A stretch of 64,000 bases of DNA from Candidatus Puniceispirillales bacterium (GCA_045565515.1 JBJLFF010000031.1:15972-79971); one strand, 5' to 3'. Shown: positions 1-64,000, counted from the stretch's first letter. A program made the numbers and translations. Notes: generated by a model from the letters alone, not told the origin.

Positions 1-53
1 CCCCTAATTTTATCAAAAACTGAACCAAGTTTTTGTGTAATGCTCTCTAACAA
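1..53 (-). CDS. ffh: signal recognition particle protein Ffh, first 17 codons only (gene runs off the left edge)
   Basis: Reverse complement of 1-53 reads TTG-L-E-S-I-T-Q-K-L-G-S-V-F-D-K-I-R-G, matching the conserved Ffh N-terminus pattern (MF.xL...L...F..LrG). AAGGA (61-65) lies 7 nt upstream of the TTG. Too short for the ORF track. Confidence 0.5.
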   Translation of the reverse strand, partial: MLESITQKLGSVFDKIR

Positions 54-105
54 ATATAATTCCTTTTCAAAACAATTTCTAAAAAATTATAACGATAATT
101 AAACC

Positions 106-141
106 AAAAAAACGCCCGTGCCTGAAACTCAGGGACGTGCG
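106..141 (-). terminator. intrinsic-terminator-like GC-rich hairpin followed by U7 (minus strand)
   Basis: 113-141 pairs as an 11-bp stem with two mismatches around a 3-nt loop. On the minus strand it is followed directly by seven U (A7 at 106-112). It is conspicuously GC-rich inside an AT-rich spacer. Confidence 0.5.
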
Positions 142-261
142 CGGCCCGTTAAGACCAAATTTTATATTACTATAAGATTGGTCTTTCTTTAGTCTATAAT
201 TTACAATTAGTCAATAATAGTATCGTTTAAACTTAACTCAATACTTAACTTTATCAACAAA

Positions 262-1113
262 ATGCAGTATATGGCTCGTATGGTTAACTTTATTAAAATG
301 CATGGAATTGGAAATGATTTCGTAATACTTGATTGCAGAGACGGCAAAAAGATTAGTCAGATTGCTGCTAAAGAAATTGCTGATAGAAAATTTGGTATTG
401 GGTGTGATCAAATAATCATTATCAAAAATCCAATTTATAACAATGATGTTTATTTAGAATTCAGAAATAGCGATGGATCGATTTCTTCTTCTTGTGGTAA
501 TGGAACTAGATGTGCGGCTAGGCTTATTTTTGATGAAAAATTAAAGGAAAAAATAACAATTGAAACAAAAGCTGGTGTTTTAGACGCCTGGATAGACAAA
601 AAATCAAATTTAATATCAGTTGATATGGGAAAACCTAATTTTCAATGGAATGAAATACCAATTTCTAAAAATTTGGATCATGAAAAAGTTAATTTAGGAG
701 AAAATGCACCAGGTAAAGCTTTCTGTTTGTCAATGGGAAATCCACACGCAGTTTTTTTTGTTGAAAACCTTGATAGTATTGATCTTTCTAAATTAGGTCC
801 TATTTTTGAAAATCATCCTCTTTTCCCTGAAAGAGCCAATATATCATTTGCTCATGTTTTAACTAAATCAAAAATTATAATGAAAGTTTGGGAGAGAGGT
901 GTAGGAATAACAAAAGCATGTGGAAGTGGAGCTTGTGCAGTTGCAGTGGCAGCAAATAAACTCTCTAAAATAGATACTTTTTGCGAAGTTATTCTTGATG
1001 GTGGGATATTAAATGTTAATTTGTCTAATAATGGTAATGTCCATTTAAAAGGGCCAATTGAAAGTTCCTTTCAAGGCACACTTGGACAGAGACTTGCAAA
1101 TTTAATTCAATAA
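262..1113 (+). CDS. dapF: diaminopimelate epimerase
   Basis: N-terminal KMHGIGNDFVILD plus both catalytic-Cys motifs (SSCGNGTRC and KACGSGACA); length about 280 aa. The start could be 262, 271 or 280 (three in-frame ATGs). Confidence 0.95.
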   Translation: MQYMARMVNFIKMHGIGNDFVILDCRDGKKISQIAAKEIADRKFGIGCDQIIIIKNPIYNNDVYLEFRNSDGSISSSCGNGTRCAARLIFDEKLKEKITIETKAGVLDAWIDKKSNLISVDMGKPNFQWNEIPISKNLDHEKVNLGENAPGKAFCLSMGNPHAVFFVENLDSIDLSKLGPIFENHPLFPERANISFAHVLTKSKIIMKVWERGVGITKACGSGACAVAVAANKLSKIDTFCEVILDGGILNVNLSNNGNVHLKGPIESSFQGTLGQRLANLIQ

Positions 1114-1131
1114 TAGACAATTTATCTTTTT

Positions 1132-2418
1132 ATGACCAAAAAAATTACAAAAAGTTTGGTAAAAACATTTGGTTGCAGACTAAATTTATTAGAGAGTGAA
1201 TTAATTGAACAAAATATTAATTCATCTCAAAATAAGACTTTAGTTGTAAATACTTGTGCTGTTACAAATGAGGCAGTAAAGCAAGCTAAACAATTTGTAA
1301 GAAAAACTTCTAGAGAAAACCCTGGTCTAAAAATAATAGCTACAGGATGTGCTGTTCAAACTAATTTTGAAGAATGGTCAAAAATGCCTGAAATTTTTAA
1401 GACAATAGGGAATACGGAGAAATTAAAAAAAGAAACATGGCAAAATCTAGGTAATAATAACTCTTTGGTTTCAGATATAATGATAGAAACAAAAGCCAAT
1501 CCTTTTTTTGTTTCTGGGTTTAAAGAAAGGACAAGGGCTTTTCTTCAAATTCAACAAGGATGTGATCATAGGTGTACATTTTGTATTATACCATTTGGAA
1601 GGGGAAATAGTAGAAGTGTTCCCGTTAATGAAGTAATAGATAATGCCCAAAAACTTATTGATTTTGGCCATAATGAAATAGTTTTAACAGGTGTTGATAT
1701 TACCAGTTGGGGTAAAGACCTTGAAAATCGTCCAAGTCTTGGTTCTTTAGTAAAATTAATTTTAAAAAAAGTTATAGGCCTCAAACGCCTAAGATTATCT
1801 AGTATAGACCCTGCAGAAATAGACTTTGATTTAATGGATGCTCTTTCCACACAAGAAAAATTAATGCCACATTTACATCTCTCTATCCAACATGGTAATG
1901 ATTTGATTTTGAAAAGGATGAAGCGTAGACATTTAGCAAGAGATGTAGTGAGGTTTGTTGAACAGGCGAGAAAGAATAGACCTGGTATTGTTCTAGGTGC
2001 AGATTTTATTTCTGGATTTCCGACTGAAAATTGTGAAGCTCACTTGTCATCATTAAAACTTATAAATGATCTTGAAATTTGTTGGGGTCACATCTTTCCT
2101 TATAGCCCAAGAAATGGTTCTCCAGCTGCTAAAATGCCACAAATTGAGTCTAAATTAAGAAAAGATAGAGCTAAAGAGCTTAGAATTGCGTGTAACAAAA
2201 ACTCCAAATCATGGATGAAAAGCCAAGTTGGTAGTATTGCAAATGTTTTAATGGAAAGTGGTAATTCTGGACGTTGTGAGTATTTTTCAACAGTCAAAAC
2301 AAACAGTATATTTCAAAGAGGAACAATCCAAAAGCTTAAAATTAATAAGATGAATAATGATTCCCTTCAAGGTGTATCAATTGAAAATCATCAAAAGGAA
2401 ATTTATGAATTGGTTTAA
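1132..2418 (+). CDS. mtaB: radical-SAM methylthiotransferase, MtaB-type (tRNA t6A37 methylthiotransferase)
   Basis: MTTase N-domain (FGCRLNLLESE), radical-SAM CxxxCxxC (CDHRCTFCIIP), C-terminal TRAM-like region. The size of about 430 aa and the dapF-mtaB-ftsY context fit MtaB rather than MiaB/RimO. Confidence 0.85.
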   Translation: MTKKITKSLVKTFGCRLNLLESELIEQNINSSQNKTLVVNTCAVTNEAVKQAKQFVRKTSRENPGLKIIATGCAVQTNFEEWSKMPEIFKTIGNTEKLKKETWQNLGNNNSLVSDIMIETKANPFFVSGFKERTRAFLQIQQGCDHRCTFCIIPFGRGNSRSVPVNEVIDNAQKLIDFGHNEIVLTGVDITSWGKDLENRPSLGSLVKLILKKVIGLKRLRLSSIDPAEIDFDLMDALSTQEKLMPHLHLSIQHGNDLILKRMKRRHLARDVVRFVEQARKNRPGIVLGADFISGFPTENCEAHLSSLKLINDLEICWGHIFPYSPRNGSPAAKMPQIESKLRKDRAKELRIACNKNSKSWMKSQVGSIANVLMESGNSGRCEYFSTVKTNSIFQRGTIQKLKINKMNNDSLQGVSIENHQKEIYELV

Positions 2419-3325
2419 AAGACTTACAGGTGGGCTCAATAAAACAGCATCTGGGATTAAAAATAGTATTGGGAGTATTTTTAAAGGAAATAAACTTGAT
2501 GTAAGTAAGTTAGAAGATCTGGAGGATCAATTAATCTCTTGTGACATAGGCATCGATGTATCAGAGAAGCTTGTTAGTCAACTGAAGTCTGAAAAACTTA
2601 ATTCTGATGCATCTGAAGATGAAATTTTACTCAAATTATCTTCAGGTATTAATAAAATTTTGTCACCAGTTTCAAAACCTCTTGAAATTAATGAAAATTT
2701 TAAACCGCACGTAATTGTTTTGGTAGGTGTAAACGGAACAGGTAAAACAACAACGGCAGGAAAAATGGCAGCTCAATTTAAAGACCAAGGTAAAACTGTT
2801 TTACTTGCTGCTTGTGATACATTTAGAGCAGCTGCAATTGAACAATTAGAGGTTTGGGCGAGTAGGGCAGAGGTTGAAATTATTTCTGGAGAACAAGGGA
2901 GTGATCCTGCTTCTTTAGCATATAAATCGTTAGTTAAAGCAATAGATGAAAGAATTGATGTATTAATCATTGATACTGCTGGTAGATTACAAGTTAAAAA
3001 TGAACTCATGGAAGAGTTGAAGAAAATAACAAGAGTTTTAGGTAAAAAACTTGAAGGAAGTCCTCATGAAAGAATAATTGTATTGGATGGTGCAACTGGT
3101 CAAAATGCTCATTCCCAAGTTGCTGAATTTAGTAAAGCAGTGGATATTTCTGGTTTAATTATTACAAAATTAGACGGTTCTGCAAAAGGTGGCATTGTAG
3201 TGTCACTTGCCGACAAATTTACAATTCCAATACACTATGTTGGTGTTGGTGAGAGTTTAGAGGATCTTGACCAATTTGACGCACAGGAGTACTCAAGAGC
3301 AATTGTTGGATTAGAAAAAAATTAA
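2405..3325 (+). CDS. ftsY: signal recognition particle receptor FtsY
   Basis: SRP-GTPase motifs GVNGTGKTTT, DTAGR, TKLDG. I place the start at ATG 2405 (MNWFKRL...), overlapping the mtaB stop by 14 nt, instead of the ORF-track 2357. Confidence 0.9.
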   Translation: MNWFKRLTGGLNKTASGIKNSIGSIFKGNKLDVSKLEDLEDQLISCDIGIDVSEKLVSQLKSEKLNSDASEDEILLKLSSGINKILSPVSKPLEINENFKPHVIVLVGVNGTGKTTTAGKMAAQFKDQGKTVLLAACDTFRAAAIEQLEVWASRAEVEIISGEQGSDPASLAYKSLVKAIDERIDVLIIDTAGRLQVKNELMEELKKITRVLGKKLEGSPHERIIVLDGATGQNAHSQVAEFSKAVDISGLIITKLDGSAKGGIVVSLADKFTIPIHYVGVGESLEDLDQFDAQEYSRAIVGLEKN

Positions 3326-3331
3326 AAAAAT

Positions 3332-4123
3332 TTAATCCTTTAAATCAATTTCAATTACAATTGGAACATGGTCTGATGGTTTTCCCCACCCTCTTGCATC
3401 TTTAATAATTTTGATATTTTTAACATTATTAAAAAGTCTATTAGTTGCCCAAATATGATCTAACCTTCTCCCTCGATTTCCTAACTGCCAATCTTTTGAT
3501 CGATAAGACCACCAAGAAAAAACTTTTTCAGGTACTGGAAAATAACTTCTAATTACATCATAAAAATTTCCAGAAACCATTACATCTTCTAATAATTCAA
3601 CTTCTTCAGGAGTATGGCTAACTACATTCAACAGTTGCTTATGAGACCATACATCATCAGGTAAGGGAGCTATGTTTAAGTCTCCTAAAAGTATTTCTTT
3701 TCTTTCATTTGGTTTGTTTTTTAGCCATTTCTTGATTTCCAATAAAAATAATATTTTGTGTAAAAATTTTTTATTAGTTTTTGTGTTTGGAATGTCTCCA
3801 CCAGCTGGTACATAAAAATTATGTATCTCTAAATCATTTAATTTGATAAAAATATGTCTGCAGTCTTCACTTTGAACCCAATTTCTATACCCACAATTGT
3901 CAAATTTAATTTTTGATATGCAAGCAACTCCATTATAAGATTTTTCACCCCTAAAAAATAAATATTTATATCCAAGATCATGAAAAGATTGTGATGGAAA
4001 AATTTTATCTTCAATTTTTGTCTCTTGCAAAAATATAATATCTGGTTCTTCATCATTTATTAGTTTCTTTATTAAATCAAACCTTGCCCTTATTCCATTG
4101 CAATTCCAAGTTACTATTTTCAT
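3332..4123 (-). CDS. xthA: exodeoxyribonuclease III
   Basis: MKIVTWNCNGIRAR N-terminus, LQETK, and C-terminal SDHVPI, all typical of the ExoIII/APE1 EEP family; 263 aa. Confidence 0.9.
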   Translation of the reverse strand: MKIVTWNCNGIRARFDLIKKLINDEEPDIIFLQETKIEDKIFPSQSFHDLGYKYLFFRGEKSYNGVACISKIKFDNCGYRNWVQSEDCRHIFIKLNDLEIHNFYVPAGGDIPNTKTNKKFLHKILFLLEIKKWLKNKPNERKEILLGDLNIAPLPDDVWSHKQLLNVVSHTPEEVELLEDVMVSGNFYDVIRSYFPVPEKVFSWWSYRSKDWQLGNRGRRLDHIWATNRLFNNVKNIKIIKDARGWGKPSDHVPIVIEIDLKD

Positions 4124-4165
4124 TTCTAAATTATCTCTATTTTAAAATAAGTTATTAATTTAGTA

Positions 4166-4756
4166 CTAGTTGGTATTAATGGGTACACCACGAAATGTGC
4201 TTGCAGGAAGGTCAACACCAAATTTATGATTTTGTAAAGTAACAACTATTTCTGTGCCAATTTGATCAATAATAATCCATCTTCTTAATTGAAAGGGGTT
4301 AGTAGAAAAATCTAATTGAAGAAATCCCCCATTCTCTTCATTAGAAACTATTTTTATTTCTAAAATACCGTTTTTTGTTCTTGATAAGGTCTGAAACCCT
4401 TCAGGACTTAATGAAACATTATCGGACAAAAATCTTGAAAATGGTGTTTGATACAAGGGGTAATTATTACTTGTATTTTCAATTAAATCTTGAACAATAA
4501 CCCAGTTGCCTCTTCCTACAATAAGAAGTGGAGAAGGGGGAGAATATTCAAATCTAAAGCCGTGATTTTTCTTTATAAATATTTTACCCTCTGCTGAACC
4601 TCCATCTGATGAAACCTGTATAAAATCTGCTGTCATTGAAGTAATATTATTTAACCATTTTTCAGCTTTGAATATTTCCTCATTCGAAAAACTATTTATT
4701 GGGTTTATTAAAATTAGAAAAAGAAAAACTATTATTTTAAGTTTAACGCTCATCAA
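4166..4756 (-). CDS. lolA: outer-membrane lipoprotein carrier protein LolA
   Basis: Signal peptide followed by the LolA-like pattern (...ADFIQ... GKIFIKKNHGFRFEY.P.P.LIV..G..V.V.D); located directly downstream of ftsK as in many proteobacteria. Confidence 0.75.
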   Translation of the reverse strand: MMSVKLKIIVFLFLILINPINSFSNEEIFKAEKWLNNITSMTADFIQVSSDGGSAEGKIFIKKNHGFRFEYSPPSPLLIVGRGNWVIVQDLIENTSNNYPLYQTPFSRFLSDNVSLSPEGFQTLSRTKNGILEIKIVSNEENGGFLQLDFSTNPFQLRRWIIIDQIGTEIVVTLQNHKFGVDLPASTFRGVPINTN

Positions 4757-6371
4757 TTAATACTTCTCTTTTTCCAACGTGGTTTGAGCTGCTAACCACT
4801 CCTTCAGATTCCATTTTTTCAATTATTGTAGCAGCTCTATTATAACCAATTTTGAGATGTCTTTGAATAAAACTCGTGCTTGCTTTTCTTTCTCTCGCAA
4901 CTAAAGCAACGGCTTGATCATACAAATCGTCACCGCTATTGGCTTTAAACTCACCTAGATCAGTATTATTTTCTTCTCGTTCAACAACAACTTCATCGTC
5001 ATACTCTGGGTCACCTTGTTGTTTCAAGAAGTTGACAACACTTTCTACTTCCTCATCTGACACGAATGGTCCATGGATACGTGTAATTCTTCCCCCACCC
5101 TCCATGAAAAGCATATCACCTTTTCCTAAAAGCTGTTCACCGCCTTGCTCCCCTAAAATTGTGCGGCTATCAATTTTTGATGAAACTTGGAATGATATTC
5201 TGGTTGGGAAATTAGCTTTTATTGTTCCAGTTATAACATCAACTGATGGTCTTTGAGTTGCCATAATTACATGTATTCCAGCAGCTCTTGCCATTTGAGC
5301 AAGTCTTTGAACTGCAGCCTCAATATCTTTTCCAGCTACAAGCATAAGGTCTGCAACTTCATCGATTACAACAACTATCATTGGAAGAGGAATTAAACTT
5401 ATATCTTGATCTTCATAAACAGGTTTACCTGTTTCTGAATCAAATCCAGTTTGAACTCTGTGAGACAATGTTTCTCCACTCGCTTTAGCCTGAGATAGTC
5501 TTTTGTTATAACCAGTTATATTTCTTACACCTAGTTTTGACATTAATTTGTAACGTTCTTCCATTTCTCTGACTGCCCATTTAAGAGCCATAACTGCTTT
5601 AGGTGGTTCAGTAACTACTGGAGTTAGCAAATGAGGTATTCCATCGTAAACAGATAACTCTAACATTTTAGGGTCTACTAGTATTAGTCTACATGTTTCA
5701 GGTGTGTGCTTGTAAAGAATAGATAAAATCATACCGTTAACAGCAACAGACTTTCCAGATCCTGTTGTTCCTGCAACTAGTAAATGTGGCATTGCAGATA
5801 AATCCCTAACAATAGGCTGACCTGCAATATCTTTTCCTAAAGCAACTGGTATATTAGATTTAGTTTCATGCCATTTATCACTCTCAAATATCTCTCTTAA
5901 CAAAACAGTTTCTCTATCTAAATTTGGTAATTCAACACCTATAACATTTTGCCCAGGTACCACTGCTACTCTTACAGAAATAGCACTCATAGATCTCGCG
6001 ATATCATCTGCTAAACTAACAACTCTAGATGTTTTCGTTCCAGGCGAGGGATTTAGATCATATCTTGTAACAACTGGCCCAGTTAAGGCTGTAGCAATAT
6101 CTCCTTTAATTCCAAAATCATCTAATACGTTTTCTAGCATTCTGGAATTTGAATTAAGAACATCATCTGAGGGGCCAGCCAACCCCTCAACGGGAGGATA
6201 TAATAAATCTACAGAAGGTAAATTATATCCATTTGAAGTTTCTAAATTTAAAGAAGTTTGCCTTGGTTTTTTTCTATCAGTAGATCTAATGTTATTTATA
6301 CTCTTCCTTTTATTTCCAATTGAAGGTTCAATTCTTCTTGAACGTTTAGCTGAGTTTTTTTGCTTGGGCAT
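4743..6371 (-). CDS. ftsK: DNA translocase FtsK, linker plus motor plus gamma domain (C-terminal fragment of a frame-interrupted gene)
   Basis: Walker A GTTGSGKS, Walker B VVVIDE, RAAGIHVIMATQRP, and C-terminal winged-helix gamma domain (SFIQRHLKIGYNRAATIIEKME). It lacks its own membrane anchor; the reading frame joins 6346-7038 if one A of the A7 run at 6355-6361 is removed. Confidence 0.9.
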   Translation of the reverse strand: MPKQKNSAKRSRRIEPSIGNKRKSINNIRSTDRKKPRQTSLNLETSNGYNLPSVDLLYPPVEGLAGPSDDVLNSNSRMLENVLDDFGIKGDIATALTGPVVTRYDLNPSPGTKTSRVVSLADDIARSMSAISVRVAVVPGQNVIGVELPNLDRETVLLREIFESDKWHETKSNIPVALGKDIAGQPIVRDLSAMPHLLVAGTTGSGKSVAVNGMILSILYKHTPETCRLILVDPKMLELSVYDGIPHLLTPVVTEPPKAVMALKWAVREMEERYKLMSKLGVRNITGYNKRLSQAKASGETLSHRVQTGFDSETGKPVYEDQDISLIPLPMIVVVIDEVADLMLVAGKDIEAAVQRLAQMARAAGIHVIMATQRPSVDVITGTIKANFPTRISFQVSSKIDSRTILGEQGGEQLLGKGDMLFMEGGGRITRIHGPFVSDEEVESVVNFLKQQGDPEYDDEVVVEREENNTDLGEFKANSGDDLYDQAVALVARERKASTSFIQRHLKIGYNRAATIIEKMESEGVVSSSNHVGKREVLIDER

Positions 6372-7038
6372 TTTGTTTTAAAGACTTAAATAAAAAACCA
6401 ATAAGGTACTTTATAAATTTAATTATTGGTAAAATTATAAATTTTAGAAATCCTATTTCTTTTTTAGAAGCAGTACAAGACCATAAGAAAATTGGTAAAC
6501 TTATAAAAAGTGCAAGAATTAAAAATGGCCAATTACCACCTCGTAAATAACCAAATGCCCAACCATCATACAGTTTTGGTATAAATAAACTTATTAAGTG
6601 ACCAACTGCTCCACCCATTCCCTCTGGTAAAATTACTGCTTTTTGTGGAAAAATTGATAAAAATAAAGACAAGAGAATTATTGATGGAATCAATAAAATA
6701 ATTCTTATTCGCTTCTTATGTATATGTTCATTTCGTAAAAACTTAAAGCCCCAGAAATATCCAAAAATACATATAAATACACTTCCAGCACCAAATAAAT
6801 GAAGCAATACTCCCGATATATTAGAGCCATAATTCCCTAATATATTTACTGTTTCTTTAGTGGAAGATTTAAAATAGTATATAGGGTCACTAGGATCAAA
6901 ACTCCAAAATGAAACTATAATTGAAGTTATAAAGATTATTATTGTCAGTCCAAAAATTTCATTTAAGCGCGATTTAAAGAATTCTCTAAACCCTTTTGGT
7001 AAAAAAGTAGAACCATTTCTTGTATTAGCATCATTCAT
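6346..7038 (-). CDS. ftsK: FtsK N-terminal membrane domain (N-terminal fragment of the frame-interrupted ftsK)
   Basis: About 230 aa with several hydrophobic helices and an FtsK-like N-terminus (LNEIFGLTIIIFITSIIVSFWSFDPSDP). It ends within the A7 tract region and overlaps the next fragment by 26 nt in a different frame. Confidence 0.7.
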   Translation of the reverse strand: MNDANTRNGSTFLPKGFREFFKSRLNEIFGLTIIIFITSIIVSFWSFDPSDPIYYFKSSTKETVNILGNYGSNISGVLLHLFGAGSVFICIFGYFWGFKFLRNEHIHKKRIRIILLIPSIILLSLFLSIFPQKAVILPEGMGGAVGHLISLFIPKLYDGWAFGYLRGGNWPFLILALFISLPIFLWSCTASKKEIGFLKFIILPIIKFIKYLIGFLFKSLKQNAQAKKLS

Positions 7039-8222
7039 TGTAATTCTTGAAGTCCTTTAGAAATTTTTTGCAGACCCTTTTTAGTAATAGTTTCATCATT
7101 AACTAATGCAATTCTTAAATAGTTTCTACCAGGATTAATGCCGTTATCTGTATGTGCCATAAAGCGTCCTGGCATAACTTTAACTCCGTGATTTTCCCAC
7201 AAATGTTTCGTAGCTATTAGGTCATCATTTACAGGTATAAAGTTAAAAAACCCACCCTGAGGTTTTTTAGTATTAAGTATTTTTTCTGAAAGTTGAAAGT
7301 TAACATCATAAAAGCTTCTAATTTGTTCAACATGTTTATCATCATTATAAAGTGCTTGAGCCACTCTCAATTGCGGTTCAGAAATTGCAACCCCTCCATT
7401 AGATGTTAACTGTCTGTATTTTGATATCACTTCTTTATCACCGGCTATAAATCCTGCTCTTAAACCAGCAGCTGATGACCGCTTAGAAAGTGAATGAAAA
7501 ATAATAACACCCTTGCTGCCTTCCCCTATCTTATCTAAAGCCTCTACAGTTCCTGAAGGAGGCATGCCATCTTCTCTGTAAATATCTGCATAACATTCAT
7601 CTACACATAACAATATGTCATATTTTCGACATTGATTGATTGTTTTTATCAGCCAATCAATAGACGCACAGCTTCCATGAGGGTTTGATGGAGAAGCTAC
7701 GTACATAATAGAGCTTCTTCTTAAAATACTACTTTCTATATTTTGTGTTTCTGGAAGCCAATTTGTTTCAGAAGTTGCATTCATCCATACAATTTTTTTA
7801 TTGGCAGCAACACCGCCAGCCCGCCATGCGTGATAGAACGGATTAGTGACCAAGCTAATGTCTTTGTTTTTGTTACCATCCTTTAAAAGTAAACCTATTT
7901 GAAATAGTGGTGTCCTTGTGCCGGGGACAGGATTTATCTCATCATCTACGTCAAAAAATTCTGGTGCGTTAGGATACCTTTTTGAAAGATACTCAGCAAC
8001 ACTTTCTCTAAAGTATCTTGTACCATTACTAGGTGTATATTTTCTCCAGTCTTTGTAATATTCATTAAATACATCTTTAAGAATTTCTGGAGGAGGTGTT
8101 TTTGGTTCACCAATTGTTAAAAGTATTGGATCTAAATTTTTTGGTGGATTAGATCCAGACAATAAATTTGATAACTTTCCAAACATCCAGTCATCAAAAA
8201 TTGAAAATTTGGGATTAAACAT
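7035..8222 (-). CDS. class I/II PLP-dependent aminotransferase (succinyldiaminopimelate-aminotransferase-like)
   Basis: 395 aa with the PLP-lysine motif SLSKRSSAAGLRAGF characteristic of fold-type I aminotransferases of the DapC-like group. ATGA overlap with the ftsK start (7035-7038). Confidence 0.8.
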   Translation of the reverse strand: MFNPKFSIFDDWMFGKLSNLLSGSNPPKNLDPILLTIGEPKTPPPEILKDVFNEYYKDWRKYTPSNGTRYFRESVAEYLSKRYPNAPEFFDVDDEINPVPGTRTPLFQIGLLLKDGNKNKDISLVTNPFYHAWRAGGVAANKKIVWMNATSETNWLPETQNIESSILRRSSIMYVASPSNPHGSCASIDWLIKTINQCRKYDILLCVDECYADIYREDGMPPSGTVEALDKIGEGSKGVIIFHSLSKRSSAAGLRAGFIAGDKEVISKYRQLTSNGGVAISEPQLRVAQALYNDDKHVEQIRSFYDVNFQLSEKILNTKKPQGGFFNFIPVNDDLIATKHLWENHGVKVMPGRFMAHTDNGINPGRNYLRIALVNDETITKKGLQKISKGLQELQ

Positions 8223-8338
8223 TTTTTTCCTACATGCTGAGGTTACTTTTTTATAATATAACTCTTTAAAAAGTAGTACTAGTTTAAATGGTATTAAGTA
8301 TATTTAAAAACAATATTTTATAACTAACTTACTATTAT

Positions 8339-9523
8339 ATGATAAAAGAAAATAAAATTTATAATATAGTAATTTACGGTAATGGTCTATCAGCGAAAAC
8401 AGCGGTAGCATCTTTTTCGCATCAAGGTTTCAAACCCATTTGGGTAAATAGTATTAAAAAAGAAAAGTATGAAGATGACAGAACCACAATGTTATCACCT
8501 AAGTCTATTGAATTTTATCGTAAGCTAAATTTAGATAAACTTTCTAAAGATATTTTTCCAACTAATAAAATTCTAATAAAAACTAAAAACCAAAAAGTTT
8601 ATACAACTTTTGAAGACAATCAACTTCAAAAACCGCTTTGTTATTTAGTAGAAAATAAAATATTACATAAAGATTTGGACGCGTTAATTGCAACACAAAA
8701 AAAAGAAAAAATAGTTTTAGAATTCAACGACGAGATTGATAAACTTCAAAATAATCAAAACTATAATGAAATTTTCCTTAAATCAGGAGTTACTTTACGT
8801 TCTTCTTTAGTTGTTGGTTTAGATGGAGCAAATTCTTTAATAAGAGAGTTATCAGGTATCAAATCAAAAAATTATGGTATAAAAAAATATGGTTTGGTAG
8901 GACTAATAGAGCATGAAATGAGGCATCCGTTCACTTCATGGCAAGTATTTTCCAAAAATGGAATTTTAGCATTATTGGCAAAAGAGAATAAATCAAAAAA
9001 CCGAAGTGTTTCTTCAATGATATGGTCATTAGATAAAGAACAAATGAATTATCTTTTAAATTTAGAAACTAAAGACTTTGAAAAACAAATTGAAAATGAA
9101 ATTGGGTCAGATCTGGGGAAATTAAATTTGGTATCAAAATTAAGTAAATGGCCAATAAATAGAATGGATGTCTCAGATCCTACAAGCTTAAGAACTGTTG
9201 TTTTGGGAGACGCATCTCATTCTATTTACCCTTTGGCAGGTCAAGGTTTTAACCTTGGAGTAGGTGATATTATTCAACTACTAGAAACTCTTGATTGGGC
9301 AAGATGCCATGGTATGGATTTTGGGACTAGTATTGTTCTTAATAAATATAAAGATAAAAGAAAATTCTGGGTTAATTCAGTAACGAGATTAACCGATGGT
9401 CTTGACTGGTTCTTTTCAAATACAACTCCTCAAATGCAAAATAAATTTGGAATGTCTTTAGAGATATTAGAAAAGTTAGAACCTTTAAAACAAAAATTAA
9501 TAAACTTAATGAGAGAAAACTAA
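8339..9523 (+). CDS. UbiH/UbiF/VisC/COQ6-family FAD-dependent monooxygenase (ubiquinone biosynthesis hydroxylase type)
   Basis: N-terminal dinucleotide-binding fold (IVIYGNGLSA), GLDGANSLIRE and GDASHSIYPLAGQGFNLGVGD motifs typical of this flavin hydroxylase family. Confidence 0.8.
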   Translation: MIKENKIYNIVIYGNGLSAKTAVASFSHQGFKPIWVNSIKKEKYEDDRTTMLSPKSIEFYRKLNLDKLSKDIFPTNKILIKTKNQKVYTTFEDNQLQKPLCYLVENKILHKDLDALIATQKKEKIVLEFNDEIDKLQNNQNYNEIFLKSGVTLRSSLVVGLDGANSLIRELSGIKSKNYGIKKYGLVGLIEHEMRHPFTSWQVFSKNGILALLAKENKSKNRSVSSMIWSLDKEQMNYLLNLETKDFEKQIENEIGSDLGKLNLVSKLSKWPINRMDVSDPTSLRTVVLGDASHSIYPLAGQGFNLGVGDIIQLLETLDWARCHGMDFGTSIVLNKYKDKRKFWVNSVTRLTDGLDWFFSNTTPQMQNKFGMSLEILEKLEPLKQKLINLMREN

Positions 9524-9874
9524 CTATCTTTCTAATTTTAGTTTCTTAATACGTTCTAAATAATCTTTCCATATTCTGTCTTTTCCCACAGAAAGTTTTT
9601 TTAAATACTCCCAAGAGAAGATACCTGTACTGTGACCATCATCGAATTTTATGGCAATGGCATAGTTGCCAACGGGCTCTATCGTTTCAATTTTTATATT
9701 TAATTTTCCAGAAGGGGTTTGCTTTTGATTAGGAGAGTGACCTTGAACTTCAGCTGATGGGCTTTCTACTCTTAATAATTCAGAAGAAAGAATGTCTGAA
9801 AGACCATCCTCAAATGAAACTTTTAATTCTGACTTATCTTTATTTAAACGTATTTCAGTAACTTTAGTCATCAA
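9524..9874 (-). CDS. DUF971 (gamma-butyrobetaine-hydroxylase N-terminal-like) domain protein
   Basis: 116 aa with the pattern L.V.F.DG......S.ELLRV.SPSAEV.GH... typical of stand-alone DUF971 proteins. Its stop abuts the convergent gene's stop with no gap. Confidence 0.7.
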   Translation of the reverse strand: MMTKVTEIRLNKDKSELKVSFEDGLSDILSSELLRVESPSAEVQGHSPNQKQTPSGKLNIKIETIEPVGNYAIAIKFDDGHSTGIFSWEYLKKLSVGKDRIWKDYLERIKKLKLER

Positions 9875-9880
9875 GTTGAA

Positions 9881-10102
9881 TTATGTATCAGAAATTTTTC
9901 TAGCTTCTTCTTCAAGCATAATAGGGATACCATCACGAATTGGATATGCAAGACCAGCTTGTTTGCTAATTAATTCATTTTTAACACTGTCATATTCCAA
10001 ATCGCTTTTAGTAACAGGGCACACAAGAATTTCTAGAAGCTTTGGATCAACTTTGTCTTCGTTAGTGTTTTTTGGCATTTTGTTCACCTTCTTCAAATGC
10101 AC
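9881..10102 (-). CDS. Trm112/UPF0434-family small zinc-ribbon-like protein
   Basis: [16 protein letters not shown] ... [19 protein letters not shown] is the Trm112p-like signature. The start may be the internal ATG at 10078. Confidence 0.75.
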
Positions 10103-10724
10103 TCATTTCTAAAATAACCTTCATGATTTGAGCTCTATCATTTAAGCAATTTGCTTCTAATAATGATTGCTTTTCTGCATCACTAAAAGGGCACAGCATT
10201 GCTAAAGTTGTAATTAGTTTTTCATCCTCACATTTTTCAATTGCTTTCCAATCAGCTGAAAGACCTTTTATGTCAAAATATGATCTAAGAGTTCTAAAAA
10301 AACCGTCTCTTTCAATTTCAATGTCATTTGGTTTCATATCACTTAAAAACTCGGTGAAATCCACAGTCATTCTTTTATATCCACCTTTTTCTTGAATATC
10401 ATCCTTCAATCTGCATCTCATAATTCCAGATAAAGAAATCAAAAATCTGCCATCAAGTGTTTCTTCAAATGAAATTAATTTACCTGCACAAGCAAGCTTG
10501 TATACATTAGAGCCATTTGAACCTTCAATCATTGGCAATGTCATTACTATCATTCTATGATTTGTTGCCATAGTATCTTTAACCATCTGAACATATCTTG
10601 GTTCAAAAATATTTAGAGGTAAAATACCACCAGGAAGAAGTAAGGCCCCTTGTAAAGGAAACACAGGAAGATCTGATGGTAGTTCTTTAATATTAATTGT
10701 GAATCTAGAAATTTTTTCCTCCAA
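10062..10724 (-). CDS. LON substrate-binding (N-terminal) domain protein
   Basis: [29 protein letters not shown] matches the LON N-domain start; 220 aa with no ATPase or protease part. Confidence 0.75.
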
Positions 10725-10732
10725 ATTTAAAA

Positions 10733-11647
10733 TTATTTAAACAATATAGATGAAAGACGTTTTCTTGCACTTACCACTAAAGGGTCTTGTAAACCTATTG
10801 CAGAGAAAAACTCAACTAATTGTTTTCTTGCTGCTTCTTCATTCCAACTTCTATCAACCGAAATAGATTCTAAAAGACAGTCTAAAGCTGCCTCAGTCTC
10901 ACCTGATCCATAAAGAGCAACAGCTAGCTCTTGTCTAGCTCCCATGTCTTTTGGATTTTTGTCTATTTTCATTTTTAATTCCGATGTTTGCGAAGAAGCA
11001 TTTTCAGCTTTCATAGATAAATCAAGTGCAGCTATAGCCTCTTTAACTAAATTATCTTCTTTAAGTTTATCTTCAATAGAGTTAATAAAATCAGATGCAG
11101 CATCATATTTTTTTAATAAAACTAAAGATCTTATATAACCTGAAATAGCCTCTTTTTTCTCTGCGTCAATGGAAAGGATAGTTTCAAACATTTCTCCAGC
11201 ATCTGAAAAGTTTTTTTCTTGATATAGAGAATTTGCTGTCTCAAGCATCTCATCAATATTAGGACCACTCTTATTAAGATCAGAAACTTTTTTTACAAAT
11301 TCATTTATCGTTGATTCAGGCTGTGCCCCCATAAAACCATCAACTGGTTGACCATCTACAAAAGCATATACAGTTGGAATCGATTGAACTCTTAACTGTG
11401 CTGCAATAGCTTGATTTTCGTCAATATTAACTTTAGCTAATACTACTTTTCCATTAGCATTATTAACTGCTTTTTCAATATTTGGACCCAACTCCTTACA
11501 TGGTCCGCACCATGGTGCCCAAAAATCAACAATTACAGGTGTAGATTTTGATAACTCAACAACTTCTTCCATAAAGTTTTCTGACGTGACATCTTTGACA
11601 CTATTTAAATTTGTATTTTCTTTATTTTCAGAATTACCAATAAGCAT
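10733..11647 (-). CDS. thioredoxin-domain plus TPR co-chaperone (YbbN/CnoX-like)
   Basis: WAPWCGPCK thioredoxin active site in the N-terminal third, followed by a helical TPR-like C-terminal half; 304 aa. Confidence 0.85.
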   Translation of the reverse strand: MLIGNSENKENTNLNSVKDVTSENFMEEVVELSKSTPVIVDFWAPWCGPCKELGPNIEKAVNNANGKVVLAKVNIDENQAIAAQLRVQSIPTVYAFVDGQPVDGFMGAQPESTINEFVKKVSDLNKSGPNIDEMLETANSLYQEKNFSDAGEMFETILSIDAEKKEAISGYIRSLVLLKKYDAASDFINSIEDKLKEDNLVKEAIAALDLSMKAENASSQTSELKMKIDKNPKDMGARQELAVALYGSGETEAALDCLLESISVDRSWNEEAARKQLVEFFSAIGLQDPLVVSARKRLSSILFK

Positions 11648-11724
11648 AATTATCTCGCATACTATTTATAACTAATTGGTCCTAATATTAACCTTTACAA
11701 GGATAAATTTGAACTTTTATTTTT

Positions 11725-12258
11725 TTATTTAAAAGAAACTTCATTATAAGCTCTTTTTATACTTTGTAAAAACTTTTCAAAGTCTTTTGTTTTTAAAGAA
11801 ATAGTAAGGTTATTTGTTAAAGGGTGAAAATTTAATATTGTTTCGTTAAGTAAATTTTTATCGATGTAAAATGATACTCTTTTTTTGTGGTCATTTATTA
11901 AAGCAAATGGTGACACTGATCCAGGTTTTACTCCTAAAAACTCATATAACCTATCTGGGCTTCCAAAAGAGAGCCTGCTAGTACCAAGTTTTTTTTCCAA
12001 ATTTTTTAAATCAATTTTTTGATCTTCATTGGTAGTTATTAAAAAATTATTTTTCTTTTTGTCACGAAGAAATAAATTTTTTGAATGTCCACCTTCCATT
12101 ATACCTCTTAAAATTTTTGAATCTTCAACAGTTTTAAGTGCTGGATGTTCATGAATAAAATAATCACATTTTAGTTTGTTCAAGGAATTGAAGATTTTAA
12201 ATTCAATACTGGATTTTAATGTATTTTTACCTTTAAGAAATTCTGTAAAAGTTTTCAT
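11725..12258 (-). CDS. YbaK/ProX-type aminoacyl-tRNA editing domain protein
   Basis: 177 aa with HSKNLFLRDKK and PGSVSPFAL segments typical of the YbaK/prolyl-tRNA-synthetase-associated domain. Confidence 0.7.
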   Translation of the reverse strand: MKTFTEFLKGKNTLKSSIEFKIFNSLNKLKCDYFIHEHPALKTVEDSKILRGIMEGGHSKNLFLRDKKKNNFLITTNEDQKIDLKNLEKKLGTSRLSFGSPDRLYEFLGVKPGSVSPFALINDHKKRVSFYIDKNLLNETILNFHPLTNNLTISLKTKDFEKFLQSIKRAYNEVSFK

Positions 12259-12405
12259 AGACTTAATTTAAAACTGAAGAAATTATAATTAAATTTTTTT
12301 AACTATTTTTTATCATTTACATATGTATGAGTAAATATAAGTTGAAAATGACTAACATTTTTATTTGATTAACAAAAAAAAAGTTATATAAGTAACTCTT
12401 ATGAA

Positions 12406-12480
12406 GCGGGCGTAGCTCAGGGGTAGAGCATAACCTTGCCAAGGTTAGGGTCGAGAGTTCGAATCTCTTCGCCCGCTCCA
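12406..12480 (+). tRNA. tRNA-Gly (anticodon GCC), CCA encoded
   Basis: Hand-folded cloverleaf. Acceptor GCGGGCG/CGCCCGC, D stem GCTC/GAGC, anticodon stem TAACC/GGTTA with loop TTGCCAA, T stem GAGAG/CTCTT with loop TTCGAAT, discriminator U, then CCA. Confidence 0.97.
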
Positions 12481-12621
12481 AATCAGAAAAAGATCAAAAT
12501 GTAGAAATAATTTTTATTAAAGTTATTTTAATTAAACCTTCAATACCTAATACTCATCTATTACATTTATAAAACAAGTATACTATATGAATAAGAAATA
12601 ATTTTAACTAAGTTACAAATA

Positions 12622-13350
12622 GTGAATAATACCTTTAAAAATATTGTGATTACAGGTGTAGGTGGGGCTATAGGGCAAGCTTTTGTAAATAGAATAGCTA
12701 CAATTGATAGTGTTGAAAATATAAATGTTTTTTCTAGGTCAAAACAAAACTTTCATTCAAAAAAGGTTTTTGATCACGTAATTAATTATAAAATTGAAGA
12801 TGAAATAAAAGAGGCTGCTGATTTTTCATCTAAGAACAATACATTAGATTTAGTTATTGTGGCTAATGGAATTTTACATAATAATAATATATTTCCGGAA
12901 AAAAAAATTAGTGATATAACTGAAGAAAAATTTAAAGAAGTTTTTTTTGTTAATACTATTTTACCCTCTATTATTGCTAAACATTTTATCCCAAAATTAT
13001 CTAAAAATAATCAAAGCATTTTAGCTTTTATGTCAGCACGTGTAGGGAGTATATCAGATAACAAACTTGGAGGCTGGTATGCATATAGAGCATCAAAATC
13101 AGCCTTGAATATGATGATTAAAAATTTATCTATTGAAGTTGGACGCAAAAATAAAAATGCTATTTTAGTTGGCTTACATCCGGGAACAGTAAATAGTAAA
13201 TTATCCAAACCATTTCAGAGCAACGTTCCTGAAAAAAAACTTTTTACACCCGATCAATCAGTTAATTACTTATTACAAGTTTTGTCAAAACTTAAAAATG
13301 AGGATTCTGGAAAAATTTTTGCATGGGATGGATCTGAGATTCTACCTTAA
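12622..13350 (+). CDS. short-chain dehydrogenase/reductase (C-factor-like SDR)
   Basis: GTG start; ITGVGGAIG cofactor loop and catalytic YRASKSAL (YxxxK); 242 aa. Confidence 0.8.
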   Translation: MNNTFKNIVITGVGGAIGQAFVNRIATIDSVENINVFSRSKQNFHSKKVFDHVINYKIEDEIKEAADFSSKNNTLDLVIVANGILHNNNIFPEKKISDITEEKFKEVFFVNTILPSIIAKHFIPKLSKNNQSILAFMSARVGSISDNKLGGWYAYRASKSALNMMIKNLSIEVGRKNKNAILVGLHPGTVNSKLSKPFQSNVPEKKLFTPDQSVNYLLQVLSKLKNEDSGKIFAWDGSEILP

Positions 13351-13382
13351 TTAAAAGTACGAAATGTTATGAATAAATAAAT

Positions 13383-14348
13383 ATGATTAATATAGGTGTA
13401 ATTGGCGCAGGAATGGCTGGTATAACATGTGCCAACTATTTATTTTCAAAAGGATTTAAAGTTACTGTTTATGAAAAAAGCCGCGGTTTAGGTGGTAGGA
13501 TGGCGACAAAGAGAATAAATAGTGAACTTTCCGTTGACCATGGAGTTCAGTATGTTAACGCTAATACTCCTACTTTTAAAAAATATTTAGATGAATGTAT
13601 TTCTAATGGATACGCTGAATGTTGGACCCCATCAGGAATGGATGCTCAGTATTTAAATCAAAATAATATTTTTGTTGGTGTTCCAGGGATGAGCAGCTTG
13701 TTAAAAATGAATTCTAAAGAGTTAAATATAAAATTTTCTCTTAAGGTTGAAAATATAAAGAAAATTAAAGAGAAATGGATTGTTAGTTTTGAAGACTCAG
13801 AATTAAGGGAGCAATTTGATCTACTTGTTTTTGCAATTCCACCAATTCAGGTCAATCAAATAATACAAGGTGAAGATGTTTTATTAAAGGAATTATCAAC
13901 TGTTGAAATTGATCCATGCTGGTCATTAATTTTGATTACTAGGAATAAACTGAACTGTAACGATTACAATAAATTTTATAGTAATAATATTGCCTCTATT
14001 GTCTATAATTCCTCAAAACCAAAAAGAAATAAGCTATCAAACTCTTATATTATTCATTCTAGTCCTGATTGGAGTAATAAAAACCTTTTATCAGAACGCA
14101 ATGAAATTGAATTAAAAATTATTAATTTTTTGGAAAATCAATTAAATCAGAAAATAGAAATTGAATATATAAAAGCACATAGATGGCTTTATGCTCAAAC
14201 AAAAGTTCCTTTGGGAAAGTCATTTTTAAAAAATAAAGATAATACTTTGTTTATTGGAGGGGATTGGTGTTTGGGAGCAAATGTTCAGGCTGCTTTTGAC
14301 AGTGGACTAAAAATTGCTGAATTTATTAACTTAAAATTTGATAAATAA
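13383..14348 (+). CDS. NAD(P)/FAD-dependent oxidoreductase (renalase/amine-oxidase-like)
   Basis: N-terminal GVIGAGMAG ... YEKSRGLGGRMATKR dinucleotide-binding motif; C-terminal GGDW...G amine-oxidase-like end. Confidence 0.7.
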   Translation: MINIGVIGAGMAGITCANYLFSKGFKVTVYEKSRGLGGRMATKRINSELSVDHGVQYVNANTPTFKKYLDECISNGYAECWTPSGMDAQYLNQNNIFVGVPGMSSLLKMNSKELNIKFSLKVENIKKIKEKWIVSFEDSELREQFDLLVFAIPPIQVNQIIQGEDVLLKELSTVEIDPCWSLILITRNKLNCNDYNKFYSNNIASIVYNSSKPKRNKLSNSYIIHSSPDWSNKNLLSERNEIELKIINFLENQLNQKIEIEYIKAHRWLYAQTKVPLGKSFLKNKDNTLFIGGDWCLGANVQAAFDSGLKIAEFINLKFDK

Positions 14349-14356
14349 ATTTAATC

Positions 14357-15403
14357 CTACTTATATCTTTCTGCGACATTTTCTTTAGTATTTCTAGCTA
14401 AAGCATTTATAGCAGAATCAAGATTAACACTTCCCAATACATTGTTATCATCATCCACTATAGAAAAAGAGTTACTTTTAGATGTGTTTAGAATTGGAAG
14501 AGCTTCATCAATTGTCATGTTCAATTTAAGGCCTTTTCCAGATCCTTTTACTTTACTATTCATAATAGAACGTAATTCTATTACCTTGCTTCTATTAATG
14601 TCTTTGATAAAATCTTTTATGTAAGCATCTGCAGGTTTCATAATAATTTCTTGAGGGTCACCCTCTTGAACAACTTTACCGTCTCGTAAAATAGCAATAT
14701 TATCTCCAATCCTTAGCGCTTCATCTAAGTCATGGGTTATAAATATAATTGTTTTATGTAACTCTTGTTGCAATTCTAAGAGGATATTCTGCATATCAGT
14801 TCTAATCAGTGGATCTAAAGCTGAGAAAGCTTCATCCATCAATAGAATAGGAGCATCTGTAGCTAATGCTCGTGCTAAACCCACTCTTTGTTGCATACCC
14901 CCTGATAATTGTGCAGGATATCTCTCCTCAAATCCAGCTAGTCCCACACGGTGAATCCATCTGTGGCTTTTATCTTTAGCAACACTCTCCTTAACCCCTT
15001 GAATTGTTAGACCATAGGCAACATTCTGTGATACTGTTTTGTGAGGCAAAAGAGCAAACTTTTGAAAGACCATTGAAGTAGATTTTCTTCTGAACTCTCT
15101 CAGCTGGCTTTGAGACATTGTTAATACATTTACACCATCAACGTATAACCCTCCTGAGGTAGGCTCTATTAATCTATTAATATGGCGAATTAATGTAGAT
15201 TTACCAGAACCTGAAAGACCCATAATGACCTGAATTTTTTTTTCAGGTATAGCTAAATTAATATTATCTAAACCAAGAACATGATTGTGTTGATCAAGTA
15301 GCTCTTGTTTGCTCATTCCATTTTTAATTGAATCAACAAAAGATTTGTCTTTTGCTCCAAAAATTTTGTAGAGATTTTTAATTTCAATCTTTGTATTATT
15401 CAT
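14357..15403 (-). CDS. proV: glycine betaine/proline-type ABC transporter ATP-binding protein
   Basis: Walker A GLSGSGKST, signature LSGGMQQRV, Walker B LLMDEAFSALD, C-terminal regulatory extension. Start placed at ATG 15403 (MNNTKIEIKNLYKIFG), overlapping the proW stop by 8 nt. Confidence 0.9.
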   Translation of the reverse strand: MNNTKIEIKNLYKIFGAKDKSFVDSIKNGMSKQELLDQHNHVLGLDNINLAIPEKKIQVIMGLSGSGKSTLIRHINRLIEPTSGGLYVDGVNVLTMSQSQLREFRRKSTSMVFQKFALLPHKTVSQNVAYGLTIQGVKESVAKDKSHRWIHRVGLAGFEERYPAQLSGGMQQRVGLARALATDAPILLMDEAFSALDPLIRTDMQNILLELQQELHKTIIFITHDLDEALRIGDNIAILRDGKVVQEGDPQEIIMKPADAYIKDFIKDINRSKVIELRSIMNSKVKGSGKGLKLNMTIDEALPILNTSKSNSFSIVDDDNNVLGSVNLDSAINALARNTKENVAERYK

Positions 15404-16286
15404 GTTCTTTACCATATCTATGAGCTTGAAGGCGTTTTCCATACCTTTGTGACACTCTGTCAAAGATAATCGCAAGTGCAACTATGGCTAAACCATTCAT
15501 TAGACCTAAAGTTAGATATTGATTTTGTATAGATTGTAAAACAGGCATTCCAAGACCTTTAACTCCAATCATAGAAGCTATGACAACCATAGCTAAAGCC
15601 ATCATTATTGTTTGGTTAACACCTGCAAAAATATTTGGAAGTGCCAAAGGTATTTGTACTGAAAATAATTTTTGTCGGTAATCTGATCCAAAAGCATCAG
15701 CAGCTTCTAGAACATCTTTATCAACTAATCTTATACCTAGATTTGTAAGTCGAATAATTGGTGGTAATGCGTAAACTATTACAGCAATGAGTCCAGGTAC
15801 TCTTCCAATGCCTAAAAGCATAACAACTGGCAATAAATACACAAAAATAGGAATTGTTTGCATAAGATCAAGAACTGGGGTTATAGCTGCCTGAACTCTG
15901 TCATACCTAGACATTAAAATACCAATTGGAATACCTATTGCAATACATATAACCGTCGCAACTGATATAAGTGATATTGTAGCCATCATATCTTTCCACA
16001 TTCCAAAGTAACCTATTATTATAAAGGAAAGAACTGATCCTAAAGCAAGTTTCCAACTCCTTGAACCCAAGTAAGCCAATCCAGCAACAATAACGAGAAT
16101 TATTGGCCAAGGTGCTGCAATTAAGATTTTTTCAAGTTTAACTAAAAAGAAATATAGTGGATCAAAAAAAGCTTCTATATCTGCTCCATATTTTCTTGAA
16201 AAACTTCGAAAAGAGGCATCTATTCCTTTTTTTAAATCTCTTAAGTCGCTTCTTCCTAGACTAGGTATTTCTGTCCAAAAATCCAT
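15396..16286 (-). CDS. proW: glycine betaine/proline-type ABC transporter permease
   Basis: Multi-helix permease with the EAA-type loop (LEAADAFGSDYRQKLFSVQIPLALP), flanked by proX and proV. Confidence 0.9.
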   Translation of the reverse strand: MDFWTEIPSLGRSDLRDLKKGIDASFRSFSRKYGADIEAFFDPLYFFLVKLEKILIAAPWPIILVIVAGLAYLGSRSWKLALGSVLSFIIIGYFGMWKDMMATISLISVATVICIAIGIPIGILMSRYDRVQAAITPVLDLMQTIPIFVYLLPVVMLLGIGRVPGLIAVIVYALPPIIRLTNLGIRLVDKDVLEAADAFGSDYRQKLFSVQIPLALPNIFAGVNQTIMMALAMVVIASMIGVKGLGMPVLQSIQNQYLTLGLMNGLAIVALAIIFDRVSQRYGKRLQAHRYGKEHE

Positions 16287-16297
16287 TTAACTTATCC

Positions 16298-16337
16298 AAA
16301 GAATAATAATCACCGCGACTACAAATAGCCGCGGTGA
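16298..16337 (-). terminator. intra-operon hairpin/terminator between proX and proW
   Basis: Perfect 8-bp GC-rich stem TCACCGCG/CGCGGTGA (16310-16317 / 16330-16337) with a 12-nt loop. It is followed on the minus strand by UUAUUAUUCUUU. Confidence 0.5.
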
Positions 16338-16354
16338 AATTTATTTTTAAAATC

Positions 16355-17359
16355 TTATAAAGAAGATTTAACTTTTGAAGCTACTTCTGAGCTAACCCAT
16401 GTAGTCCAAACATCTTCATATTTTTCTAAGAATTCAATGGCTGCATCAATCCCTTGTGCTTGATTGTCATCCATATAAACAAGCATTTTACCCATAACAT
16501 CTCCAGGGTAAATACGCTTCGAAAAATAGTCCATTGCTGTTGAAGCTTGGTCTTTAAAGTTAGTCGTTACAACTGTATGAACTTCAGATTGTGTCCATGA
16601 AGAAGGCTTTGGATCAGCACAGTCTTGCTCAGCTTTTGCAATACAACCATCCCAGTTATCTGCCCCAGCGAATGGAACACCAAAATCCATCATCTTCATT
16701 CCAAATCTTCCCACAGGTGCAGTAGGTGCCCAATAATAACCAAACCAGTTGTCACCTCTTTCTACTGCTTTTGCCATAGAAGCATCTAGGCCAGCTTGTG
16801 AACCTGGATCAATTAATATCCACCCTTTTTTCTCCATTTCAAAAGCTCTGAATAGATTTATGTTCGATAACTGGCATCCCCATCCTGCAGGACAACCAAT
16901 AAACTCTCCTTTTGATGGATCTTCCTTTGCGGGGAAAAGATCTGGTCTTTCAAGTATATCTAGAACAGTTTTAATCCCAGGATTTTTTTCTAAAGTATAA
17001 GATGGTACCCACCATCCTTCCCCTAAATCAGTAATAGGCATTTTCCTTGCTGAGTGAAGCCTTCCTTCATCCATAGCAGCAAAAAGAGGCTCTCTTACAG
17101 CGTTAATCCATAATTCTGCGGCAACATCAGGTTGCCCCTTTTCATTCATTGAAGCAAATGTAGTAGTGGTTGCACCAGCAACTAGTTCAATTTCACATCC
17201 GTATCCTTCTTCAAGAATGATCTTATCAACATTAGCCATTAGGGTTGCAGATGGCCAATTCATATCTGCCATAGTAATAGAACCACAACTTGCTACTGCT
17301 AGATTTGAAGTTAAAGCCAAAGTAATAGCAGATATTGCGGTAGTTAGAATTTTTTTCAT
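16355..17359 (-). CDS. proX: glycine betaine-type ABC transporter substrate-binding protein
   Basis: Signal peptide MKKILTTAISAITLALTSNLAVASCG, then an OpuAC/ProX-like body rich in Trp (WW.P.Y, YYWAP). Start placed at ATG 17359, preceded by GGGAGAAGAG, instead of ORF-track 17428. Confidence 0.85.
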   Translation of the reverse strand: MKKILTTAISAITLALTSNLAVASCGSITMADMNWPSATLMANVDKIILEEGYGCEIELVAGATTTTFASMNEKGQPDVAAELWINAVREPLFAAMDEGRLHSARKMPITDLGEGWWVPSYTLEKNPGIKTVLDILERPDLFPAKEDPSKGEFIGCPAGWGCQLSNINLFRAFEMEKKGWILIDPGSQAGLDASMAKAVERGDNWFGYYWAPTAPVGRFGMKMMDFGVPFAGADNWDGCIAKAEQDCADPKPSSWTQSEVHTVVTTNFKDQASTAMDYFSKRIYPGDVMGKMLVYMDDNQAQGIDAAIEFLEKYEDVWTTWVSSEVASKVKSSL

Positions 17360-17373
17360 ACTCTTCTCCCAAA

Positions 17374-17434
17374 GAAATTTCATTTTATGATATGTATTTA
17401 TAGAATCGCTCATATAGCATAGATTCATATCATA
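17374..17434. repeat. direct repeat copy A (proX leader/promoter region)
   Basis: Shares an identical 19-mer GATATGTATTTATAGAATC (17389-17407) and an 11-mer TTCATATCATA (17424-17434), in the same order and spacing, with copy B 170 bp away. Confidence 0.6.
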
Positions 17435-17542
17435 ACTATTTTACTATTAAAGAAAAATCGATTAATAAAAAAAGTATAATGCTAAGTATCTGTTTTAATA
17501 TAATATTTTAGATAATATTTGCAAGCAAACAAACAGAGATGG

Positions 17543-17608
17543 GAAATTTTTTTCATTTTAAAGATATGTATTTATAGAATCACTTATATCTAATTTTTTC
17601 ATATCATA
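17543..17608. repeat. direct repeat copy B (upstream duplicate of the proX leader)
   Basis: Contains the same 19-mer (17563-17581) and 11-mer (17598-17608) as copy A, and the flanks are also similar (GAAATTT...CATTTTA). Confidence 0.6.
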
Positions 17609-17679
17609 GGAACTTTTAATTATAGTAATTCTCTAATTAAAATTTATAATTATCGGTAACTTTTTTACCATTATTCCAG

Positions 17680-18294
17680 TTAATCATTATCATCATTCTC
17701 AGCTCCAGCTCCATTATCTCTTGATTCTTTGCTCTTTGGAACAAGTGCGTTAACAGATATGCTTTGTAATTCGTTCCAGATTTTTCTTTCTATTTTTATT
17801 TCGTTAGATGAAAAATTATAAAACGGAGGTAAGAATTTTTTCTTTTGAATAGTTATTTTCACATTATTTCGATTAAAACTATTGTTCCAATAAAATTTAT
17901 TATCATTTACATAACTGATTACTTCTGATGAAAATAATATTTGGAAATTTATAACTTTATTGATAAGAGCAAGGCCTAATAACAATATAGGTGAATCTAA
18001 TTTTTCAAATGTAATTTTGTCATACAGGCCACATCTAAAATTGTCTATAGCTGAAATGCCGTTGTAAACAACCTGGCTATCTCCAAATCCAATAGAATTT
18101 TTTGAAACATGTATTTTAGTTTTCCTGTATGTTGGATTTTTAAAGCAATTAAGAGCCTCCTGTGAAGCGTTAATATTAAAACTTTCTAGTTTTGCAACAG
18201 CTTGTGAAATTTCTTCACAAATACCAACGTCTATGTTTGAACCTATTCCAGAATTATATATTAAATTTTTGAGTTCACTTTGAGAACATATCAT
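17680..18294 (-). CDS. hypothetical protein, no recognisable family (204 aa, acidic C-terminal tail)
   Basis: Uninterrupted ORF sharing one base with the stop of the upstream 578-aa ORF. I see no membrane helices or motifs I can assign. Confidence 0.6.
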   Translation of the reverse strand: MICSQSELKNLIYNSGIGSNIDVGICEEISQAVAKLESFNINASQEALNCFKNPTYRKTKIHVSKNSIGFGDSQVVYNGISAIDNFRCGLYDKITFEKLDSPILLLGLALINKVINFQILFSSEVISYVNDNKFYWNNSFNRNNVKITIQKKKFLPPFYNFSSNEIKIERKIWNELQSISVNALVPKSKESRDNGAGAENDDND

Positions 18295-20030
18295 TAATTA
18301 CAGCTCAATGCGGGTAACCACCAGTCATCATTTTTGCCTAATGGCAGTTCTTCTGCTAATGGAGCTCCCTGGAATAAGTTTACCCTTGTCCATTTATCTG
18401 ACTTTGGATCAAATTTTGAGGCACCAAAAAATGATAACTTAAATCTTAACATATCAATAGGAAGGCAATTATTTCCTATTAAATTACTTTGAATTTCAGA
18501 GTAAGGTGCCCACATATTTGTTTGCACTCTTTTGACAATATATCTATGAGAGGGATATTTCATGAGAAATTCTGCTATGCACAAGTCTCTTGAAAAATCT
18601 TTTAAGTCATTATTTAAAGCTTGAACTTTTTTAGCAATATCTAAAGGTTGCTCTAATTCTGATCCATTTTCAGAAAATCTATTACCTAGGCGCGGTTCTA
18701 ATTTCTCTTCTGAAACATACCAAAATTTAGAGTTAGCCTCCTCAAGGTCAAAATTAATTTTAAGCGCCCAGTCATAATTTTTATTTATAAAGTCAGTTAA
18801 TTCAAATATCTTCATATCAGGTTTTAAAGAAACATCTTTGCTGCTTTCAAGGCAATGCTCCAAATCATCAATATCCTTGCCCCCTATCTCAAGAATTAGA
18901 GAGACCATCAATTCATGACATTCTGTAGAATAATTTCTGGTGGTGTTAAAAAGATAATTAAGTGGGTATGATTTAGATAATAATTTATTAGAAATCTCAA
19001 TTTTAATTTTTTTCCATTCATTTCTTAAATTATTAATTCTATTTTGTTGTCTTTTGTCATCAGTTGACCATTCTTTTAAGTGGTAAAATGCTCTATCTAT
19101 TAATTTCAAAACTCTCCTTTTTTGAAAATCTGTAAGCTTTTCTTTATCTAGCATTCTGGTGAGAGCACTTTCCTTAACCATTAACCAATTATTAATGAGT
19201 ATTGGATGCTTAACTAAAAAAGGAGCCATACCAAGACCAGTTGAATTACCTATTCCAATATGACGTTGAATATTTTTATCAAGAAAAACAAAATTTGTTT
19301 TATTTAAATTTTTAGCTACGTGATGGACAAGTTTGATTGAAAAGTGTCGGACTAAATAAACAGTCAACATTTCAACTTGGAAAGGAGGTGACATATAGGC
19401 ATCTAATTTTACCTCTTCACGATCTCTTATTCCAAATTTACCATTTCCATAAACAGCAGTTGTTCTCATGAAATATCCAATTTCATTTATTAAATTTTTA
19501 GATGGTTGCACACCTTTAGAAAGCATCTCTGTAACCGTTTTAAATAAACGTACAGATTTATTCGCTCTGCTGATAACTAGTTCTTTTTTTGAAAACCTAC
19601 CTGCTTCTTGAAGGGGTAATTGTTTTCTTAATCTCTCTATATCTTTATTCTCTGGAATGCCGTCAAAAAGTGCAAAAGAAGTATCCCAAGCAGAAGCTAT
19701 AACTCTATCAGTCCTCATCGAATCATCTAAATAATTAGAAAAAGCGATTAATGAATAATGTTTCTTATCTATATTAATTGTGAAAACAGCATGACCAAAA
19801 CCTTTATTATCCATTTGCCATTCTTGCGTTTTGACATGAGATTTATTTTTTATTAGTTTTCTAATAAGAATACGCATAAAAGAAAGTCTTGTTGGGAAAC
19901 AGCTACCCATTTTTTCAAGTGTCATAACTTCTGAAGGTGGCCTTCGAAACTTTAAGTCAAAACTTTTTTTTATGTCTAACAAATTCATAATACTATCTTC
20001 TAAAAGGATTTTTTGAAAAAATTCAACCAA
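18294..20030 (-). CDS. hypothetical protein, no recognisable family (about 565-578 aa, soluble)
   Basis: 1.7-kb uninterrupted ORF in AT-rich DNA, tightly packed behind the M19 dipeptidase gene. The start is either 20030 (overlapping the dipeptidase stop) or ATG 19988. No motif recognised by eye. Confidence 0.75.
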   Translation of the reverse strand: MVEFFQKILLEDSIMNLLDIKKSFDLKFRRPPSEVMTLEKMGSCFPTRLSFMRILIRKLIKNKSHVKTQEWQMDNKGFGHAVFTINIDKKHYSLIAFSNYLDDSMRTDRVIASAWDTSFALFDGIPENKDIERLRKQLPLQEAGRFSKKELVISRANKSVRLFKTVTEMLSKGVQPSKNLINEIGYFMRTTAVYGNGKFGIRDREEVKLDAYMSPPFQVEMLTVYLVRHFSIKLVHHVAKNLNKTNFVFLDKNIQRHIGIGNSTGLGMAPFLVKHPILINNWLMVKESALTRMLDKEKLTDFQKRRVLKLIDRAFYHLKEWSTDDKRQQNRINNLRNEWKKIKIEISNKLLSKSYPLNYLFNTTRNYSTECHELMVSLILEIGGKDIDDLEHCLESSKDVSLKPDMKIFELTDFINKNYDWALKINFDLEEANSKFWYVSEEKLEPRLGNRFSENGSELEQPLDIAKKVQALNNDLKDFSRDLCIAEFLMKYPSHRYIVKRVQTNMWAPYSEIQSNLIGNNCLPIDMLRFKLSFFGASKFDPKSDKWTRVNLFQGAPLAEELPLGKNDDWWLPALSCN

Positions 20031-20989
20031 TTTCTTCCCATAACGTCTTTAATATTATCCTCTGAAAACCCAAATTTTTCTAATCCTAACTGAATATTTT
20101 GGAAGTTACTATTATTTTCAAACCATTTTGGTTGTTTAGGAAATCCTGGATTGTCAACACTACCTTCGCCAAAATCTTTTTGTTTAGTCCACCTTCCATT
20201 CCTCATCCACTCAACTATACTGTCAGGTTGGTCTTGGCAAAGATCACTTCCAATACCAATGTTTTTTACACCCATTATATCAGCAGTTTTTGCTATCATC
20301 TCACAGAAATCATGTAATTTACATTCTGAGCCATTTTTAAGATGATGCGGATACAATGAAAAGCCAATCATACCATCACTTTCTGATAGACTTTTTAAAA
20401 TTAAGTCAGATTTATTTCTTTTCGCAGAATGCCAAAAACTTGGGTTTGCATGAGTTATTGATATTGGTCGAGAAGAGAATTCAATGGCTTCAAGAGTGGA
20501 CTTTTCAGAGGAATGGCTCATATCAATCACCATTCCAACTCTATTCATTTCTTTAATAACTTCTTTCCCCATCCTGGTTATGCCAGTATCATTAAGTTCA
20601 TAACAACCTGTAGCTAGTAGAGATTGATTGTTATAAGTGAGTTGCATGAATTTAATTCCAAGTTTTTGCCAGACTTCTACTAGACCAATGTCATCTTCAA
20701 TAGGAGATGGGTTTTGAAATCCAAAAATTATAGCTGTTCTACCTTTAGCTTTGGCTTTAATAATATCTTCAACATTGTGAGCATGCGTAATTAAATGTGA
20801 ATATTCTAAAAAATAAGAATTCCAATTTTCTATATTTGATATGGTTTCTCTAAAATTCTCATGGTAAGCGATTGTAACATGAACACAATCCAATCTACCT
20901 TCACGCATTTGTTCAAAAATTTTTTTAGACCAATTTGCATATTGTAGACAGTCAATATAAACATTTTCATTAGGATTTTCAGTAAGCAT
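20000..20989 (-). CDS. membrane (renal)-dipeptidase family M19 metallopeptidase
   Basis: 329 aa with the M19 pattern: N-terminal Y.DC.., HVTI, DMSHSSEKS, ITHANP, IGIGSDL. Confidence 0.85.
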   Translation of the reverse strand: MLTENPNENVYIDCLQYANWSKKIFEQMREGRLDCVHVTIAYHENFRETISNIENWNSYFLEYSHLITHAHNVEDIIKAKAKGRTAIIFGFQNPSPIEDDIGLVEVWQKLGIKFMQLTYNNQSLLATGCYELNDTGITRMGKEVIKEMNRVGMVIDMSHSSEKSTLEAIEFSSRPISITHANPSFWHSAKRNKSDLILKSLSESDGMIGFSLYPHHLKNGSECKLHDFCEMIAKTADIMGVKNIGIGSDLCQDQPDSIVEWMRNGRWTKQKDFGEGSVDNPGFPKQPKWFENNSNFQNIQLGLEKFGFSEDNIKDVMGRNWLNFFKKSF

Positions 20990-21061
20990 ATCAAAAATTA
21001 ATTTATTAGAAAATAATGTTCAAGTTTTACAAACTTAAAATACTTAATAATTTGAGATCTT

Positions 21062-22432
21062 TTAAGTTTTAAATAAATCTCTACAATTTTTTAGTTTCTC
21101 TATATTAAAAAGTTTATCATAGAGTTTTTTTGGTTCTTTATCAAATTTTGAAAATTTTAGGCACGATTGAAATTTATCAAAGAGCATATTATTTGTTAGA
21201 GGATTTGACGCTGATCCTATAGGTGCACCAACAAATTTTTCAAAATAATTCCCATCATTTGTATATAATTGAACATTTGACCATTCAGGACAAATATTAT
21301 CTTTTGAATTTATTTTTTTTGGTAATTTTTCGACATTCATAAAAATTTTTTTCATCAAAATTTGAATGCTTGTATCAAAAATGTATTCATTGTTTAAATG
21401 TTCTAATTTTATTGAACCAAACTTAATAATCATAGCAATTGCAAATTGAATGCTAAATTGGGCCTCTTTTGCATTTTTAGGATCGTCGTAGGTTAAATTC
21501 GATTCTATTATAGGAGGAACTCCACAAACTATTTTTTTTACATCATTAATCTTAATTTTTTCTGATTTTACAATTGAATTGATGCCGTCAACCGCCGCAT
21601 GGCTTGCATAGCATACGGGATATTTTTTAATATCTACGCCCGGAGTTATTATACTAAAATCTTTACCAATTCTTTCTATGTAATCATAATTGAAATCTTT
21701 ATCATTAATAACATTTATAATGCCATTTCTATCCTCAAAAACCTCTAAAGGGCCTGTTGCTCCTTTTATGGCTAAAGAAGATATAATTATTCCACTTTCT
21801 GCAGCCTTTCCACAATAGTAATGTTTGCCATTAGTTCCACGTACTGCACGAATTGCTCCTACTCCAGAAATTGCTAGTGAAAGAGCATTCTCGACCTCTT
21901 TAGTTTTAAGCTTAGCTAAAGAAGCAACCCCTGCAGTACTCCCAGCTGATCCTAGAACAGATGTTGTCCACCATCCTTTATCATAAATTTTATTGGATAG
22001 AGATCTTGCAATAGCAAATTCGATTTCTAGACCAATGATAAAACTTTTTAATAAAGCATTTCCACTTAAAGAATTTTCTTGAGCAAAAGCTAATACTGCT
22101 GGGAATACAACTGCTGAAGCGTGAACAACTCCCGCATAACAATTATCATCAAAATCTAAGGAGTGCGCCGATGCACCATTAACAAATGCAGCTCCAGATG
22201 AATTTAATGTTTTATTTTTTCCAATTATGGTGCATTTGCCAGATGAATAAATTTCTAAAGAAGAATCAAAAATCAAATTTGTAGAGCTTGTATTGCTTCC
22301 TGCTAAAGTAACTCCACAAATATCAATAATTAATTTTTTAGCAACATTTGTAACGTCGTCTGGGAGTTTAATTGAATTTAAATAGTTTACTCCCTCTGCG
22401 AGTTTTTTGATTATCAACGTTTTAGATTTCAT
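21062..22432 (-). CDS. MmgE/PrpD-family protein (2-methylcitrate-dehydratase-like fold, specificity unknown)
   Basis: 456 aa; FVNGASAHSLDFDD motif and overall length typical of MmgE/PrpD. Confidence 0.85.
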   Translation of the reverse strand: MKSKTLIIKKLAEGVNYLNSIKLPDDVTNVAKKLIIDICGVTLAGSNTSSTNLIFDSSLEIYSSGKCTIIGKNKTLNSSGAAFVNGASAHSLDFDDNCYAGVVHASAVVFPAVLAFAQENSLSGNALLKSFIIGLEIEFAIARSLSNKIYDKGWWTTSVLGSAGSTAGVASLAKLKTKEVENALSLAISGVGAIRAVRGTNGKHYYCGKAAESGIIISSLAIKGATGPLEVFEDRNGIINVINDKDFNYDYIERIGKDFSIITPGVDIKKYPVCYASHAAVDGINSIVKSEKIKINDVKKIVCGVPPIIESNLTYDDPKNAKEAQFSIQFAIAMIIKFGSIKLEHLNNEYIFDTSIQILMKKIFMNVEKLPKKINSKDNICPEWSNVQLYTNDGNYFEKFVGAPIGSASNPLTNNMLFDKFQSCLKFSKFDKEPKKLYDKLFNIEKLKNCRDLFKT

Positions 22433-22481
22433 TAATAATCCCTTATTAAAAAATATATCATCCTATCGACTTTAAGAGTTC

Positions 22482-23441
22482 TTATTTTTTATTAAAGTAG
22501 CCCGCTCTTACAGCAGAGCCAATTAAATTACATATAAATCTTCCTGCAGTTATTGCGGTTATACCATTCACATCTTTGCTTGGAGTTATTTCAACAATAT
22601 CCATTCCTAAAACCTTTCCTTTTTTAACAAGGCCTTGTATGAGAGTTCTCATCTGTGAGTAGTTAACCCCACCTGGTGCAGGGCCAGCAACAGCAGGCAT
22701 TATAGTTGGATCCACACCGTCTGCATCGATAGTAAGGTAATAATTGTGACCATCTGGGATTCTATCCAAAATAGACTTCATACCAACTTCCTGCAGCTCT
22801 ATATCAGTAATTAAGTTTGATCCATAATCTAGAGCAGCCTGGGCTTCTTCTGGCCGTGCGCTTCCAGCGGCACGCAGGCCGATTTGAAAAATTTCACTAA
22901 TATGATCCATTTCCGAAGCTCTTCTTATGACGCTTGACAAGCCATCACTAACGCCATGAAAAACATCCCTCCAGTCAATATGTGCATCAACCTGAATTAA
23001 TGTTATTGGCCCATGATTTTCTAATGCTCTAAATACAGGAATAGGAATAGCATGGTCACCTCCCAAAATAATTGGCATTGCGCCTGTTGATAAAATTTTT
23101 CTAACAGCTTCTTCAGATCTTTTATGGTTACCTGCCACGTCCTTAGCTTCACCGACAACATCACCACAATCGACAACTTTTATATCTTCACCATTTAAAA
23201 GTGTTCCACCAATATCAAAATCATATCTATCTAAACCCCTAAGGGCTCGTTCACAGTATCTTCTAATATGAGTTGGAGCTGTACACTGATCATTACTTGC
23301 TTCGCCCATAGAATAAGGATCCCCAAAAGGAATACCTAAAAATGCTATATCAGCTTCAAAATCATCCAAGTCGGTAACTATTGGAAAATCATGGAAACTC
23401 TGAAATTCTTTTTTGGGTGGTGTGGTAATCTTGTTTGACAT
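22482..23441 (-). CDS. arginase/agmatinase/formiminoglutamase-family ureohydrolase (paralogue 1)
   Basis: Mn-site motifs GGDHAIPIP, VDAHIDWRD and TIDADGVDP are present; 319 aa. Confidence 0.9.
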   Translation of the reverse strand: MSNKITTPPKKEFQSFHDFPIVTDLDDFEADIAFLGIPFGDPYSMGEASNDQCTAPTHIRRYCERALRGLDRYDFDIGGTLLNGEDIKVVDCGDVVGEAKDVAGNHKRSEEAVRKILSTGAMPIILGGDHAIPIPVFRALENHGPITLIQVDAHIDWRDVFHGVSDGLSSVIRRASEMDHISEIFQIGLRAAGSARPEEAQAALDYGSNLITDIELQEVGMKSILDRIPDGHNYYLTIDADGVDPTIMPAVAGPAPGGVNYSQMRTLIQGLVKKGKVLGMDIVEITPSKDVNGITAITAGRFICNLIGSAVRAGYFNKK

Positions 23442-23486
23442 TTTCTTTCTTTCTTATTTTTGTTTAGAAATTTATTTGAGAATTTT

Positions 23487-24263
23487 TTATTGTTTAAAAG
23501 AAGTAATATTTAGTTTTTCTAAAAACATTTTTAATCTTTCAGTTTCAGGGTTTCTAAGAATTTTTTTTGGTGCTCCTTCTTCAATAATTTCACCTTTGTC
23601 CATAAAAACTATTCTATCGCCAAATTTTGATGCAAACCCTAATTCGTGGGTTACTATCAACATTGTCATACCATTATTAACTAAATTTCTTAGAACAGAT
23701 AAGACTTCACCTACTAGTTCTGGATCTAGTGCAGATGTGGGTTCATCAAGTAACATTAAAACTGGGTCCATTGCCAAGGATCTCGCAATTGCAAGTCTTT
23801 GTTTTTGTCCTCCAGAGAGATTATCAGGCCACTCTCCAATTTTATCCTTTAAGCCTACTTCACTTAAAATTTTTATTGCCTTAGATTCAGCGCTGTCTTT
23901 AGATCTTTTTGCGACAACAATTTGTGCTTTGATTACGTTATCAAGAACAGTTAGATGAGGCCAAACATTAAATTGTTGAAATACCATACCCATCTTTGCA
24001 CGAATATCATTTAATAATTTAGTTTGTTTTACGTTCAGCTTTCCGTTTTCTGATCCAATTATATTATTTTCTAATTTAATTTCACCGCTGTCAGGTGGAG
24101 TGAGCCAGTTGATTGCTCTCAATAAAGTGCTTTTTCCACAACCACTAGGACCAATAATACAAATAACCTCACCTTTAGAAACATTTAAAGAAACATTCTT
24201 TAAGGCATTAATATTTCCAAATTTTTTATTTAGGTTATTAATTTCTAAAAAATTTGAAGTCAT
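23487..24263 (-). CDS. polar amino acid ABC transporter ATP-binding protein
   Basis: GPSGCGKST, LSGGQKQRLAIARSL, MLLDEPTSALD; 258 aa, HisP/GlnQ type. Confidence 0.9.
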   Translation of the reverse strand: MTSNFLEINNLNKKFGNINALKNVSLNVSKGEVICIIGPSGCGKSTLLRAINWLTPPDSGEIKLENNIIGSENGKLNVKQTKLLNDIRAKMGMVFQQFNVWPHLTVLDNVIKAQIVVAKRSKDSAESKAIKILSEVGLKDKIGEWPDNLSGGQKQRLAIARSLAMDPVLMLLDEPTSALDPELVGEVLSVLRNLVNNGMTMLIVTHELGFASKFGDRIVFMDKGEIIEEGAPKKILRNPETERLKMFLEKLNITSFKQ

Positions 24264-24265
24264 CT

Positions 24266-24976
24266 TTAAAATCCACTTCTTTCAAAATTTTTAGTTAAAG
24301 TCTTTGGAGTTTGAACTTGTTTTCTATGTTTAGAAAAATTTTTTTCAAACCTTCGCATAATAGTGGCAATAGTTTCATTTAGAGCCCAATAAAGTAAAGC
24401 AACCATTATAAAAACTTCAAATGGCCTAAATGTTTCTCCTTGGACCATCAGCCCAGTCATTGTTAATTCGTGAACTGTAATAGTTGAGAGTATAGCTGAT
24501 TCTTTTATAAGGGTAAGTGTTTGATTAGTTAAGGGTGGAATAACAATTGACAAAGTTTGCGGCAAAATAATATTTTTCATAGCCTGCCAATCGGTCATGC
24601 CTATGGCTTTTGCACTTTCAAGTTGACCTTTAGGAACAGCATCTATACCTGCTCTAATTATTTCAGCAAAATAGGCACTGCTAAAAGCAGCTAGTGCAAG
24701 TATTCCAACATATTCAGCAGAAAGCCTAAGCCCATAAAATGGTAAAACATAATAAAATAAAAAAACTTGTATTATAAATGGAGTATTTCGAAATACTTCA
24801 ATAAAACTTGTAGATAAAAAACTTATAATAAAAAATTTAGATCTTCTTCCAAGGGCCAAAAACAAGCCTAATGGTACGCCTAAAATGATTGCGCAAGTAA
24901 CAATTTTGAGTGTTAACCAAAAACCTAATAATAGCATTGGTCCATAATTAATGAAAATATCGAATTCTAGGTTCAT
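24266..24976 (-). CDS. polar amino acid/opine-type ABC transporter permease (HisM/OccM-like)
   Basis: 236 aa, 5-6 helices, EAA loop (QLESAKAIGMTDWQAMKNIILPQ). Confidence 0.85.
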   Translation of the reverse strand: MNLEFDIFINYGPMLLLGFWLTLKIVTCAIILGVPLGLFLALGRRSKFFIISFLSTSFIEVFRNTPFIIQVFLFYYVLPFYGLRLSAEYVGILALAAFSSAYFAEIIRAGIDAVPKGQLESAKAIGMTDWQAMKNIILPQTLSIVIPPLTNQTLTLIKESAILSTITVHELTMTGLMVQGETFRPFEVFIMVALLYWALNETIATIMRRFEKNFSKHRKQVQTPKTLTKNFERSGF

Positions 24977-24983
24977 TTATGCT

Positions 24984-25646
24984 TCATGCCCTTTTAACTT
25001 TAAGTTTATTTTCTAAAATTACTGAGCTTCTGCTAACAACAAAGCACATGATAAAATAAATAACAAAGGTAGCACTTAAAACCTCAACAGGGTGGTAATT
25101 AGCGCTATATATTTGTTGAGAAACTCTCATTAATTCAACAACAGTTATTACTGAAAGAAGTGCAGTGGCTTTCAGTACCATTGTAAATTCATTAACTAAT
25201 GGTGGTATTGACGTTATAAAAGTTTGAGGAAGTATGATTTTGCGCCAAAGTGCAAACCCCGAAATTCCTAATGATTTTGCAGCTTCAAATTGACCAATTG
25301 GAACGGAAGCCAGTCCACCTCTCAAAATTTCAGTTACAAAAGCAGCGCTGTTAAGAGTTATAGCAACAATTCCTGCAGTAAACGGTCCCAAATTAAGTCC
25401 AAAAACAGGTAAGACATAATATATAAGAAATATTTGTACTAAAAGAGGTGTCCCCCTTATGAAACTTATATAAAAAGCTATTATTAAATTTAATATTTTT
25501 GATTTAAGTGAAGTACGAGCGATTGTAATTGCGGTTGCAAGAATGATACTCAGAAAAAAGCCTAAAATTGCAACCTGTAACGTAATAAATGCTCCTTCCA
25601 AGAGTCTAGGAATTGCATCAATAGTATAACTAATATCAAACTTCAT
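24984..25646 (-). CDS. polar amino acid/opine-type ABC transporter permease (HisQ/OccQ-like)
   Basis: 220 aa, EAA loop (QFEAAKSLGISGFALWRKIILPQ). Confidence 0.85.
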   Translation of the reverse strand: MKFDISYTIDAIPRLLEGAFITLQVAILGFFLSIILATAITIARTSLKSKILNLIIAFYISFIRGTPLLVQIFLIYYVLPVFGLNLGPFTAGIVAITLNSAAFVTEILRGGLASVPIGQFEAAKSLGISGFALWRKIILPQTFITSIPPLVNEFTMVLKATALLSVITVVELMRVSQQIYSANYHPVEVLSATFVIYFIMCFVVSRSSVILENKLKVKRA

Positions 25647-25666
25647 GTGATTTTCAAAATTTAATC

Positions 25667-25701
25667 ATAGGGCTGTCATATAAACTATAAAGCAGCCCTA
25701 T
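25667..25701 (-). terminator. hairpin after the substrate-binding-protein gene (attenuator/terminator-like)
   Basis: Perfect 9-bp stem ATAGGGCTG/CAGCCCTAT (25667-25675 / 25693-25701) with a 17-nt loop. The minus-strand tail GAUUAAAUUUU is only moderately U-rich. Confidence 0.4.
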
Positions 25702-25711
25702 AATTGTTATG

Positions 25712-26560
25712 CTAAAGAGCTCCTTCAGGAAGATGTCCGTCACTAGGAATAGGCATTCTAAACCCAAACCACTTATCTTGAATTGCATCAATTTTTCCAC
25801 TATCTCGCATCTCAAGTATTTTAGAACTTATATAGTCTCTTAAGTCTGTATCTTCAGGCCTTGTTACCCAAGCCATATAAGTTTTATCAGTAATTGGACC
25901 AACTAGCTCGAAAACTCCTTTTTGTTTTTTAGCAACCACTGCTAAATTAGGTACAGTTTGTGTTTGCGCATCACATGTCCCATTGGCAAGTGCTAAAGTA
26001 GCTTCTGGATGTGCTGTAAATAATTTTAACTCTTTAAAGCCCTTTAATCCTCTAGACTTCATGTCAGCTTCAAATTCTTGAGTAGCTTTTTCGCTACCTG
26101 AAGCTAACTGAGTACAAACTACCTTGCCTGAAAGGTCATCAGGGCTCATAATTGAACCGTCACCATTTCTCTTCATTACCCAGTTTGTACCTTCAGCAAT
26201 AGGTACAGTAAAAGCATACTTTTTTGCTCTTTCGGCTCTTATACTTACACTTGTCGCAACAAAATCAAATTTACCAGCTAATACACCTGGAAGAATTCCC
26301 TGCCAAGGAAGATCAAGCTGGTTCAATTCAACCCCTAAATCAGCTATTATGTAATCTAAAATATCTTTACCGTAGCCAACAATTTTTCCGTCTTCAACAA
26401 ATTCAAAAGGTGGAAAAGCAGCCTCAGTGCCAACTGTAACCTTGCCAGTTCTTTTTATCTTTTCAAATGTTGTCTCAGCATGAACATTTATACCAGCAAA
26501 TATGATCGATAAAGATAAAGCTAAACTTATAAAAGATAATAATTTATTATTTTTTTTCAT
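25712..26560 (-). CDS. family-3 (polar amino acid) ABC substrate-binding protein
   Basis: Signal peptide, then GTEAAFPPFEF ... D.A....W family-3 SBP pattern; 282 aa. Confidence 0.85.
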   Translation of the reverse strand: MKKNNKLLSFISLALSLSIIFAGINVHAETTFEKIKRTGKVTVGTEAAFPPFEFVEDGKIVGYGKDILDYIIADLGVELNQLDLPWQGILPGVLAGKFDFVATSVSIRAERAKKYAFTVPIAEGTNWVMKRNGDGSIMSPDDLSGKVVCTQLASGSEKATQEFEADMKSRGLKGFKELKLFTAHPEATLALANGTCDAQTQTVPNLAVVAKKQKGVFELVGPITDKTYMAWVTRPEDTDLRDYISSKILEMRDSGKIDAIQDKWFGFRMPIPSDGHLPEGAL

Positions 26561-26986
26561 CCTATTAAATCCCCTTTAATTTAAATTTTATACTAAATAT
26601 GGCATTGAAATGGATAGTTAACTCAATTGTAATTATGCCATTTAATGCAACTCACATTAAAATGATTTTGCCTAACTATTTACCTAGCTAGACTGAAATT
26701 CATTCTAAACAGAATGATTCTAAAAGATAAAAACTTAAATTTTAATTCCTACATATTTTTTTAATTTATAAGACACTAAATCTGGATATAGTATTTGAAA
26801 GCACAGTATATTTTGCTTTAATTTAGCACTCTTTTCATGACTGATAATGTCATTAAATTTTAGAAATTTTTTGCTATGTTGATATCTATTTTCTTCACTC
26901 ATAATTAAATGCTACCATGCAAAAAAGAGTAAAAATACTATTTTTTTTATAGTTTGATACTCAGTATACTCTAGGATGTATACTGA

Positions 26987-27556
26987 CTATCCACGAATTT
27001 TAAATTTTTCTTTAGCATCTGGAACATTATTTATTGCATGTAATTGTGTAACTAATTTAGTTAATTTTGGGATATAAGTTTTTGCCACTAATCGAGTATA
27101 ACTCAGAAAATATTCTATGTATCTATCTGTAGCACGAAATTCTTTTTCAGAATAATATTCAATTATTCCTAATTCTATTGCGCTATCAACCATATCGCTT
27201 GCAGCTTTTCTTGTTATCATAATTTGATTACTCACTATACTTTTTGTAGTTACTAAACCGCTAAAATAATTGTAAAAAATTAGATTCATAAAATAAACGC
27301 GTGCATTGCTTTTATTACACCAAGTTCCTATATCTTCAAATTCCTTTATTTGACTTGGTTTTCCAATAAATCTATGTGCCCACATTTCTAACTCACCTAA
27401 TGCCAGTCCAGCCATAATTTCATTGTTTTTAATAAAAGATTCATCTTGAAATGGATGAAATCTTAAATCTTTACTCTTTTCACCATTCCTCAAATGTGGG
27501 TCTCTTCTTTCTTGATTAGAAGTTGTCCGAGCATTAATATTATTTGCTTGAGGCAA
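26987..27556 (-). CDS. hypothetical protein, possible winged-helix (MarR-like) regulator
   Basis: 189 aa. The central segment TTKSIVSNQIMITRKAASDMVDSAIELGIIEY resembles a helix-turn-helix plus wing. It sits between the two divergent catabolic arms. The assignment is tentative. Confidence 0.4.
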   Translation of the reverse strand: MPQANNINARTTSNQERRDPHLRNGEKSKDLRFHPFQDESFIKNNEIMAGLALGELEMWAHRFIGKPSQIKEFEDIGTWCNKSNARVYFMNLIFYNYFSGLVTTKSIVSNQIMITRKAASDMVDSAIELGIIEYYSEKEFRATDRYIEYFLSYTRLVAKTYIPKLTKLVTQLHAINNVPDAKEKFKIRG

Positions 27557-27765
27557 TAACTTTCTCCTTTTTTAATGTCACAAAAATTTTAGAATACTTG
27601 AAAAAATAAATATATATTTTGTAATCATAACTAATGAATTAGTGTATAATAAACCATTTTAGTCAAGTTATTTGAGCTATGAATAAATTACAAAAAAGAT
27701 TAATTCATTTGTTAAGGTCAAAAATTACTTAATTTAAATTCTTTATAGAAAAGAGGAAATATAAT

Positions 27766-28899
27766 TTGAAAAATATAAAAGAACTATTTACACCTTGCCT
27801 TATAGTTGAGGAAAGTAAGCTTTCAAAAAATATTCAACGTATAAAGTCGTTAGTTTCTAAAAGGAATGTTAATTTTCGCCCTCATTTAAAGACTGTTAAA
27901 TGTAAAGAAATAACCAAAATGTTAATCGATGAATTTGGCTCTTCAGCAATGGTCTCAACTATTGAAGAAATTGAACAACTTAAAGACTGTGGAATAACTG
28001 ATTTTCTTTATTCAGTTGCAATTGTACCAAATAAACTTGATCGAATAGCAAAAAGCTTATCAAAAAATTGTAATATTACTGTTTCTGTTGATCATATTTT
28101 AATGGCAAAAGATTTAGTGAATTTTTATAAAAAACTGGTGTAAAAATTACTGCAGTTATAGAGCTAGACTTTGATGGACATAGATCAGGTATAAGACCTG
28201 ATGCAGAAGAGAAACTCTATGAAATTGGAAAATGTTTGAATGATGCTGGATTGTTTAGGGGGGTGATGTCTCATGCTGGAGAAAGTTATGGATTATCAAA
28301 TAATGAAGACCTTTTAAAATGTGCAAAAAATGAAGCAGATCAGACGCTAAAAGCTGTATCGATTCTTGAAAAAGCATCTATTAACTGTGAACTAGTCACA
28401 ATTGGTTCAACGCCAACTGTCCTATCTAATTATAAAAATGATAAAATTACTGAATTAAGAGCGGGTGTTTTTGTTTTTTTTTGATTTAGTTCAAACAGGT
28501 GTTGGTATATGTAAAGTTGAAGAAATAGCACTTTCTGTTTTAACATCTGTGATAAGCGTAAATAAAGAAATCAATGGAATTATTGTAGATGCTGGGTGGA
28601 TGGCAATGTCAAGAGACAGGGGAACTTCATCTCAAAAAATTGACTATGGGTATGGTCAGGTTTGTTATGAGAATGGAGAATTAATTAAAGATTTACTTCT
28701 TACAAACGTGCAACAGGAACACGGTATTATTCAAATGCGTAACGGAAGTAATGCTAAACTTCCTGATATTAAGACAGGAGATATGCTAAGAATACTTCCT
28801 AATCACGCATGTGCAACTGCTGCAGCTCACAATTGTTATAATGTTGTAAACAATAAAAACGAAGTTACTAATCTTTGGGATCGTTTTAACGGGTGGTAG
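27766..28899 (+). pseudogene. D-serine dehydratase-like / D-threonine aldolase-family PLP enzyme (alanine-racemase-N fold), interrupted by two frameshifts
   Basis: Three ORF-track pieces (27766-28143, 28236-28484, 28465-28899) together give a 378-codon protein with FRPHLKTVKC (PLP-Lys), SHAGESY and LPNHACATAAAH motifs. The frame breaks at the A6 run 28129-28134 (one A missing) and at the T9 run 28474-28482 (one T extra). TTG start. Confidence 0.8.
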
Positions 28900-28981
28900 A
28901 ACAAATTTAAAATATAGATTTATATTTTTGAGATGAATCAAATATTAATAAATAATAGATAGTTAATATAAGGGTGGAAAA

Positions 28982-29956
28982 ATGACAGAAAGATTATCTT
29001 TAACTGAACTTCCAAAAGGCAATTCAAATGGGTTTCTTGGTTTCCCAGTAAACCTGGATTTAGACAACTTGAATGCTCAAATTGCTATATTAGGAGTGCC
29101 ATATGGCTTGCCATACTATCCGAATGAATTAGCAAATGACCAGAGTACAGCGCCTGATATTCTTAGGCAAAATGCGCAAGATGCTGCATGGGATGAACCC
29201 AGGACATTGAATCATTTTGATTGGGATCTAGGAGGGCCTCTTCTTAATAATCAGAATATTAATATTATTGATCTTGGGAATGTTACAGCTGATTTCAGGG
29301 ATCCTAGGGAGCATTATAAAAGAGCTGAAGAAGTTGCTAGAAAGGTATTTTCTTCAGATATTACATTAATATCTATTGGTGGAGATCATGGAATTCCTAT
29401 TCCAATTATGAGAGCATTACCTGAAGAAAATCCAATTGTTTTGATACAAATTGATGCTCATATGGATTGGCGTGACGAAGTTAATGGAGAAAGAGAAGGC
29501 TATTCAAGTCCTATAAAAAGAGCTTCAGAATTAAAATCAATAAAATCTATATTCCAAATTGGTTTAAGGGGTGTAGGCAGTGGAAGACAACAAGAGTTTG
29601 AGGATGCAAAAGTATACGGTTCAAATTTAATAAGTGCATACGAAGTTCATGAAATAGGAATAAAAAATGTTCTAAAAAAAATTCCAGATGGAGCCAATTT
29701 TTATATTACTGTTGACGCTGATGGGATGGACCCAACAATAATGCCAGCTGTCAACGCTCCTACTCCTGGAGGATTGAATTGGGTGCAAATTAGAGAGCTT
29801 ATTCACGGAATAGTAAAAAAGGGGAAAGTTATCGGTTTTGACCTTGTAGAGATCTCTCCATCATTTGAAAAGGGAAATATAACTCTCGTTCACGCTGAAA
29901 GACTTATTTGTAATTTTATTGGTGCAATGGTTAGGGCTGGGTACTATGATAAATAA
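28982..29956 (+). CDS. arginase/agmatinase-family ureohydrolase (paralogue 2)
   Basis: GGDHGIPIP, IDAHMDWRD, TVDADGMDP. Roughly half of the aligned residues are identical by eye to the 22482-23441 product. Confidence 0.9.
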   Translation: MTERLSLTELPKGNSNGFLGFPVNLDLDNLNAQIAILGVPYGLPYYPNELANDQSTAPDILRQNAQDAAWDEPRTLNHFDWDLGGPLLNNQNINIIDLGNVTADFRDPREHYKRAEEVARKVFSSDITLISIGGDHGIPIPIMRALPEENPIVLIQIDAHMDWRDEVNGEREGYSSPIKRASELKSIKSIFQIGLRGVGSGRQQEFEDAKVYGSNLISAYEVHEIGIKNVLKKIPDGANFYITVDADGMDPTIMPAVNAPTPGGLNWVQIRELIHGIVKKGKVIGFDLVEISPSFEKGNITLVHAERLICNFIGAMVRAGYYDK

Positions 29957-29988
29957 TTTATCATTAAATGACTTTTAAATATAAATAA

Positions 29989-31248
29989 TTGAAAATTTTG
30001 ACCTTAGAAAAAAATATTAAAAATATAGAAAAATATGAGGGTTTTGTTAAATCATTTGTTCAAGAAACTTTCCATAAAGATCTAATATTAAAAGCTTTTA
30101 CCAAAAATAAGTCAAAGAATATAGAGTCACCTTCACTCAGCAATATTTCTTTTGCTGTGAAAGACATCATAAATGTTGATGGGTATCCAACAAGGTGTGG
30201 TTCAGAACTCCCCTCAGAGCTTTTTTTAGGAAAGCAATCCAGCGTTGTAACAAGTTTATTAAATTCAGGTGCAATATTTATTGCTAAAACTGTGACTGCA
30301 GAATTTGCAATTTCTGACCCAGGTGAAACAAGAAACCCAAGAAATTTAAAACATACACCTGGAGGGTCCTCTAGCGGTTCAGGTGCGTCAGTTGCTGCTG
30401 GGTTTTGTGATTTTGCCTTAGGAACCCAAACATGTGGGTCAGTCATAAGACCAGCTGGTTATTGCGGTGTAATAGGATACAAGCCTAGTTTTGGACGTAT
30501 AAGTAGAGACGGAGTTTTATTATTTTCAAAATCAATGGATCACGTTGGTGTCATTGCTAAAAATTTAAATTTGTTGGATACAATATTACCAATAATAGTT
30601 AAAAATTGGAAAACAAAACAAAAGATACTAAATGAACAAATAGTTTTGGGAATACCTGAGGGGTCTTATTTAGATCTAGCAAAATCAAATATTTTAAAAC
30701 AGTTCCTAGGTGTAAGTAAAAATTTAGAAACTCAATTTGAGATTAAAAAAACACATCTATTAAATAATATTTCAGAATATAATGATGATCTTGATAAGAT
30801 AACATTTTCAGAACTTTATTCAGTTCACTCAAAATGGTTTGAAAAGTATAGAAATCTATATAAACCAATTAGCAAAGAAACTATTGAACTAGGAAAATCA
30901 ATATCCCTTGATAATTTAGGAGTTCTTCTTAAAAAAGCTCGAATAGCCCAAAAATATATTCAGTCATTGATGTTAGCTAATGGAATTGATGCATGGATTG
31001 CTCCTGTTGCGCCTGATTTTGCACCTTTAGGAATAAAAACTACTGGTGATTACAGAATGAATTCCATTTGGAGCTATACAGGTTTACCAGTTATATCAAT
31101 ACCAACTGGATCCAATAATAAAAATTTACCTTACTCAATTCAGATTATTGGAAGATTTGGTGAAGATGAAAAACTACTAGAAATTTCAAAAATGGTTGAG
31201 GCTGAGTTAAATATTAAAAGTTTAAAAAACGAATGGGAATTAGGTTAA
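29989..31248 (+). CDS. amidase-signature family amidase
   Basis: TTG start; GGSSSGSGASVAAG signature with an upstream Lys (AVKDIINV); 419 aa. Confidence 0.85.
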   Translation: MKILTLEKNIKNIEKYEGFVKSFVQETFHKDLILKAFTKNKSKNIESPSLSNISFAVKDIINVDGYPTRCGSELPSELFLGKQSSVVTSLLNSGAIFIAKTVTAEFAISDPGETRNPRNLKHTPGGSSSGSGASVAAGFCDFALGTQTCGSVIRPAGYCGVIGYKPSFGRISRDGVLLFSKSMDHVGVIAKNLNLLDTILPIIVKNWKTKQKILNEQIVLGIPEGSYLDLAKSNILKQFLGVSKNLETQFEIKKTHLLNNISEYNDDLDKITFSELYSVHSKWFEKYRNLYKPISKETIELGKSISLDNLGVLLKKARIAQKYIQSLMLANGIDAWIAPVAPDFAPLGIKTTGDYRMNSIWSYTGLPVISIPTGSNNKNLPYSIQIIGRFGEDEKLLEISKMVEAELNIKSLKNEWELG

Positions 31249-31285
31249 ATTTATATCAATGAGTTTGACTTAGAAATAATTTATC

Positions 31286-32113
31286 ATGGCTTATAAAGTA
31301 TTTAAAATATCTGATGGTATTTCCTTAATCCAAGAAACCTATGTTGCTAATTTTATGAGGTGTAATATTTGGCATGTTCATGGAAAAAAATTCGATTTAA
31401 TTATTGATACGGGAATGGGGCTAAGTCCTTTGAAGGAATGGGTAATACAGCAAACTGATAATCCTGTTAAGGCAATTATTACACATTCCCACTTTGACCA
31501 TTGCGGTTCTTTGCATGAATTTGATTGTAGGCTTGGTCATAGGGAAGAGTCTGATATAATGAGCAATGCATTAAATGAACAGATAGTATATTCAGGCGCA
31601 TGGAAAGAAATTGAAATAATAGATAAAAAGCAATTTCCTAATTATTCTGGAAAATCATTTTACGTAACACCTGCTCCATTGACTGGTTTTTTAGATGATG
31701 GCGATGTAATTGATCTAGGAGACAAAGCTTTTCAAATATTACATTTACCAGGACATTCGCCTGGTTCTATTGGATTGTTAAACATTAAATCAAAAGAGAT
31801 TTTTAGTGGCGATGCATTATACGATGGAGAGCTTTTAGATAATTTCTATCATTCTGATAAAAATGAATATAAAAAAACATTATTAAGGTTAAAAGCGCTT
31901 GATGTAAAAATATTCCATGGTGGTCATTTCCCTTCTTTTGGAAAACGAAGAGCAAACGAGATTATAGACAACTATTTTGCTGGCTCAAACAAAATAAAAG
32001 ATGTTCATTCATGGTTTGAAAGTATTAACAAAATAAAAACTAATAATTTTTCAGATCAGGACTGGAGCTTATCAAAAAATTTAATTTCTCAAAATGGGAA
32101 TAGATGTTCATGA
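31286..32113 (+). CDS. metallo-beta-lactamase-fold hydrolase
   Basis: ITHSHFDHCG (HxHxDH), later HLPGHSPG and GD; 275 aa. Confidence 0.85.
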   Translation: MAYKVFKISDGISLIQETYVANFMRCNIWHVHGKKFDLIIDTGMGLSPLKEWVIQQTDNPVKAIITHSHFDHCGSLHEFDCRLGHREESDIMSNALNEQIVYSGAWKEIEIIDKKQFPNYSGKSFYVTPAPLTGFLDDGDVIDLGDKAFQILHLPGHSPGSIGLLNIKSKEIFSGDALYDGELLDNFYHSDKNEYKKTLLRLKALDVKIFHGGHFPSFGKRRANEIIDNYFAGSNKIKDVHSWFESINKIKTNNFSDQDWSLSKNLISQNGNRCS

Positions 32114-32214
32114 CCATATTGCATTTGGAAATAAATATGGTATAAGAAAAATGCAGGTCGGTCACAGCCCTGCTTAAAAAAAGGCCTTATACAATTCAAA
32201 TATTGGATATTTAA

Positions 32215-32442
32215 ATGGTTTTTTTTACAAATTTAATTAAAAATAATTTTATAAATAAAAATCAAGTTAACTTTTCAGTTGGCCAAAAAGTTTACAGTAA
32301 GAAGAATGGTTCTGTTTGTTCAATAATTAAAGAAATAGAGCTAAACAACATTAAACATTTTGAACTAAGTATTGAAAATGACGTTTATAAAAGAGAAGTT
32401 ATTTTAAGCGAACATGCATTAAGGTTGGATTATAAACTATAA
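32215..32442 (+). CDS. hypothetical small protein (75 aa)
   Basis: ORF only; no motif; sits in a spacer between convergent genes. Confidence 0.3.
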   Translation: MVFFTNLIKNNFINKNQVNFSVGQKVYSKKNGSVCSIIKEIELNNIKHFELSIENDVYKREVILSEHALRLDYKL

Positions 32443-32973
32443 TTATACTATATTTCCAACTTTTGCTTCCAACCGCTTAGCCTCAGACTTATAACTATTT
32501 AAACTTATAATTCTTCTACTATACTTATCTTGAAGCTCCAATAAATCTATTTCTATCTCTAATAGTTGAGTACGCTTTGACTTTGTTTTACTATTAGTCC
32601 TTATTTTATTTTTAATGTCTTTTTTATTTGTTCTATTAGTTTGTGGACGATAAAAAATTATAAAAACTAAAATAACTAAAACCACTAAAATGATTGAAGC
32701 TGTAATTTTGCCATTAGTACTTAATGAGTTAGAAAATGAATTAAAAATAATTTTTATGTCTGTTAATTCTAAATCTATTCTATTAAATATGATTTCAAAA
32801 ATTGATGTTAAATATTCTGTTAATTGTGACCAAATTACTTTTAATTCATAGCCGAAGTTAACCTCATTTATAGCTGAATTGAATAAATTTTTTAACAATT
32901 CCCAAAAAATAAAAAAATAGTCAGTTACTGAGTTTATAAACTTACTAAATTGGTTGTTTAACTCTGACATCAA
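32443..32973 (-). CDS. hypothetical single-pass membrane protein with basic/coiled C-terminal tail
   Basis: One clear hydrophobic helix (ITASIILVVLVILVFIIFY) followed by a K/R-rich region and a heptad-like tail. Confidence 0.5.
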   Translation of the reverse strand: MMSELNNQFSKFINSVTDYFFIFWELLKNLFNSAINEVNFGYELKVIWSQLTEYLTSIFEIIFNRIDLELTDIKIIFNSFSNSLSTNGKITASIILVVLVILVFIIFYRPQTNRTNKKDIKNKIRTNSKTKSKRTQLLEIEIDLLELQDKYSRRIISLNSYKSEAKRLEAKVGNIV

Positions 32974-33141
32974 GAAGTCTCTGGTTATAAGTTTCTAATA
33001 AATTTATATAAATGAATATCTGGTTGCAATATAATTATTGCCACTAAACAGTCTTAATTATGACGATTAAAGCATAATTTATCATAAATACACCATTAAA
33101 ATTTCATCTTTTGGTATGGTTTTATCAATTAAATTATTTTT

Positions 33142-33393
33142 ATGAATATCTTTAAATTATATTTTATACTTATTTTGATTTCACAATTCTGCTTTCCTTT
33201 AACTGTTTTCAGCTGTGAAATTGATTTATATGAGTTAGCAAAAAAAACAGATGCCTCAGAAAAGTTTGCCAAGCATAAATTTATTGTTAAGTCTGGTGAT
33301 AAATGGTTTTATTTATCTCAAGACAATGACTGCTGGATAAATGTTAGGTACGTCAAAAGTTCTAATAAAGCAAAGAAATATAACACCAAATAA
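33142..33393 (+). CDS. hypothetical small secreted protein
   Basis: N-terminal hydrophobic signal-like segment (LYFILILISQFCFPLTVFSC); 83 aa; no motif. Confidence 0.45.
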   Translation: MNIFKLYFILILISQFCFPLTVFSCEIDLYELAKKTDASEKFAKHKFIVKSGDKWFYLSQDNDCWINVRYVKSSNKAKKYNTK

Positions 33394-33458
33394 AATCTAT
33401 CTTTATTTATTCTAAAGAATATAATTTATTATAAATAACTAAATAAAAGTTTATAAAG

Positions 33459-34388
33459 ATGAGACCTAAAGCTTTTTCAAATGAGGGAAGATTTTATAAA
33501 GGAAATCTTCATACTCATTCAACAAATTCAGATGGTAACCTTTCACCTCGAGAAGTATGTAAGAAATATAAAGATGAAGGGTATGATTTTTTATGTATTT
33601 CTGACCATTTTGTAGGGAAATTTAATTATCCAATTACGGATACTTTTCAATTTAGGGACAAAAAGTTTACTACTTTGCTAGGTGCAGAGGTTCACTCAGG
33701 TTTGATGGAAAATGGACAGTTATGGCATTTACTAGCTGTCGGTCTTCCAAGGGACTTTGAACCCTCAAATTCTCCTAATTTCAGTCCAAATAATAATCAG
33801 GAAAATGCTAATGAGCTGGCAAAGCGTTGTTTTGATAGTGGAGCTTTTATATCTATTGTTCATCCGCAGTGGTCTGGTTTAACAGTTAGTGATGCAAAAA
33901 CAATTACTTGTGCACACTCAGTTGAAATTTATAATCATGGTTGCGCTGTAGACAGTGATAGAGGTGATGGAGCGCACCTTTTAGATTTAATGCTGTCCCA
34001 AGGCATTAAACTGTCACTGATTGCCACTGACGATGCTCACTTTAGATCAAATGATTTTTTTGGTGGTTGGGTTGAAGTTAAATCAGAAAAAAATAACCCA
34101 GAAGAATTACTTTCCTCTTTGAAAGAAGGTAACTTTTATTCATCGCAGGGTCCAAAAATACATGATTTAAATATCAATAAAGAAGGTTTCTTAATTCAAA
34201 CTTCTCCAGTAAATTCAGTTATACTAGTAGGCTATGGATCAATTTCCATAGCAAAACACGGTGAATCAATGACCGAAACAAACATTGTTTTTCCAGAAGG
34301 AGCTGAAAGCCCTTGGGTAAGAATTATTGCAATAGACCAATATGGAAAAAAAGCTTGGACCAACCCTATTTGGTCAAATGACTTATAG
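33459..34388 (+). CDS. PHP-domain metal-dependent phosphoesterase
   Basis: GNLHTHSTNSDG and ISDHF motifs at the N-terminus, later H/D metal ligands (TDDAH); 309 aa. Confidence 0.8.
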   Translation: MRPKAFSNEGRFYKGNLHTHSTNSDGNLSPREVCKKYKDEGYDFLCISDHFVGKFNYPITDTFQFRDKKFTTLLGAEVHSGLMENGQLWHLLAVGLPRDFEPSNSPNFSPNNNQENANELAKRCFDSGAFISIVHPQWSGLTVSDAKTITCAHSVEIYNHGCAVDSDRGDGAHLLDLMLSQGIKLSLIATDDAHFRSNDFFGGWVEVKSEKNNPEELLSSLKEGNFYSSQGPKIHDLNINKEGFLIQTSPVNSVILVGYGSISIAKHGESMTETNIVFPEGAESPWVRIIAIDQYGKKAWTNPIWSNDL

Positions 34389-34551
34389 ATCAAAATACCT
34401 TTCGACGTATAATATATGCTAAAATATTTTGTTCAATTTAGTATCATTATAAACTTTCCTTAAAAATTAATACTTAATTGCAATAAGAAATTTTTTCAAT
34501 ATGATAGTTACATTGTTATTTCACTTAAATTAATGACTGAGATTTAAATAT

Positions 34552-35634
34552 ATGAGCGTTAAAGAAGATTCATTTGTTGTTTTTGATAAAGTTCAAAAAA
34601 GCTATGATGGTTTAAGTCTTGTTGTTAAAGATCTCAATCTTCATATAAAAAAGGGTGAATTTTTAACAATGCTTGGTCCTTCAGGATCTGGAAAAACTAC
34701 ATGTCTAATGATGCTTGCTGGTTTTGAAACAGCAACACATGGAGAAATTTTATTTGATGGAAAGCCCATAAATAATATTCCGCCGCACAAGAGAGACATT
34801 GGTATGGTTTTTCAAAATTATGCATTATTTCCTCATATGACTGTTGGAGAAAATATTTCTTTTCCTTTGGAAGTTCGGAAAATAGACAAGAATGAAAGAG
34901 AAACTAAAGTAATTAATGCTCTGGAAATGGTTCAAATGTCTGAGTTCATTAATAGAAAACCAGCCCAACTCTCTGGAGGCCAACAGCAGCGAATCGCTTT
35001 AGCTAGAAGTCTGGTGTTTAATCCTGACTTGGTTTTAATGGATGAGCCACTGGGCGCTTTGGACAAGCAACTTCGAGAGCATATGCAATATGAAATTAAA
35101 AATTTGCATAAAAAATTAGGTGTAACAGTTGTTTACGTAACGCATGATCAATCTGAAGCTCTTACTATGTCTGATAGGGTTGCTGTATTTAACGATGGTC
35201 AGATACAACAATTATCTACACCTGATGGTCTCTATGAAAATCCAGAAAATGCATTTGTTGCTCAATTTATTGGAGAAAATAATAAACTGGTAGGTAAAGT
35301 TAAAAAGATTAATCAGAGAGAGGTACTAGTCAGTATTTCAAAAAATTTAGAGATTACTGCGAAGAAAGTTAATTGTGGTGATGTTGGATCCTCAACAACC
35401 TTATCAATAAGGCCTGAAAGAATTCATCTTAATAGTAAGTATAAAAATAAAGTAACAGCTAAAGTTAAGCAATTGATTTACCATGGAGATCATATTAGAT
35501 GCTTGCTCGAACTAGATAAAAAAAATAATTTTATTGTTAAAATTCCTAATTCAAATATTAAAAACTCTCTTAAAGTTGGAGAAACAATATCAATTAGCTG
35601 GGATTCTAAAGATTGTCATGCGCTTGATGCATGA
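34552..35634 (+). CDS. PotA-like (spermidine/putrescine-type) ABC transporter ATP-binding protein
   Basis: GPSGSGKTT, LSGGQQQRIALARSL, VLMDEPLGALD, plus a C-terminal TOBE-like domain; 360 aa. Confidence 0.9.
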   Translation: MSVKEDSFVVFDKVQKSYDGLSLVVKDLNLHIKKGEFLTMLGPSGSGKTTCLMMLAGFETATHGEILFDGKPINNIPPHKRDIGMVFQNYALFPHMTVGENISFPLEVRKIDKNERETKVINALEMVQMSEFINRKPAQLSGGQQQRIALARSLVFNPDLVLMDEPLGALDKQLREHMQYEIKNLHKKLGVTVVYVTHDQSEALTMSDRVAVFNDGQIQQLSTPDGLYENPENAFVAQFIGENNKLVGKVKKINQREVLVSISKNLEITAKKVNCGDVGSSTTLSIRPERIHLNSKYKNKVTAKVKQLIYHGDHIRCLLELDKKNNFIVKIPNSNIKNSLKVGETISISWDSKDCHALDA

Positions 35635-35730
35635 TATATATTAGTATAATTATAATTAATTTTATGGAATACTAGAAGAAAACATCTAAGTTAAAACTTA
35701 GATAAAAAAAGTTCAAAAGGAGAAACAAAT

Positions 35731-36810
35731 ATGAAACTTAAATCACTATTAATAGGTGTTGCAAGTTCAACACTAATTGTTAGTGCCGCTTCTGCTGGTT
35801 CAATAACTGCAGTGTCATGGGGTGGTGCTTACACAAAATCACAAGTTGAGGCTTACCATAAGCCATGGGCTTCAAAGACAGGACATCAAGTTGTTTCTGA
35901 GGACTATGGAGGAGGACTAGCTGAAATAAGATCTCAAGTTGAAGCTGGTAACGTTACATGGGATATTGTTGACGTAGAGCTTTCTGATGCAGTTTTAGGA
36001 TGCGATGAAGGTCTTTTAGAAGAAATAGACCCATCAATGCTTCCTGCTGGAGCCGATGGAACACCCGCAATGCAGGACTTTATTCCTGGATCAATAACAG
36101 ATTGTGCAGTTGGAAATATTGTATGGTCTACAATTTATGCCTATGACTTTGAAAAAATGCCAAATGGTCCAAAGACAATGGCTGATTTTTTTGACTTGGA
36201 CAAATTTCCAGGCAAAAGAGGGATGAGAAGAGGCCCAAAGCCAAATCTTGAATTTGCATTAATAGCTGATGGAGTTCCTGCAGCTGAAGTCTATGATGTG
36301 CTTTCTACAGATGCTGGTATTGATCGAGCTTTCGCAAAACTAGACACAATAAAAGATAGTGTTGTTTGGTGGGAAGCAGGCGCCCAACCACCTCAGTTAC
36401 TTGCTGATGGTGAGGTCGTTATGACAACAGCTTATAATGGAAGAATTTTTAATGCAGTTGCAGCAGAAGGAAAGCCATTTACAATTGTTTGGGATGGCCA
36501 AATTTATGATTTAGACCTTTGGGTTATCCCAAAAGGCGCTAAAAATAAAGACTTAGCTATGGACTTTTTATCTTTTTCAACAGCTACTGAGCAACTTGCT
36601 GCGCAAGCATCTTGGATATCATATGGACCAGCAAGGCTCTCATCTGCAGCTTTAGTCTCTTCATATCATAATCAACCAGAATTAAAAATGGCTCCTCATA
36701 TGCCTACAGACCCTAAAAACTTTACAAATGCCGTTCAAAATAACGGCGCATGGTGGGCTGACAATACTGATGAGTTAAATGAGCGTTTTAATGCTTGGCT
36801 AGCTAACTAA
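35731..36810 (+). CDS. PotD/PotF-like periplasmic substrate-binding protein (family 1)
   Basis: Signal peptide, then SWGGAY...Q..Y..PW...TG pattern of the PotF-like amine / omega-amino-acid binding proteins. AAGGAG lies upstream of the ATG. Confidence 0.85.
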   Translation: MKLKSLLIGVASSTLIVSAASAGSITAVSWGGAYTKSQVEAYHKPWASKTGHQVVSEDYGGGLAEIRSQVEAGNVTWDIVDVELSDAVLGCDEGLLEEIDPSMLPAGADGTPAMQDFIPGSITDCAVGNIVWSTIYAYDFEKMPNGPKTMADFFDLDKFPGKRGMRRGPKPNLEFALIADGVPAAEVYDVLSTDAGIDRAFAKLDTIKDSVVWWEAGAQPPQLLADGEVVMTTAYNGRIFNAVAAEGKPFTIVWDGQIYDLDLWVIPKGAKNKDLAMDFLSFSTATEQLAAQASWISYGPARLSSAALVSSYHNQPELKMAPHMPTDPKNFTNAVQNNGAWWADNTDELNERFNAWLAN

Positions 36811-36826
36811 AACTTTTTAATTTAGA

Positions 36827-36856
36827 AGGGGGGAGTAAAATCTCCCCTTTTTTTTT
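36827..36856 (+). terminator. intrinsic terminator/attenuator between the binding-protein gene and the permease genes
   Basis: GGGGAG/CTCCCC stem (36830-36835 / 36842-36847), 6-nt loop, followed by T9 (36848-36856). Confidence 0.7.
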
Positions 36857-36861
36857 AAACT

Positions 36862-38112
36862 ATGAACACAACTTCAGATACTTTAACTACTGCTGACGGT
36901 ACACCGCTTAAAAAAAAATTAGAGCAATCTCTTTTTAAAAGTAAGCTTAGAGCATTTGGTCTTGTTTCACCTTTGCTAATTTTTTTAATTCTTCTCTTTA
37001 TTTTACCAATTGTTCTTCTTTTGATACAGGGGTTTTATGACTCACGTTTCACAAATTTAATGCCTGAAACAACACATATACTAAAAAATTGGGATGGAGT
37101 TTCTGAGCCTACTGAAGAAATGTATTCAGCTCTTGTTACTGATCTTGTGCAAGCAAGAAAAAATAAAACAATAGGTAAAGTTGCTACTAGGGTTAATAGA
37201 GAGTTATCTGGTACAAGATCTCTATTTACATCCTCTGCAAGAAAAGCAGCTAAGTTAGAGGCCCCCTTTAAAGAGTCATTAGTTAAATTAAAGAAAAAGT
37301 GGGGAAATATTGAGACTTGGCAAGCAATGAAGGTATCCTCTAATATTTTTACAATTGGTTACATTGCTTCTTCTTTAGATTTCAAGCTGAACGCTGATGG
37401 AAGCCTTACATTGAAAGAAGAAGATAGAAGAATACATATTAAACTTTTTGTTAGAACTCTTGAAATATCACTAATTGTCACTTTAGCTACATTGTTATTG
37501 GGTTATCCTATTGCTTATTTGATGGCTTCTTTGCCTCTAAGAACTTCAAATCTTTTACTAATTCTAGTGTTACTGCCATTTTGGACTTCACTCCTTGTAA
37601 GAACAACAGCTTGGATAGCTATGTTACAAGGTCAAGGAGTTATGAATGATTTATTTGTTGTTTTTGGCTTTGCTGAAGATGATGATCGTTTTTCATTAAT
37701 TTATAATAAAACGGGCGTTCTTATAGCCATGACCCATATTTTATTGCCATTTATGGTATTGCCAATTTACTCAGTTATGAAAACAATTTCTCCCTCATAT
37801 GTGAAGGCAGCCAAATCACTTGGAGCAACAAATAGTATTGCTTTTTGGAGAGTTTACATGCCTATGACAATTCCGGGAATAGGCGCTGGGGGATTGCTAG
37901 TTTTTATTCTTGCTATTGGTTATTACATTACTCCTGCTCTAGTGGGTGGTCAAGACGGCCAAATGATATCTAACTTTATAGATTTTCATATGCGAAAATC
38001 TTTAAATTGGAATTTAGCAGCAGCGATGGGTTTAGTTTTATTAATTATCATTCTATTTTTATTTTGGGTCTATGATCGAATAGTGGGTATAGATAATATG
38101 AAGTTGGGTTAA
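36862..38112 (+). CDS. PotB-like ABC permease with a large extra hydrophilic insert after TM1
   Basis: 416 aa versus about 280 for canonical PotB. EAA loop (YVKAAKSLGATNSIAFWRVYMP). A segment of about 130 aa without helices lies between the first helix and the core. Confidence 0.85.
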   Translation: MNTTSDTLTTADGTPLKKKLEQSLFKSKLRAFGLVSPLLIFLILLFILPIVLLLIQGFYDSRFTNLMPETTHILKNWDGVSEPTEEMYSALVTDLVQARKNKTIGKVATRVNRELSGTRSLFTSSARKAAKLEAPFKESLVKLKKKWGNIETWQAMKVSSNIFTIGYIASSLDFKLNADGSLTLKEEDRRIHIKLFVRTLEISLIVTLATLLLGYPIAYLMASLPLRTSNLLLILVLLPFWTSLLVRTTAWIAMLQGQGVMNDLFVVFGFAEDDDRFSLIYNKTGVLIAMTHILLPFMVLPIYSVMKTISPSYVKAAKSLGATNSIAFWRVYMPMTIPGIGAGGLLVFILAIGYYITPALVGGQDGQMISNFIDFHMRKSLNWNLAAAMGLVLLIIILFLFWVYDRIVGIDNMKLG

Positions 38113-39351
38113 ATGTCTGAATTTAAATATATACCACCTAAACCACCATTAATATTTACCGCTTTTTGGAGTGCATTACTTGGTGCAGTAATTGGTTTCT
38201 TGACTGCACGTGGTGATATGTTTCTAGCTTTAATTCTATTGACTGCGGGTAGTGTTTTATTTGCATTATTATCTATTTTTTCAGTGATCATTATAAAAAA
38301 TACAATTCTATCAAGATTTTTTTGTAGTGCTACTTTGGGGTGCATAGGATTTTTTTATATAGGACTATCCTATGGAATTGTTTTATTTATAGTAGGATTA
38401 ATATTAGGTCATATTTCAAATTGGCTTTCTTCAGGTAACTATAGAATACCACTGCCTCCGTACGCAACATCTGGAGAGGTTTTATGGTTTTATTCTTTCA
38501 GAGGACTATGTGCACTTATTTTTTTATTTTTGATTATGCCTATTATAATTTTGATACCATTAAGTTTTAATCAAGAGCCATATTTTAGTTTTACACCTGG
38601 AATGCTTGCTTTAGATAAAGAGGCTTTTTCATTTAGGTGGTATATGGATATCCTTACTAATGGGATTGTTGACCCTGAGGCTAAAGAAGGTTGGTGGACA
38701 GATGTTTGGCAAAATGCGCAATGGGTTCGTTCTATAAAAAATAGTTTTATTATTGGTATTGGTGCAACTCTTTTAGCAACATCTATTGGAACATTGGCTG
38801 CTATTGGGCTTAGTAGATCTGAAATGCCTTATAGAAGAGCTATAATGGCTCTACTAATTTCTCCAATGATTGTACCTTTAGTCATAACAGCATCTGGATT
38901 ATTTTATTTTTATAGTCAAATAGGGATTGCAAAATCTTATACTGGTATAATTCTCTCTCATGCTATTTTAGGAACGCCTTTTGTAATTATAACTGTAACT
39001 GCAACTTTAGCAGGTTTTGATAATAATTTAACAAGAGCTGCAGCAAACTTAGGTGCTGGACCAATTAGAACATTTTTTAAGGTTCAAATGCCCTTAATAC
39101 TGCCAGGCGTAATCTCAGGTGGTTTATTTGCATTTATTACATCTTTTGATGAGGTTGTTGTTGTTCTTCAATTAGCTGATGTAAGGCAAAGAACAATTCC
39201 AAGGCAAATGTTTTCTGGAATTCGCGAACAAATAAGCCCAACGATTTTAGCCGTTGCAACGATATTGGTTATATTATCAATCGCAATTTTAACAACAGTA
39301 GAACTTTTGAGAAGGAGGTCTGAGAGATTGAGAGGAATTTCGCCTGGCTAA
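38113..39351 (+). CDS. PotC-like ABC permease with an extra N-terminal multi-helix module
   Basis: 412 aa versus about 260 for canonical PotC. EAA loop (LTRAAANLGAGPIRTFFKVQMP). The first roughly 115-140 aa form about 4 additional hydrophobic helices. Confidence 0.85.
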   Translation: MSEFKYIPPKPPLIFTAFWSALLGAVIGFLTARGDMFLALILLTAGSVLFALLSIFSVIIIKNTILSRFFCSATLGCIGFFYIGLSYGIVLFIVGLILGHISNWLSSGNYRIPLPPYATSGEVLWFYSFRGLCALIFLFLIMPIIILIPLSFNQEPYFSFTPGMLALDKEAFSFRWYMDILTNGIVDPEAKEGWWTDVWQNAQWVRSIKNSFIIGIGATLLATSIGTLAAIGLSRSEMPYRRAIMALLISPMIVPLVITASGLFYFYSQIGIAKSYTGIILSHAILGTPFVIITVTATLAGFDNNLTRAAANLGAGPIRTFFKVQMPLILPGVISGGLFAFITSFDEVVVVLQLADVRQRTIPRQMFSGIREQISPTILAVATILVILSIAILTTVELLRRRSERLRGISPG

Positions 39352-39460
39352 TTAATAATTGAGAATAGAATGCTTTGATATGCAAATATACTTATATACA
39401 GTACTAAAATAGTTCTGTATAAAATATATCTATAATACAAATAATCTTATATGGTGCTTT

Positions 39461-40204
39461 ATGTCTGATAAAAAAATTAAAAATCTAGTTTTAACTGGAG
39501 CTAGTAGGGGAATAGGGCATGCAACTGTAAAAAGATTTTCTAGTGCTGGATGGAGAGTAATAACTTGCTCTCGCCAGGAGGTTCCTGAAAATTGTCCTTG
39601 GTCAGCTGGAATGCATGACCATGTTCAAATAGATTTGAGTTCTATGGATGATATTTTAGAGGGAGCTAGAAAAATTATTGAAAAATTAGAGGGCAACCCT
39701 TTGCATGCTCTAGTTAATAATGCAGGAATATCACCAAAAAGTGATGATAATCAAAGACTCGACACAATAAATACTTCCTTAGATTGCTGGCAGCAAGTTT
39801 TTCAAGTTAATTTTTTTGCTCCAATCTTGTTAGCAAAAAGTTTGAAAAGTTCTTTAGAAGATGCGTCAGGAAGCATTGTTAATGTAACATCTATTGCTGG
39901 AAGCAGGGTTCATGAATTTGCTGGATCAGCATATGCAACTTCTAAAGCAGCTTTAAGTGCATTAACTAGAGAGATGGCAGCTGACTTTGGTCCTTCAGGT
40001 ATAAGAGTTAATGCAATTGCTCCTGGAGAAATTAAAACTGATATAATCTCACCTGAAAGCGAAAATTTAATAGTTCCAAAAATTCCACTTGGAAGGTTTG
40101 GAACACCAGAAGAAGTTGCTCAAACTATTTACTTTTTGTGCAGTGATATGTCACACTATTTAAATGGATCAGAAATTCATATAAATGGTGGGCAACATGT
40201 ATGA
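39461..40204 (+). CDS. short-chain dehydrogenase/reductase
   Basis: TGASRGIGHA cofactor loop, NNAG, catalytic YATSKAAL; 247 aa. Confidence 0.85.
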   Translation: MSDKKIKNLVLTGASRGIGHATVKRFSSAGWRVITCSRQEVPENCPWSAGMHDHVQIDLSSMDDILEGARKIIEKLEGNPLHALVNNAGISPKSDDNQRLDTINTSLDCWQQVFQVNFFAPILLAKSLKSSLEDASGSIVNVTSIAGSRVHEFAGSAYATSKAALSALTREMAADFGPSGIRVNAIAPGEIKTDIISPESENLIVPKIPLGRFGTPEEVAQTIYFLCSDMSHYLNGSEIHINGGQHV

Positions 40205-41585
40205 CAATGAAAAATTTTTAGGAAACTCAGATTACAGCCGTGATATAGAGTATCACCTACATTCTTACACTCATCCACAAACATTATTTGATGAAGGTCC
40301 TCATATACTTACTAAAGGTGATGGAATTTACGTATACGATGAAACTGGTGAAAAATTCATAGAGGGGATGAGCGGACTATGGTGTACTTCATTGGGATTT
40401 TCAGAGAAAGAGATTATTGATACAATCACTGATCAACTGAAAAAACTACCATTTTATCACAGTTTCGCTGGGAAAACAGCTAATCCAGCAATTAATTTAG
40501 CAGAGCATTTAATTAAAATTTCACCTGTTCCTATGAGTAAAGTTTTCTTTGCAAATTCAGGATCTGAGGCAAATGATACTGCTATAAAAATGATTTGGTA
40601 TTACAATCTAGCAAGGGGTTTGCCTGAAAAAAGAAAAATTATAAGCAGGAAAAAAGGTTACCATGGCGTAACTTTGGCAGCAGCAAGCCTAACTGGTCTG
40701 CCATATGCGCAGAATGGATTTTCACTTCCTTTAGATTTTGTAAAGCATACAAGCGCACCTGATTATTTCAATGAATCTTCACCAAATGAAAATCAACAAT
40801 CTTTTGCAACTAGACTAGCACACGAACTTGAGAATTTAATTTTGAAAGAAGGTCCTGAAACAATCGCTGCATTTTTTGCTGAGCCTGTTATGGGTGCCGG
40901 AGGGGTCATTATACCACCAGATACTTATTTTTCAAAAATTCAGAATGTTCTTAAAAAATATGATATTTTGATGGTTGCTGACGAGGTGATTTGTGGATTT
41001 GGTCGGACAGGAAATATGTGGGGATCGGAGACATTTAAAATTAAACCAGATATAATTACAGCAGCTAAAGCTCTATCTTCTGCTTACTTGCCTATTTCTG
41101 CAGTAATATTGTCGGAAAAAGTGTATGAACCCATCAAAAGCCAGGCTAATGAATTAGGCATATTTGGCCACGGTTATACATATTCAGCTCATCCAGTTTG
41201 TGCGGCGGCGGCCCTAAAAACTCAACAATTAATGTCAGAGCGCAACATAATTGGAAATGTTAGAAAGCAGTCTAAACTATTCAATGAAAGAATTAGCAAT
41301 ATTATGAATAATCATTGGTTTTTTAGTAATAGTCGATCGGTCGGATTAATTGGTGCTATTGAATTTGGGTATGAGGGAAACAAAAAATTTGATTCTAAAA
41401 TTAAAATTGCAGCTCAGTGTGTAAAGGTTATTCAAAAAAATGGTGTAATATTACGTGCTTTGCCAGGAGATATTATAGGTTTTTGTCCGCCATTGATCAT
41501 AAATCAAGAACAGATTAATGAAATGTTTGATAAGATTGATAAAGCAATTAAGAACTTTGATAAAATGGCTAAAGCTCTAAGGTGA
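40197..41585 (+). CDS. class III (omega) aminotransferase, amine:pyruvate/SpuC-like
   Basis: SGSEANDTAIKM, YHG, ADEVICGFGRTG, PLP-Lys in ITAAKALSS. Start placed at ATG 40197 (GGTGG upstream; 8-nt overlap with the SDR stop) rather than 40185. Confidence 0.85.
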   Translation: MYDNEKFLGNSDYSRDIEYHLHSYTHPQTLFDEGPHILTKGDGIYVYDETGEKFIEGMSGLWCTSLGFSEKEIIDTITDQLKKLPFYHSFAGKTANPAINLAEHLIKISPVPMSKVFFANSGSEANDTAIKMIWYYNLARGLPEKRKIISRKKGYHGVTLAAASLTGLPYAQNGFSLPLDFVKHTSAPDYFNESSPNENQQSFATRLAHELENLILKEGPETIAAFFAEPVMGAGGVIIPPDTYFSKIQNVLKKYDILMVADEVICGFGRTGNMWGSETFKIKPDIITAAKALSSAYLPISAVILSEKVYEPIKSQANELGIFGHGYTYSAHPVCAAAALKTQQLMSERNIIGNVRKQSKLFNERISNIMNNHWFFSNSRSVGLIGAIEFGYEGNKKFDSKIKIAAQCVKVIQKNGVILRALPGDIIGFCPPLIINQEQINEMFDKIDKAIKNFDKMAKALR

Positions 41586-41587
41586 AA

Positions 41588-42733
41588 CTAGAGGCATTCT
41601 TTAAGTAAATTTAAAGTATTATCAAAGGTTAATTCCCTTGGATTGCCAGAGGCAGTAGGATCAACGATAGCCATACTTGCAACAAGTTCAAGTTGATTTT
41701 TTTCAACCCCAATATCTTTAAGACACTTTGGGATATTCAATTTATTGCATAACTCTTCAACAAAATCTGTGAAACCATTAAAACCGTTTTCTATGTCTAA
41801 AAAATTTGATAATTTTTGAATTTTAATATTTATGTAATCTTTATTAAATTCTAGTACTTTCTTCATTACAACTGCGTTTGTAGTTCCATGATGTGTGTTA
41901 TATATCGCCCCTATGGGATGTGACAGTGCGTGAATTCCACCTAACCCTTTTTGGAAAGCAGTAGCCCCCATTAGTGCTGCACTTAGCATATTTGTTCTTG
42001 CTTCTATGTTTTCACCATTCTCATATGCTTCTAAAAGACTATCTTTTACTAATTTCATACCAATTAAAGCGATACCATCTGCCATTGGATGGTATCCTGG
42101 AGAACAGTATGCCTCTAGGCAATGAGCAAAAGCATCCATTCCTGTTCCAGCAGTTAATTTTTGAGGAAGTTTAAAGCTTAAAGTTGGATCACAAATTACA
42201 CTTTTTGGAAGCATTTCTGGATGAAAAATAACTTTTTTAATTTTATTGATGCTGTCTGTTAAAACACCTGCTCTACCAACCTCCGAACCAGTTCCTGCAG
42301 TAGTTGGTATTGCAATTATAGGCAATATACCTTGAGTGTTTGCTCTTTTCCAATTATCACTTAAATCTTCAAATTCCCAAACGGGTAAATCTTGAGCTAT
42401 CATAAAAGCTAATAATTTCCCTAAATCTAAAGCTGATCCACCTCCAAACGCGATAACACCATCAAAACCTCCTTCTTTTAGTATTTCAAGTCCTTGAATA
42501 AGATTTATTTCAGTCGGATTTGAATCTACTTGGCTAAAGACTGAGTGAGGTAATTTTAGAGAATTTAATTCATTTTTTAAAATAGTTGTAATTTCATTAT
42601 CTCCAAGATTTTTGTCAGTTACAACCAATGGATTAAAAATACTTAAATCACTACAACATTGTCCAATTTCTTTTAATCTACCCGAACCAATTCTAATATG
42701 AGTAGGAAAATTCCAATTAGCTTTCAAAGACAT
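41588..42733 (-). CDS. iron-containing (group III) alcohol dehydrogenase
   Basis: GGGSALDLGK, and His-rich metal site segments (DAFAHCLE, HALSH); 381 aa. Confidence 0.85.
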   Translation of the reverse strand: MSLKANWNFPTHIRIGSGRLKEIGQCCSDLSIFNPLVVTDKNLGDNEITTILKNELNSLKLPHSVFSQVDSNPTEINLIQGLEILKEGGFDGVIAFGGGSALDLGKLLAFMIAQDLPVWEFEDLSDNWKRANTQGILPIIAIPTTAGTGSEVGRAGVLTDSINKIKKVIFHPEMLPKSVICDPTLSFKLPQKLTAGTGMDAFAHCLEAYCSPGYHPMADGIALIGMKLVKDSLLEAYENGENIEARTNMLSAALMGATAFQKGLGGIHALSHPIGAIYNTHHGTTNAVVMKKVLEFNKDYINIKIQKLSNFLDIENGFNGFTDFVEELCNKLNIPKCLKDIGVEKNQLELVASMAIVDPTASGNPRELTFDNTLNLLKECL

Positions 42734-42781
42734 TTTTAAGACTCCTAATTATAAATTAGACAATTATAATTTTTTTTTGTT

Positions 42782-43300
42782 ATGAATTATAATATTACAA
42801 TACTCGCTAATTTAGTTTATGCTAATAAAATTATGGAAGAAAAAAATAACCAGATTATATGGGAGCCTCAAGAATTAATATATGATGTTGGCGATGCATC
42901 AAATGCAGCATTTCTTGTTATTCAAGGTTATGTATATCTTTATACTTCTAATGGCTTGCTTTTAGGTAGAGTTGGTGAGGGAGAGGTTTTTGGAGAATCT
43001 TCCTGTATTCTTCAAACAAATAGGTCAGTTAAGGCTATTGCTGGTGAGCATAAAGTCTTAGCTACAAAAATACCTCATTTCTCTCTAAAAAGAATGGTTA
43101 AAGGTGACAAAGCAATTGCAGCGATTCTAAGAAAGACACAATTAAGACTGATAGATTCTAATAATCAAAGCCAGGATTTAGCTACTGATTTAGATTCTAT
43201 TTTAAAAAAATTAGAAAATAAATCTGTTGATTTGAAATTGATACAAGATCATTTGCAATTGATTAGGAAAAAATTAGCTTCGATGCAGTTTATTGACTGA
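42782..43300 (+). CDS. cyclic-nucleotide-binding-domain protein without a DNA-binding domain
   Basis: cNMP-binding pattern (FLVIQGYVYLY ... GEVFGESS ... NRSVKAIA) followed only by a short helical tail; 172 aa or fewer (alternative start 42833). Confidence 0.7.
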   Translation: MNYNITILANLVYANKIMEEKNNQIIWEPQELIYDVGDASNAAFLVIQGYVYLYTSNGLLLGRVGEGEVFGESSCILQTNRSVKAIAGEHKVLATKIPHFSLKRMVKGDKAIAAILRKTQLRLIDSNNQSQDLATDLDSILKKLENKSVDLKLIQDHLQLIRKKLASMQFID

Positions 43301-43311
43301 AAATATTTGAA

Positions 43312-44955
43312 ATGAAAAAAAATGGTGCAACTCTACTACTAAAAAGTCTGCTCAATCAAGAAATAGAAACAGTATTTGGAGTTCCTGGAGAGAGTTACCT
43401 CTCAGTTCTTGACGCATTAAATGACTTTCCTGAAATCAGTTGGATAGGCGCACGTCAAGAAGGTGGTGCAGCTTTTATGGCATCTGGTTACGCTCAGCTT
43501 ACTGGAAAGACGGGAATTTGTTTTGTTACAAGAGCACCTGGAGCTACAAATGCATCTATTGGCGTTCATACAGCGTTTCAAGGTTCAATTCCAATGATCC
43601 TTTTTATTGGTCAAGTATCTTCTATGGTAACTGGAAGAGAAGCTTTTCAGGAATTAAATTACAATGAAATGTATTCAGGTATGGCAAAATGGGTAACTGA
43701 AATAAATAATGTTAATAGAATACCCGAAATAGTCTCTAGAGCATTTAATATAGCTAATACTGGAAGACCAGGCCCAGTTATTGTATCCCTTCCAGAAGAC
43801 ATTATTTCTATGCCTTGTGAAATGAACCCTTCTTTAAGAATAAGGTTTCCAGAACCCTCAATATCTAATTTTGATATTGATGAAATTAGACAAAAATTGA
43901 GTATTGCTAAAAAACCAATTTTTATAGTTGGTGGAACTGCATGGAAAAAAGATGGAATAAGAAACCTCAAATGCTTTATTGAACAAAATAACTTACCTGT
44001 CATTTCTGCCTTTAGAAGACAAGATATTTTTGATAATCTATCGCTTTCATACGCTGGGGTATTAAGCTTTGGTAATTCAGAAAAATTAAATAAAGCAGTT
44101 TACGAATCAGACTTAGTTTTTGCATTTAATACTCTTTTGGGAGATGTGACTACTTCAGGATATAAACTAATACAAGCATTCAAAGATAAAGTTCTTATTC
44201 ATAGTAATACAGATCCAAAAGAAATCAGCAAAGTATATTATGCTGATTTACCGATCCATTCAGGACCAAATAATTTGGCATTAGAATTAAAAAAACTTGG
44301 TAAAATAGGTGATTGGAATTCACATACAAAAAATTTACATTCAGAGTATAACGAAAGTTTATCAGTCCCAAATCAACCTGGAAATGTAGATATGGGTAAA
44401 ATTATCAGCTATTTACAGTACAAATTGCCTGAGGATGTAATTATTACAAATGGCGCAGGAAACTTTTCTACATGGAGCAACCTTCTTTTTAAGTTTGGAT
44501 CAAAAGCAAGGTTGATTGCTCCTACAAGTGGTGCAATGGGCTTTGGACTTCCCGCAGCAATAGCTTCAAAAATAGCCTTTCCAAATAAAATGGTTATATG
44601 TTTTTCTGGTGATGGTGATTTTCAAATGAACATATCAGAATTAGGTACTGCCAAACAGTATAATGCTTTTCCAATTATTTTATTACTGAATAACTCAAGT
44701 TATGGAACAATAAGAATGCATCAAGAAAAATTTTATCCTGGCAGAGTTATGTCAACTGATATTGTTAATCCCAGCTATACTAAGATAGCTGAAGCTTATG
44801 GAATGGATGCTTATCAAATAAAGAAAACAAAAGAATTTAAAGAGGTTTTTGATAAAGTATATAAATCAAATAAAGGGGCTTTAATTGAGTTAATAATTGA
44901 TATCGAAAGCATTACACCACATAAAACCTTACAAGAATATAAAAAACAAGCTTGA
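43312..44955 (+). CDS. thiamine-diphosphate-dependent enzyme (acetolactate-synthase-large-subunit-like)
   Basis: Three-domain ThDP layout; ThDP motif GDGDFQMN...LLLNNSSYG; 547 aa. Confidence 0.85.
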   Translation: MKKNGATLLLKSLLNQEIETVFGVPGESYLSVLDALNDFPEISWIGARQEGGAAFMASGYAQLTGKTGICFVTRAPGATNASIGVHTAFQGSIPMILFIGQVSSMVTGREAFQELNYNEMYSGMAKWVTEINNVNRIPEIVSRAFNIANTGRPGPVIVSLPEDIISMPCEMNPSLRIRFPEPSISNFDIDEIRQKLSIAKKPIFIVGGTAWKKDGIRNLKCFIEQNNLPVISAFRRQDIFDNLSLSYAGVLSFGNSEKLNKAVYESDLVFAFNTLLGDVTTSGYKLIQAFKDKVLIHSNTDPKEISKVYYADLPIHSGPNNLALELKKLGKIGDWNSHTKNLHSEYNESLSVPNQPGNVDMGKIISYLQYKLPEDVIITNGAGNFSTWSNLLFKFGSKARLIAPTSGAMGFGLPAAIASKIAFPNKMVICFSGDGDFQMNISELGTAKQYNAFPIILLLNNSSYGTIRMHQEKFYPGRVMSTDIVNPSYTKIAEAYGMDAYQIKKTKEFKEVFDKVYKSNKGALIELIIDIESITPHKTLQEYKKQA

Positions 44956-44986
44956 ATTAGTGTAATAAAGACACTAATGTTATTAT
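44956..44986 (+). terminator. hairpin after the ThDP-enzyme gene
   Basis: Perfect 8-bp stem ATTAGTGT/ACACTAAT (44956-44963 / 44971-44978), 7-nt loop, tail GTTATTAT. AT-rich and therefore weak. Confidence 0.35.
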
Positions 44987-45643
44987 ATGGTTCCTTTCAA
45001 AACTTTTGGAGTTAAGGTTAACATATATTTCATGCGCATAATTCATGATGAATTGAAAATCTTAGTGATTCAAAAAAAGGGTAAAGATTATTGGGAATTT
45101 CCAAATGCTATTTTTAAAGAAGATGATGAAATTTTAGAAGTTTGTAAAAGAGCTGCTTCACAAGTAATAAATCATATTCATCTGGGAAACTTTGAATACA
45201 AGCTTATTAATAATTTTATAAATGATAGTTTAATTGAAGTTAATTATGTAATTCTAAATAAAAAGTTTAAATTTAATTTCATTTATAATGACTTGCTGAC
45301 TGATATAAATTGGCTTAGTTCGAGAGAACTTAAAGACAATTTCTTACTAAGTCAGGTTAAATTCAATGAAATATTAGATTTTACCAAACAATTTGTAAAA
45401 AGTAATTATGCTAATATCCGTTATTTTATTAGTGGTAAATACACTCTATCTGAACTTCAAAAGACCTATATTAATTTAGGAATTAATAATAAACAGTTTT
45501 ATGAAAAAAGAAATTTTAGAAAGTGGTTATTTATTCAAAATAAGGAAAATCTTTTTATAGAAGATACAGGCCTTATAAGGCGAGGCAACCATCGACCAGC
45601 AAAGTTATATAGTTCTTTGGAAAGAATCATAGAAATTACGTAA
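44987..45643 (+). CDS. NrtR-like protein: degenerate Nudix domain plus C-terminal winged helix
   Basis: The C-terminal half has the NrtR-type signature (FTLSELQKTY...KRNFRKWL...HRPAKLY). The N-terminal Nudix-box position reads KRAASQ where REuxEE is expected. The start may be 45032. Confidence 0.55.
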   Translation: MVPFKTFGVKVNIYFMRIIHDELKILVIQKKGKDYWEFPNAIFKEDDEILEVCKRAASQVINHIHLGNFEYKLINNFINDSLIEVNYVILNKKFKFNFIYNDLLTDINWLSSRELKDNFLLSQVKFNEILDFTKQFVKSNYANIRYFISGKYTLSELQKTYINLGINNKQFYEKRNFRKWLFIQNKENLFIEDTGLIRRGNHRPAKLYSSLERIIEIT

Positions 45644-45649
45644 AGATAA

Positions 45650-45674
45650 TATAGTTTAAACTATAAATTTTTTT
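45650..45674 (+). terminator. AT-rich palindrome plus T7
   Basis: Perfect 16-nt palindrome TATAGTTTAAACTATA (45650-45665), then AA and T7 (45668-45674), 7 nt after the stop codon. Confidence 0.35.
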
Positions 45675-45768
45675 GAATAAATATAATAAGTTATTTTTTT
45701 TTGTTTAAAAAAAGTTTTAGTCATTATAACTATTTAATGTAAATCTATAATATAACTTCTCTGGATCT

Positions 45769-46467
45769 ATGTTTGATAATGAAATTCTTAAACTTAAAAA
45801 TAAAATAGGGAAGCAAGAAAAAATATTATTATTAGATCATCCTATTAATAATAAGAAACCTCTATCTTTAATTGAAAAAAAAGTTATCTTTTTTTCATCA
45901 TTTTTAATGTTAATATCTCTACTTGTTGTTCTTATAGAATTATTTAAATTTAATGATAGTAAGTTTACTGATATTACTGAAACTAAATATACACAAAATA
46001 AAGCTGAAGAAAAAAAAATAAAAAATCAAATTAATCTTAACAAAATCTATCAAAAATTAAGTGTCTCTAAAAAAATAACTCAAATTGCTCAACAACAGAA
46101 ATCTCAAGATATTTTACATAATAATCTTATCAGTCAAATTTATTTACAAAAGGTTGTTTCTTTAAATACAGAAATACAAAGTTTAAAACAAATAATAAAT
46201 AAAATTAAAAATGAAAAAAGAGAAATTCTTGATGAGTACAATATTCTTAGTACAAAAAATATACTTTTGAATAGAACATCAAAAAAAGAAATAGTAAGAC
46301 TTGAAGAAAATTTAGCTGCATTAAGTTCAAAAACTAAAATACAAAATCACAAATTATCTACAGCACTTTCAATGATTGATAATCTACAATTAGAAAGAAT
46401 AAATTTATTATCCAAACTGAATCTACCTAATCAAAATGAAAAAAAATTAGCTAAATTTAAACAATAA
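45769..46467 (+). CDS. hypothetical membrane-anchored coiled-coil protein
   Basis: One hydrophobic helix (VIFFSSFLMLISLLVVLIELF), then about 170 aa of K/Q/N/L-rich heptad-like sequence. Confidence 0.5.
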   Translation: MFDNEILKLKNKIGKQEKILLLDHPINNKKPLSLIEKKVIFFSSFLMLISLLVVLIELFKFNDSKFTDITETKYTQNKAEEKKIKNQINLNKIYQKLSVSKKITQIAQQQKSQDILHNNLISQIYLQKVVSLNTEIQSLKQIINKIKNEKREILDEYNILSTKNILLNRTSKKEIVRLEENLAALSSKTKIQNHKLSTALSMIDNLQLERINLLSKLNLPNQNEKKLAKFKQ

Positions 46468-46473
46468 TTTAAG

Positions 46474-47397
46474 TTATTCTCTTAATATTTTTGGTGCATA
46501 AGAATTTTGATTGTGTTCTCTCATAAAAACATAAACCCCACATAGCATTATTATGAAAACACCGATAACAGTAAAAAAATCTGGGATGTCTTGAAATACA
46601 AAGTATCCTAATATAGCAGCGGACACTATTTCTAAATATAGAATGGGAGCTATGGTTGAAGCGGGGCTATATTTAAGACCGTATACCACAAATAAATGAG
46701 AAATAGTAGCTGTCACTCCGACTGCTAAAAGTAAAATAAATGAATTTATAGTAGGCCAGACCAAAGAAAGAGGCTTAAAAGATGAATCATCAAATATTAA
46801 CAGTAATGGGAAAATAATTATTACAGCACTAGTGCCAGTAAAAGCTTGAAGTGTTACAGGATGGATATTCTTAGTCATATGTTTAGTAATAATCATGTAA
46901 AATGAATAAGTAATAGCAGTGCCCAGAGGATATAATGCAACGAACCCAAATAATGCAAAGCTTGGTTTTAAAATTAACATAGAGCCTGAAAAACCAATCA
47001 AACAAGCTAAAATTCTCCTCCAACCTACTTTCTCATTTAATACGAAATAGCTTAAAAATGTCATGAAAAATGGATTTACAAGAAATATTGCAATAGCATC
47101 TGCCATTGGCATAAATTTTATTGCACCAAAAAAAAGTGAGGTTGCGATTAGAATAAATAAGGCTCTTATGAAGTGCAGAAAGGTCTCTTTTAAACTGGGT
47201 AAATATAAAACTTTTAGATATATGGCAATTGGTATAATTATTAAAGATTGAACTAGAAATCTTGAAAATGAAATTTGTCCAATAGGAATTTCATTTGATG
47301 CTAACTTAGCAAATGTATCCATTACTGGACCTAGTATAGTAAAACCAATAACTAGTAATATCCCAAATAATGGGTAATTATTTTCTTTGTTGTTCAT
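46474..47397 (-). CDS. EamA/DMT-family transporter
   Basis: About 10 hydrophobic helices in two repeated halves; 307 aa. Confidence 0.8.
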   Translation of the reverse strand: MNNKENNYPLFGILLVIGFTILGPVMDTFAKLASNEIPIGQISFSRFLVQSLIIIPIAIYLKVLYLPSLKETFLHFIRALFILIATSLFFGAIKFMPMADAIAIFLVNPFFMTFLSYFVLNEKVGWRRILACLIGFSGSMLILKPSFALFGFVALYPLGTAITYSFYMIITKHMTKNIHPVTLQAFTGTSAVIIIFPLLLIFDDSSFKPLSLVWPTINSFILLLAVGVTATISHLFVVYGLKYSPASTIAPILYLEIVSAAILGYFVFQDIPDFFTVIGVFIIMLCGVYVFMREHNQNSYAPKILRE

Positions 47398-47413
47398 TCA
47401 GTAAAGATATTTA

Positions 47414-48046
47414 TCAGTTAATTTCACTATTTTGCCTAAGACCAATAGAAAGCCTACCATCACTAATGTTATTTACAAAATGAATAGGTCTATTAAAGAC
47501 ATTATTGATCACTTTAAAACCAGTAGCAGGTAAAATTAAGATATTTCCTGGCCTGTCATCTAAAATCTTTGCATTTATACCATCTCTATCCTCACATACG
47601 CAAAAATTAGATCTTCCTGATAGTGTAATTATTATGATTACAGAAATATATTTTTTATGATCTTTATGAGGTGAAATTCCAACTGAGCCTGAAACATATC
47701 TTTGCATGGCAATATCATTGAATTTAGGACTTTTAATTGGTGGCTCATCAAGTGAATTTATAGCCTCTAAAAATAAACTTTCTATAGATGTTGCTAGCGT
47801 ATCAATTGCACCATCTCTGGGAGCTGGAAAACAAACTTCAAAATCTTGTGTTACAGAATTTCCTACTAAAGTTTTAGCCTTTCTGAAATGTAAATTTGAT
47901 GCTTGCTCAATTAACTTAAAAATAAAAGGTTTAGAAATAAATGGTATGGATATATGGTCACTTTTTCCTTGATTAATATTAAGCAAGCCCTTCATAAGTT
48001 TGTTAACAGAGCTTTTATTTAAGAATAATTTTTTGTTATCTAACAT
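47414..48046 (-). CDS. hypothetical protein, possibly a 2OG-Fe(II)-oxygenase fold
   Basis: HxD (ISPHKDH), a later His (PIHFV) and a terminal RLSIGLR (RxS-like) in the order expected for the double-stranded beta-helix oxygenases. Weak, by eye only. Confidence 0.4.
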   Translation of the reverse strand: MLDNKKLFLNKSSVNKLMKGLLNINQGKSDHISIPFISKPFIFKLIEQASNLHFRKAKTLVGNSVTQDFEVCFPAPRDGAIDTLATSIESLFLEAINSLDEPPIKSPKFNDIAMQRYVSGSVGISPHKDHKKYISVIIIITLSGRSNFCVCEDRDGINAKILDDRPGNILILPATGFKVINNVFNRPIHFVNNISDGRLSIGLRQNSEIN

Positions 48047-48138
48047 TAGGCCAGATTTTAAATAGATAATTGTTTAAACGCAATTACTAAGATTTATTAT
48101 ATTTTGTATTGATTTGGCATATTTAGTTTAAATACAAA

Positions 48139-48684
48139 TTATTTTAATAATCTATAAATAGTTGACTTACCAAGAGCCAACTTTAGAGATATTTGACCTA
48201 CACTCAATCCTTCTAAAAACAATTTTTTAACATTCTGTATGACCGTATTATCTATCGGTTTTCTTCCAAATTTAACTCCGTTTTCTTTAGCTTTTTGGAC
48301 TCCAATAAGTTGTCTTTCTAGCCTAAGATCCATTTCAAACTCAGAAAATAAAGTAATCATGGAATAGAAATCAAGATCTTTCGATGAAGAAATTAGGCCT
48401 TGGCTTATTATAATTAAACTTACATCTTTTTCTTCAAGGGTATTTTTTATTTGAACAAGATGACTAATGCTTTTTGCAATATGGCTTAACCTTGTTACTA
48501 CTAACTTGTCTCTTGAATTAAGTGAGTTAATGCAATCGCTTAATACTGGTCTTTCTTCATCTAAACCAGACCTTCTTTCTTTAAAAATTGAATCAATTTT
48601 TAATCCATAATCCAATAGAGAATCAATTTGACTTTCAATGGATTCTCTTGAATGACCTTTTCTAGCATAGCCTACAAAATTCAT
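48139..48684 (-). CDS. serine recombinase (resolvase/invertase family), divergent catalytic N-terminus
   Basis: Resolvase layout: GYAR...S...Q, SG..ERP, DKLVVTRL, FEMDLRLERQ, GRKP, and a C-terminal HTH (GKSTIYRLLK); 181 aa. The usual YxRVSTxxQ motif is replaced by YARKGHSRESIESQ. Confidence 0.75.
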   Translation of the reverse strand: MNFVGYARKGHSRESIESQIDSLLDYGLKIDSIFKERRSGLDEERPVLSDCINSLNSRDKLVVTRLSHIAKSISHLVQIKNTLEEKDVSLIIISQGLISSSKDLDFYSMITLFSEFEMDLRLERQLIGVQKAKENGVKFGRKPIDNTVIQNVKKLFLEGLSVGQISLKLALGKSTIYRLLK

Positions 48685-48755
48685 ATTCTTTAAAACCCTT
48701 AGTATTTTAGAGACTAACTATATATACGTAATATATTATATAAATATTAATGATT

Positions 48756-49208
48756 TTAAAAATAACTAAACATAGTTAATCTATTCAGGCTAATTATTTG
48801 AACTATCATCCATATCAAGCAAGCTAAAGAAATTAAGTATGAGATGAATTTAATCCAAATCAATTCAAAAATAAAACTTTGTGTATGTATTATTTTTGAT
48901 ATTAACCATAATAATGCTCCAGTTTGAAGAGGAATGCCCATTGTTATTCCTAATATAGATAAACATAAGAAGATAGAATAGGTTTCTTTATAACTATGAA
49001 ACGCAGAATTGTAATTTTCTAGAAACGTAGATTTATAGCTTAAATTTTGATAATTAGTTATAAGATTTAATATTGAAATATTATTATTTTTGAACAAATA
49101 AAAATAGGGTATTGAAGATAATAAAAAAAAATATCCGATGCTGAAAAGCAATGTTAGTAATGTGTCAGGCATATTGTGTCCTATTGAAAATACAAAATTA
49201 ATCACCAT
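48756..49208 (-). CDS. hypothetical multi-pass membrane protein
   Basis: 150 aa with 4-5 hydrophobic segments; no motif. An alternative start is at 49172. Confidence 0.45.
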   Translation of the reverse strand: MVINFVFSIGHNMPDTLLTLLFSIGYFFLLSSIPYFYLFKNNNISILNLITNYQNLSYKSTFLENYNSAFHSYKETYSIFLCLSILGITMGIPLQTGALLWLISKIIHTQSFIFELIWIKFISYLISLACLIWMIVQIISLNRLTMFSYF

Positions 49209-49233
49209 ATATATAGTATCGTTAGGAGGGTTT

Positions 49234-49395
49234 ATGAATTATTTTTTAAATCTCAACCCAATTATTATACTTATATTATTAGTGTTGGGCTATTTATCAT
49301 TTTCAGTAATTGTTTCATCCAATCAAATTGAAAGTTATGAACACTTTAATAATTTTTTCTGTTCTGGATGGGCTGGCGAGTGCACAATCAAATAA
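49234..49395 (+). CDS. hypothetical small membrane peptide (53 aa)
   Basis: Canonical AGGAGG (49224-49229) 4 nt before the ATG; one hydrophobic helix; C-terminal CSGWAGEC. Confidence 0.45.
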   Translation: MNYFLNLNPIIILILLVLGYLSFSVIVSSNQIESYEHFNNFFCSGWAGECTIK

Positions 49396-49466
49396 ACACA
49401 TTTAAATTTCTTCAAAACTCTAGATAAATTTTAAAATTCAAGTAATTATTAGTTAATAATTACATA

Positions 49467-50585
49467 ATGAAAGTTTATTTAATGAATATTAAGAATGTTT
49501 TTATAGCTAAAGATGGTTTAGAAATTGAATTTCAAAATGGAACAAAAGATACATTCCCTTTTTTATGGTTGAGAGACCACTGTAAGGATGAAGAAAATTG
49601 GGATGATAGAAGTAATCAAAGAAAGCTATTTACTGCGTTACTCGACCCAAAAATTTCAATAAGTCATGTAAAAATTGTTGAAAGTAAAAAACAACTTGAA
49701 ACTAAATGGCCGGATATGGATAATTCTGTTTTATACTCTGGAGAATTTTTATTTAATAACTCATTAACTAAAAATCTATTAAAGTCCAGTCAACTGGTTT
49801 GGGATAAGAAAGATATTTCGAAATATTCAATTGATATTGAATATGACTCTTTAAAACAAAAAAAAGGCTTTCAAAAATTATTACAAGTCATTAAAACTCA
49901 TGGATTTTCAGTAATAAACAATTGTCCAAAAGATATAAAAAGTGTTGAGTTTATAGCTAATAAAATAGGCTATGTCCGAAATTCAATTTTTGGTGGTTTA
50001 TGGAGTTTTGAATCTAATTCAGACATGGCTGATAGCGCTTACACACAAGAAGAACTTAGACCTCATACGGATGGAACATATAATAACGACGCACCAGGTT
50101 TACAACTGCTTTTGTGTTGTGATTATGACGCAGAGGGTGGTGAATCAATCATGGTTGACGGTTTCAAAATAGCAGAATTAATAAATAAATCAGAAAAAGA
50201 TGTATTTAACGTACTATCGGAAGTGGAAATTCCTGGTAGATATTTTGGCGATGGAGTTGAATTAATTGCGAAGCGCCCTGTATTTAGACTGAATAAAGAA
50301 AATGAAATTACTCAAGTTAGTTTTAATAACTATGATAGAGCAGATTTTAGGCTCCCCAATAATGAAATTAATCGTTTTTATAGTTCAATTAGTACTTTTG
50401 ATAAACTTGCAAATGATAAATCAATGCAATGGAGAAAAATATTAAAGCCAGGTCAACTTTTGATCTTTAATAACTGGCGAATTCTTCATGGAAGGAGCGA
50501 ATTTAAAGGTAAAAGGAGGATGTCAGGTTGCTATATAAACAAAGAAGATTTTGAAAGTGCGTGCATGATGCATAGCGTTAATTAA
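49467..50585 (+). CDS. gamma-butyrobetaine-hydroxylase-like TauD-family 2OG dioxygenase with N-terminal DUF971
   Basis: FPFLWLRDHC in the N-domain; the catalytic domain has RPHTDGTY (HxD) and NWRILHGR. The start may be 49482. Confidence 0.8.
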   Translation: MKVYLMNIKNVFIAKDGLEIEFQNGTKDTFPFLWLRDHCKDEENWDDRSNQRKLFTALLDPKISISHVKIVESKKQLETKWPDMDNSVLYSGEFLFNNSLTKNLLKSSQLVWDKKDISKYSIDIEYDSLKQKKGFQKLLQVIKTHGFSVINNCPKDIKSVEFIANKIGYVRNSIFGGLWSFESNSDMADSAYTQEELRPHTDGTYNNDAPGLQLLLCCDYDAEGGESIMVDGFKIAELINKSEKDVFNVLSEVEIPGRYFGDGVELIAKRPVFRLNKENEITQVSFNNYDRADFRLPNNEINRFYSSISTFDKLANDKSMQWRKILKPGQLLIFNNWRILHGRSEFKGKRRMSGCYINKEDFESACMMHSVN

Positions 50586-50608
50586 AAGTTTACATAATAT
50601 AACAAATA

Positions 50609-51952
50609 TTATATTTTCAAACTAAGTGAAGTTTTAGTATATATAACAGATAAAATACCAGAAATTACGTTAGATATCATAATTCCAAAAAGTATGCCTG
50701 TTAATCCGTAATAATAATTTCCTATTAATACTAATGGAACTGTAATAATAAATAATCTAGATAAGAATATAAGCATCGCAATAAATGGTTTTTGATACCC
50801 GTTAAATGCAGAGCTCGCTATATTTGACCAACCCCAAAATATATAACTCAAAGATATTATTTTTAAATAATCAATCAAATATATTTGAACTGAAGCATTA
50901 TATGAGAATAAATTGGAAAAATCATTACTAAATATTAATAATGGAAGTGCAATTAAAATACCCCAGACACCACTAAGCACAAAAGAATAATTAATAGCAA
51001 TTCTTATTCTATCAAGTTTATTGGCTCCAAGGTTTTGTCCAATAAATGGTGTAAGTGATGACGATATTGCAACTATACCAACAGTTGCTAATGATTCAAT
51101 TCTTAACCCAACTCCAAATGCTGCCACTGCTTCTGAGCCATGAGTTGACACTATCTTTGTTATGTAACCTAATACAATTGGGCTAAGCATCATCGTGAAG
51201 GCTGCGGGTAGGCCTATGATAAGAATAGGAAAACAAAATTTAAAAAAAGAATTTATATCTCTACTTGGTATTGATAGGAGGTTTTCATTTTTAATTACAG
51301 TAACCATAATATTCATACCAACTATATAAGATATTGTAGTTGCTATTGCTGCACCTTTTATTCCCATTGGATCAATCGGTCCAAATCCAAAGATAAAAAT
51401 TGGATCTAAAATAGCATTAATAAAAGAAGTAACTATAATTATTAAGCTAGGCTTTAAACTATCTCCGTTTGCTCTTAAAATTGAATTCCCAATTACAAGG
51501 CATGCAAAGAATGGCGAGCCAATATACCAGGTTGACATGTAAGTATTAATTAATTCAAGGGTCTCACCCTCAGCACCAAATAAAATAAAAATATGATTGT
51601 TAAAAAGAAAACAAAAAAAAGATACGACACACATTAGTAAAAAAATTAATATGAAAATATTCGTGACGGTCTTTTTTGTTTTATATATATCACCCTGACC
51701 AATAAATTTAGAAATTATTGCAGAAGATCCAATCGCTATTCCAATATTAAAGCTCATTAAAGTAAATAGAACAGGAAAAGCAAAAGATATTGCTGATAGC
51801 TCAATGACACCAAGCTTCCCTATATAATATGCATCAATTAAATTAATAATTAGTAATGCTGTCATTCCAATAGACATTGGAATAATTAGAGAAAGCAATA
51901 CTTTCAAAATATCGCCATTAATAATATAATCAGATCTTTTTTTTGTGCTCAT
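50609..51952 (-). CDS. MATE-family efflux transporter
   Basis: 447 aa, about 12 helices, two-fold internal repeat typical of MATE/NorM proteins. Confidence 0.8.
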   Translation of the reverse strand: MSTKKRSDYIINGDILKVLLSLIIPMSIGMTALLIINLIDAYYIGKLGVIELSAISFAFPVLFTLMSFNIGIAIGSSAIISKFIGQGDIYKTKKTVTNIFILIFLLMCVVSFFCFLFNNHIFILFGAEGETLELINTYMSTWYIGSPFFACLVIGNSILRANGDSLKPSLIIIVTSFINAILDPIFIFGFGPIDPMGIKGAAIATTISYIVGMNIMVTVIKNENLLSIPSRDINSFFKFCFPILIIGLPAAFTMMLSPIVLGYITKIVSTHGSEAVAAFGVGLRIESLATVGIVAISSSLTPFIGQNLGANKLDRIRIAINYSFVLSGVWGILIALPLLIFSNDFSNLFSYNASVQIYLIDYLKIISLSYIFWGWSNIASSAFNGYQKPFIAMLIFLSRLFIITVPLVLIGNYYYGLTGILFGIMISNVISGILSVIYTKTSLSLKI

Positions 51953-52033
51953 TATGTAAAAATCAAAAAAGCAAGTTGGAAAGCATTAAAATATACCTTA
52001 AAATAGAAAAAGTTATGATACAGAAATATCTAT

Positions 52034-53440
52034 ATGGAATTATATAAACAATCTGCAGTAGATACTATCAAATTATTGAAATCAGAAGAAATTACACCAT
52101 TAGATTGTCTTGATGAATTGTCAAAGAGAATTCAGGATGTAGATAAAAGCATAAATGCACTTCCAACACTATGCTTTGAAAGAGCCTACAAAAAGGCTAA
52201 ACAATTAATGCAAAAAAAAATTGATGATAGAGGGCTTCTTTCTGGGATGCCAGTTACTATTAAAGATTTAAATGATGTATCAGGGGTAAGATGCACAAGT
52301 GGTTCACCAATCTTTAAGGATAGAGTAGCTGAAAAATCAGATATATTAGTTGAAAATATTGAGGAAAAGGGTGGCATTGTTTACGCAATGTCTAATACAC
52401 CAGAATTTGGAGCTGGAGCAAATACATTTAATGAGGTATTTGGGCAAACACTAAATCCATGGAACATAAGAAAATCAGTTGCAGGTTCATCTGGAGGTGC
52501 TGCTGCCGCCTTGGCAACTGGAATGGCATGGCTTGCACATGGATCAGATTTTGGAGGAAGTTTAAGAAACCCTGCAAGTTTTTGTTCAGTTGTAGGTATG
52601 AGGCCATCCCCAGGAAGGGTTGCAAGCAATCCTTCAGGAATTCTTAGTCAAACATTAGGAGTTAATGGTCCAATGGCAAGGAATGTTTTAGATCTTGCAT
52701 TATTCTTTGATGCTATGATTGGAGAAAAGACTAAAGACCCCATCTCTATTCCAATACCAAATAGATCATTTCTATCATATGCTCAAGAACGAAAAAAACC
52801 AGTTAAAGTTGCGATTAGTCAAGACTTAGGTTTGCCACCTGTTGACCCAGTTATAAGGGAAAAAATATTAAAAATAGGTAAAATTCTTGAAAAACAAGGA
52901 ATTATTGTCGAAGAAGCCAACCCCAATCTATCTCAGGCTCCATTTGTTTCAAGGACATTAAGAGCATTTTCATTTTACGTAAACTTTAAATCACAATATA
53001 TTAAAAATAAAGATAAACTTAAACCAGAAATTATTTGGAATATTGATGAAGGTAAAGCATTAACAATAGATGATCTTGAAAAGGCACAAAATAGTAGGGT
53101 TGATTTATTTAATGAGATGCAGAACTTCTTTGATGGTTATGATTTACTTTTATGCCCTTCAACAATAATGCCTCCATTCCCTGTTGAAGAGAGATATCCT
53201 AAAAGCTGCGATGGTGTCGAATTTTCCAATTATATAGAATGGTTAAATATTGTATCTGCAGTTACATTAACTGGCTCTCCAGCATTGTCTCTTCCATGTG
53301 GTTTTACTCCTAATGGCCTACCTATCGGTTTGCAAATAATATCAAAATTTAAAAGTGAAGCTAATTTACTTTCAAATGCTGCCTTTATAGAGGAGAACAT
53401 TGGTTTTAAAAATCCAATCCCAATTAATCCTTTAATTTAA
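52034..53440 (+). CDS. amidase-signature family amidase
   Basis: AGSSGGAAAALATG signature, upstream TIKDL Lys; 468 aa. Confidence 0.85.
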   Translation: MELYKQSAVDTIKLLKSEEITPLDCLDELSKRIQDVDKSINALPTLCFERAYKKAKQLMQKKIDDRGLLSGMPVTIKDLNDVSGVRCTSGSPIFKDRVAEKSDILVENIEEKGGIVYAMSNTPEFGAGANTFNEVFGQTLNPWNIRKSVAGSSGGAAAALATGMAWLAHGSDFGGSLRNPASFCSVVGMRPSPGRVASNPSGILSQTLGVNGPMARNVLDLALFFDAMIGEKTKDPISIPIPNRSFLSYAQERKKPVKVAISQDLGLPPVDPVIREKILKIGKILEKQGIIVEEANPNLSQAPFVSRTLRAFSFYVNFKSQYIKNKDKLKPEIIWNIDEGKALTIDDLEKAQNSRVDLFNEMQNFFDGYDLLLCPSTIMPPFPVEERYPKSCDGVEFSNYIEWLNIVSAVTLTGSPALSLPCGFTPNGLPIGLQIISKFKSEANLLSNAAFIEENIGFKNPIPINPLI

Positions 53441-54422
53441 TTTTTCCATCCCAGTAAAATTGAAATAAAAGTGTTTTTTGAAAAGCGTTAAAATTATCAT
53501 CAGATAAAATAAAAATATCAAAGCCACCACCTTCAAGTTCTAAAATCGATATTCCCTCAAAATTATCAACAACCATTGGTGGTGCGATTATATCAATTTG
53601 AATTGGAAATATTATTTTTTCATAAAGAATGTCTTCATATTTAATTAATGATATTCTTGCTGCAGCACCCTTTATAGGTGAGTAACTTCTTTCTAATAAA
53701 ATAATGTCTCCTGATGGAAGAGCTGATAAATCAGTTGGCTTAAATGAGCCACTTCTATTAATAAAAACTTTTTTTAGTTTATTATTCTTAAGTATAAAGC
53801 CCATTAATTTATCATCTGATGTAACTAAATCTTCAGATAGTAAAAATAAGGAATTATCTTTCAAACTGGCCATAGCTTCGATCCCTCCATTGTTTGGAAG
53901 ATCTAAAAGCCTTAATTTATCGTAAAATATATAAGGTTTCTTATTAATTTGGTTATAAAGTAGTATTCTATGATTTCTTTCAAAACTAACTATTAATTTT
54001 TCATCATATATTTCTATAGCTTCAGCGTCAGTGAAGGATTTTCCTAATCTTACTAAATAATTATCATTTTCATTTTTTAAATATCCTAATTTTGCACCAG
54101 AAATAGAATTAATTTTATTTTTATTATCTAAATTGAGTTTTCCTGTTACCCATATTCCTTGGTCACCAATTGCATGGAAACTATAATTATTATTTATTAT
54201 TAGACCAGATAACCCACCAAAATCTGGGTGGTTTGCATTTATTTCTAGACCAGAAATATACTTAAGATTTCTTAATCTAGGTAGTTGATTAGAATTGTCA
54301 GTAAATAACTCTACTACAGAGCTTTTTATATTTGTTAAATTCTTGGTTTCATACCCGAGCGAATAGTTGCTTATGCACAATATTAAAATAATAATAAAGT
54401 AAAACTTATTTTTCATATTCAA
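53424..54422 (-). CDS. secreted esterase-like-activity-of-phytase (beta-propeller) family protein
   Basis: Signal peptide, DFGGLSGL motif, and repeated beta-strand-rich sequence. Its 3' end overlaps the convergent amidase by 17 nt. Confidence 0.65.
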   Translation of the reverse strand: MNMKNKFYFIIILILCISNYSLGYETKNLTNIKSSVVELFTDNSNQLPRLRNLKYISGLEINANHPDFGGLSGLIINNNYSFHAIGDQGIWVTGKLNLDNKNKINSISGAKLGYLKNENDNYLVRLGKSFTDAEAIEIYDEKLIVSFERNHRILLYNQINKKPYIFYDKLRLLDLPNNGGIEAMASLKDNSLFLLSEDLVTSDDKLMGFILKNNKLKKVFINRSGSFKPTDLSALPSGDIILLERSYSPIKGAAARISLIKYEDILYEKIIFPIQIDIIAPPMVVDNFEGISILELEGGGFDIFILSDDNFNAFQKTLLFQFYWDGKIKLKD

Positions 54423-54499
54423 ATCGTAATTTTATAAATTATATTATATTATATCATTAATCTTAAAATTATATCTTCTTAAAATAAATATATAGAAAA

Positions 54500-54850
54500 A
54501 TGGAATTGATATTTTGTTACAATGCTGAAAAAGGCAAATTAAATAGTTTTTTGGATTTCATTCACAAAACTGTTTCTCCAAAAACCTATTCATGTAACTT
54601 ATGTGCAATTACTCACAATTTTAAAAAAACAAAAAAATGGGAATCATTTATTCAAAACTTTCACTTGAGGATCAAATTTTATTATAAAAGTGATTTAGAA
54701 AAATATAGTTTAACAAATTTTAAACATCAGCTTCCTTGTTGTTTGATTAAAAAAGAGGATAATTTTAGCCTCCTAATTGATAAAGATACTTTGAATTCTT
54801 TGAAAGATGATGCTCAGTTAATTGAAATGATAGAAACAAAACTAAATTAA
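54500..54850 (+). CDS. conserved-looking small cysteine-motif protein of unknown function
   Basis: 116 aa with YSCNLCAITH and LPCC motifs; its stop overlaps the trmL start (TAATG). Confidence 0.55.
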   Translation: MELIFCYNAEKGKLNSFLDFIHKTVSPKTYSCNLCAITHNFKKTKKWESFIQNFHLRIKFYYKSDLEKYSLTNFKHQLPCCLIKKEDNFSLLIDKDTLNSLKDDAQLIEMIETKLN

Positions 54851-55320
54851 TGTTTAATATTATTTTGCATAATCCACAGATACCTCCAAATACAGGGAAT
54901 ATTGTAAGATTATGCGCAAATACCGGTGCATCATTGCATTTAATAAGACCATTAGGTTTTAAGATTGACGAAAAGTCATACAGACGTGCTGGTTTAGACT
55001 ACCATAATGAAAATTTTTTAAGTACTCATGATAACTTTGAGGAATGTTTAGAGAATATAAAAAGTAAATCTGTTTATGCAATAACGAAATTTGGTACTAG
55101 ATGTTACACTGATATAAAATTTAATTCTGGGGACGCTATCTTATTTGGCTCTGAAACGAAAGGATTACCAAGTAATGTTATTAATAAATTTATAGATGAA
55201 AAAAAAATCTTCATTCCAATGGTTAGAAACTCTAGAAGCTTAAATTTAAGTAATGCAGTGAGTTTAGTTGTTTATGAAGCTTGGAGGCAATTAAATTTTA
55301 TAAATTCAGAGAAAATATGA
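54850..55320 (+). CDS. trmL: tRNA (cytidine/uridine-34 2'-O)-methyltransferase, SpoU class
   Basis: NPQIPPNTGNIVRLCANTG N-terminus and a SPOUT knot region (LFGSETKGLP ... RSLNLSNAV); 156 aa. Confidence 0.9.
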   Translation: MFNIILHNPQIPPNTGNIVRLCANTGASLHLIRPLGFKIDEKSYRRAGLDYHNENFLSTHDNFEECLENIKSKSVYAITKFGTRCYTDIKFNSGDAILFGSETKGLPSNVINKFIDEKKIFIPMVRNSRSLNLSNAVSLVVYEAWRQLNFINSEKI

Positions 55321-56354
55321 TTAATGATAGAGTAAAAGAATTTATTATAGAAAAGCCTTCAAACATTAAATTTTCAAAAATAATAGAAGATTTATATTGG
55401 GCGAGGTTACCGTTGCCATTTAGGTTAGACCATGTAAATGTTTTTGCAGTAAATAGTACAGATGGGCTAGTTATAATTGATACAGGAATAAATAATAATG
55501 AAACAAGAGATTGTTGGGATATTATTATTAAAAACTTACCATTAAAATCAGAAATCAATAAAATAATTATTACTCATCATCATCCAGATCACATTGGGCT
55601 ATCTAAGTATTTAGCTGATAAATTAAAAGTTAAGGTTTTTGCTCCAAAAAAAGAGCTAAGTAGAGCAAAAAAAATTATAAACTTAAGTGACAAGGAGTAT
55701 TCCAGCCTTTTATCAAATAACTATGAAGAGTTTGGACTAGATAAAGACATTACTAATAAGTCAAATAGTACAGGAAATTTCTATAAAGGAATGGTAAAAG
55801 AATTACCAAATATTTTGAATCTGGAAGATGATTTTCAAATTAAAACTAAAAATGGAGTTTGGGAAGCAAGGTTTGATACTGGACACTCACCTAGTCAATT
55901 AAGTTTATTCGATAACGTGAGGAAAATTTATTTATGCTTTGATTTTTTATTGCCAAGAATAAGCCCAAATATATCTATTGGTATAGAAGACAATGAGAAT
56001 AACGTTCTAGAAGAGTATTTTAAATATCTAAATAGCATAATTTATGACATGCAAAATGATTGGGTAGTTATTCCAGGTCATGAATTTCCATACTATAACC
56101 CCACTGAACGTGCAAAAAAATTAATTTTTCACCATAGGAGTCGTTTAGAATTGTTAATTACTGAAATAAAAAAATCACCACTAACAGTAAAATTGGCCAT
56201 GGAAATTTTGTTTGGTAAAATTAAAAATAGCCACGATCTTTTTTTTGCAAGTTGTGAGACTAAAGCGCATTTAAATTATTTATTTAATGCAGATAAAATT
56301 TTAATTGATAAAAATGAGAGAGCTTACAAATATATATATAATTATCGTCATTAA
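55317..56354 (+). CDS. metallo-beta-lactamase-fold hydrolase
   Basis: ITHHHPDHIG motif. Start placed at ATG 55317 (ATGA overlap with the trmL stop) rather than 55281. Confidence 0.8.
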   Translation: MINDRVKEFIIEKPSNIKFSKIIEDLYWARLPLPFRLDHVNVFAVNSTDGLVIIDTGINNNETRDCWDIIIKNLPLKSEINKIIITHHHPDHIGLSKYLADKLKVKVFAPKKELSRAKKIINLSDKEYSSLLSNNYEEFGLDKDITNKSNSTGNFYKGMVKELPNILNLEDDFQIKTKNGVWEARFDTGHSPSQLSLFDNVRKIYLCFDFLLPRISPNISIGIEDNENNVLEEYFKYLNSIIYDMQNDWVVIPGHEFPYYNPTERAKKLIFHHRSRLELLITEIKKSPLTVKLAMEILFGKIKNSHDLFFASCETKAHLNYLFNADKILIDKNERAYKYIYNYRH

Positions 56355-56372
56355 AAGTAAACGGAAATAATT

Positions 56373-57257
56373 TTGAATAAAAAAAATAATATTGATCTAA
56401 CTGGAGGGGTGGTTCTCATTTCTTTTTCAATGCTGTTAGGTCTAAATCAAACATTAGTTAAAATTGTAAATTATGGAATACACCCTATATTTCAAGTTGG
56501 ATTAAGGTCAGTAATTGCTGCTATTCCAGTTTTAATATTTTGTATTTTATTTAAAAAAAAAATCTCTATACGAGATGGTAGCCTAATTCCAGGTATAATT
56601 TGTGGAGCTATTTTTGCTCTTGAATTTGTATTATTGTTTTTTGCGTTAGAGTTTACATCAGTAGCAAGGTCATCAATCTTATTTTATTCTATGCCAGTTT
56701 GGTTAGGCATTGCAGCACATTTTTTAATTAAAAATGAAAAACTCAATTTAAAGAAAATACTGGGTTTTTTAATTTCCGTTATTGCTGTATCTATAGCAAT
56801 TTTTACAAAAAACGATCTCGGGGAAGGAGGTATCATAGGTGATGTTTTTGCTCTGTGTGCTAGTTTTCTATGGGCAGCTATTGTATTGATTGTCCGCACA
56901 ACTAAGCTGAACAGATCATGCCCAGAAATGCAATTACTTTATCAATTAATAGTTTCTAGCATTGTTATTTTACCCATATCATACTATTTCGGGTTTTACT
57001 TCAGGGAAATAAATATTGGAATTACTATAATTTTTATTTTTCAAGCAGTTGTAATTGTCGCTGCAGGATTTTTAATATGGTTTTGGACCTTATCTGTATA
57101 CCCGGCAACATCTATTGCTTCATTTAGTTTCTTTGGTCCAATTTTTGGTGTTTTTTTTGGTTGGCTTATTCTAAAAGAAGAAATTTCAATTCTTATATTT
57201 CTATCTCTTGCCTTAGTAAGTTGTGGAATTTATTTGATAAATAAAAATTCTGAGTAA
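56373..57257 (+). CDS. EamA/DMT-family transporter
   Basis: TTG start; about 10 helices in two halves; 294 aa. Confidence 0.8.
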   Translation: MNKKNNIDLTGGVVLISFSMLLGLNQTLVKIVNYGIHPIFQVGLRSVIAAIPVLIFCILFKKKISIRDGSLIPGIICGAIFALEFVLLFFALEFTSVARSSILFYSMPVWLGIAAHFLIKNEKLNLKKILGFLISVIAVSIAIFTKNDLGEGGIIGDVFALCASFLWAAIVLIVRTTKLNRSCPEMQLLYQLIVSSIVILPISYYFGFYFREINIGITIIFIFQAVVIVAAGFLIWFWTLSVYPATSIASFSFFGPIFGVFFGWLILKEEISILIFLSLALVSCGIYLINKNSE

Positions 57258-57406
57258 TCTACTTAGGTCTTCCAATCAAGCAATAAATATTTTTAGTATT
57301 AATCCAATATCTCTTAAATAATTCTAAAATCATCAATTAATTTTCTATGACAAAAAATAGAATGAGTTTTAGTACTGGTCTTTATTAGCTTGTAATAACA
57401 GTTATC

Positions 57407-58552
57407 TTAAGTTCCTTTTGCTATATTTTTCTTCGGGTCGTAAAAAGGTTTTTCTACGACCAATAATTTTCTTGTTAATGCCTCAATAGTTACTTTAGCT
57501 TCATAACCTATTTTTGAATTTTCTACAGGTAAGTAACCTAATCCTATATTCTTATTTAGTCGTGGAGAAAACACAGATGAAGTTATAAATCCGATTTTAT
57601 TGTTGTTATTTGAAATATCAATATGTTCATCAGATGGTTCGTTGAGAGGTGGACCATCTATTTCAAATCCACAAAAAATATTTTTTATACCATTTTTTTT
57701 AATATTAATTAGTGATGATTTTCCTATAAAGTCTGCTTCCATATCAAGGTCAACAAGTCTATCAAGGCCAAGTTCAAAAGGATTATTATTAATATTCATA
57801 TCAGCTACATATGACAACATGGCACCTTCAATTCTCCTTATTGTTGAAGTATGACCAGGGTGCAAACCTAATGGCCTTCCTATACCCATTATTTTTTCCC
57901 AAAGTTGATCTCCATACTGACTATCTTGAAGGAAAATTTCAAAACCAAATTCACTACTCCAACCAGTTCTGGATATAACAAGAGGTATACCATCAAATAG
58001 GTATTCCTTATGGCGATAATACTTGATTGTTTCAACCCAGTCACCAAAAATAGCTTTCATAACAACTAAAGATTTTGGCCCTTGTAATTGAAGTGGAGAA
58101 ACATCTGGTTCGGTAATAGAAACATTCAGATTAGAGTTAATCTTTACTCCTTTTGCCCAAAGTAAAACGTCACTATCACCAATAGATAGCCAAAATTTAT
58201 CTTTTGAAACTCTTAATAAAACTGGATCATTTATTATTCCACCTTCTTCACTTACAATTAGGATATATTTACATTGTCCAACTTCTATATTCGAAATATT
58301 CCTTGGGGTAAGTAATTGAACAAATTCAGCAGCATCTGGACCTTCAATTTGAACTTGCCTCTCAACGGAAACATCACACAAAATAGCTTCGTTTACTAAA
58401 TTCCAATAATTTTTAACAGGATCTCCAAAACTTCTTGGAATATACATATGATTGTATATTGAAAAACCTGTACAGCCATCATTTAAAGTAGATTTAAAAA
58501 AAGGAGATTTTCTAATCTGAGTGCCAAATGTATTTGTATTATTATTCGTCAT
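57407..58552 (-). CDS. dmdA: GcvT-family aminomethyltransferase, candidate DMSP demethylase (DmdA-like)
   Basis: Stand-alone GcvT-fold protein (no gcvH/gcvP nearby) with IRKSPFF, YNHMYIP, RQVQIEGPDAAEFVQLLTPR and INDPVLLR...FWLSIGDSDVLLW blocks. These resemble the DmdA subgroup as I remember it. The family call is firm; substrate specificity is inference. Confidence 0.55.
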   Translation of the reverse strand: MTNNNTNTFGTQIRKSPFFKSTLNDGCTGFSIYNHMYIPRSFGDPVKNYWNLVNEAILCDVSVERQVQIEGPDAAEFVQLLTPRNISNIEVGQCKYILIVSEEGGIINDPVLLRVSKDKFWLSIGDSDVLLWAKGVKINSNLNVSITEPDVSPLQLQGPKSLVVMKAIFGDWVETIKYYRHKEYLFDGIPLVISRTGWSSEFGFEIFLQDSQYGDQLWEKIMGIGRPLGLHPGHTSTIRRIEGAMLSYVADMNINNNPFELGLDRLVDLDMEADFIGKSSLINIKKNGIKNIFCGFEIDGPPLNEPSDEHIDISNNNNKIGFITSSVFSPRLNKNIGLGYLPVENSKIGYEAKVTIEALTRKLLVVEKPFYDPKKNIAKGT

Positions 58553-58639
58553 TATATTTCCAAAATTAATTTTTAATTGGTTATATGAAAAAAAAATTAA
58601 AAATTATATAATAAAAATAATAAATATTAGAACTTAAAT

Positions 58640-60718
58640 ATGTCGCAAAATTTTTCTATAGATGATCAGTTAAAAAAAGCAAAAAATTTTATTATTAAAG
58701 GGCATTACCAAGATGCCAAATTTTGCTATGAAAAAATACTTTTTAAATACCCAAAAAATATTAGAGCAATCGAAGGTTTAAAAAAAATAGAAAAAAATAA
58801 CATAAAAACAGATGATTTTTTTCAAAGTTCAGTCAAAAAATTAATTAATCTATTTAACAGCTCAAGTCATGAAGAATGTATTACGTTTGGTAAAGAACTA
58901 TCTTTAAAATATCCCAATGAAGTTATAATTCCAAATATTTTAGGAGCTACTTTTGCAGCGATAGATAAAGACAGTGAATCTTTAATGCAATACAAATACG
59001 CTTTAGAAATTGATCCAAGAAATCCACAAGTTTACAATAATTTAGGTCTTACTTATAAAAAAATTGGAGACTATAAAAAAGCTACAGAGTCATTTAAAAC
59101 TTCATTATCAATTAAACCGAACTTTCCTGAAGCTTGTAATAACTTAGCACTTTCATTGAAAGAAGAAATGAAAGTAGATGATGCTATAAATTATCTGAAC
59201 AAAGCTATAGAATTCAAACCAAACTACTCGGAAGCTTTTTATAACTTAGGGAATACTTTAACAGTTAAAGGTGATTTTAGAAAAGCGATAAACGCTTTTA
59301 AAAAGGCAATTGAATTGAAGCCAGATTATTTTGATGCATTAAATAATTTAGGGGCAACATATAACTTGTACAAGGACTATTCAAATGCTCTCAAAAGTAT
59401 CTCAAAAGCATTAAAGATTAGACCCAATATTGCTGACGCCTATAACAACTTAGGCACAGCTGAATTAAATTTAGAAAATGAATCTGAAGCTATCAAAAGC
59501 TACAACAAAGCAATAAAAATCGATCCTAAATTTGTTCTAGCATACTCTAATTTATGTGGTCTTTATGAAAGGTCTAATCAATTAGAAAAACTAAAAGAAA
59601 CTCTTAACAAGGCAGAAAATCAAGGTCTTTCAGGTAATGAAGAAATAAAATTTCGGAGAGGACAACTAAATTCAAGAAATAAAGATTATAAAAATTCAAC
59701 TTTATATTTAGAGGAAGTAGACGATACAAAAATTTCAAATAAAATGAAAATTGATAAATATGAATTGTTAGGCAAAGATTACGATAAAATAAAACATTAT
59801 AAAAAGGCATTTAATTGTTTTAAAAAATCAAATTCATTAGTTAGTTTAAGTGTTGAGAGCCAACTATATAATCCAAAAAACTATCAAAATGAAGTAAGCC
59901 AATTAATTATATCATACTCAAAAATAAAAAAATTAGAGTGGGAAAATAAAATAGAAAATAAAATAATTTCTCCTGTTTTTCTAGTCGGGTTTCCACGTTC
60001 AGGAACAACTTTGTTAGATAATATTCTTAGTTCACATCCAAATATCTCAACTTTAGAAGAAAAACCAATGATAGCAATGGTTAAAAAATCATTAAATAAA
60101 TTAGCATCATATGAAAATTTAAAAAAATTAAATTTACATGATTTACAAAATCTTCAAAAGATTTATCTGGATGAACTTACAAAGTATTTACCAAATGAAA
60201 ATCTGGTAGGAAAAGTCTTTATAGATAAGCTTCCATTAAGTATTATAGATATCAGTCTAATATTAAGAATTTTTCCAAAGGCTAAATTTATTTTAGCTAT
60301 AAGACATCCATTAGATTGTATTTTAAGTTGTTTTATGCAAACATTTAATTTGAATGATGCTATGGCAAATTTTTTAAATTTAAAAAATACAGCAGAGCTT
60401 TACAATAAAAGCATGAAATTATTTGATATTTATGAAAGTATTTTTAAATTAGACTTTCACTTAATAAAGTATGAAAACTTAATTTTCTCTCTTAAAGATG
60501 AAACAACAAAGCTATTAAATTTTCTTGATTTGAACTGGGAAAAAGAGGTTGATAACTATAGAAGTAATGCTTTAGATAAAAAAATTAATACACCTAGTTA
60601 CAATCAAGTTACTGAAAAAATTTATACTAGGGCTTCAGGACGGTGGAAAAATTATAAAAATGAAATGCATGATATAATGCCAATTATGCAATTCTGGATT
60701 GAAAAATGGGGTTACTAA
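58640..60718 (+). CDS. TPR-repeat protein fused to a PAPS-type sulfotransferase domain
   Basis: The N-terminal 330 aa or so contain repeated A..Y.KAL.I.P....A.NNLG units. The C-terminal domain starts with the 5'-PSB loop GFPRSGTTLL. Confidence 0.85.
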   Translation: MSQNFSIDDQLKKAKNFIIKGHYQDAKFCYEKILFKYPKNIRAIEGLKKIEKNNIKTDDFFQSSVKKLINLFNSSSHEECITFGKELSLKYPNEVIIPNILGATFAAIDKDSESLMQYKYALEIDPRNPQVYNNLGLTYKKIGDYKKATESFKTSLSIKPNFPEACNNLALSLKEEMKVDDAINYLNKAIEFKPNYSEAFYNLGNTLTVKGDFRKAINAFKKAIELKPDYFDALNNLGATYNLYKDYSNALKSISKALKIRPNIADAYNNLGTAELNLENESEAIKSYNKAIKIDPKFVLAYSNLCGLYERSNQLEKLKETLNKAENQGLSGNEEIKFRRGQLNSRNKDYKNSTLYLEEVDDTKISNKMKIDKYELLGKDYDKIKHYKKAFNCFKKSNSLVSLSVESQLYNPKNYQNEVSQLIISYSKIKKLEWENKIENKIISPVFLVGFPRSGTTLLDNILSSHPNISTLEEKPMIAMVKKSLNKLASYENLKKLNLHDLQNLQKIYLDELTKYLPNENLVGKVFIDKLPLSIIDISLILRIFPKAKFILAIRHPLDCILSCFMQTFNLNDAMANFLNLKNTAELYNKSMKLFDIYESIFKLDFHLIKYENLIFSLKDETTKLLNFLDLNWEKEVDNYRSNALDKKINTPSYNQVTEKIYTRASGRWKNYKNEMHDIMPIMQFWIEKWGY

Positions 60719-60784
60719 TATTAAAAAACTTAATAGTATATTAGTAAATTCAAAAAAGAATTTAAATAATAGTAGAGAAATTAA

Positions 60785-60973
60785 ATGAATGCTAAAGCAA
60801 TAAAATTTGGTCAGAATAGTGATGAAACTTTAGTGGATGGTAATCGTATTGCATGTGACGGTGGAGAAGATGGACATCCTAAAATATACCTTTCCGTAGA
60901 TACTAATGAAGTTACAATTTGTCCCTATTGCTCACATAAATTTATGAAAATAAATAAAAATACTCAAAATTAA
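60785..60973 (+). CDS. zf-CHCC (NDUFS6-like) zinc-finger protein
   Basis: 62 aa with C.GG...HPKIYL and ICPYCS motifs; its stop overlaps the polA start (TAATG). Confidence 0.75.
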   Translation: MNAKAIKFGQNSDETLVDGNRIACDGGEDGHPKIYLSVDTNEVTICPYCSHKFMKINKNTQN

Positions 60974-63735
60974 TGAGTAAAAATAGGCTCATTTTAGTTG
61001 ACGGCTCAGGCTATATTTTTAGAGCGTTTTACGCATTGCCACCTATGTCAAGATCAGATGGTGTTCCGGTTAATGCAGTATTTGGTTTCACATCAATGTT
61101 ATTAAAACTTTCAGAAGATATGAAAGGTGAAATGATTTTAGTTGTTTTTGATGCAGCTAGAACTACATTCAGAAATGAAATTTATAAAGAATATAAAGCA
61201 AATCGATCGGATCCTCCCGAAGAACTAATTCCTCAATTTTCACTTATAAGAGATGCCACTAAAGCATTGGGCCTGAAATATCTTGAAGTTGAGAACTATG
61301 AAGCGGATGATATTATAGCTACTTATGTTAAAATTGCAAAAAAGGATAATATTGAAACAGTTATAATTTCTTCTGATAAAGATTTGATGCAATTAGTTCA
61401 AGATGGTGTCTCTCTCCTTGATCCAATGAAAAATACAACTATTGGTCCAGAGGGAGTTCTTGAAAAATTTGGTGTTACACCAGACAAAGTAATAGATGTC
61501 CAAGCATTAGCAGGCGATTCGTCAGACAATGTTCCAGGTGTTCCAGGTATTGGAGTCAAGACAGCTGCACAATTAATTAATGAATATGGTAACTTAGATA
61601 GTCTTTTGGATAATGCTCATTTAATTAAACAAAATAAAAGACGGGAAACTTTGGTAAATAATGCTGAATTAGCCAGAATATCTAAACGACTTGTAACTCT
61701 TTACACAGAGGTACCACTTCCTTACAAAATAAGTGACCTTAATTGGTCCACAAGAAATGATGGAGCTTTACTAAATTTTTTAAAAGAAAACAATTTTAAA
61801 AGACTAGAGAGTAAGATTTTTGATAGTGAAGATGAGGCTATAACAAATATCAATAACAATGAAAAGATTGAAAAAAATTATAGTCTAGTAACAAAAATAA
61901 AAGATTTAGAGGATTTAATAGAGGTTTGTCATAATTTAGAAGAAATAGCTATAGACACAGAAACTGATTCCTTAAATGCTGTTGAAGCTAATTTGGTAGG
62001 TGTATCTATAGCCGTAAAACCAGGTCTTTCTTATTACATACCTTTAAGGCATAAAGAAAAAAAAGATTTTTCCCTATTAGACAATGAAAATGAAAATTCT
62101 AGTGATTTAGTTCAGATTGAATTTGAAATTGCGATAAAGTTGTTAAAAGAAATTTTTGAAGATCCATCAATTGTTAAAATTGGACATAATATAAAGTATG
62201 ACTATTTAGTTCTATCTCAAATAAAAAATGGATCAATAAATCTCTATCCAGTTCATGATACTATGTGTATGTCTTATGTAGTTGATGCAAATAGATTTAG
62301 TCACAAACTAGATAATTTAGCGAAAGAATTATTAGATCATGATACAATAAAATACGAAGATATTTGTGGAAAGGGAGCAAAACAAGTTACCTTTGACAAA
62401 GTTCATCCAAATGAAGCTTTTAATTATGCAGCTGAAGATGCTGATTATTGTTTGAGACTTTATAAAGTTTTAAAAAATGATTTATTTTTATCTAAACTCA
62501 ATACAGTTTACGAAAGAATTGAAAGGCCATTAATTCCAGTAATTTCTTCAATGGAAAAAGAAGGAATATTGATCGATAAGCTTGCATTAAATTCGCTATC
62601 AATTGAATTTCAGGATAAACTAAATAAACTTCAAAAAAGTATTTTTGATTATTGCGATGAAGAATTTAATATAGCTTCGCCTAAACAACTTGGAGAAATA
62701 TTATTCGATAAATTAAACCTGCCAGAGGATAAAAAATCAAAAACAGGCAAGCATAGTACCTCCATTAGTGTTTTAGAGGATTTGTCAATTAAAGGGTTTA
62801 AAATTGCTGATTTGATAATAGAATGGAGAGGCCTTGCAAAACTAAAATCAACATATACTGACGCGTTACAAAAAAATATTAACATTGAAACTAAAAGGGT
62901 TCATACTTCGTTTTCTATGGCTTCAGCCTCAACTGGGAGACTAGCCTCTTCTAACCCTAACCTTCAAAATATTCCTATCAGAACATCAGATGGAAGAAGA
63001 ATTAGGGAAGCATTTATATCAAAAGCAGGTCATAAAATCTTTTCTGCGGATTATAGTCAGATAGAACTTAGATTGATTGCTCATGCGGCAAATGAGATAG
63101 ACATGATAAATGCTTTTAAAGAAAAGATAGATATTCATTCTCAAACAGCTTCAAAAGTTTTTGGAATACCTTTAGAGGATTTAAATTCTGAAACTAGAAG
63201 AAGAGCTAAAGCAATTAACTTTGGTATAATTTATGGAATTTCAGCTTTTGGACTATCAAAGCAACTTTCGTGCTCCCAAAAAGAGGCAAAAGATTTTATC
63301 GAATCTTATTTTAGTCAATTCCCTAAAATAAGAGATTACATGGATGAAATGATTACAAAAGCAAAAATAAATGGTTATGTTGAAACATTTTTTGGAAGAA
63401 GGATACCAATTAGAGGAATAAATTCCAAAAACTTTCAAGAAAGATCTTTTGCAGAAAGGCAATCCATAAACGCGCCAATTCAAGGAAGTGCCGCAGATAT
63501 TATTAAACGAGCAATGCTTAAAATAGATAATGAGTTTCTATTAAAAAAGATAAGATCAAAAATGTTGCTGCAAGTACACGATGAATTAGTATTTGAGTGC
63601 CCTGAAGATGAGGTTAATAAAGTTTCTGAAATTATCAAAGTGGAAATGGAGAAAGCTCATTTACCAATATGCAAGTTGAATGTCCCAGTAATAGTTGATT
63701 TTGGAGAGGCGACCAATTGGTCAGCCGCACATTGA
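60973..63735 (+). CDS. polA: DNA polymerase I
   Basis: 5'-nuclease N-terminus (LILVDGSGYIFRAFYA), 3'-5' exo (IDTETDSL), and polymerase motifs A (DYSQIELR), B (RRRAKAINFGIIYG) and C (QVHDELVFE); 920 aa. Confidence 0.97.
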   Translation: MSKNRLILVDGSGYIFRAFYALPPMSRSDGVPVNAVFGFTSMLLKLSEDMKGEMILVVFDAARTTFRNEIYKEYKANRSDPPEELIPQFSLIRDATKALGLKYLEVENYEADDIIATYVKIAKKDNIETVIISSDKDLMQLVQDGVSLLDPMKNTTIGPEGVLEKFGVTPDKVIDVQALAGDSSDNVPGVPGIGVKTAAQLINEYGNLDSLLDNAHLIKQNKRRETLVNNAELARISKRLVTLYTEVPLPYKISDLNWSTRNDGALLNFLKENNFKRLESKIFDSEDEAITNINNNEKIEKNYSLVTKIKDLEDLIEVCHNLEEIAIDTETDSLNAVEANLVGVSIAVKPGLSYYIPLRHKEKKDFSLLDNENENSSDLVQIEFEIAIKLLKEIFEDPSIVKIGHNIKYDYLVLSQIKNGSINLYPVHDTMCMSYVVDANRFSHKLDNLAKELLDHDTIKYEDICGKGAKQVTFDKVHPNEAFNYAAEDADYCLRLYKVLKNDLFLSKLNTVYERIERPLIPVISSMEKEGILIDKLALNSLSIEFQDKLNKLQKSIFDYCDEEFNIASPKQLGEILFDKLNLPEDKKSKTGKHSTSISVLEDLSIKGFKIADLIIEWRGLAKLKSTYTDALQKNINIETKRVHTSFSMASASTGRLASSNPNLQNIPIRTSDGRRIREAFISKAGHKIFSADYSQIELRLIAHAANEIDMINAFKEKIDIHSQTASKVFGIPLEDLNSETRRRAKAINFGIIYGISAFGLSKQLSCSQKEAKDFIESYFSQFPKIRDYMDEMITKAKINGYVETFFGRRIPIRGINSKNFQERSFAERQSINAPIQGSAADIIKRAMLKIDNEFLLKKIRSKMLLQVHDELVFECPEDEVNKVSEIIKVEMEKAHLPICKLNVPVIVDFGEATNWSAAH

Positions 63736-63834
63736 ACTATATAATAATCACTTTTTTGCCATTTATTTGCCTCATATTTGTTAATAGTTTCTAACGATGA
63801 TATCTTTAGGTAATGGAGAATATAATGTTAAACA

Positions 63835-64000
63835 AAATTGCTCTTGTTGATGACGATCAAAATATTTTAACTTCTGTGTCTTTGGCATTAGAATCAGAGG
63901 GGTTTATCGTTGATAAATATCAGGACGGTGAGCAAGGCCTTAATGGAATTAAAAGGCGACCACCTGATTTACTTGTGTTGGATATTAAAATGCCTAAATT
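63835..64000 (+). CDS. response regulator receiver domain (5' part; runs off the right edge)
   Basis: ATG at 63835 preceded by GGAG. The translation [27 protein letters not shown]...[12 protein letters not shown] has the DD and D phospho-acceptor pattern of CheY-like receivers. Confidence 0.75.

Follow-up and report, generated by a model that had tools for sequence, protein, structure and literature searches.

The window analysed here, a 64,000-nucleotide stretch from a Candidatus Puniceispirillales bacterium (GCA_045565515.1, JBJLFF010000031.1:15972-79971), contains two adjacent ORFs on the minus strand at 17680-18294 (204 aa) and 18294-20030 (578 aa when counted from a TTG codon). The larger product, termed BIG, belongs to an uncharacterised and unnamed family, while the shorter one, termed small, is a DUF3726-type protein. 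The stop codon of BIG (TAA) and the start codon of small (ATG) share base 18294 because the junction reads ...TGT AAT TAATG ATA..., which confirmed both ORFs and the TAATG-type one-base overlap described in an earlier note on this DNA. A gene for an M19-like TIM-barrel protein (20000-20989, minus strand, 329 aa; Pfam PF01244, E 6.6e-75) is located directly upstream. The large ORF had been thought to abut or overlap the stop codon of this gene. The overlap depended on the TTG at 20030, and the extension from this codon is probably not translated; the likely start is ATG 19988, giving a BIG protein of 564 aa (18294-19988, minus strand). This start is favoured because the homologues are 562-570 aa long and syntenic contigs call the gene from ATG 19988. 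The close spacing was retained, with ATG 19988 lying 11 nt past the M19 stop codon (TAG), and in many other genomes the two genes overlap by 4 nt. Translational coupling is suggested by such short overlaps, which measure 4 nt or 1 nt.

Comparison with two syntenic Tara contigs gave dN/dS values of 0.13-0.14 for BIG, 0.13-0.18 for small and 0.04-0.10 for the M19-like gene, with dS near saturation and purifying selection indicated for all three. Together with the conserved homologues, these values (0.13-0.18 over the two ORFs) confirm that BIG and small are real genes. The translation of small ends in the acidic GAGAENDDND, as the note had stated. Both proteins had been regarded as soluble and free of membrane helices, and the hydropathy scan agreed. 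The maximum 19-residue Kyte-Doolittle mean of BIG was 0.99, with no segment at transmembrane-like hydropathy, and that of small was 1.98 at residue 103. Residues 103-121 of small were considered as a transmembrane segment and rejected, as the peak lies inside a conserved core segment (motif P.Ll) with no evident membrane anchor.

The pair does not clearly close an operon, as had been proposed. No terminator-like site was found 3' of 17680 between small and the SBP gene, and an OpuA-type (glycine-betaine-type) ABC transporter with an OpuAC Pfam match follows directly downstream on the same minus strand (14357-17428; SBP 16355-17428, permease 15396-16286, ATPase 14357-15481). This transporter is syntenic in close relatives of the window, and one of the same type comes after the module in 12 of 89 loci, among them those of Aminobacter, Hoeflea, Shinella and Magnetovibrio. 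A search for a riboswitch or other RNA element that could betray the ligand found none. On the upstream side, Pfam and NCBIfam identified an MmgE/PrpD-family gene (21062-22432) and an arginase-family gene (22482-23441), which together occupy 21062-23441 on the minus strand. The suggested functional tie to these PrpD-like and ureohydrolase genes applied only to the window's own SAR11-like lineage, that is, to syntenic close relatives. Outside this lineage the arginase-family gene was present in two of 85 loci and PrpD in one, and the two were rejected as general partners of the module.

Conserved linkage was found for the other three genes. In at least 72 of 81 loci BIG and small were direct neighbours, and natural fusions of BIG with DUF3726 occurred in many genomes, many of these forms being 760-940 aa long. 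Mesorhizobium encodes one fused gene (814 aa), and in the fused protein P0147 the DUF3726 region is located at residues 584-644. A structure model of the natural fusion P0154 reached a pTM of 0.91 across 809 aa, with a disordered linker. The proposed tie of the pair to the dipeptidase gene was borne out, since 74 of 85 related loci had an M19 gene no more than 10 kb away. In approximately 70 of the 85 it was the gene directly upstream, with orthologues 58-70% identical; about 10 loci had no M19 gene nearby. In clade B (S. meliloti pSymB, Alloyangia, Bosea and Neorhizobium), where identity is 28-30%, the M19 gene is still linked, as it is in the fused clade C. The M19-like gene, BIG and small are a widespread three-gene module. 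The best reading is that the module is self-contained and has been widely transferred between bacteria.

The M19-like protein scored 252.6 bits against PF01244 (cut-off 26), with a match starting only at profile position 28. Its closest PDB entry was 2I5G (E 2.4e-61, identity 35%). With the canonical M19 enzymes (DPEP1 1ITQ, Streptomyces Sco3058 3ID7 and GliJ 5LWZ) it shares the Pfam family, the TIM-barrel fold, the two β-site His, the Asp of strand 8 and the RN..D motif, but the sequence similarity to them extends over no more than part of the protein, with E-values of only 1e-17 to 1e-19. The motifs DMSH, THANP, GSDL and KRN were kept. IDCLQY was found in place of IDGHND and GFQN at the position where the bridging Glu is expected, and His152 was replaced by Tyr. 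The putative metal ligands were assigned by comparing motifs under the human DPEP1 numbering. Judging from the motifs, the whole clade would lack three of the five zinc ligands, namely the HxD α-site ligands and the bridging Glu, and the binuclear zinc site of M19 (HxD, bridging Glu, two His and Asp) does not appear complete in the window protein. This degenerate pattern was constant in 57 clade-A sequences and was also present in clade B, clade C and 2I5G.

The name "membrane dipeptidase" is probably a misannotation for the whole M19-like clade, and the label of M19 dipeptidase given earlier became doubtful with the absence of the canonical HxD motif and bridging Glu. With the loss of three of the five metal ligands, the M19-like protein may have no catalytic activity, and because HxD and the bridging Glu are gone from the clade, the real substrate may go undetected in assays that use L-Xaa-D-Xaa dipeptides. 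If the protein were still an ordinary dipeptidase (for example for L-Xaa-D-Xaa, X-Pro or X-Hyp), BIG and small would have a separate role in regulation, chaperoning or binding and would merely travel with it. The strong Pfam match fits such a dipeptidase, as do the Dpp/Opp-type peptide ABC transporters and the Amidohydro_3 gene upstream in Hoeflea and P. inhibens and the M24 (Xaa-Pro peptidase-like) neighbour at some loci. However, HxD and the bridging Glu are absent from every clade member, and gene order and overlaps are kept across clades at only 28% identity, in strict co-inheritance. BIG itself, about 50% identical between SAR11-like bacteria and Rhizobiales, appears to be conserved about as strongly as a core enzyme. 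An ordinary dipeptidase is quite improbable.

BIG had been described as family-less, and all checks agreed with this. No match was detected in Pfam and NCBIfam at E≤1, and none among PDB sequences at E≤10 using phmmer and a profile search. The AF2 (AlphaFold) model of BIG was confident (pLDDT 86.8, pTM 0.89), and Foldseek searches with this model gave no match in the PDB (best E 1.3, TM <0.15) or in BFVD (best E 0.5). With hhalign, the probabilities against Ldh_2, M19, Aldedh and DUF5943 were each below 2%, and the ideas that BIG is the missing C-terminal half of Ldh_2 or consists of internal repeats were rejected. The family spans at least 589 species. Clustering at 90% identity divides it into more than 8,000 clusters, every one labelled "hypothetical", and at 50% identity the number is at least 1,276. 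No biochemical or genetic data on BIG or DUF3726 were found in the literature, and literature searches on DUF3726, the PGA1_262p loci, 2I5G/cog2355 and the S. meliloti pSymB loci returned nothing useful. Because BIG has no family, no relative among PDB sequences and no fold match, the pair are the best candidates for undescribed enzymology, as the earlier note had proposed, and this was supported within approximately 4.7-39.4 kb of the window.

Conservation in BIG was analyzed in 109 diverse members with a threshold of at least 93% of sequences, using the residue numbering of the window protein. The core comprised R95, W101-D102, R141-x-N143-x-S145-x-R147, Q161-P162, Y172, R175, G183..G186, R214, G245-x-G247-N248, W268, E273, W423, R433 and R515, and the window BIG, being the numbering reference, carries all of them. 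Three conserved segments on the minus strand stood out. Residues 140-147 (SRANKSVR, 19548-19571) contain the R-x-N-x-S-x-R motif with R141, N143, S145 and R147 above the threshold. Residues 175-186 (RTTAVYGNGKFG, 19431-19466) form a conserved glycine-rich loop in which R175, G183 and G186 reach the threshold family-wide and which is flexible in the model (residues 181-188 at pLDDT <50). Residues 245-253 (GIGNSTGLG, 19230-19256) are the top-conserved family motif, with G245, G247, N248 and G253 above the threshold. Pyruvoyl or Ntn self-processing at GN-S-TG was considered unlikely because position 249 is either Ser or Ala. Residues at this level include seven Arg, a single Asp and a single Glu, along with Asn, Ser and Tyr, but Cys, His and Lys are missing. 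This Arg-rich set devoid of Cys, His and Lys suggests that the site works without a cofactor and accommodates an anionic, carboxylate-bearing substrate.

The same residues bear on another explanation, an energy-dependent lactam or amide hydrolase similar to the PxpABC 5-oxoprolinase or the OplAB-type lactamases and serving stand-alone metabolite repair or salvage. BIG and small would then prime a stable cyclic amide, for instance by phosphorylating it via the GNGKFG loop, for hydrolysis by the M19-like barrel. In favour of this, the module is self-contained and about half of the loci place it among unrelated genes. BIG also carries a flexible GxGxxG-like loop and numerous conserved Arg, and many protein kinases appeared in its weak Foldseek lists. 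However, these kinase matches were non-significant (probability 0.01-0.03, rmsd ~20 Å), and BIG as a kinase was rejected. K184 is variable family-wide, only one Asp and one Glu reach 93% with no conserved Lys or His, and no P-loop, ATP-grasp or kinase profile matched BIG, which leaves the GNGKFG loop unsupported as a kinase, ATP-grasp or P-loop element. We strongly doubt this explanation.

For small, the description as family-less does not appear to hold. The window protein scored 21.3 bits against PF12525 (DUF3726; E 2.6e-4, residues 4-52), just under the gathering threshold of 22.1 bits of this N-terminal profile of ~73 residues. The orthologues P0134, P0136, L002 and that of Hoeflea were above the cut-off, RefSeq labels small orthologues "DUF3726 domain-containing protein", and the window protein grouped with DUF3726 orthologues by BLAST (cluster 1). 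Residues 4-52 (18139-18285, minus strand) form a conserved N-terminal helical region, which corresponds to the DUF3726 Pfam region and aligns to the N-terminal helices of Ldh_2. Residues 173-204 (WNELQSISVNALVPKSKESRDNGAGAENDDND, 17683-17778, minus strand) form a conserved C-terminal helix and tail matching the family consensus of 72 sequences, W..L..LA..TYVP.S..SR..GAGAGl.DND-COOH. Both features that define the small family, the 1-nt overlap downstream of BIG and the C-terminal tail motif, were found in the window protein.

Several comparisons pointed to Ldh_2 ancestry. Foldseek matched small to at least 10 Ldh_2 structures with probabilities up to 0.90 and weak E-values (0.6-5). Direct hhalign comparison with Ldh_2 gave a probability of 52%. 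With clade C as a bridge, the probability was 98% for the match to small and 94% for that to the N-terminal half of Ldh_2. About 145-170 columns of small aligned to Ldh_2 structures or profile positions 25-190, and no Pfam match to PF02615 (Ldh_2) was found in the window protein. In Ldh_2 the His of the SHG segment, located after the first helical hairpin, is catalytic. In the hhalign alignment the Ldh_2 segment ERDG.rSHG faces L...g.d/G in small with no conserved His, and the window protein has a single His. Compared with Ldh_2 enzymes (PF02615; DpkA Pyr2C/Pip2C reductase, AllD, YiaK and ComC), small and the fused C-terminal domain resemble the N-terminal half in both fold and profile. In contrast, small covers only ~150 of ~340 residues and lacks the full-length two-domain fold (204 aa vs ~330-360 aa), its SHG-bearing segment is replaced, it adds its own C-terminal helix and SR..GAGAG..DND tail, and it is always coupled or fused to BIG. 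By profile and fold, small is a truncated relative of Ldh_2 (type-2 malate/lactate dehydrogenase) devoid of the SHG motif, and it is best read as a catalytically dead Ldh_2-like pseudo-enzyme. In DUF3726, one half of a dehydrogenase appears to have taken on the role of a subunit without catalytic activity.

Nearly all of the 72 clade-A sequences kept both the tail of small and the position of its stop codon, and the C-terminal region had a pLDDT of ~81-94 in the fusion model, its last six residues excepted. In canonical M19 enzymes, the Arg of the RN..D motif binds the C-terminal carboxylate of the substrate, and the M19-like protein keeps this Arg. The free acidic C-terminus (…DND-COOH) might be the working end of a carrier or adaptor. 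It could act as a LysW-like amino-group carrier that BIG loads and the M19-like peptidase unloads, or as a pseudo-substrate plugging the dipeptide pocket of the M19-like protein and thereby assembling the complex. The Ldh_2-like surface of small might also recruit full-length Ldh_2, whose gene directly follows small in many operons, and the basic BIG (pI 9.3) would suit an acidic tail. However, clades B and C have C-terminal ends unlike those of clade A, the last six residues are of low confidence in the fusion model, a ligase and a hydrolase alone would make a futile cycle, and BIG gave no sign of ligase features. Such a role is very improbable.

Outside the window's lineage, the recurrent partners of the module were an aldehyde dehydrogenase, Ldh_2, LysR, BCCT or OpuA betaine transporters and soxBDAG. 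The archetypal operon was arranged as Aldedh-M19-BIG-DUF3726-Ldh_2-(OpuA or BCCT) next to a LysR gene and was located beside soxBDAG and an AraC/GlxA regulator; further neighbours included FrmA, a DddP-like M24 gene, RidA and gabT with SSADH. The partner aldehyde dehydrogenases had their top scores to alpha-KGSA or SSADH models, under the curated cut-offs. The module often appears in operons for the breakdown of methylated osmolytes (betaine type), and this context points away from the guanidino-compound chemistry suggested earlier. The partners are heterogeneous, with two aldehyde dehydrogenase types, OpuA, BCCT, PotD-, Dpp- and LIV-type transporters, and PrpD and arginase in the window, and no single substrate is implied by them. 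In 46 of 89 loci none of the catabolic partners was present within 10 kb. Because of these loci and those lacking M19, BIG and small may act without M19 and outside osmolyte catabolism.

The sole homologue with functional data is the M19-like PA5396/PP_0308, which is located in the dimethylglycine (dgc) operon (PMC13492115; PMC12093977). PP_0308-9 mutants had fitness defects on choline, betaine and carnitine (bioRxiv 10.1101/2021.12.09.472016). The PA5396/PP_0308-type (2I5G) and window M19-like subunits share the HxD loss and the Glu-to-Gln change (GFQN), adjoin a small partner gene (DUF5943 in the former), and occur in betaine or methylated-amine catabolic clusters, in the former case of Pseudomonas, Vibrio and Burkholderiales (PMC12093977; PMC13492115). 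They differ in that the subunits are only 33-35% identical, the 177-aa partner DUF5943 is V4R-like and bears no relation to either BIG or small, the dgc clusters lack a BIG homologue, and dgcAB genes were not seen beside the module.

This relationship raises the alternative that the module is an accessory of N-demethylation, handling a reactive by-product (iminium or carbinolamine, formaldehyde adducts) or assisting or maintaining the demethylase while the osmolyte skeleton is left untouched. In its favour are the degenerate motifs shared with PA5396, a gene beside dgcAB, and the mutant phenotypes. PA5396-type genes always occur with a small partner, in operons arranged as glyA-M19-DUF5943-dgcA-dgcB-etfAB (PMC12093977), and soxBDAG, FrmA, MttB-like and DMGDH-like genes are found near the module. 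However, DUF5943 (the PA5397 partner) was rejected as a homologue of BIG or small (hhalign probability <1%), sox or FrmA occurred in only eight of 89 loci, and no dgcA-like gene was seen among the annotated or clustered neighbours of the sampled loci. The commonest partners are aldehyde dehydrogenase and Ldh_2, which suggests catabolism of the skeleton itself, and we regard the accessory role as rather improbable.

The reading we prefer, at a probability of roughly 0.4, is that the M19-like protein (20000-20989), BIG (18294-19988) and small (17680-18294) are three subunits of one soluble enzyme that cleaves a C-N bond in methylated-osmolyte catabolism; we infer the physical complex with the M19-like protein, the hydrolytic or lyase chemistry and the substrate class. 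BIG would be the novel core, probably catalytic or substrate-binding. The catalytically dead truncated Ldh_2 fold of small would pack on BIG, and its conserved SR..GAGAG..DND tail may either form part of the active site or hold the M19-like partner in place. The TIM barrel of the M19-like protein, having lost the α-metal ligands and bridging Glu and kept the two β-site His, the catalytic-type Asp and the carboxylate-binding Arg, would supply the hydrolytic step at a single putative metal site. The osmolyte would be an imported methylated compound of the betaine type, possibly a proline- or hydroxyproline-like imino acid, and the C-N bond cleaved in its carbon skeleton could be that of an amide, an enamide or a cyclic imine. 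A released semialdehyde would be oxidised by the frequently co-encoded aldehyde dehydrogenase (similar to alpha-ketoglutarate-semialdehyde or succinate-semialdehyde dehydrogenase), and the full-length Ldh_2 encoded alongside would deal with an imino or 2-oxo acid product.

A pairing of large and small subunits whose genes overlap or are sometimes fused, in imino-acid or osmolyte catabolic clusters, follows the logic of AcnX and PxpABC, and PxpA is a TIM-barrel hydrolase depending on partner subunits. The AcnX-type cis-3-hydroxy-L-proline dehydratase (PMC5144071) and the PxpABC 5-oxoprolinase are functional analogies only, drawn from general knowledge, and no sequence or structural relation of the module to them was detected with Pfam, NCBIfam, Foldseek and PDB profile searches.

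More tentatively, and with doubt prevailing, BIG may represent an unseen enzyme fold that, with an Ldh_2-derived pseudo-enzyme and a remodelled M19 barrel, forms a new heteromeric C-N-cleaving class (hydrolase or lyase) performing a missing step for an abundant marine and rhizosphere methylated osmolyte, for example of the (hydroxy)proline-betaine type or another betaine skeleton. Its hosts would be SAR11-like bacteria, SAR116, roseobacters, Rhizobiales, some Gammaproteobacteria and Acidimicrobiales. BIG is widespread and unusually well conserved, yet it has no name, Pfam model, solved relative or literature, and families so widespread and conserved about which nothing is known are uncommon. 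Plant-associated bacteria and the most abundant heterotrophs of the sea carry the module in operons that also encode betaine-type transporters, N-demethylation functions and semialdehyde dehydrogenases. Its function, once solved, would probably fill a gap in the turnover of osmolytes (dissolved organic nitrogen), and the answer could help explain the M19-like fitness phenotypes in Pseudomonas betaine catabolism. If the three-subunit reading is true, the module would be a new heteromeric C-N-cleaving enzyme for methylated-osmolyte catabolism.

In the window, the M19-like gene (20000-20989, minus strand, Pfam PF01244) is followed by two minus-strand ORFs at the positions noted earlier, a large one at 18294-20030, encoding 578 aa when read from a TTG, and a small one at 17680-18294, encoding 204 aa. 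Their one-base TAATG overlap was confirmed by the junction sequence AGC TGT AAT TAATG ATA, in which base 18294 is common to the TAA stop and the ATG start. The earlier note had the larger ORF abutting or overlapping the M19 stop (TAG, 20000-20002). An in-frame ATG at 19988, 11 nt past this stop, is the likelier start, so the overlap, which depends on the TTG at 20030, is probably not real. The large gene was taken as 18294-19988 because its homologues are 562-570 aa long and the gene calls of three syntenic Tara contigs use the equivalent ATG, giving 564 aa. The public calls of the closest homologues (P0001-P0004, ENA; 96-98% identical) carry the TTG-extended 578-aa form and more distant relatives 562-570 aa, so the 578-aa calls are probably start-codon over-extensions by the gene caller.

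Comparison with the syntenic Tara contigs gave dN/dS values, at near-saturated dS, of 0.13-0.14 for the large gene, 0.13-0.18 for the small gene and 0.04-0.10 for the M19-like gene. Both ORFs are real genes and not spurious, as had been proposed, and neither protein displayed a convincing membrane segment, also in agreement with the earlier reading. The divergence within 17680-20989 was uneven when aligned with positions 9000-12309 of one Tara contig (L103), with identities of 93% for the M19-like protein, only 79% for the large protein and 63% for the small one, which suggests either recombination inside the operon or very different constraints.

The large protein was indeed without a family, as claimed. 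No match was detected in Pfam-A and NCBIfam at E<=1, or among PDB sequences at E<=10 using the single sequence and a 38-sequence profile. Its AlphaFold2 model, built from 38 sequences, was confident (pLDDT 86.8, pTM 0.89) and combined an alpha/beta region at the N-terminus, an extended helical stretch in the centre and a C-terminal region of mixed structure. With this model as the query, Foldseek had no match in BFVD or in the PDB, where the best E was 1.3 and TM stayed below 0.15, and profile-profile comparisons with Ldh_2 (type-2 malate/lactate dehydrogenases), M19, Aldedh, DUF5943 and itself were negative. By fold searches of the PDB and BFVD, the protein belongs to nothing known. Its relatives nevertheless form more than 8,000 clusters at 90% identity scoring below 1e-3, all unnamed or 'hypothetical', and when the 50%-identity representatives were searched exhaustively, 1,276 clusters were recovered, 359 of them below 1e-30. 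With each species represented by one genome, a scan located at least 589 loci encoding a relative, the best 80 of which were distributed among Alphaproteobacteria (SAR11-like single-cell genomes, SAR116, Rhodobacterales and Rhizobiales), Gammaproteobacteria, one deltaproteobacterium and Acidimicrobiales. The identity to Rhizobiales proteins was 50-55%.

Conservation was scored over 109 diverse family members (28-100% identity), and the positions shared by at least 93% of them were S36, G63, G65, R95, W101, D102, G110, G130, R141, N143, S145, R147, Q161, P162, Y172, R175, G183, G186, R214, G245, G247, N248, G253, W268, E273, W407, W423, R433, R515 and G522. This set contains seven Arg, one Asp and one Glu, and no Lys, His or Cys reached the cut-off. 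As far as residue conservation can indicate, the pattern would argue against Fe-S, typical metal or kinase chemistry and would favour an anion-binding (carboxylate) pocket with acid/base catalysis. A competing explanation takes the module, that is the M19-like, large and small proteins, to be an energy-dependent lactamase.

The small protein had also been described as family-less, and this did not hold. It scored 21.3 bits against DUF3726 (threshold 22.1) over residues 4-52, and its orthologues clear the threshold and are annotated as DUF3726 in RefSeq. No paper mentioning DUF3726 was found in the literature. A word search returned only 16 close relatives, therefore the small protein evolves much faster than the large one. 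Alignment of 72 locus-derived orthologues revealed two conserved blocks flanking a variable middle, an N-terminal 'S.NE.....KA..G.G.P.G.A.D' and a C-terminal 'W..L..LA..TYVP.S..SR..GAGAGl.DND' which finishes exactly at the stop codon. The tail in the window, …LVPKSKESRDNGAGAENDDND, matches the C-terminal consensus. In clade B, made up of distant relatives (28-30% identity), the tail is longer and 'S(R)R.AG' is still present. One rival reading of the module makes this tail a carrier or adaptor.

A natural fusion of the large and small proteins (P0154, 809 aa) was modelled with pLDDT 87.1 and pTM 0.91 across the entire chain, a 22-residue linker being disordered and the last six residues of low confidence. 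Foldseek of this model retrieved a coherent set of Ldh_2 structures, 1VBI (probability 0.90), 1X0A, 1Z2I, 3I0P and 2G8Y, as well as YiaK, AllD and DpkA, with about 145-170 columns aligned at rmsd 3.4-4.9 Å and weak E-values. The sequence profiles agreed with this Ldh_2 likeness: the small protein matched the Ldh_2 profile across its N-terminal helices (probability 52%, E 1.5e-4), and the C-terminal extension of long fused forms matched both the small-protein profile (98%, E 2e-13) and Ldh_2 positions 25-190 (94%, E 1.3e-7). The 'SHG' segment of Ldh_2, which we take to carry the catalytic His, is not conserved in the small protein. From these matches and the unconserved segment, we conclude that DUF3726 proteins are truncated Ldh_2-like subunits without the SHG catalytic motif.

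The M19-like protein was 35% identical (E 2.4e-61) to PDB 2I5G, presumably of the PA5396 type. An altered active-site pattern was common to 2I5G and the M19-like proteins of clades A, B and C (the last with fused large and small proteins). Taking the metal ligands to be those of human DPEP1, D-x-L-Q-(Y/C) replaces D-G-H-x-D, G-(F/Y)-Q-N replaces the bridging-Glu motif and Tyr replaces the His of 'LTH', with D-x-S-H, T-H-A-N, G-(S/T)-D and R-N kept. On these motifs, the M19-like protein is predicted not to be a canonical binuclear-zinc dipeptidase. The opposing interpretation is an ordinary dipeptidase with the large and small proteins as unrelated passengers.

The proposed tie of the two ORFs to the dipeptidase gene was well supported across genomes. 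Of the 85 sampled loci, 81 could be scored for the large and small genes, which were direct neighbours in at least 72, and fusions of the two were common. An M19 orthologue (58-70% identity) was directly upstream of the large gene in about 70 loci; four loci had it at a distance of 2-4 kb, and about ten had none within 10 kb. The linkage of all three was kept in the distant clades. Clade B displayed the order IclR-large-small-M19-ABC in S. meliloti pSymB, Alloyangia, Bosea and Neorhizobium, with gabT, SSADH and a ThDP enzyme as neighbours, and the fused 943-aa forms of clade C had an adjoining aldehyde dehydrogenase gene and the M19 gene a few genes off.

The archetypal clade-A operon was arranged as a divergent LysR followed by aldehyde dehydrogenase, M19-like, large, DUF3726 and Ldh_2 genes, and was found in Aminobacter, Aliiroseovarius, Mesorhizobium, Ruegeria TM1040, P. 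inhibens and Hoeflea. An OpuA-type ABC or BCCT transporter followed or interrupted it, and it often adjoined soxBDAG with an AraC/GlxA-type regulator, an MttB-like methyltransferase or a DMGDH-like flavoprotein. The aldehyde dehydrogenases gave alpha-ketoglutarate-semialdehyde or succinate-semialdehyde dehydrogenase as top models, below curated cut-offs. S-(hydroxymethyl)glutathione dehydrogenase, a DddP-like M24 protein and RidA were other recurrent neighbours. At 89 clade-A loci, aldehyde dehydrogenase was counted 29 times, Ldh_2 21, LysR 16, a betaine-type transporter 15 and Sox or FrmA 8; all were missing at 46. Thus, the trio is a self-contained unit often plugged into methylated-osmolyte or imino-acid catabolic operons. 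On the Ruegeria sp. TM1040 megaplasmid (L091, 6350-7894), a BCCT-family transporter gene lies between the M19-like and large genes, the clearest single hint of a betaine-type osmolyte substrate. A Methyltransf_7 (SABATH-type carboxyl/N-methyltransferase) gene adjoins the module in about five unrelated genomes (L002, 12447-13571, also L039, L063, L081 and L083); to our knowledge this family is unusual in bacteria.

The earlier note had also tied the pair to the PrpD-like and ureohydrolase genes. This stood for the window's own lineage, in which the island is fully syntenic (SBP_bac_3 ABC, arginase, PrpD, M19, large, small, OpuA ABC), and failed elsewhere, arginase and PrpD being essentially absent from the other module loci among the 85 sampled. 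Nor does the pair clearly close the operon as thought: no terminator-like site was detected 3' of the small gene, and an OpuA-type ABC transporter follows after 251 nt on the same strand. The first strong terminator-like hairpin (16310-16337, minus strand; 12 bp stem, 7 GC pairs) comes only between the OpuAC binding-protein gene, which it directly follows, and the permease gene, and looks like an intra-operon attenuator favouring binding-protein expression. At the head of the ABC/arginase/PrpD/M19 string, a 189-aa ORF without a Pfam match (26987-27556, minus strand), kept in position in syntenic contigs (L103, 2434-3003; L104; L105), may encode a winged-helix protein that regulates the island. 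The plus-strand region 28982-39351 resembles an island devoted to small, nitrogen-rich molecules: it carries genes for a second arginase-family protein, an amidase, a metallo-beta-lactamase-fold protein and a PHP-domain protein, together with a polyamine-type ABC transporter. Elsewhere in the window, FtsK appears to be divided between two overlapping minus-strand ORFs, one for the 4TM part (6346-7038) and one for the motor part (4743-6371), either by a frameshift or sequencing error or naturally.

Functional information on relatives of the module was found in the literature only for the PA5396/PP_0308 M19-like gene and its DUF5943 partner. These belong to a dimethylglycine (dgc) operon, and their mutants were altered in betaine, choline and carnitine use and in PlcH induction, the role being stated as unknown (PMC13492115; PMC12093977 and its Table S1; bioRxiv 10.1101/2021.12.09.472016). 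Within loci L095-L099 (Sphaerotilus, Halomonas, Burkholderia, Ralstonia and Paraburkholderia), the order glyA-M19-like-DUF5943-dgcA was observed in L095, L098 and L099, running on through dgcB and etfAB in L095; the unannotated L096 and L097 had only a DUF5943-type ORF past the M19-like gene. DUF5943 was earlier annotated as '4-vinyl reductase'. The dgc-operon pair has one subunit type, the M19-like protein, in common with the module; Ldh_2 enzymes have a half-fold in common with it, and M19 dipeptidases the Pfam family but not the catalytic site. Another rival reading makes the module an accessory to N-demethylation.

Our best guess, at a probability of roughly 0.4, is that the three proteins form one C-N-cleaving enzyme acting on an osmolyte-derived skeleton. 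The large protein would contribute a new fold whose arginine-rich pocket receives a substrate bearing a carboxylate, the dead Ldh_2-like small subunit would pack against it, and the SR..GAGAG..DND tail would complete the site or tether the M19-like partner, whose barrel would perform a hydrolytic step with a single metal site. The net reaction would be cleavage of an amide, enamide or cyclic imine into a semialdehyde, which the dehydrogenase encoded nearby would use, and an imino or 2-oxo acid, which would go to Ldh_2. We rate the module, its folds compared with the PDB and BFVD, as an undescribed system of putative function built around an orphan protein family.
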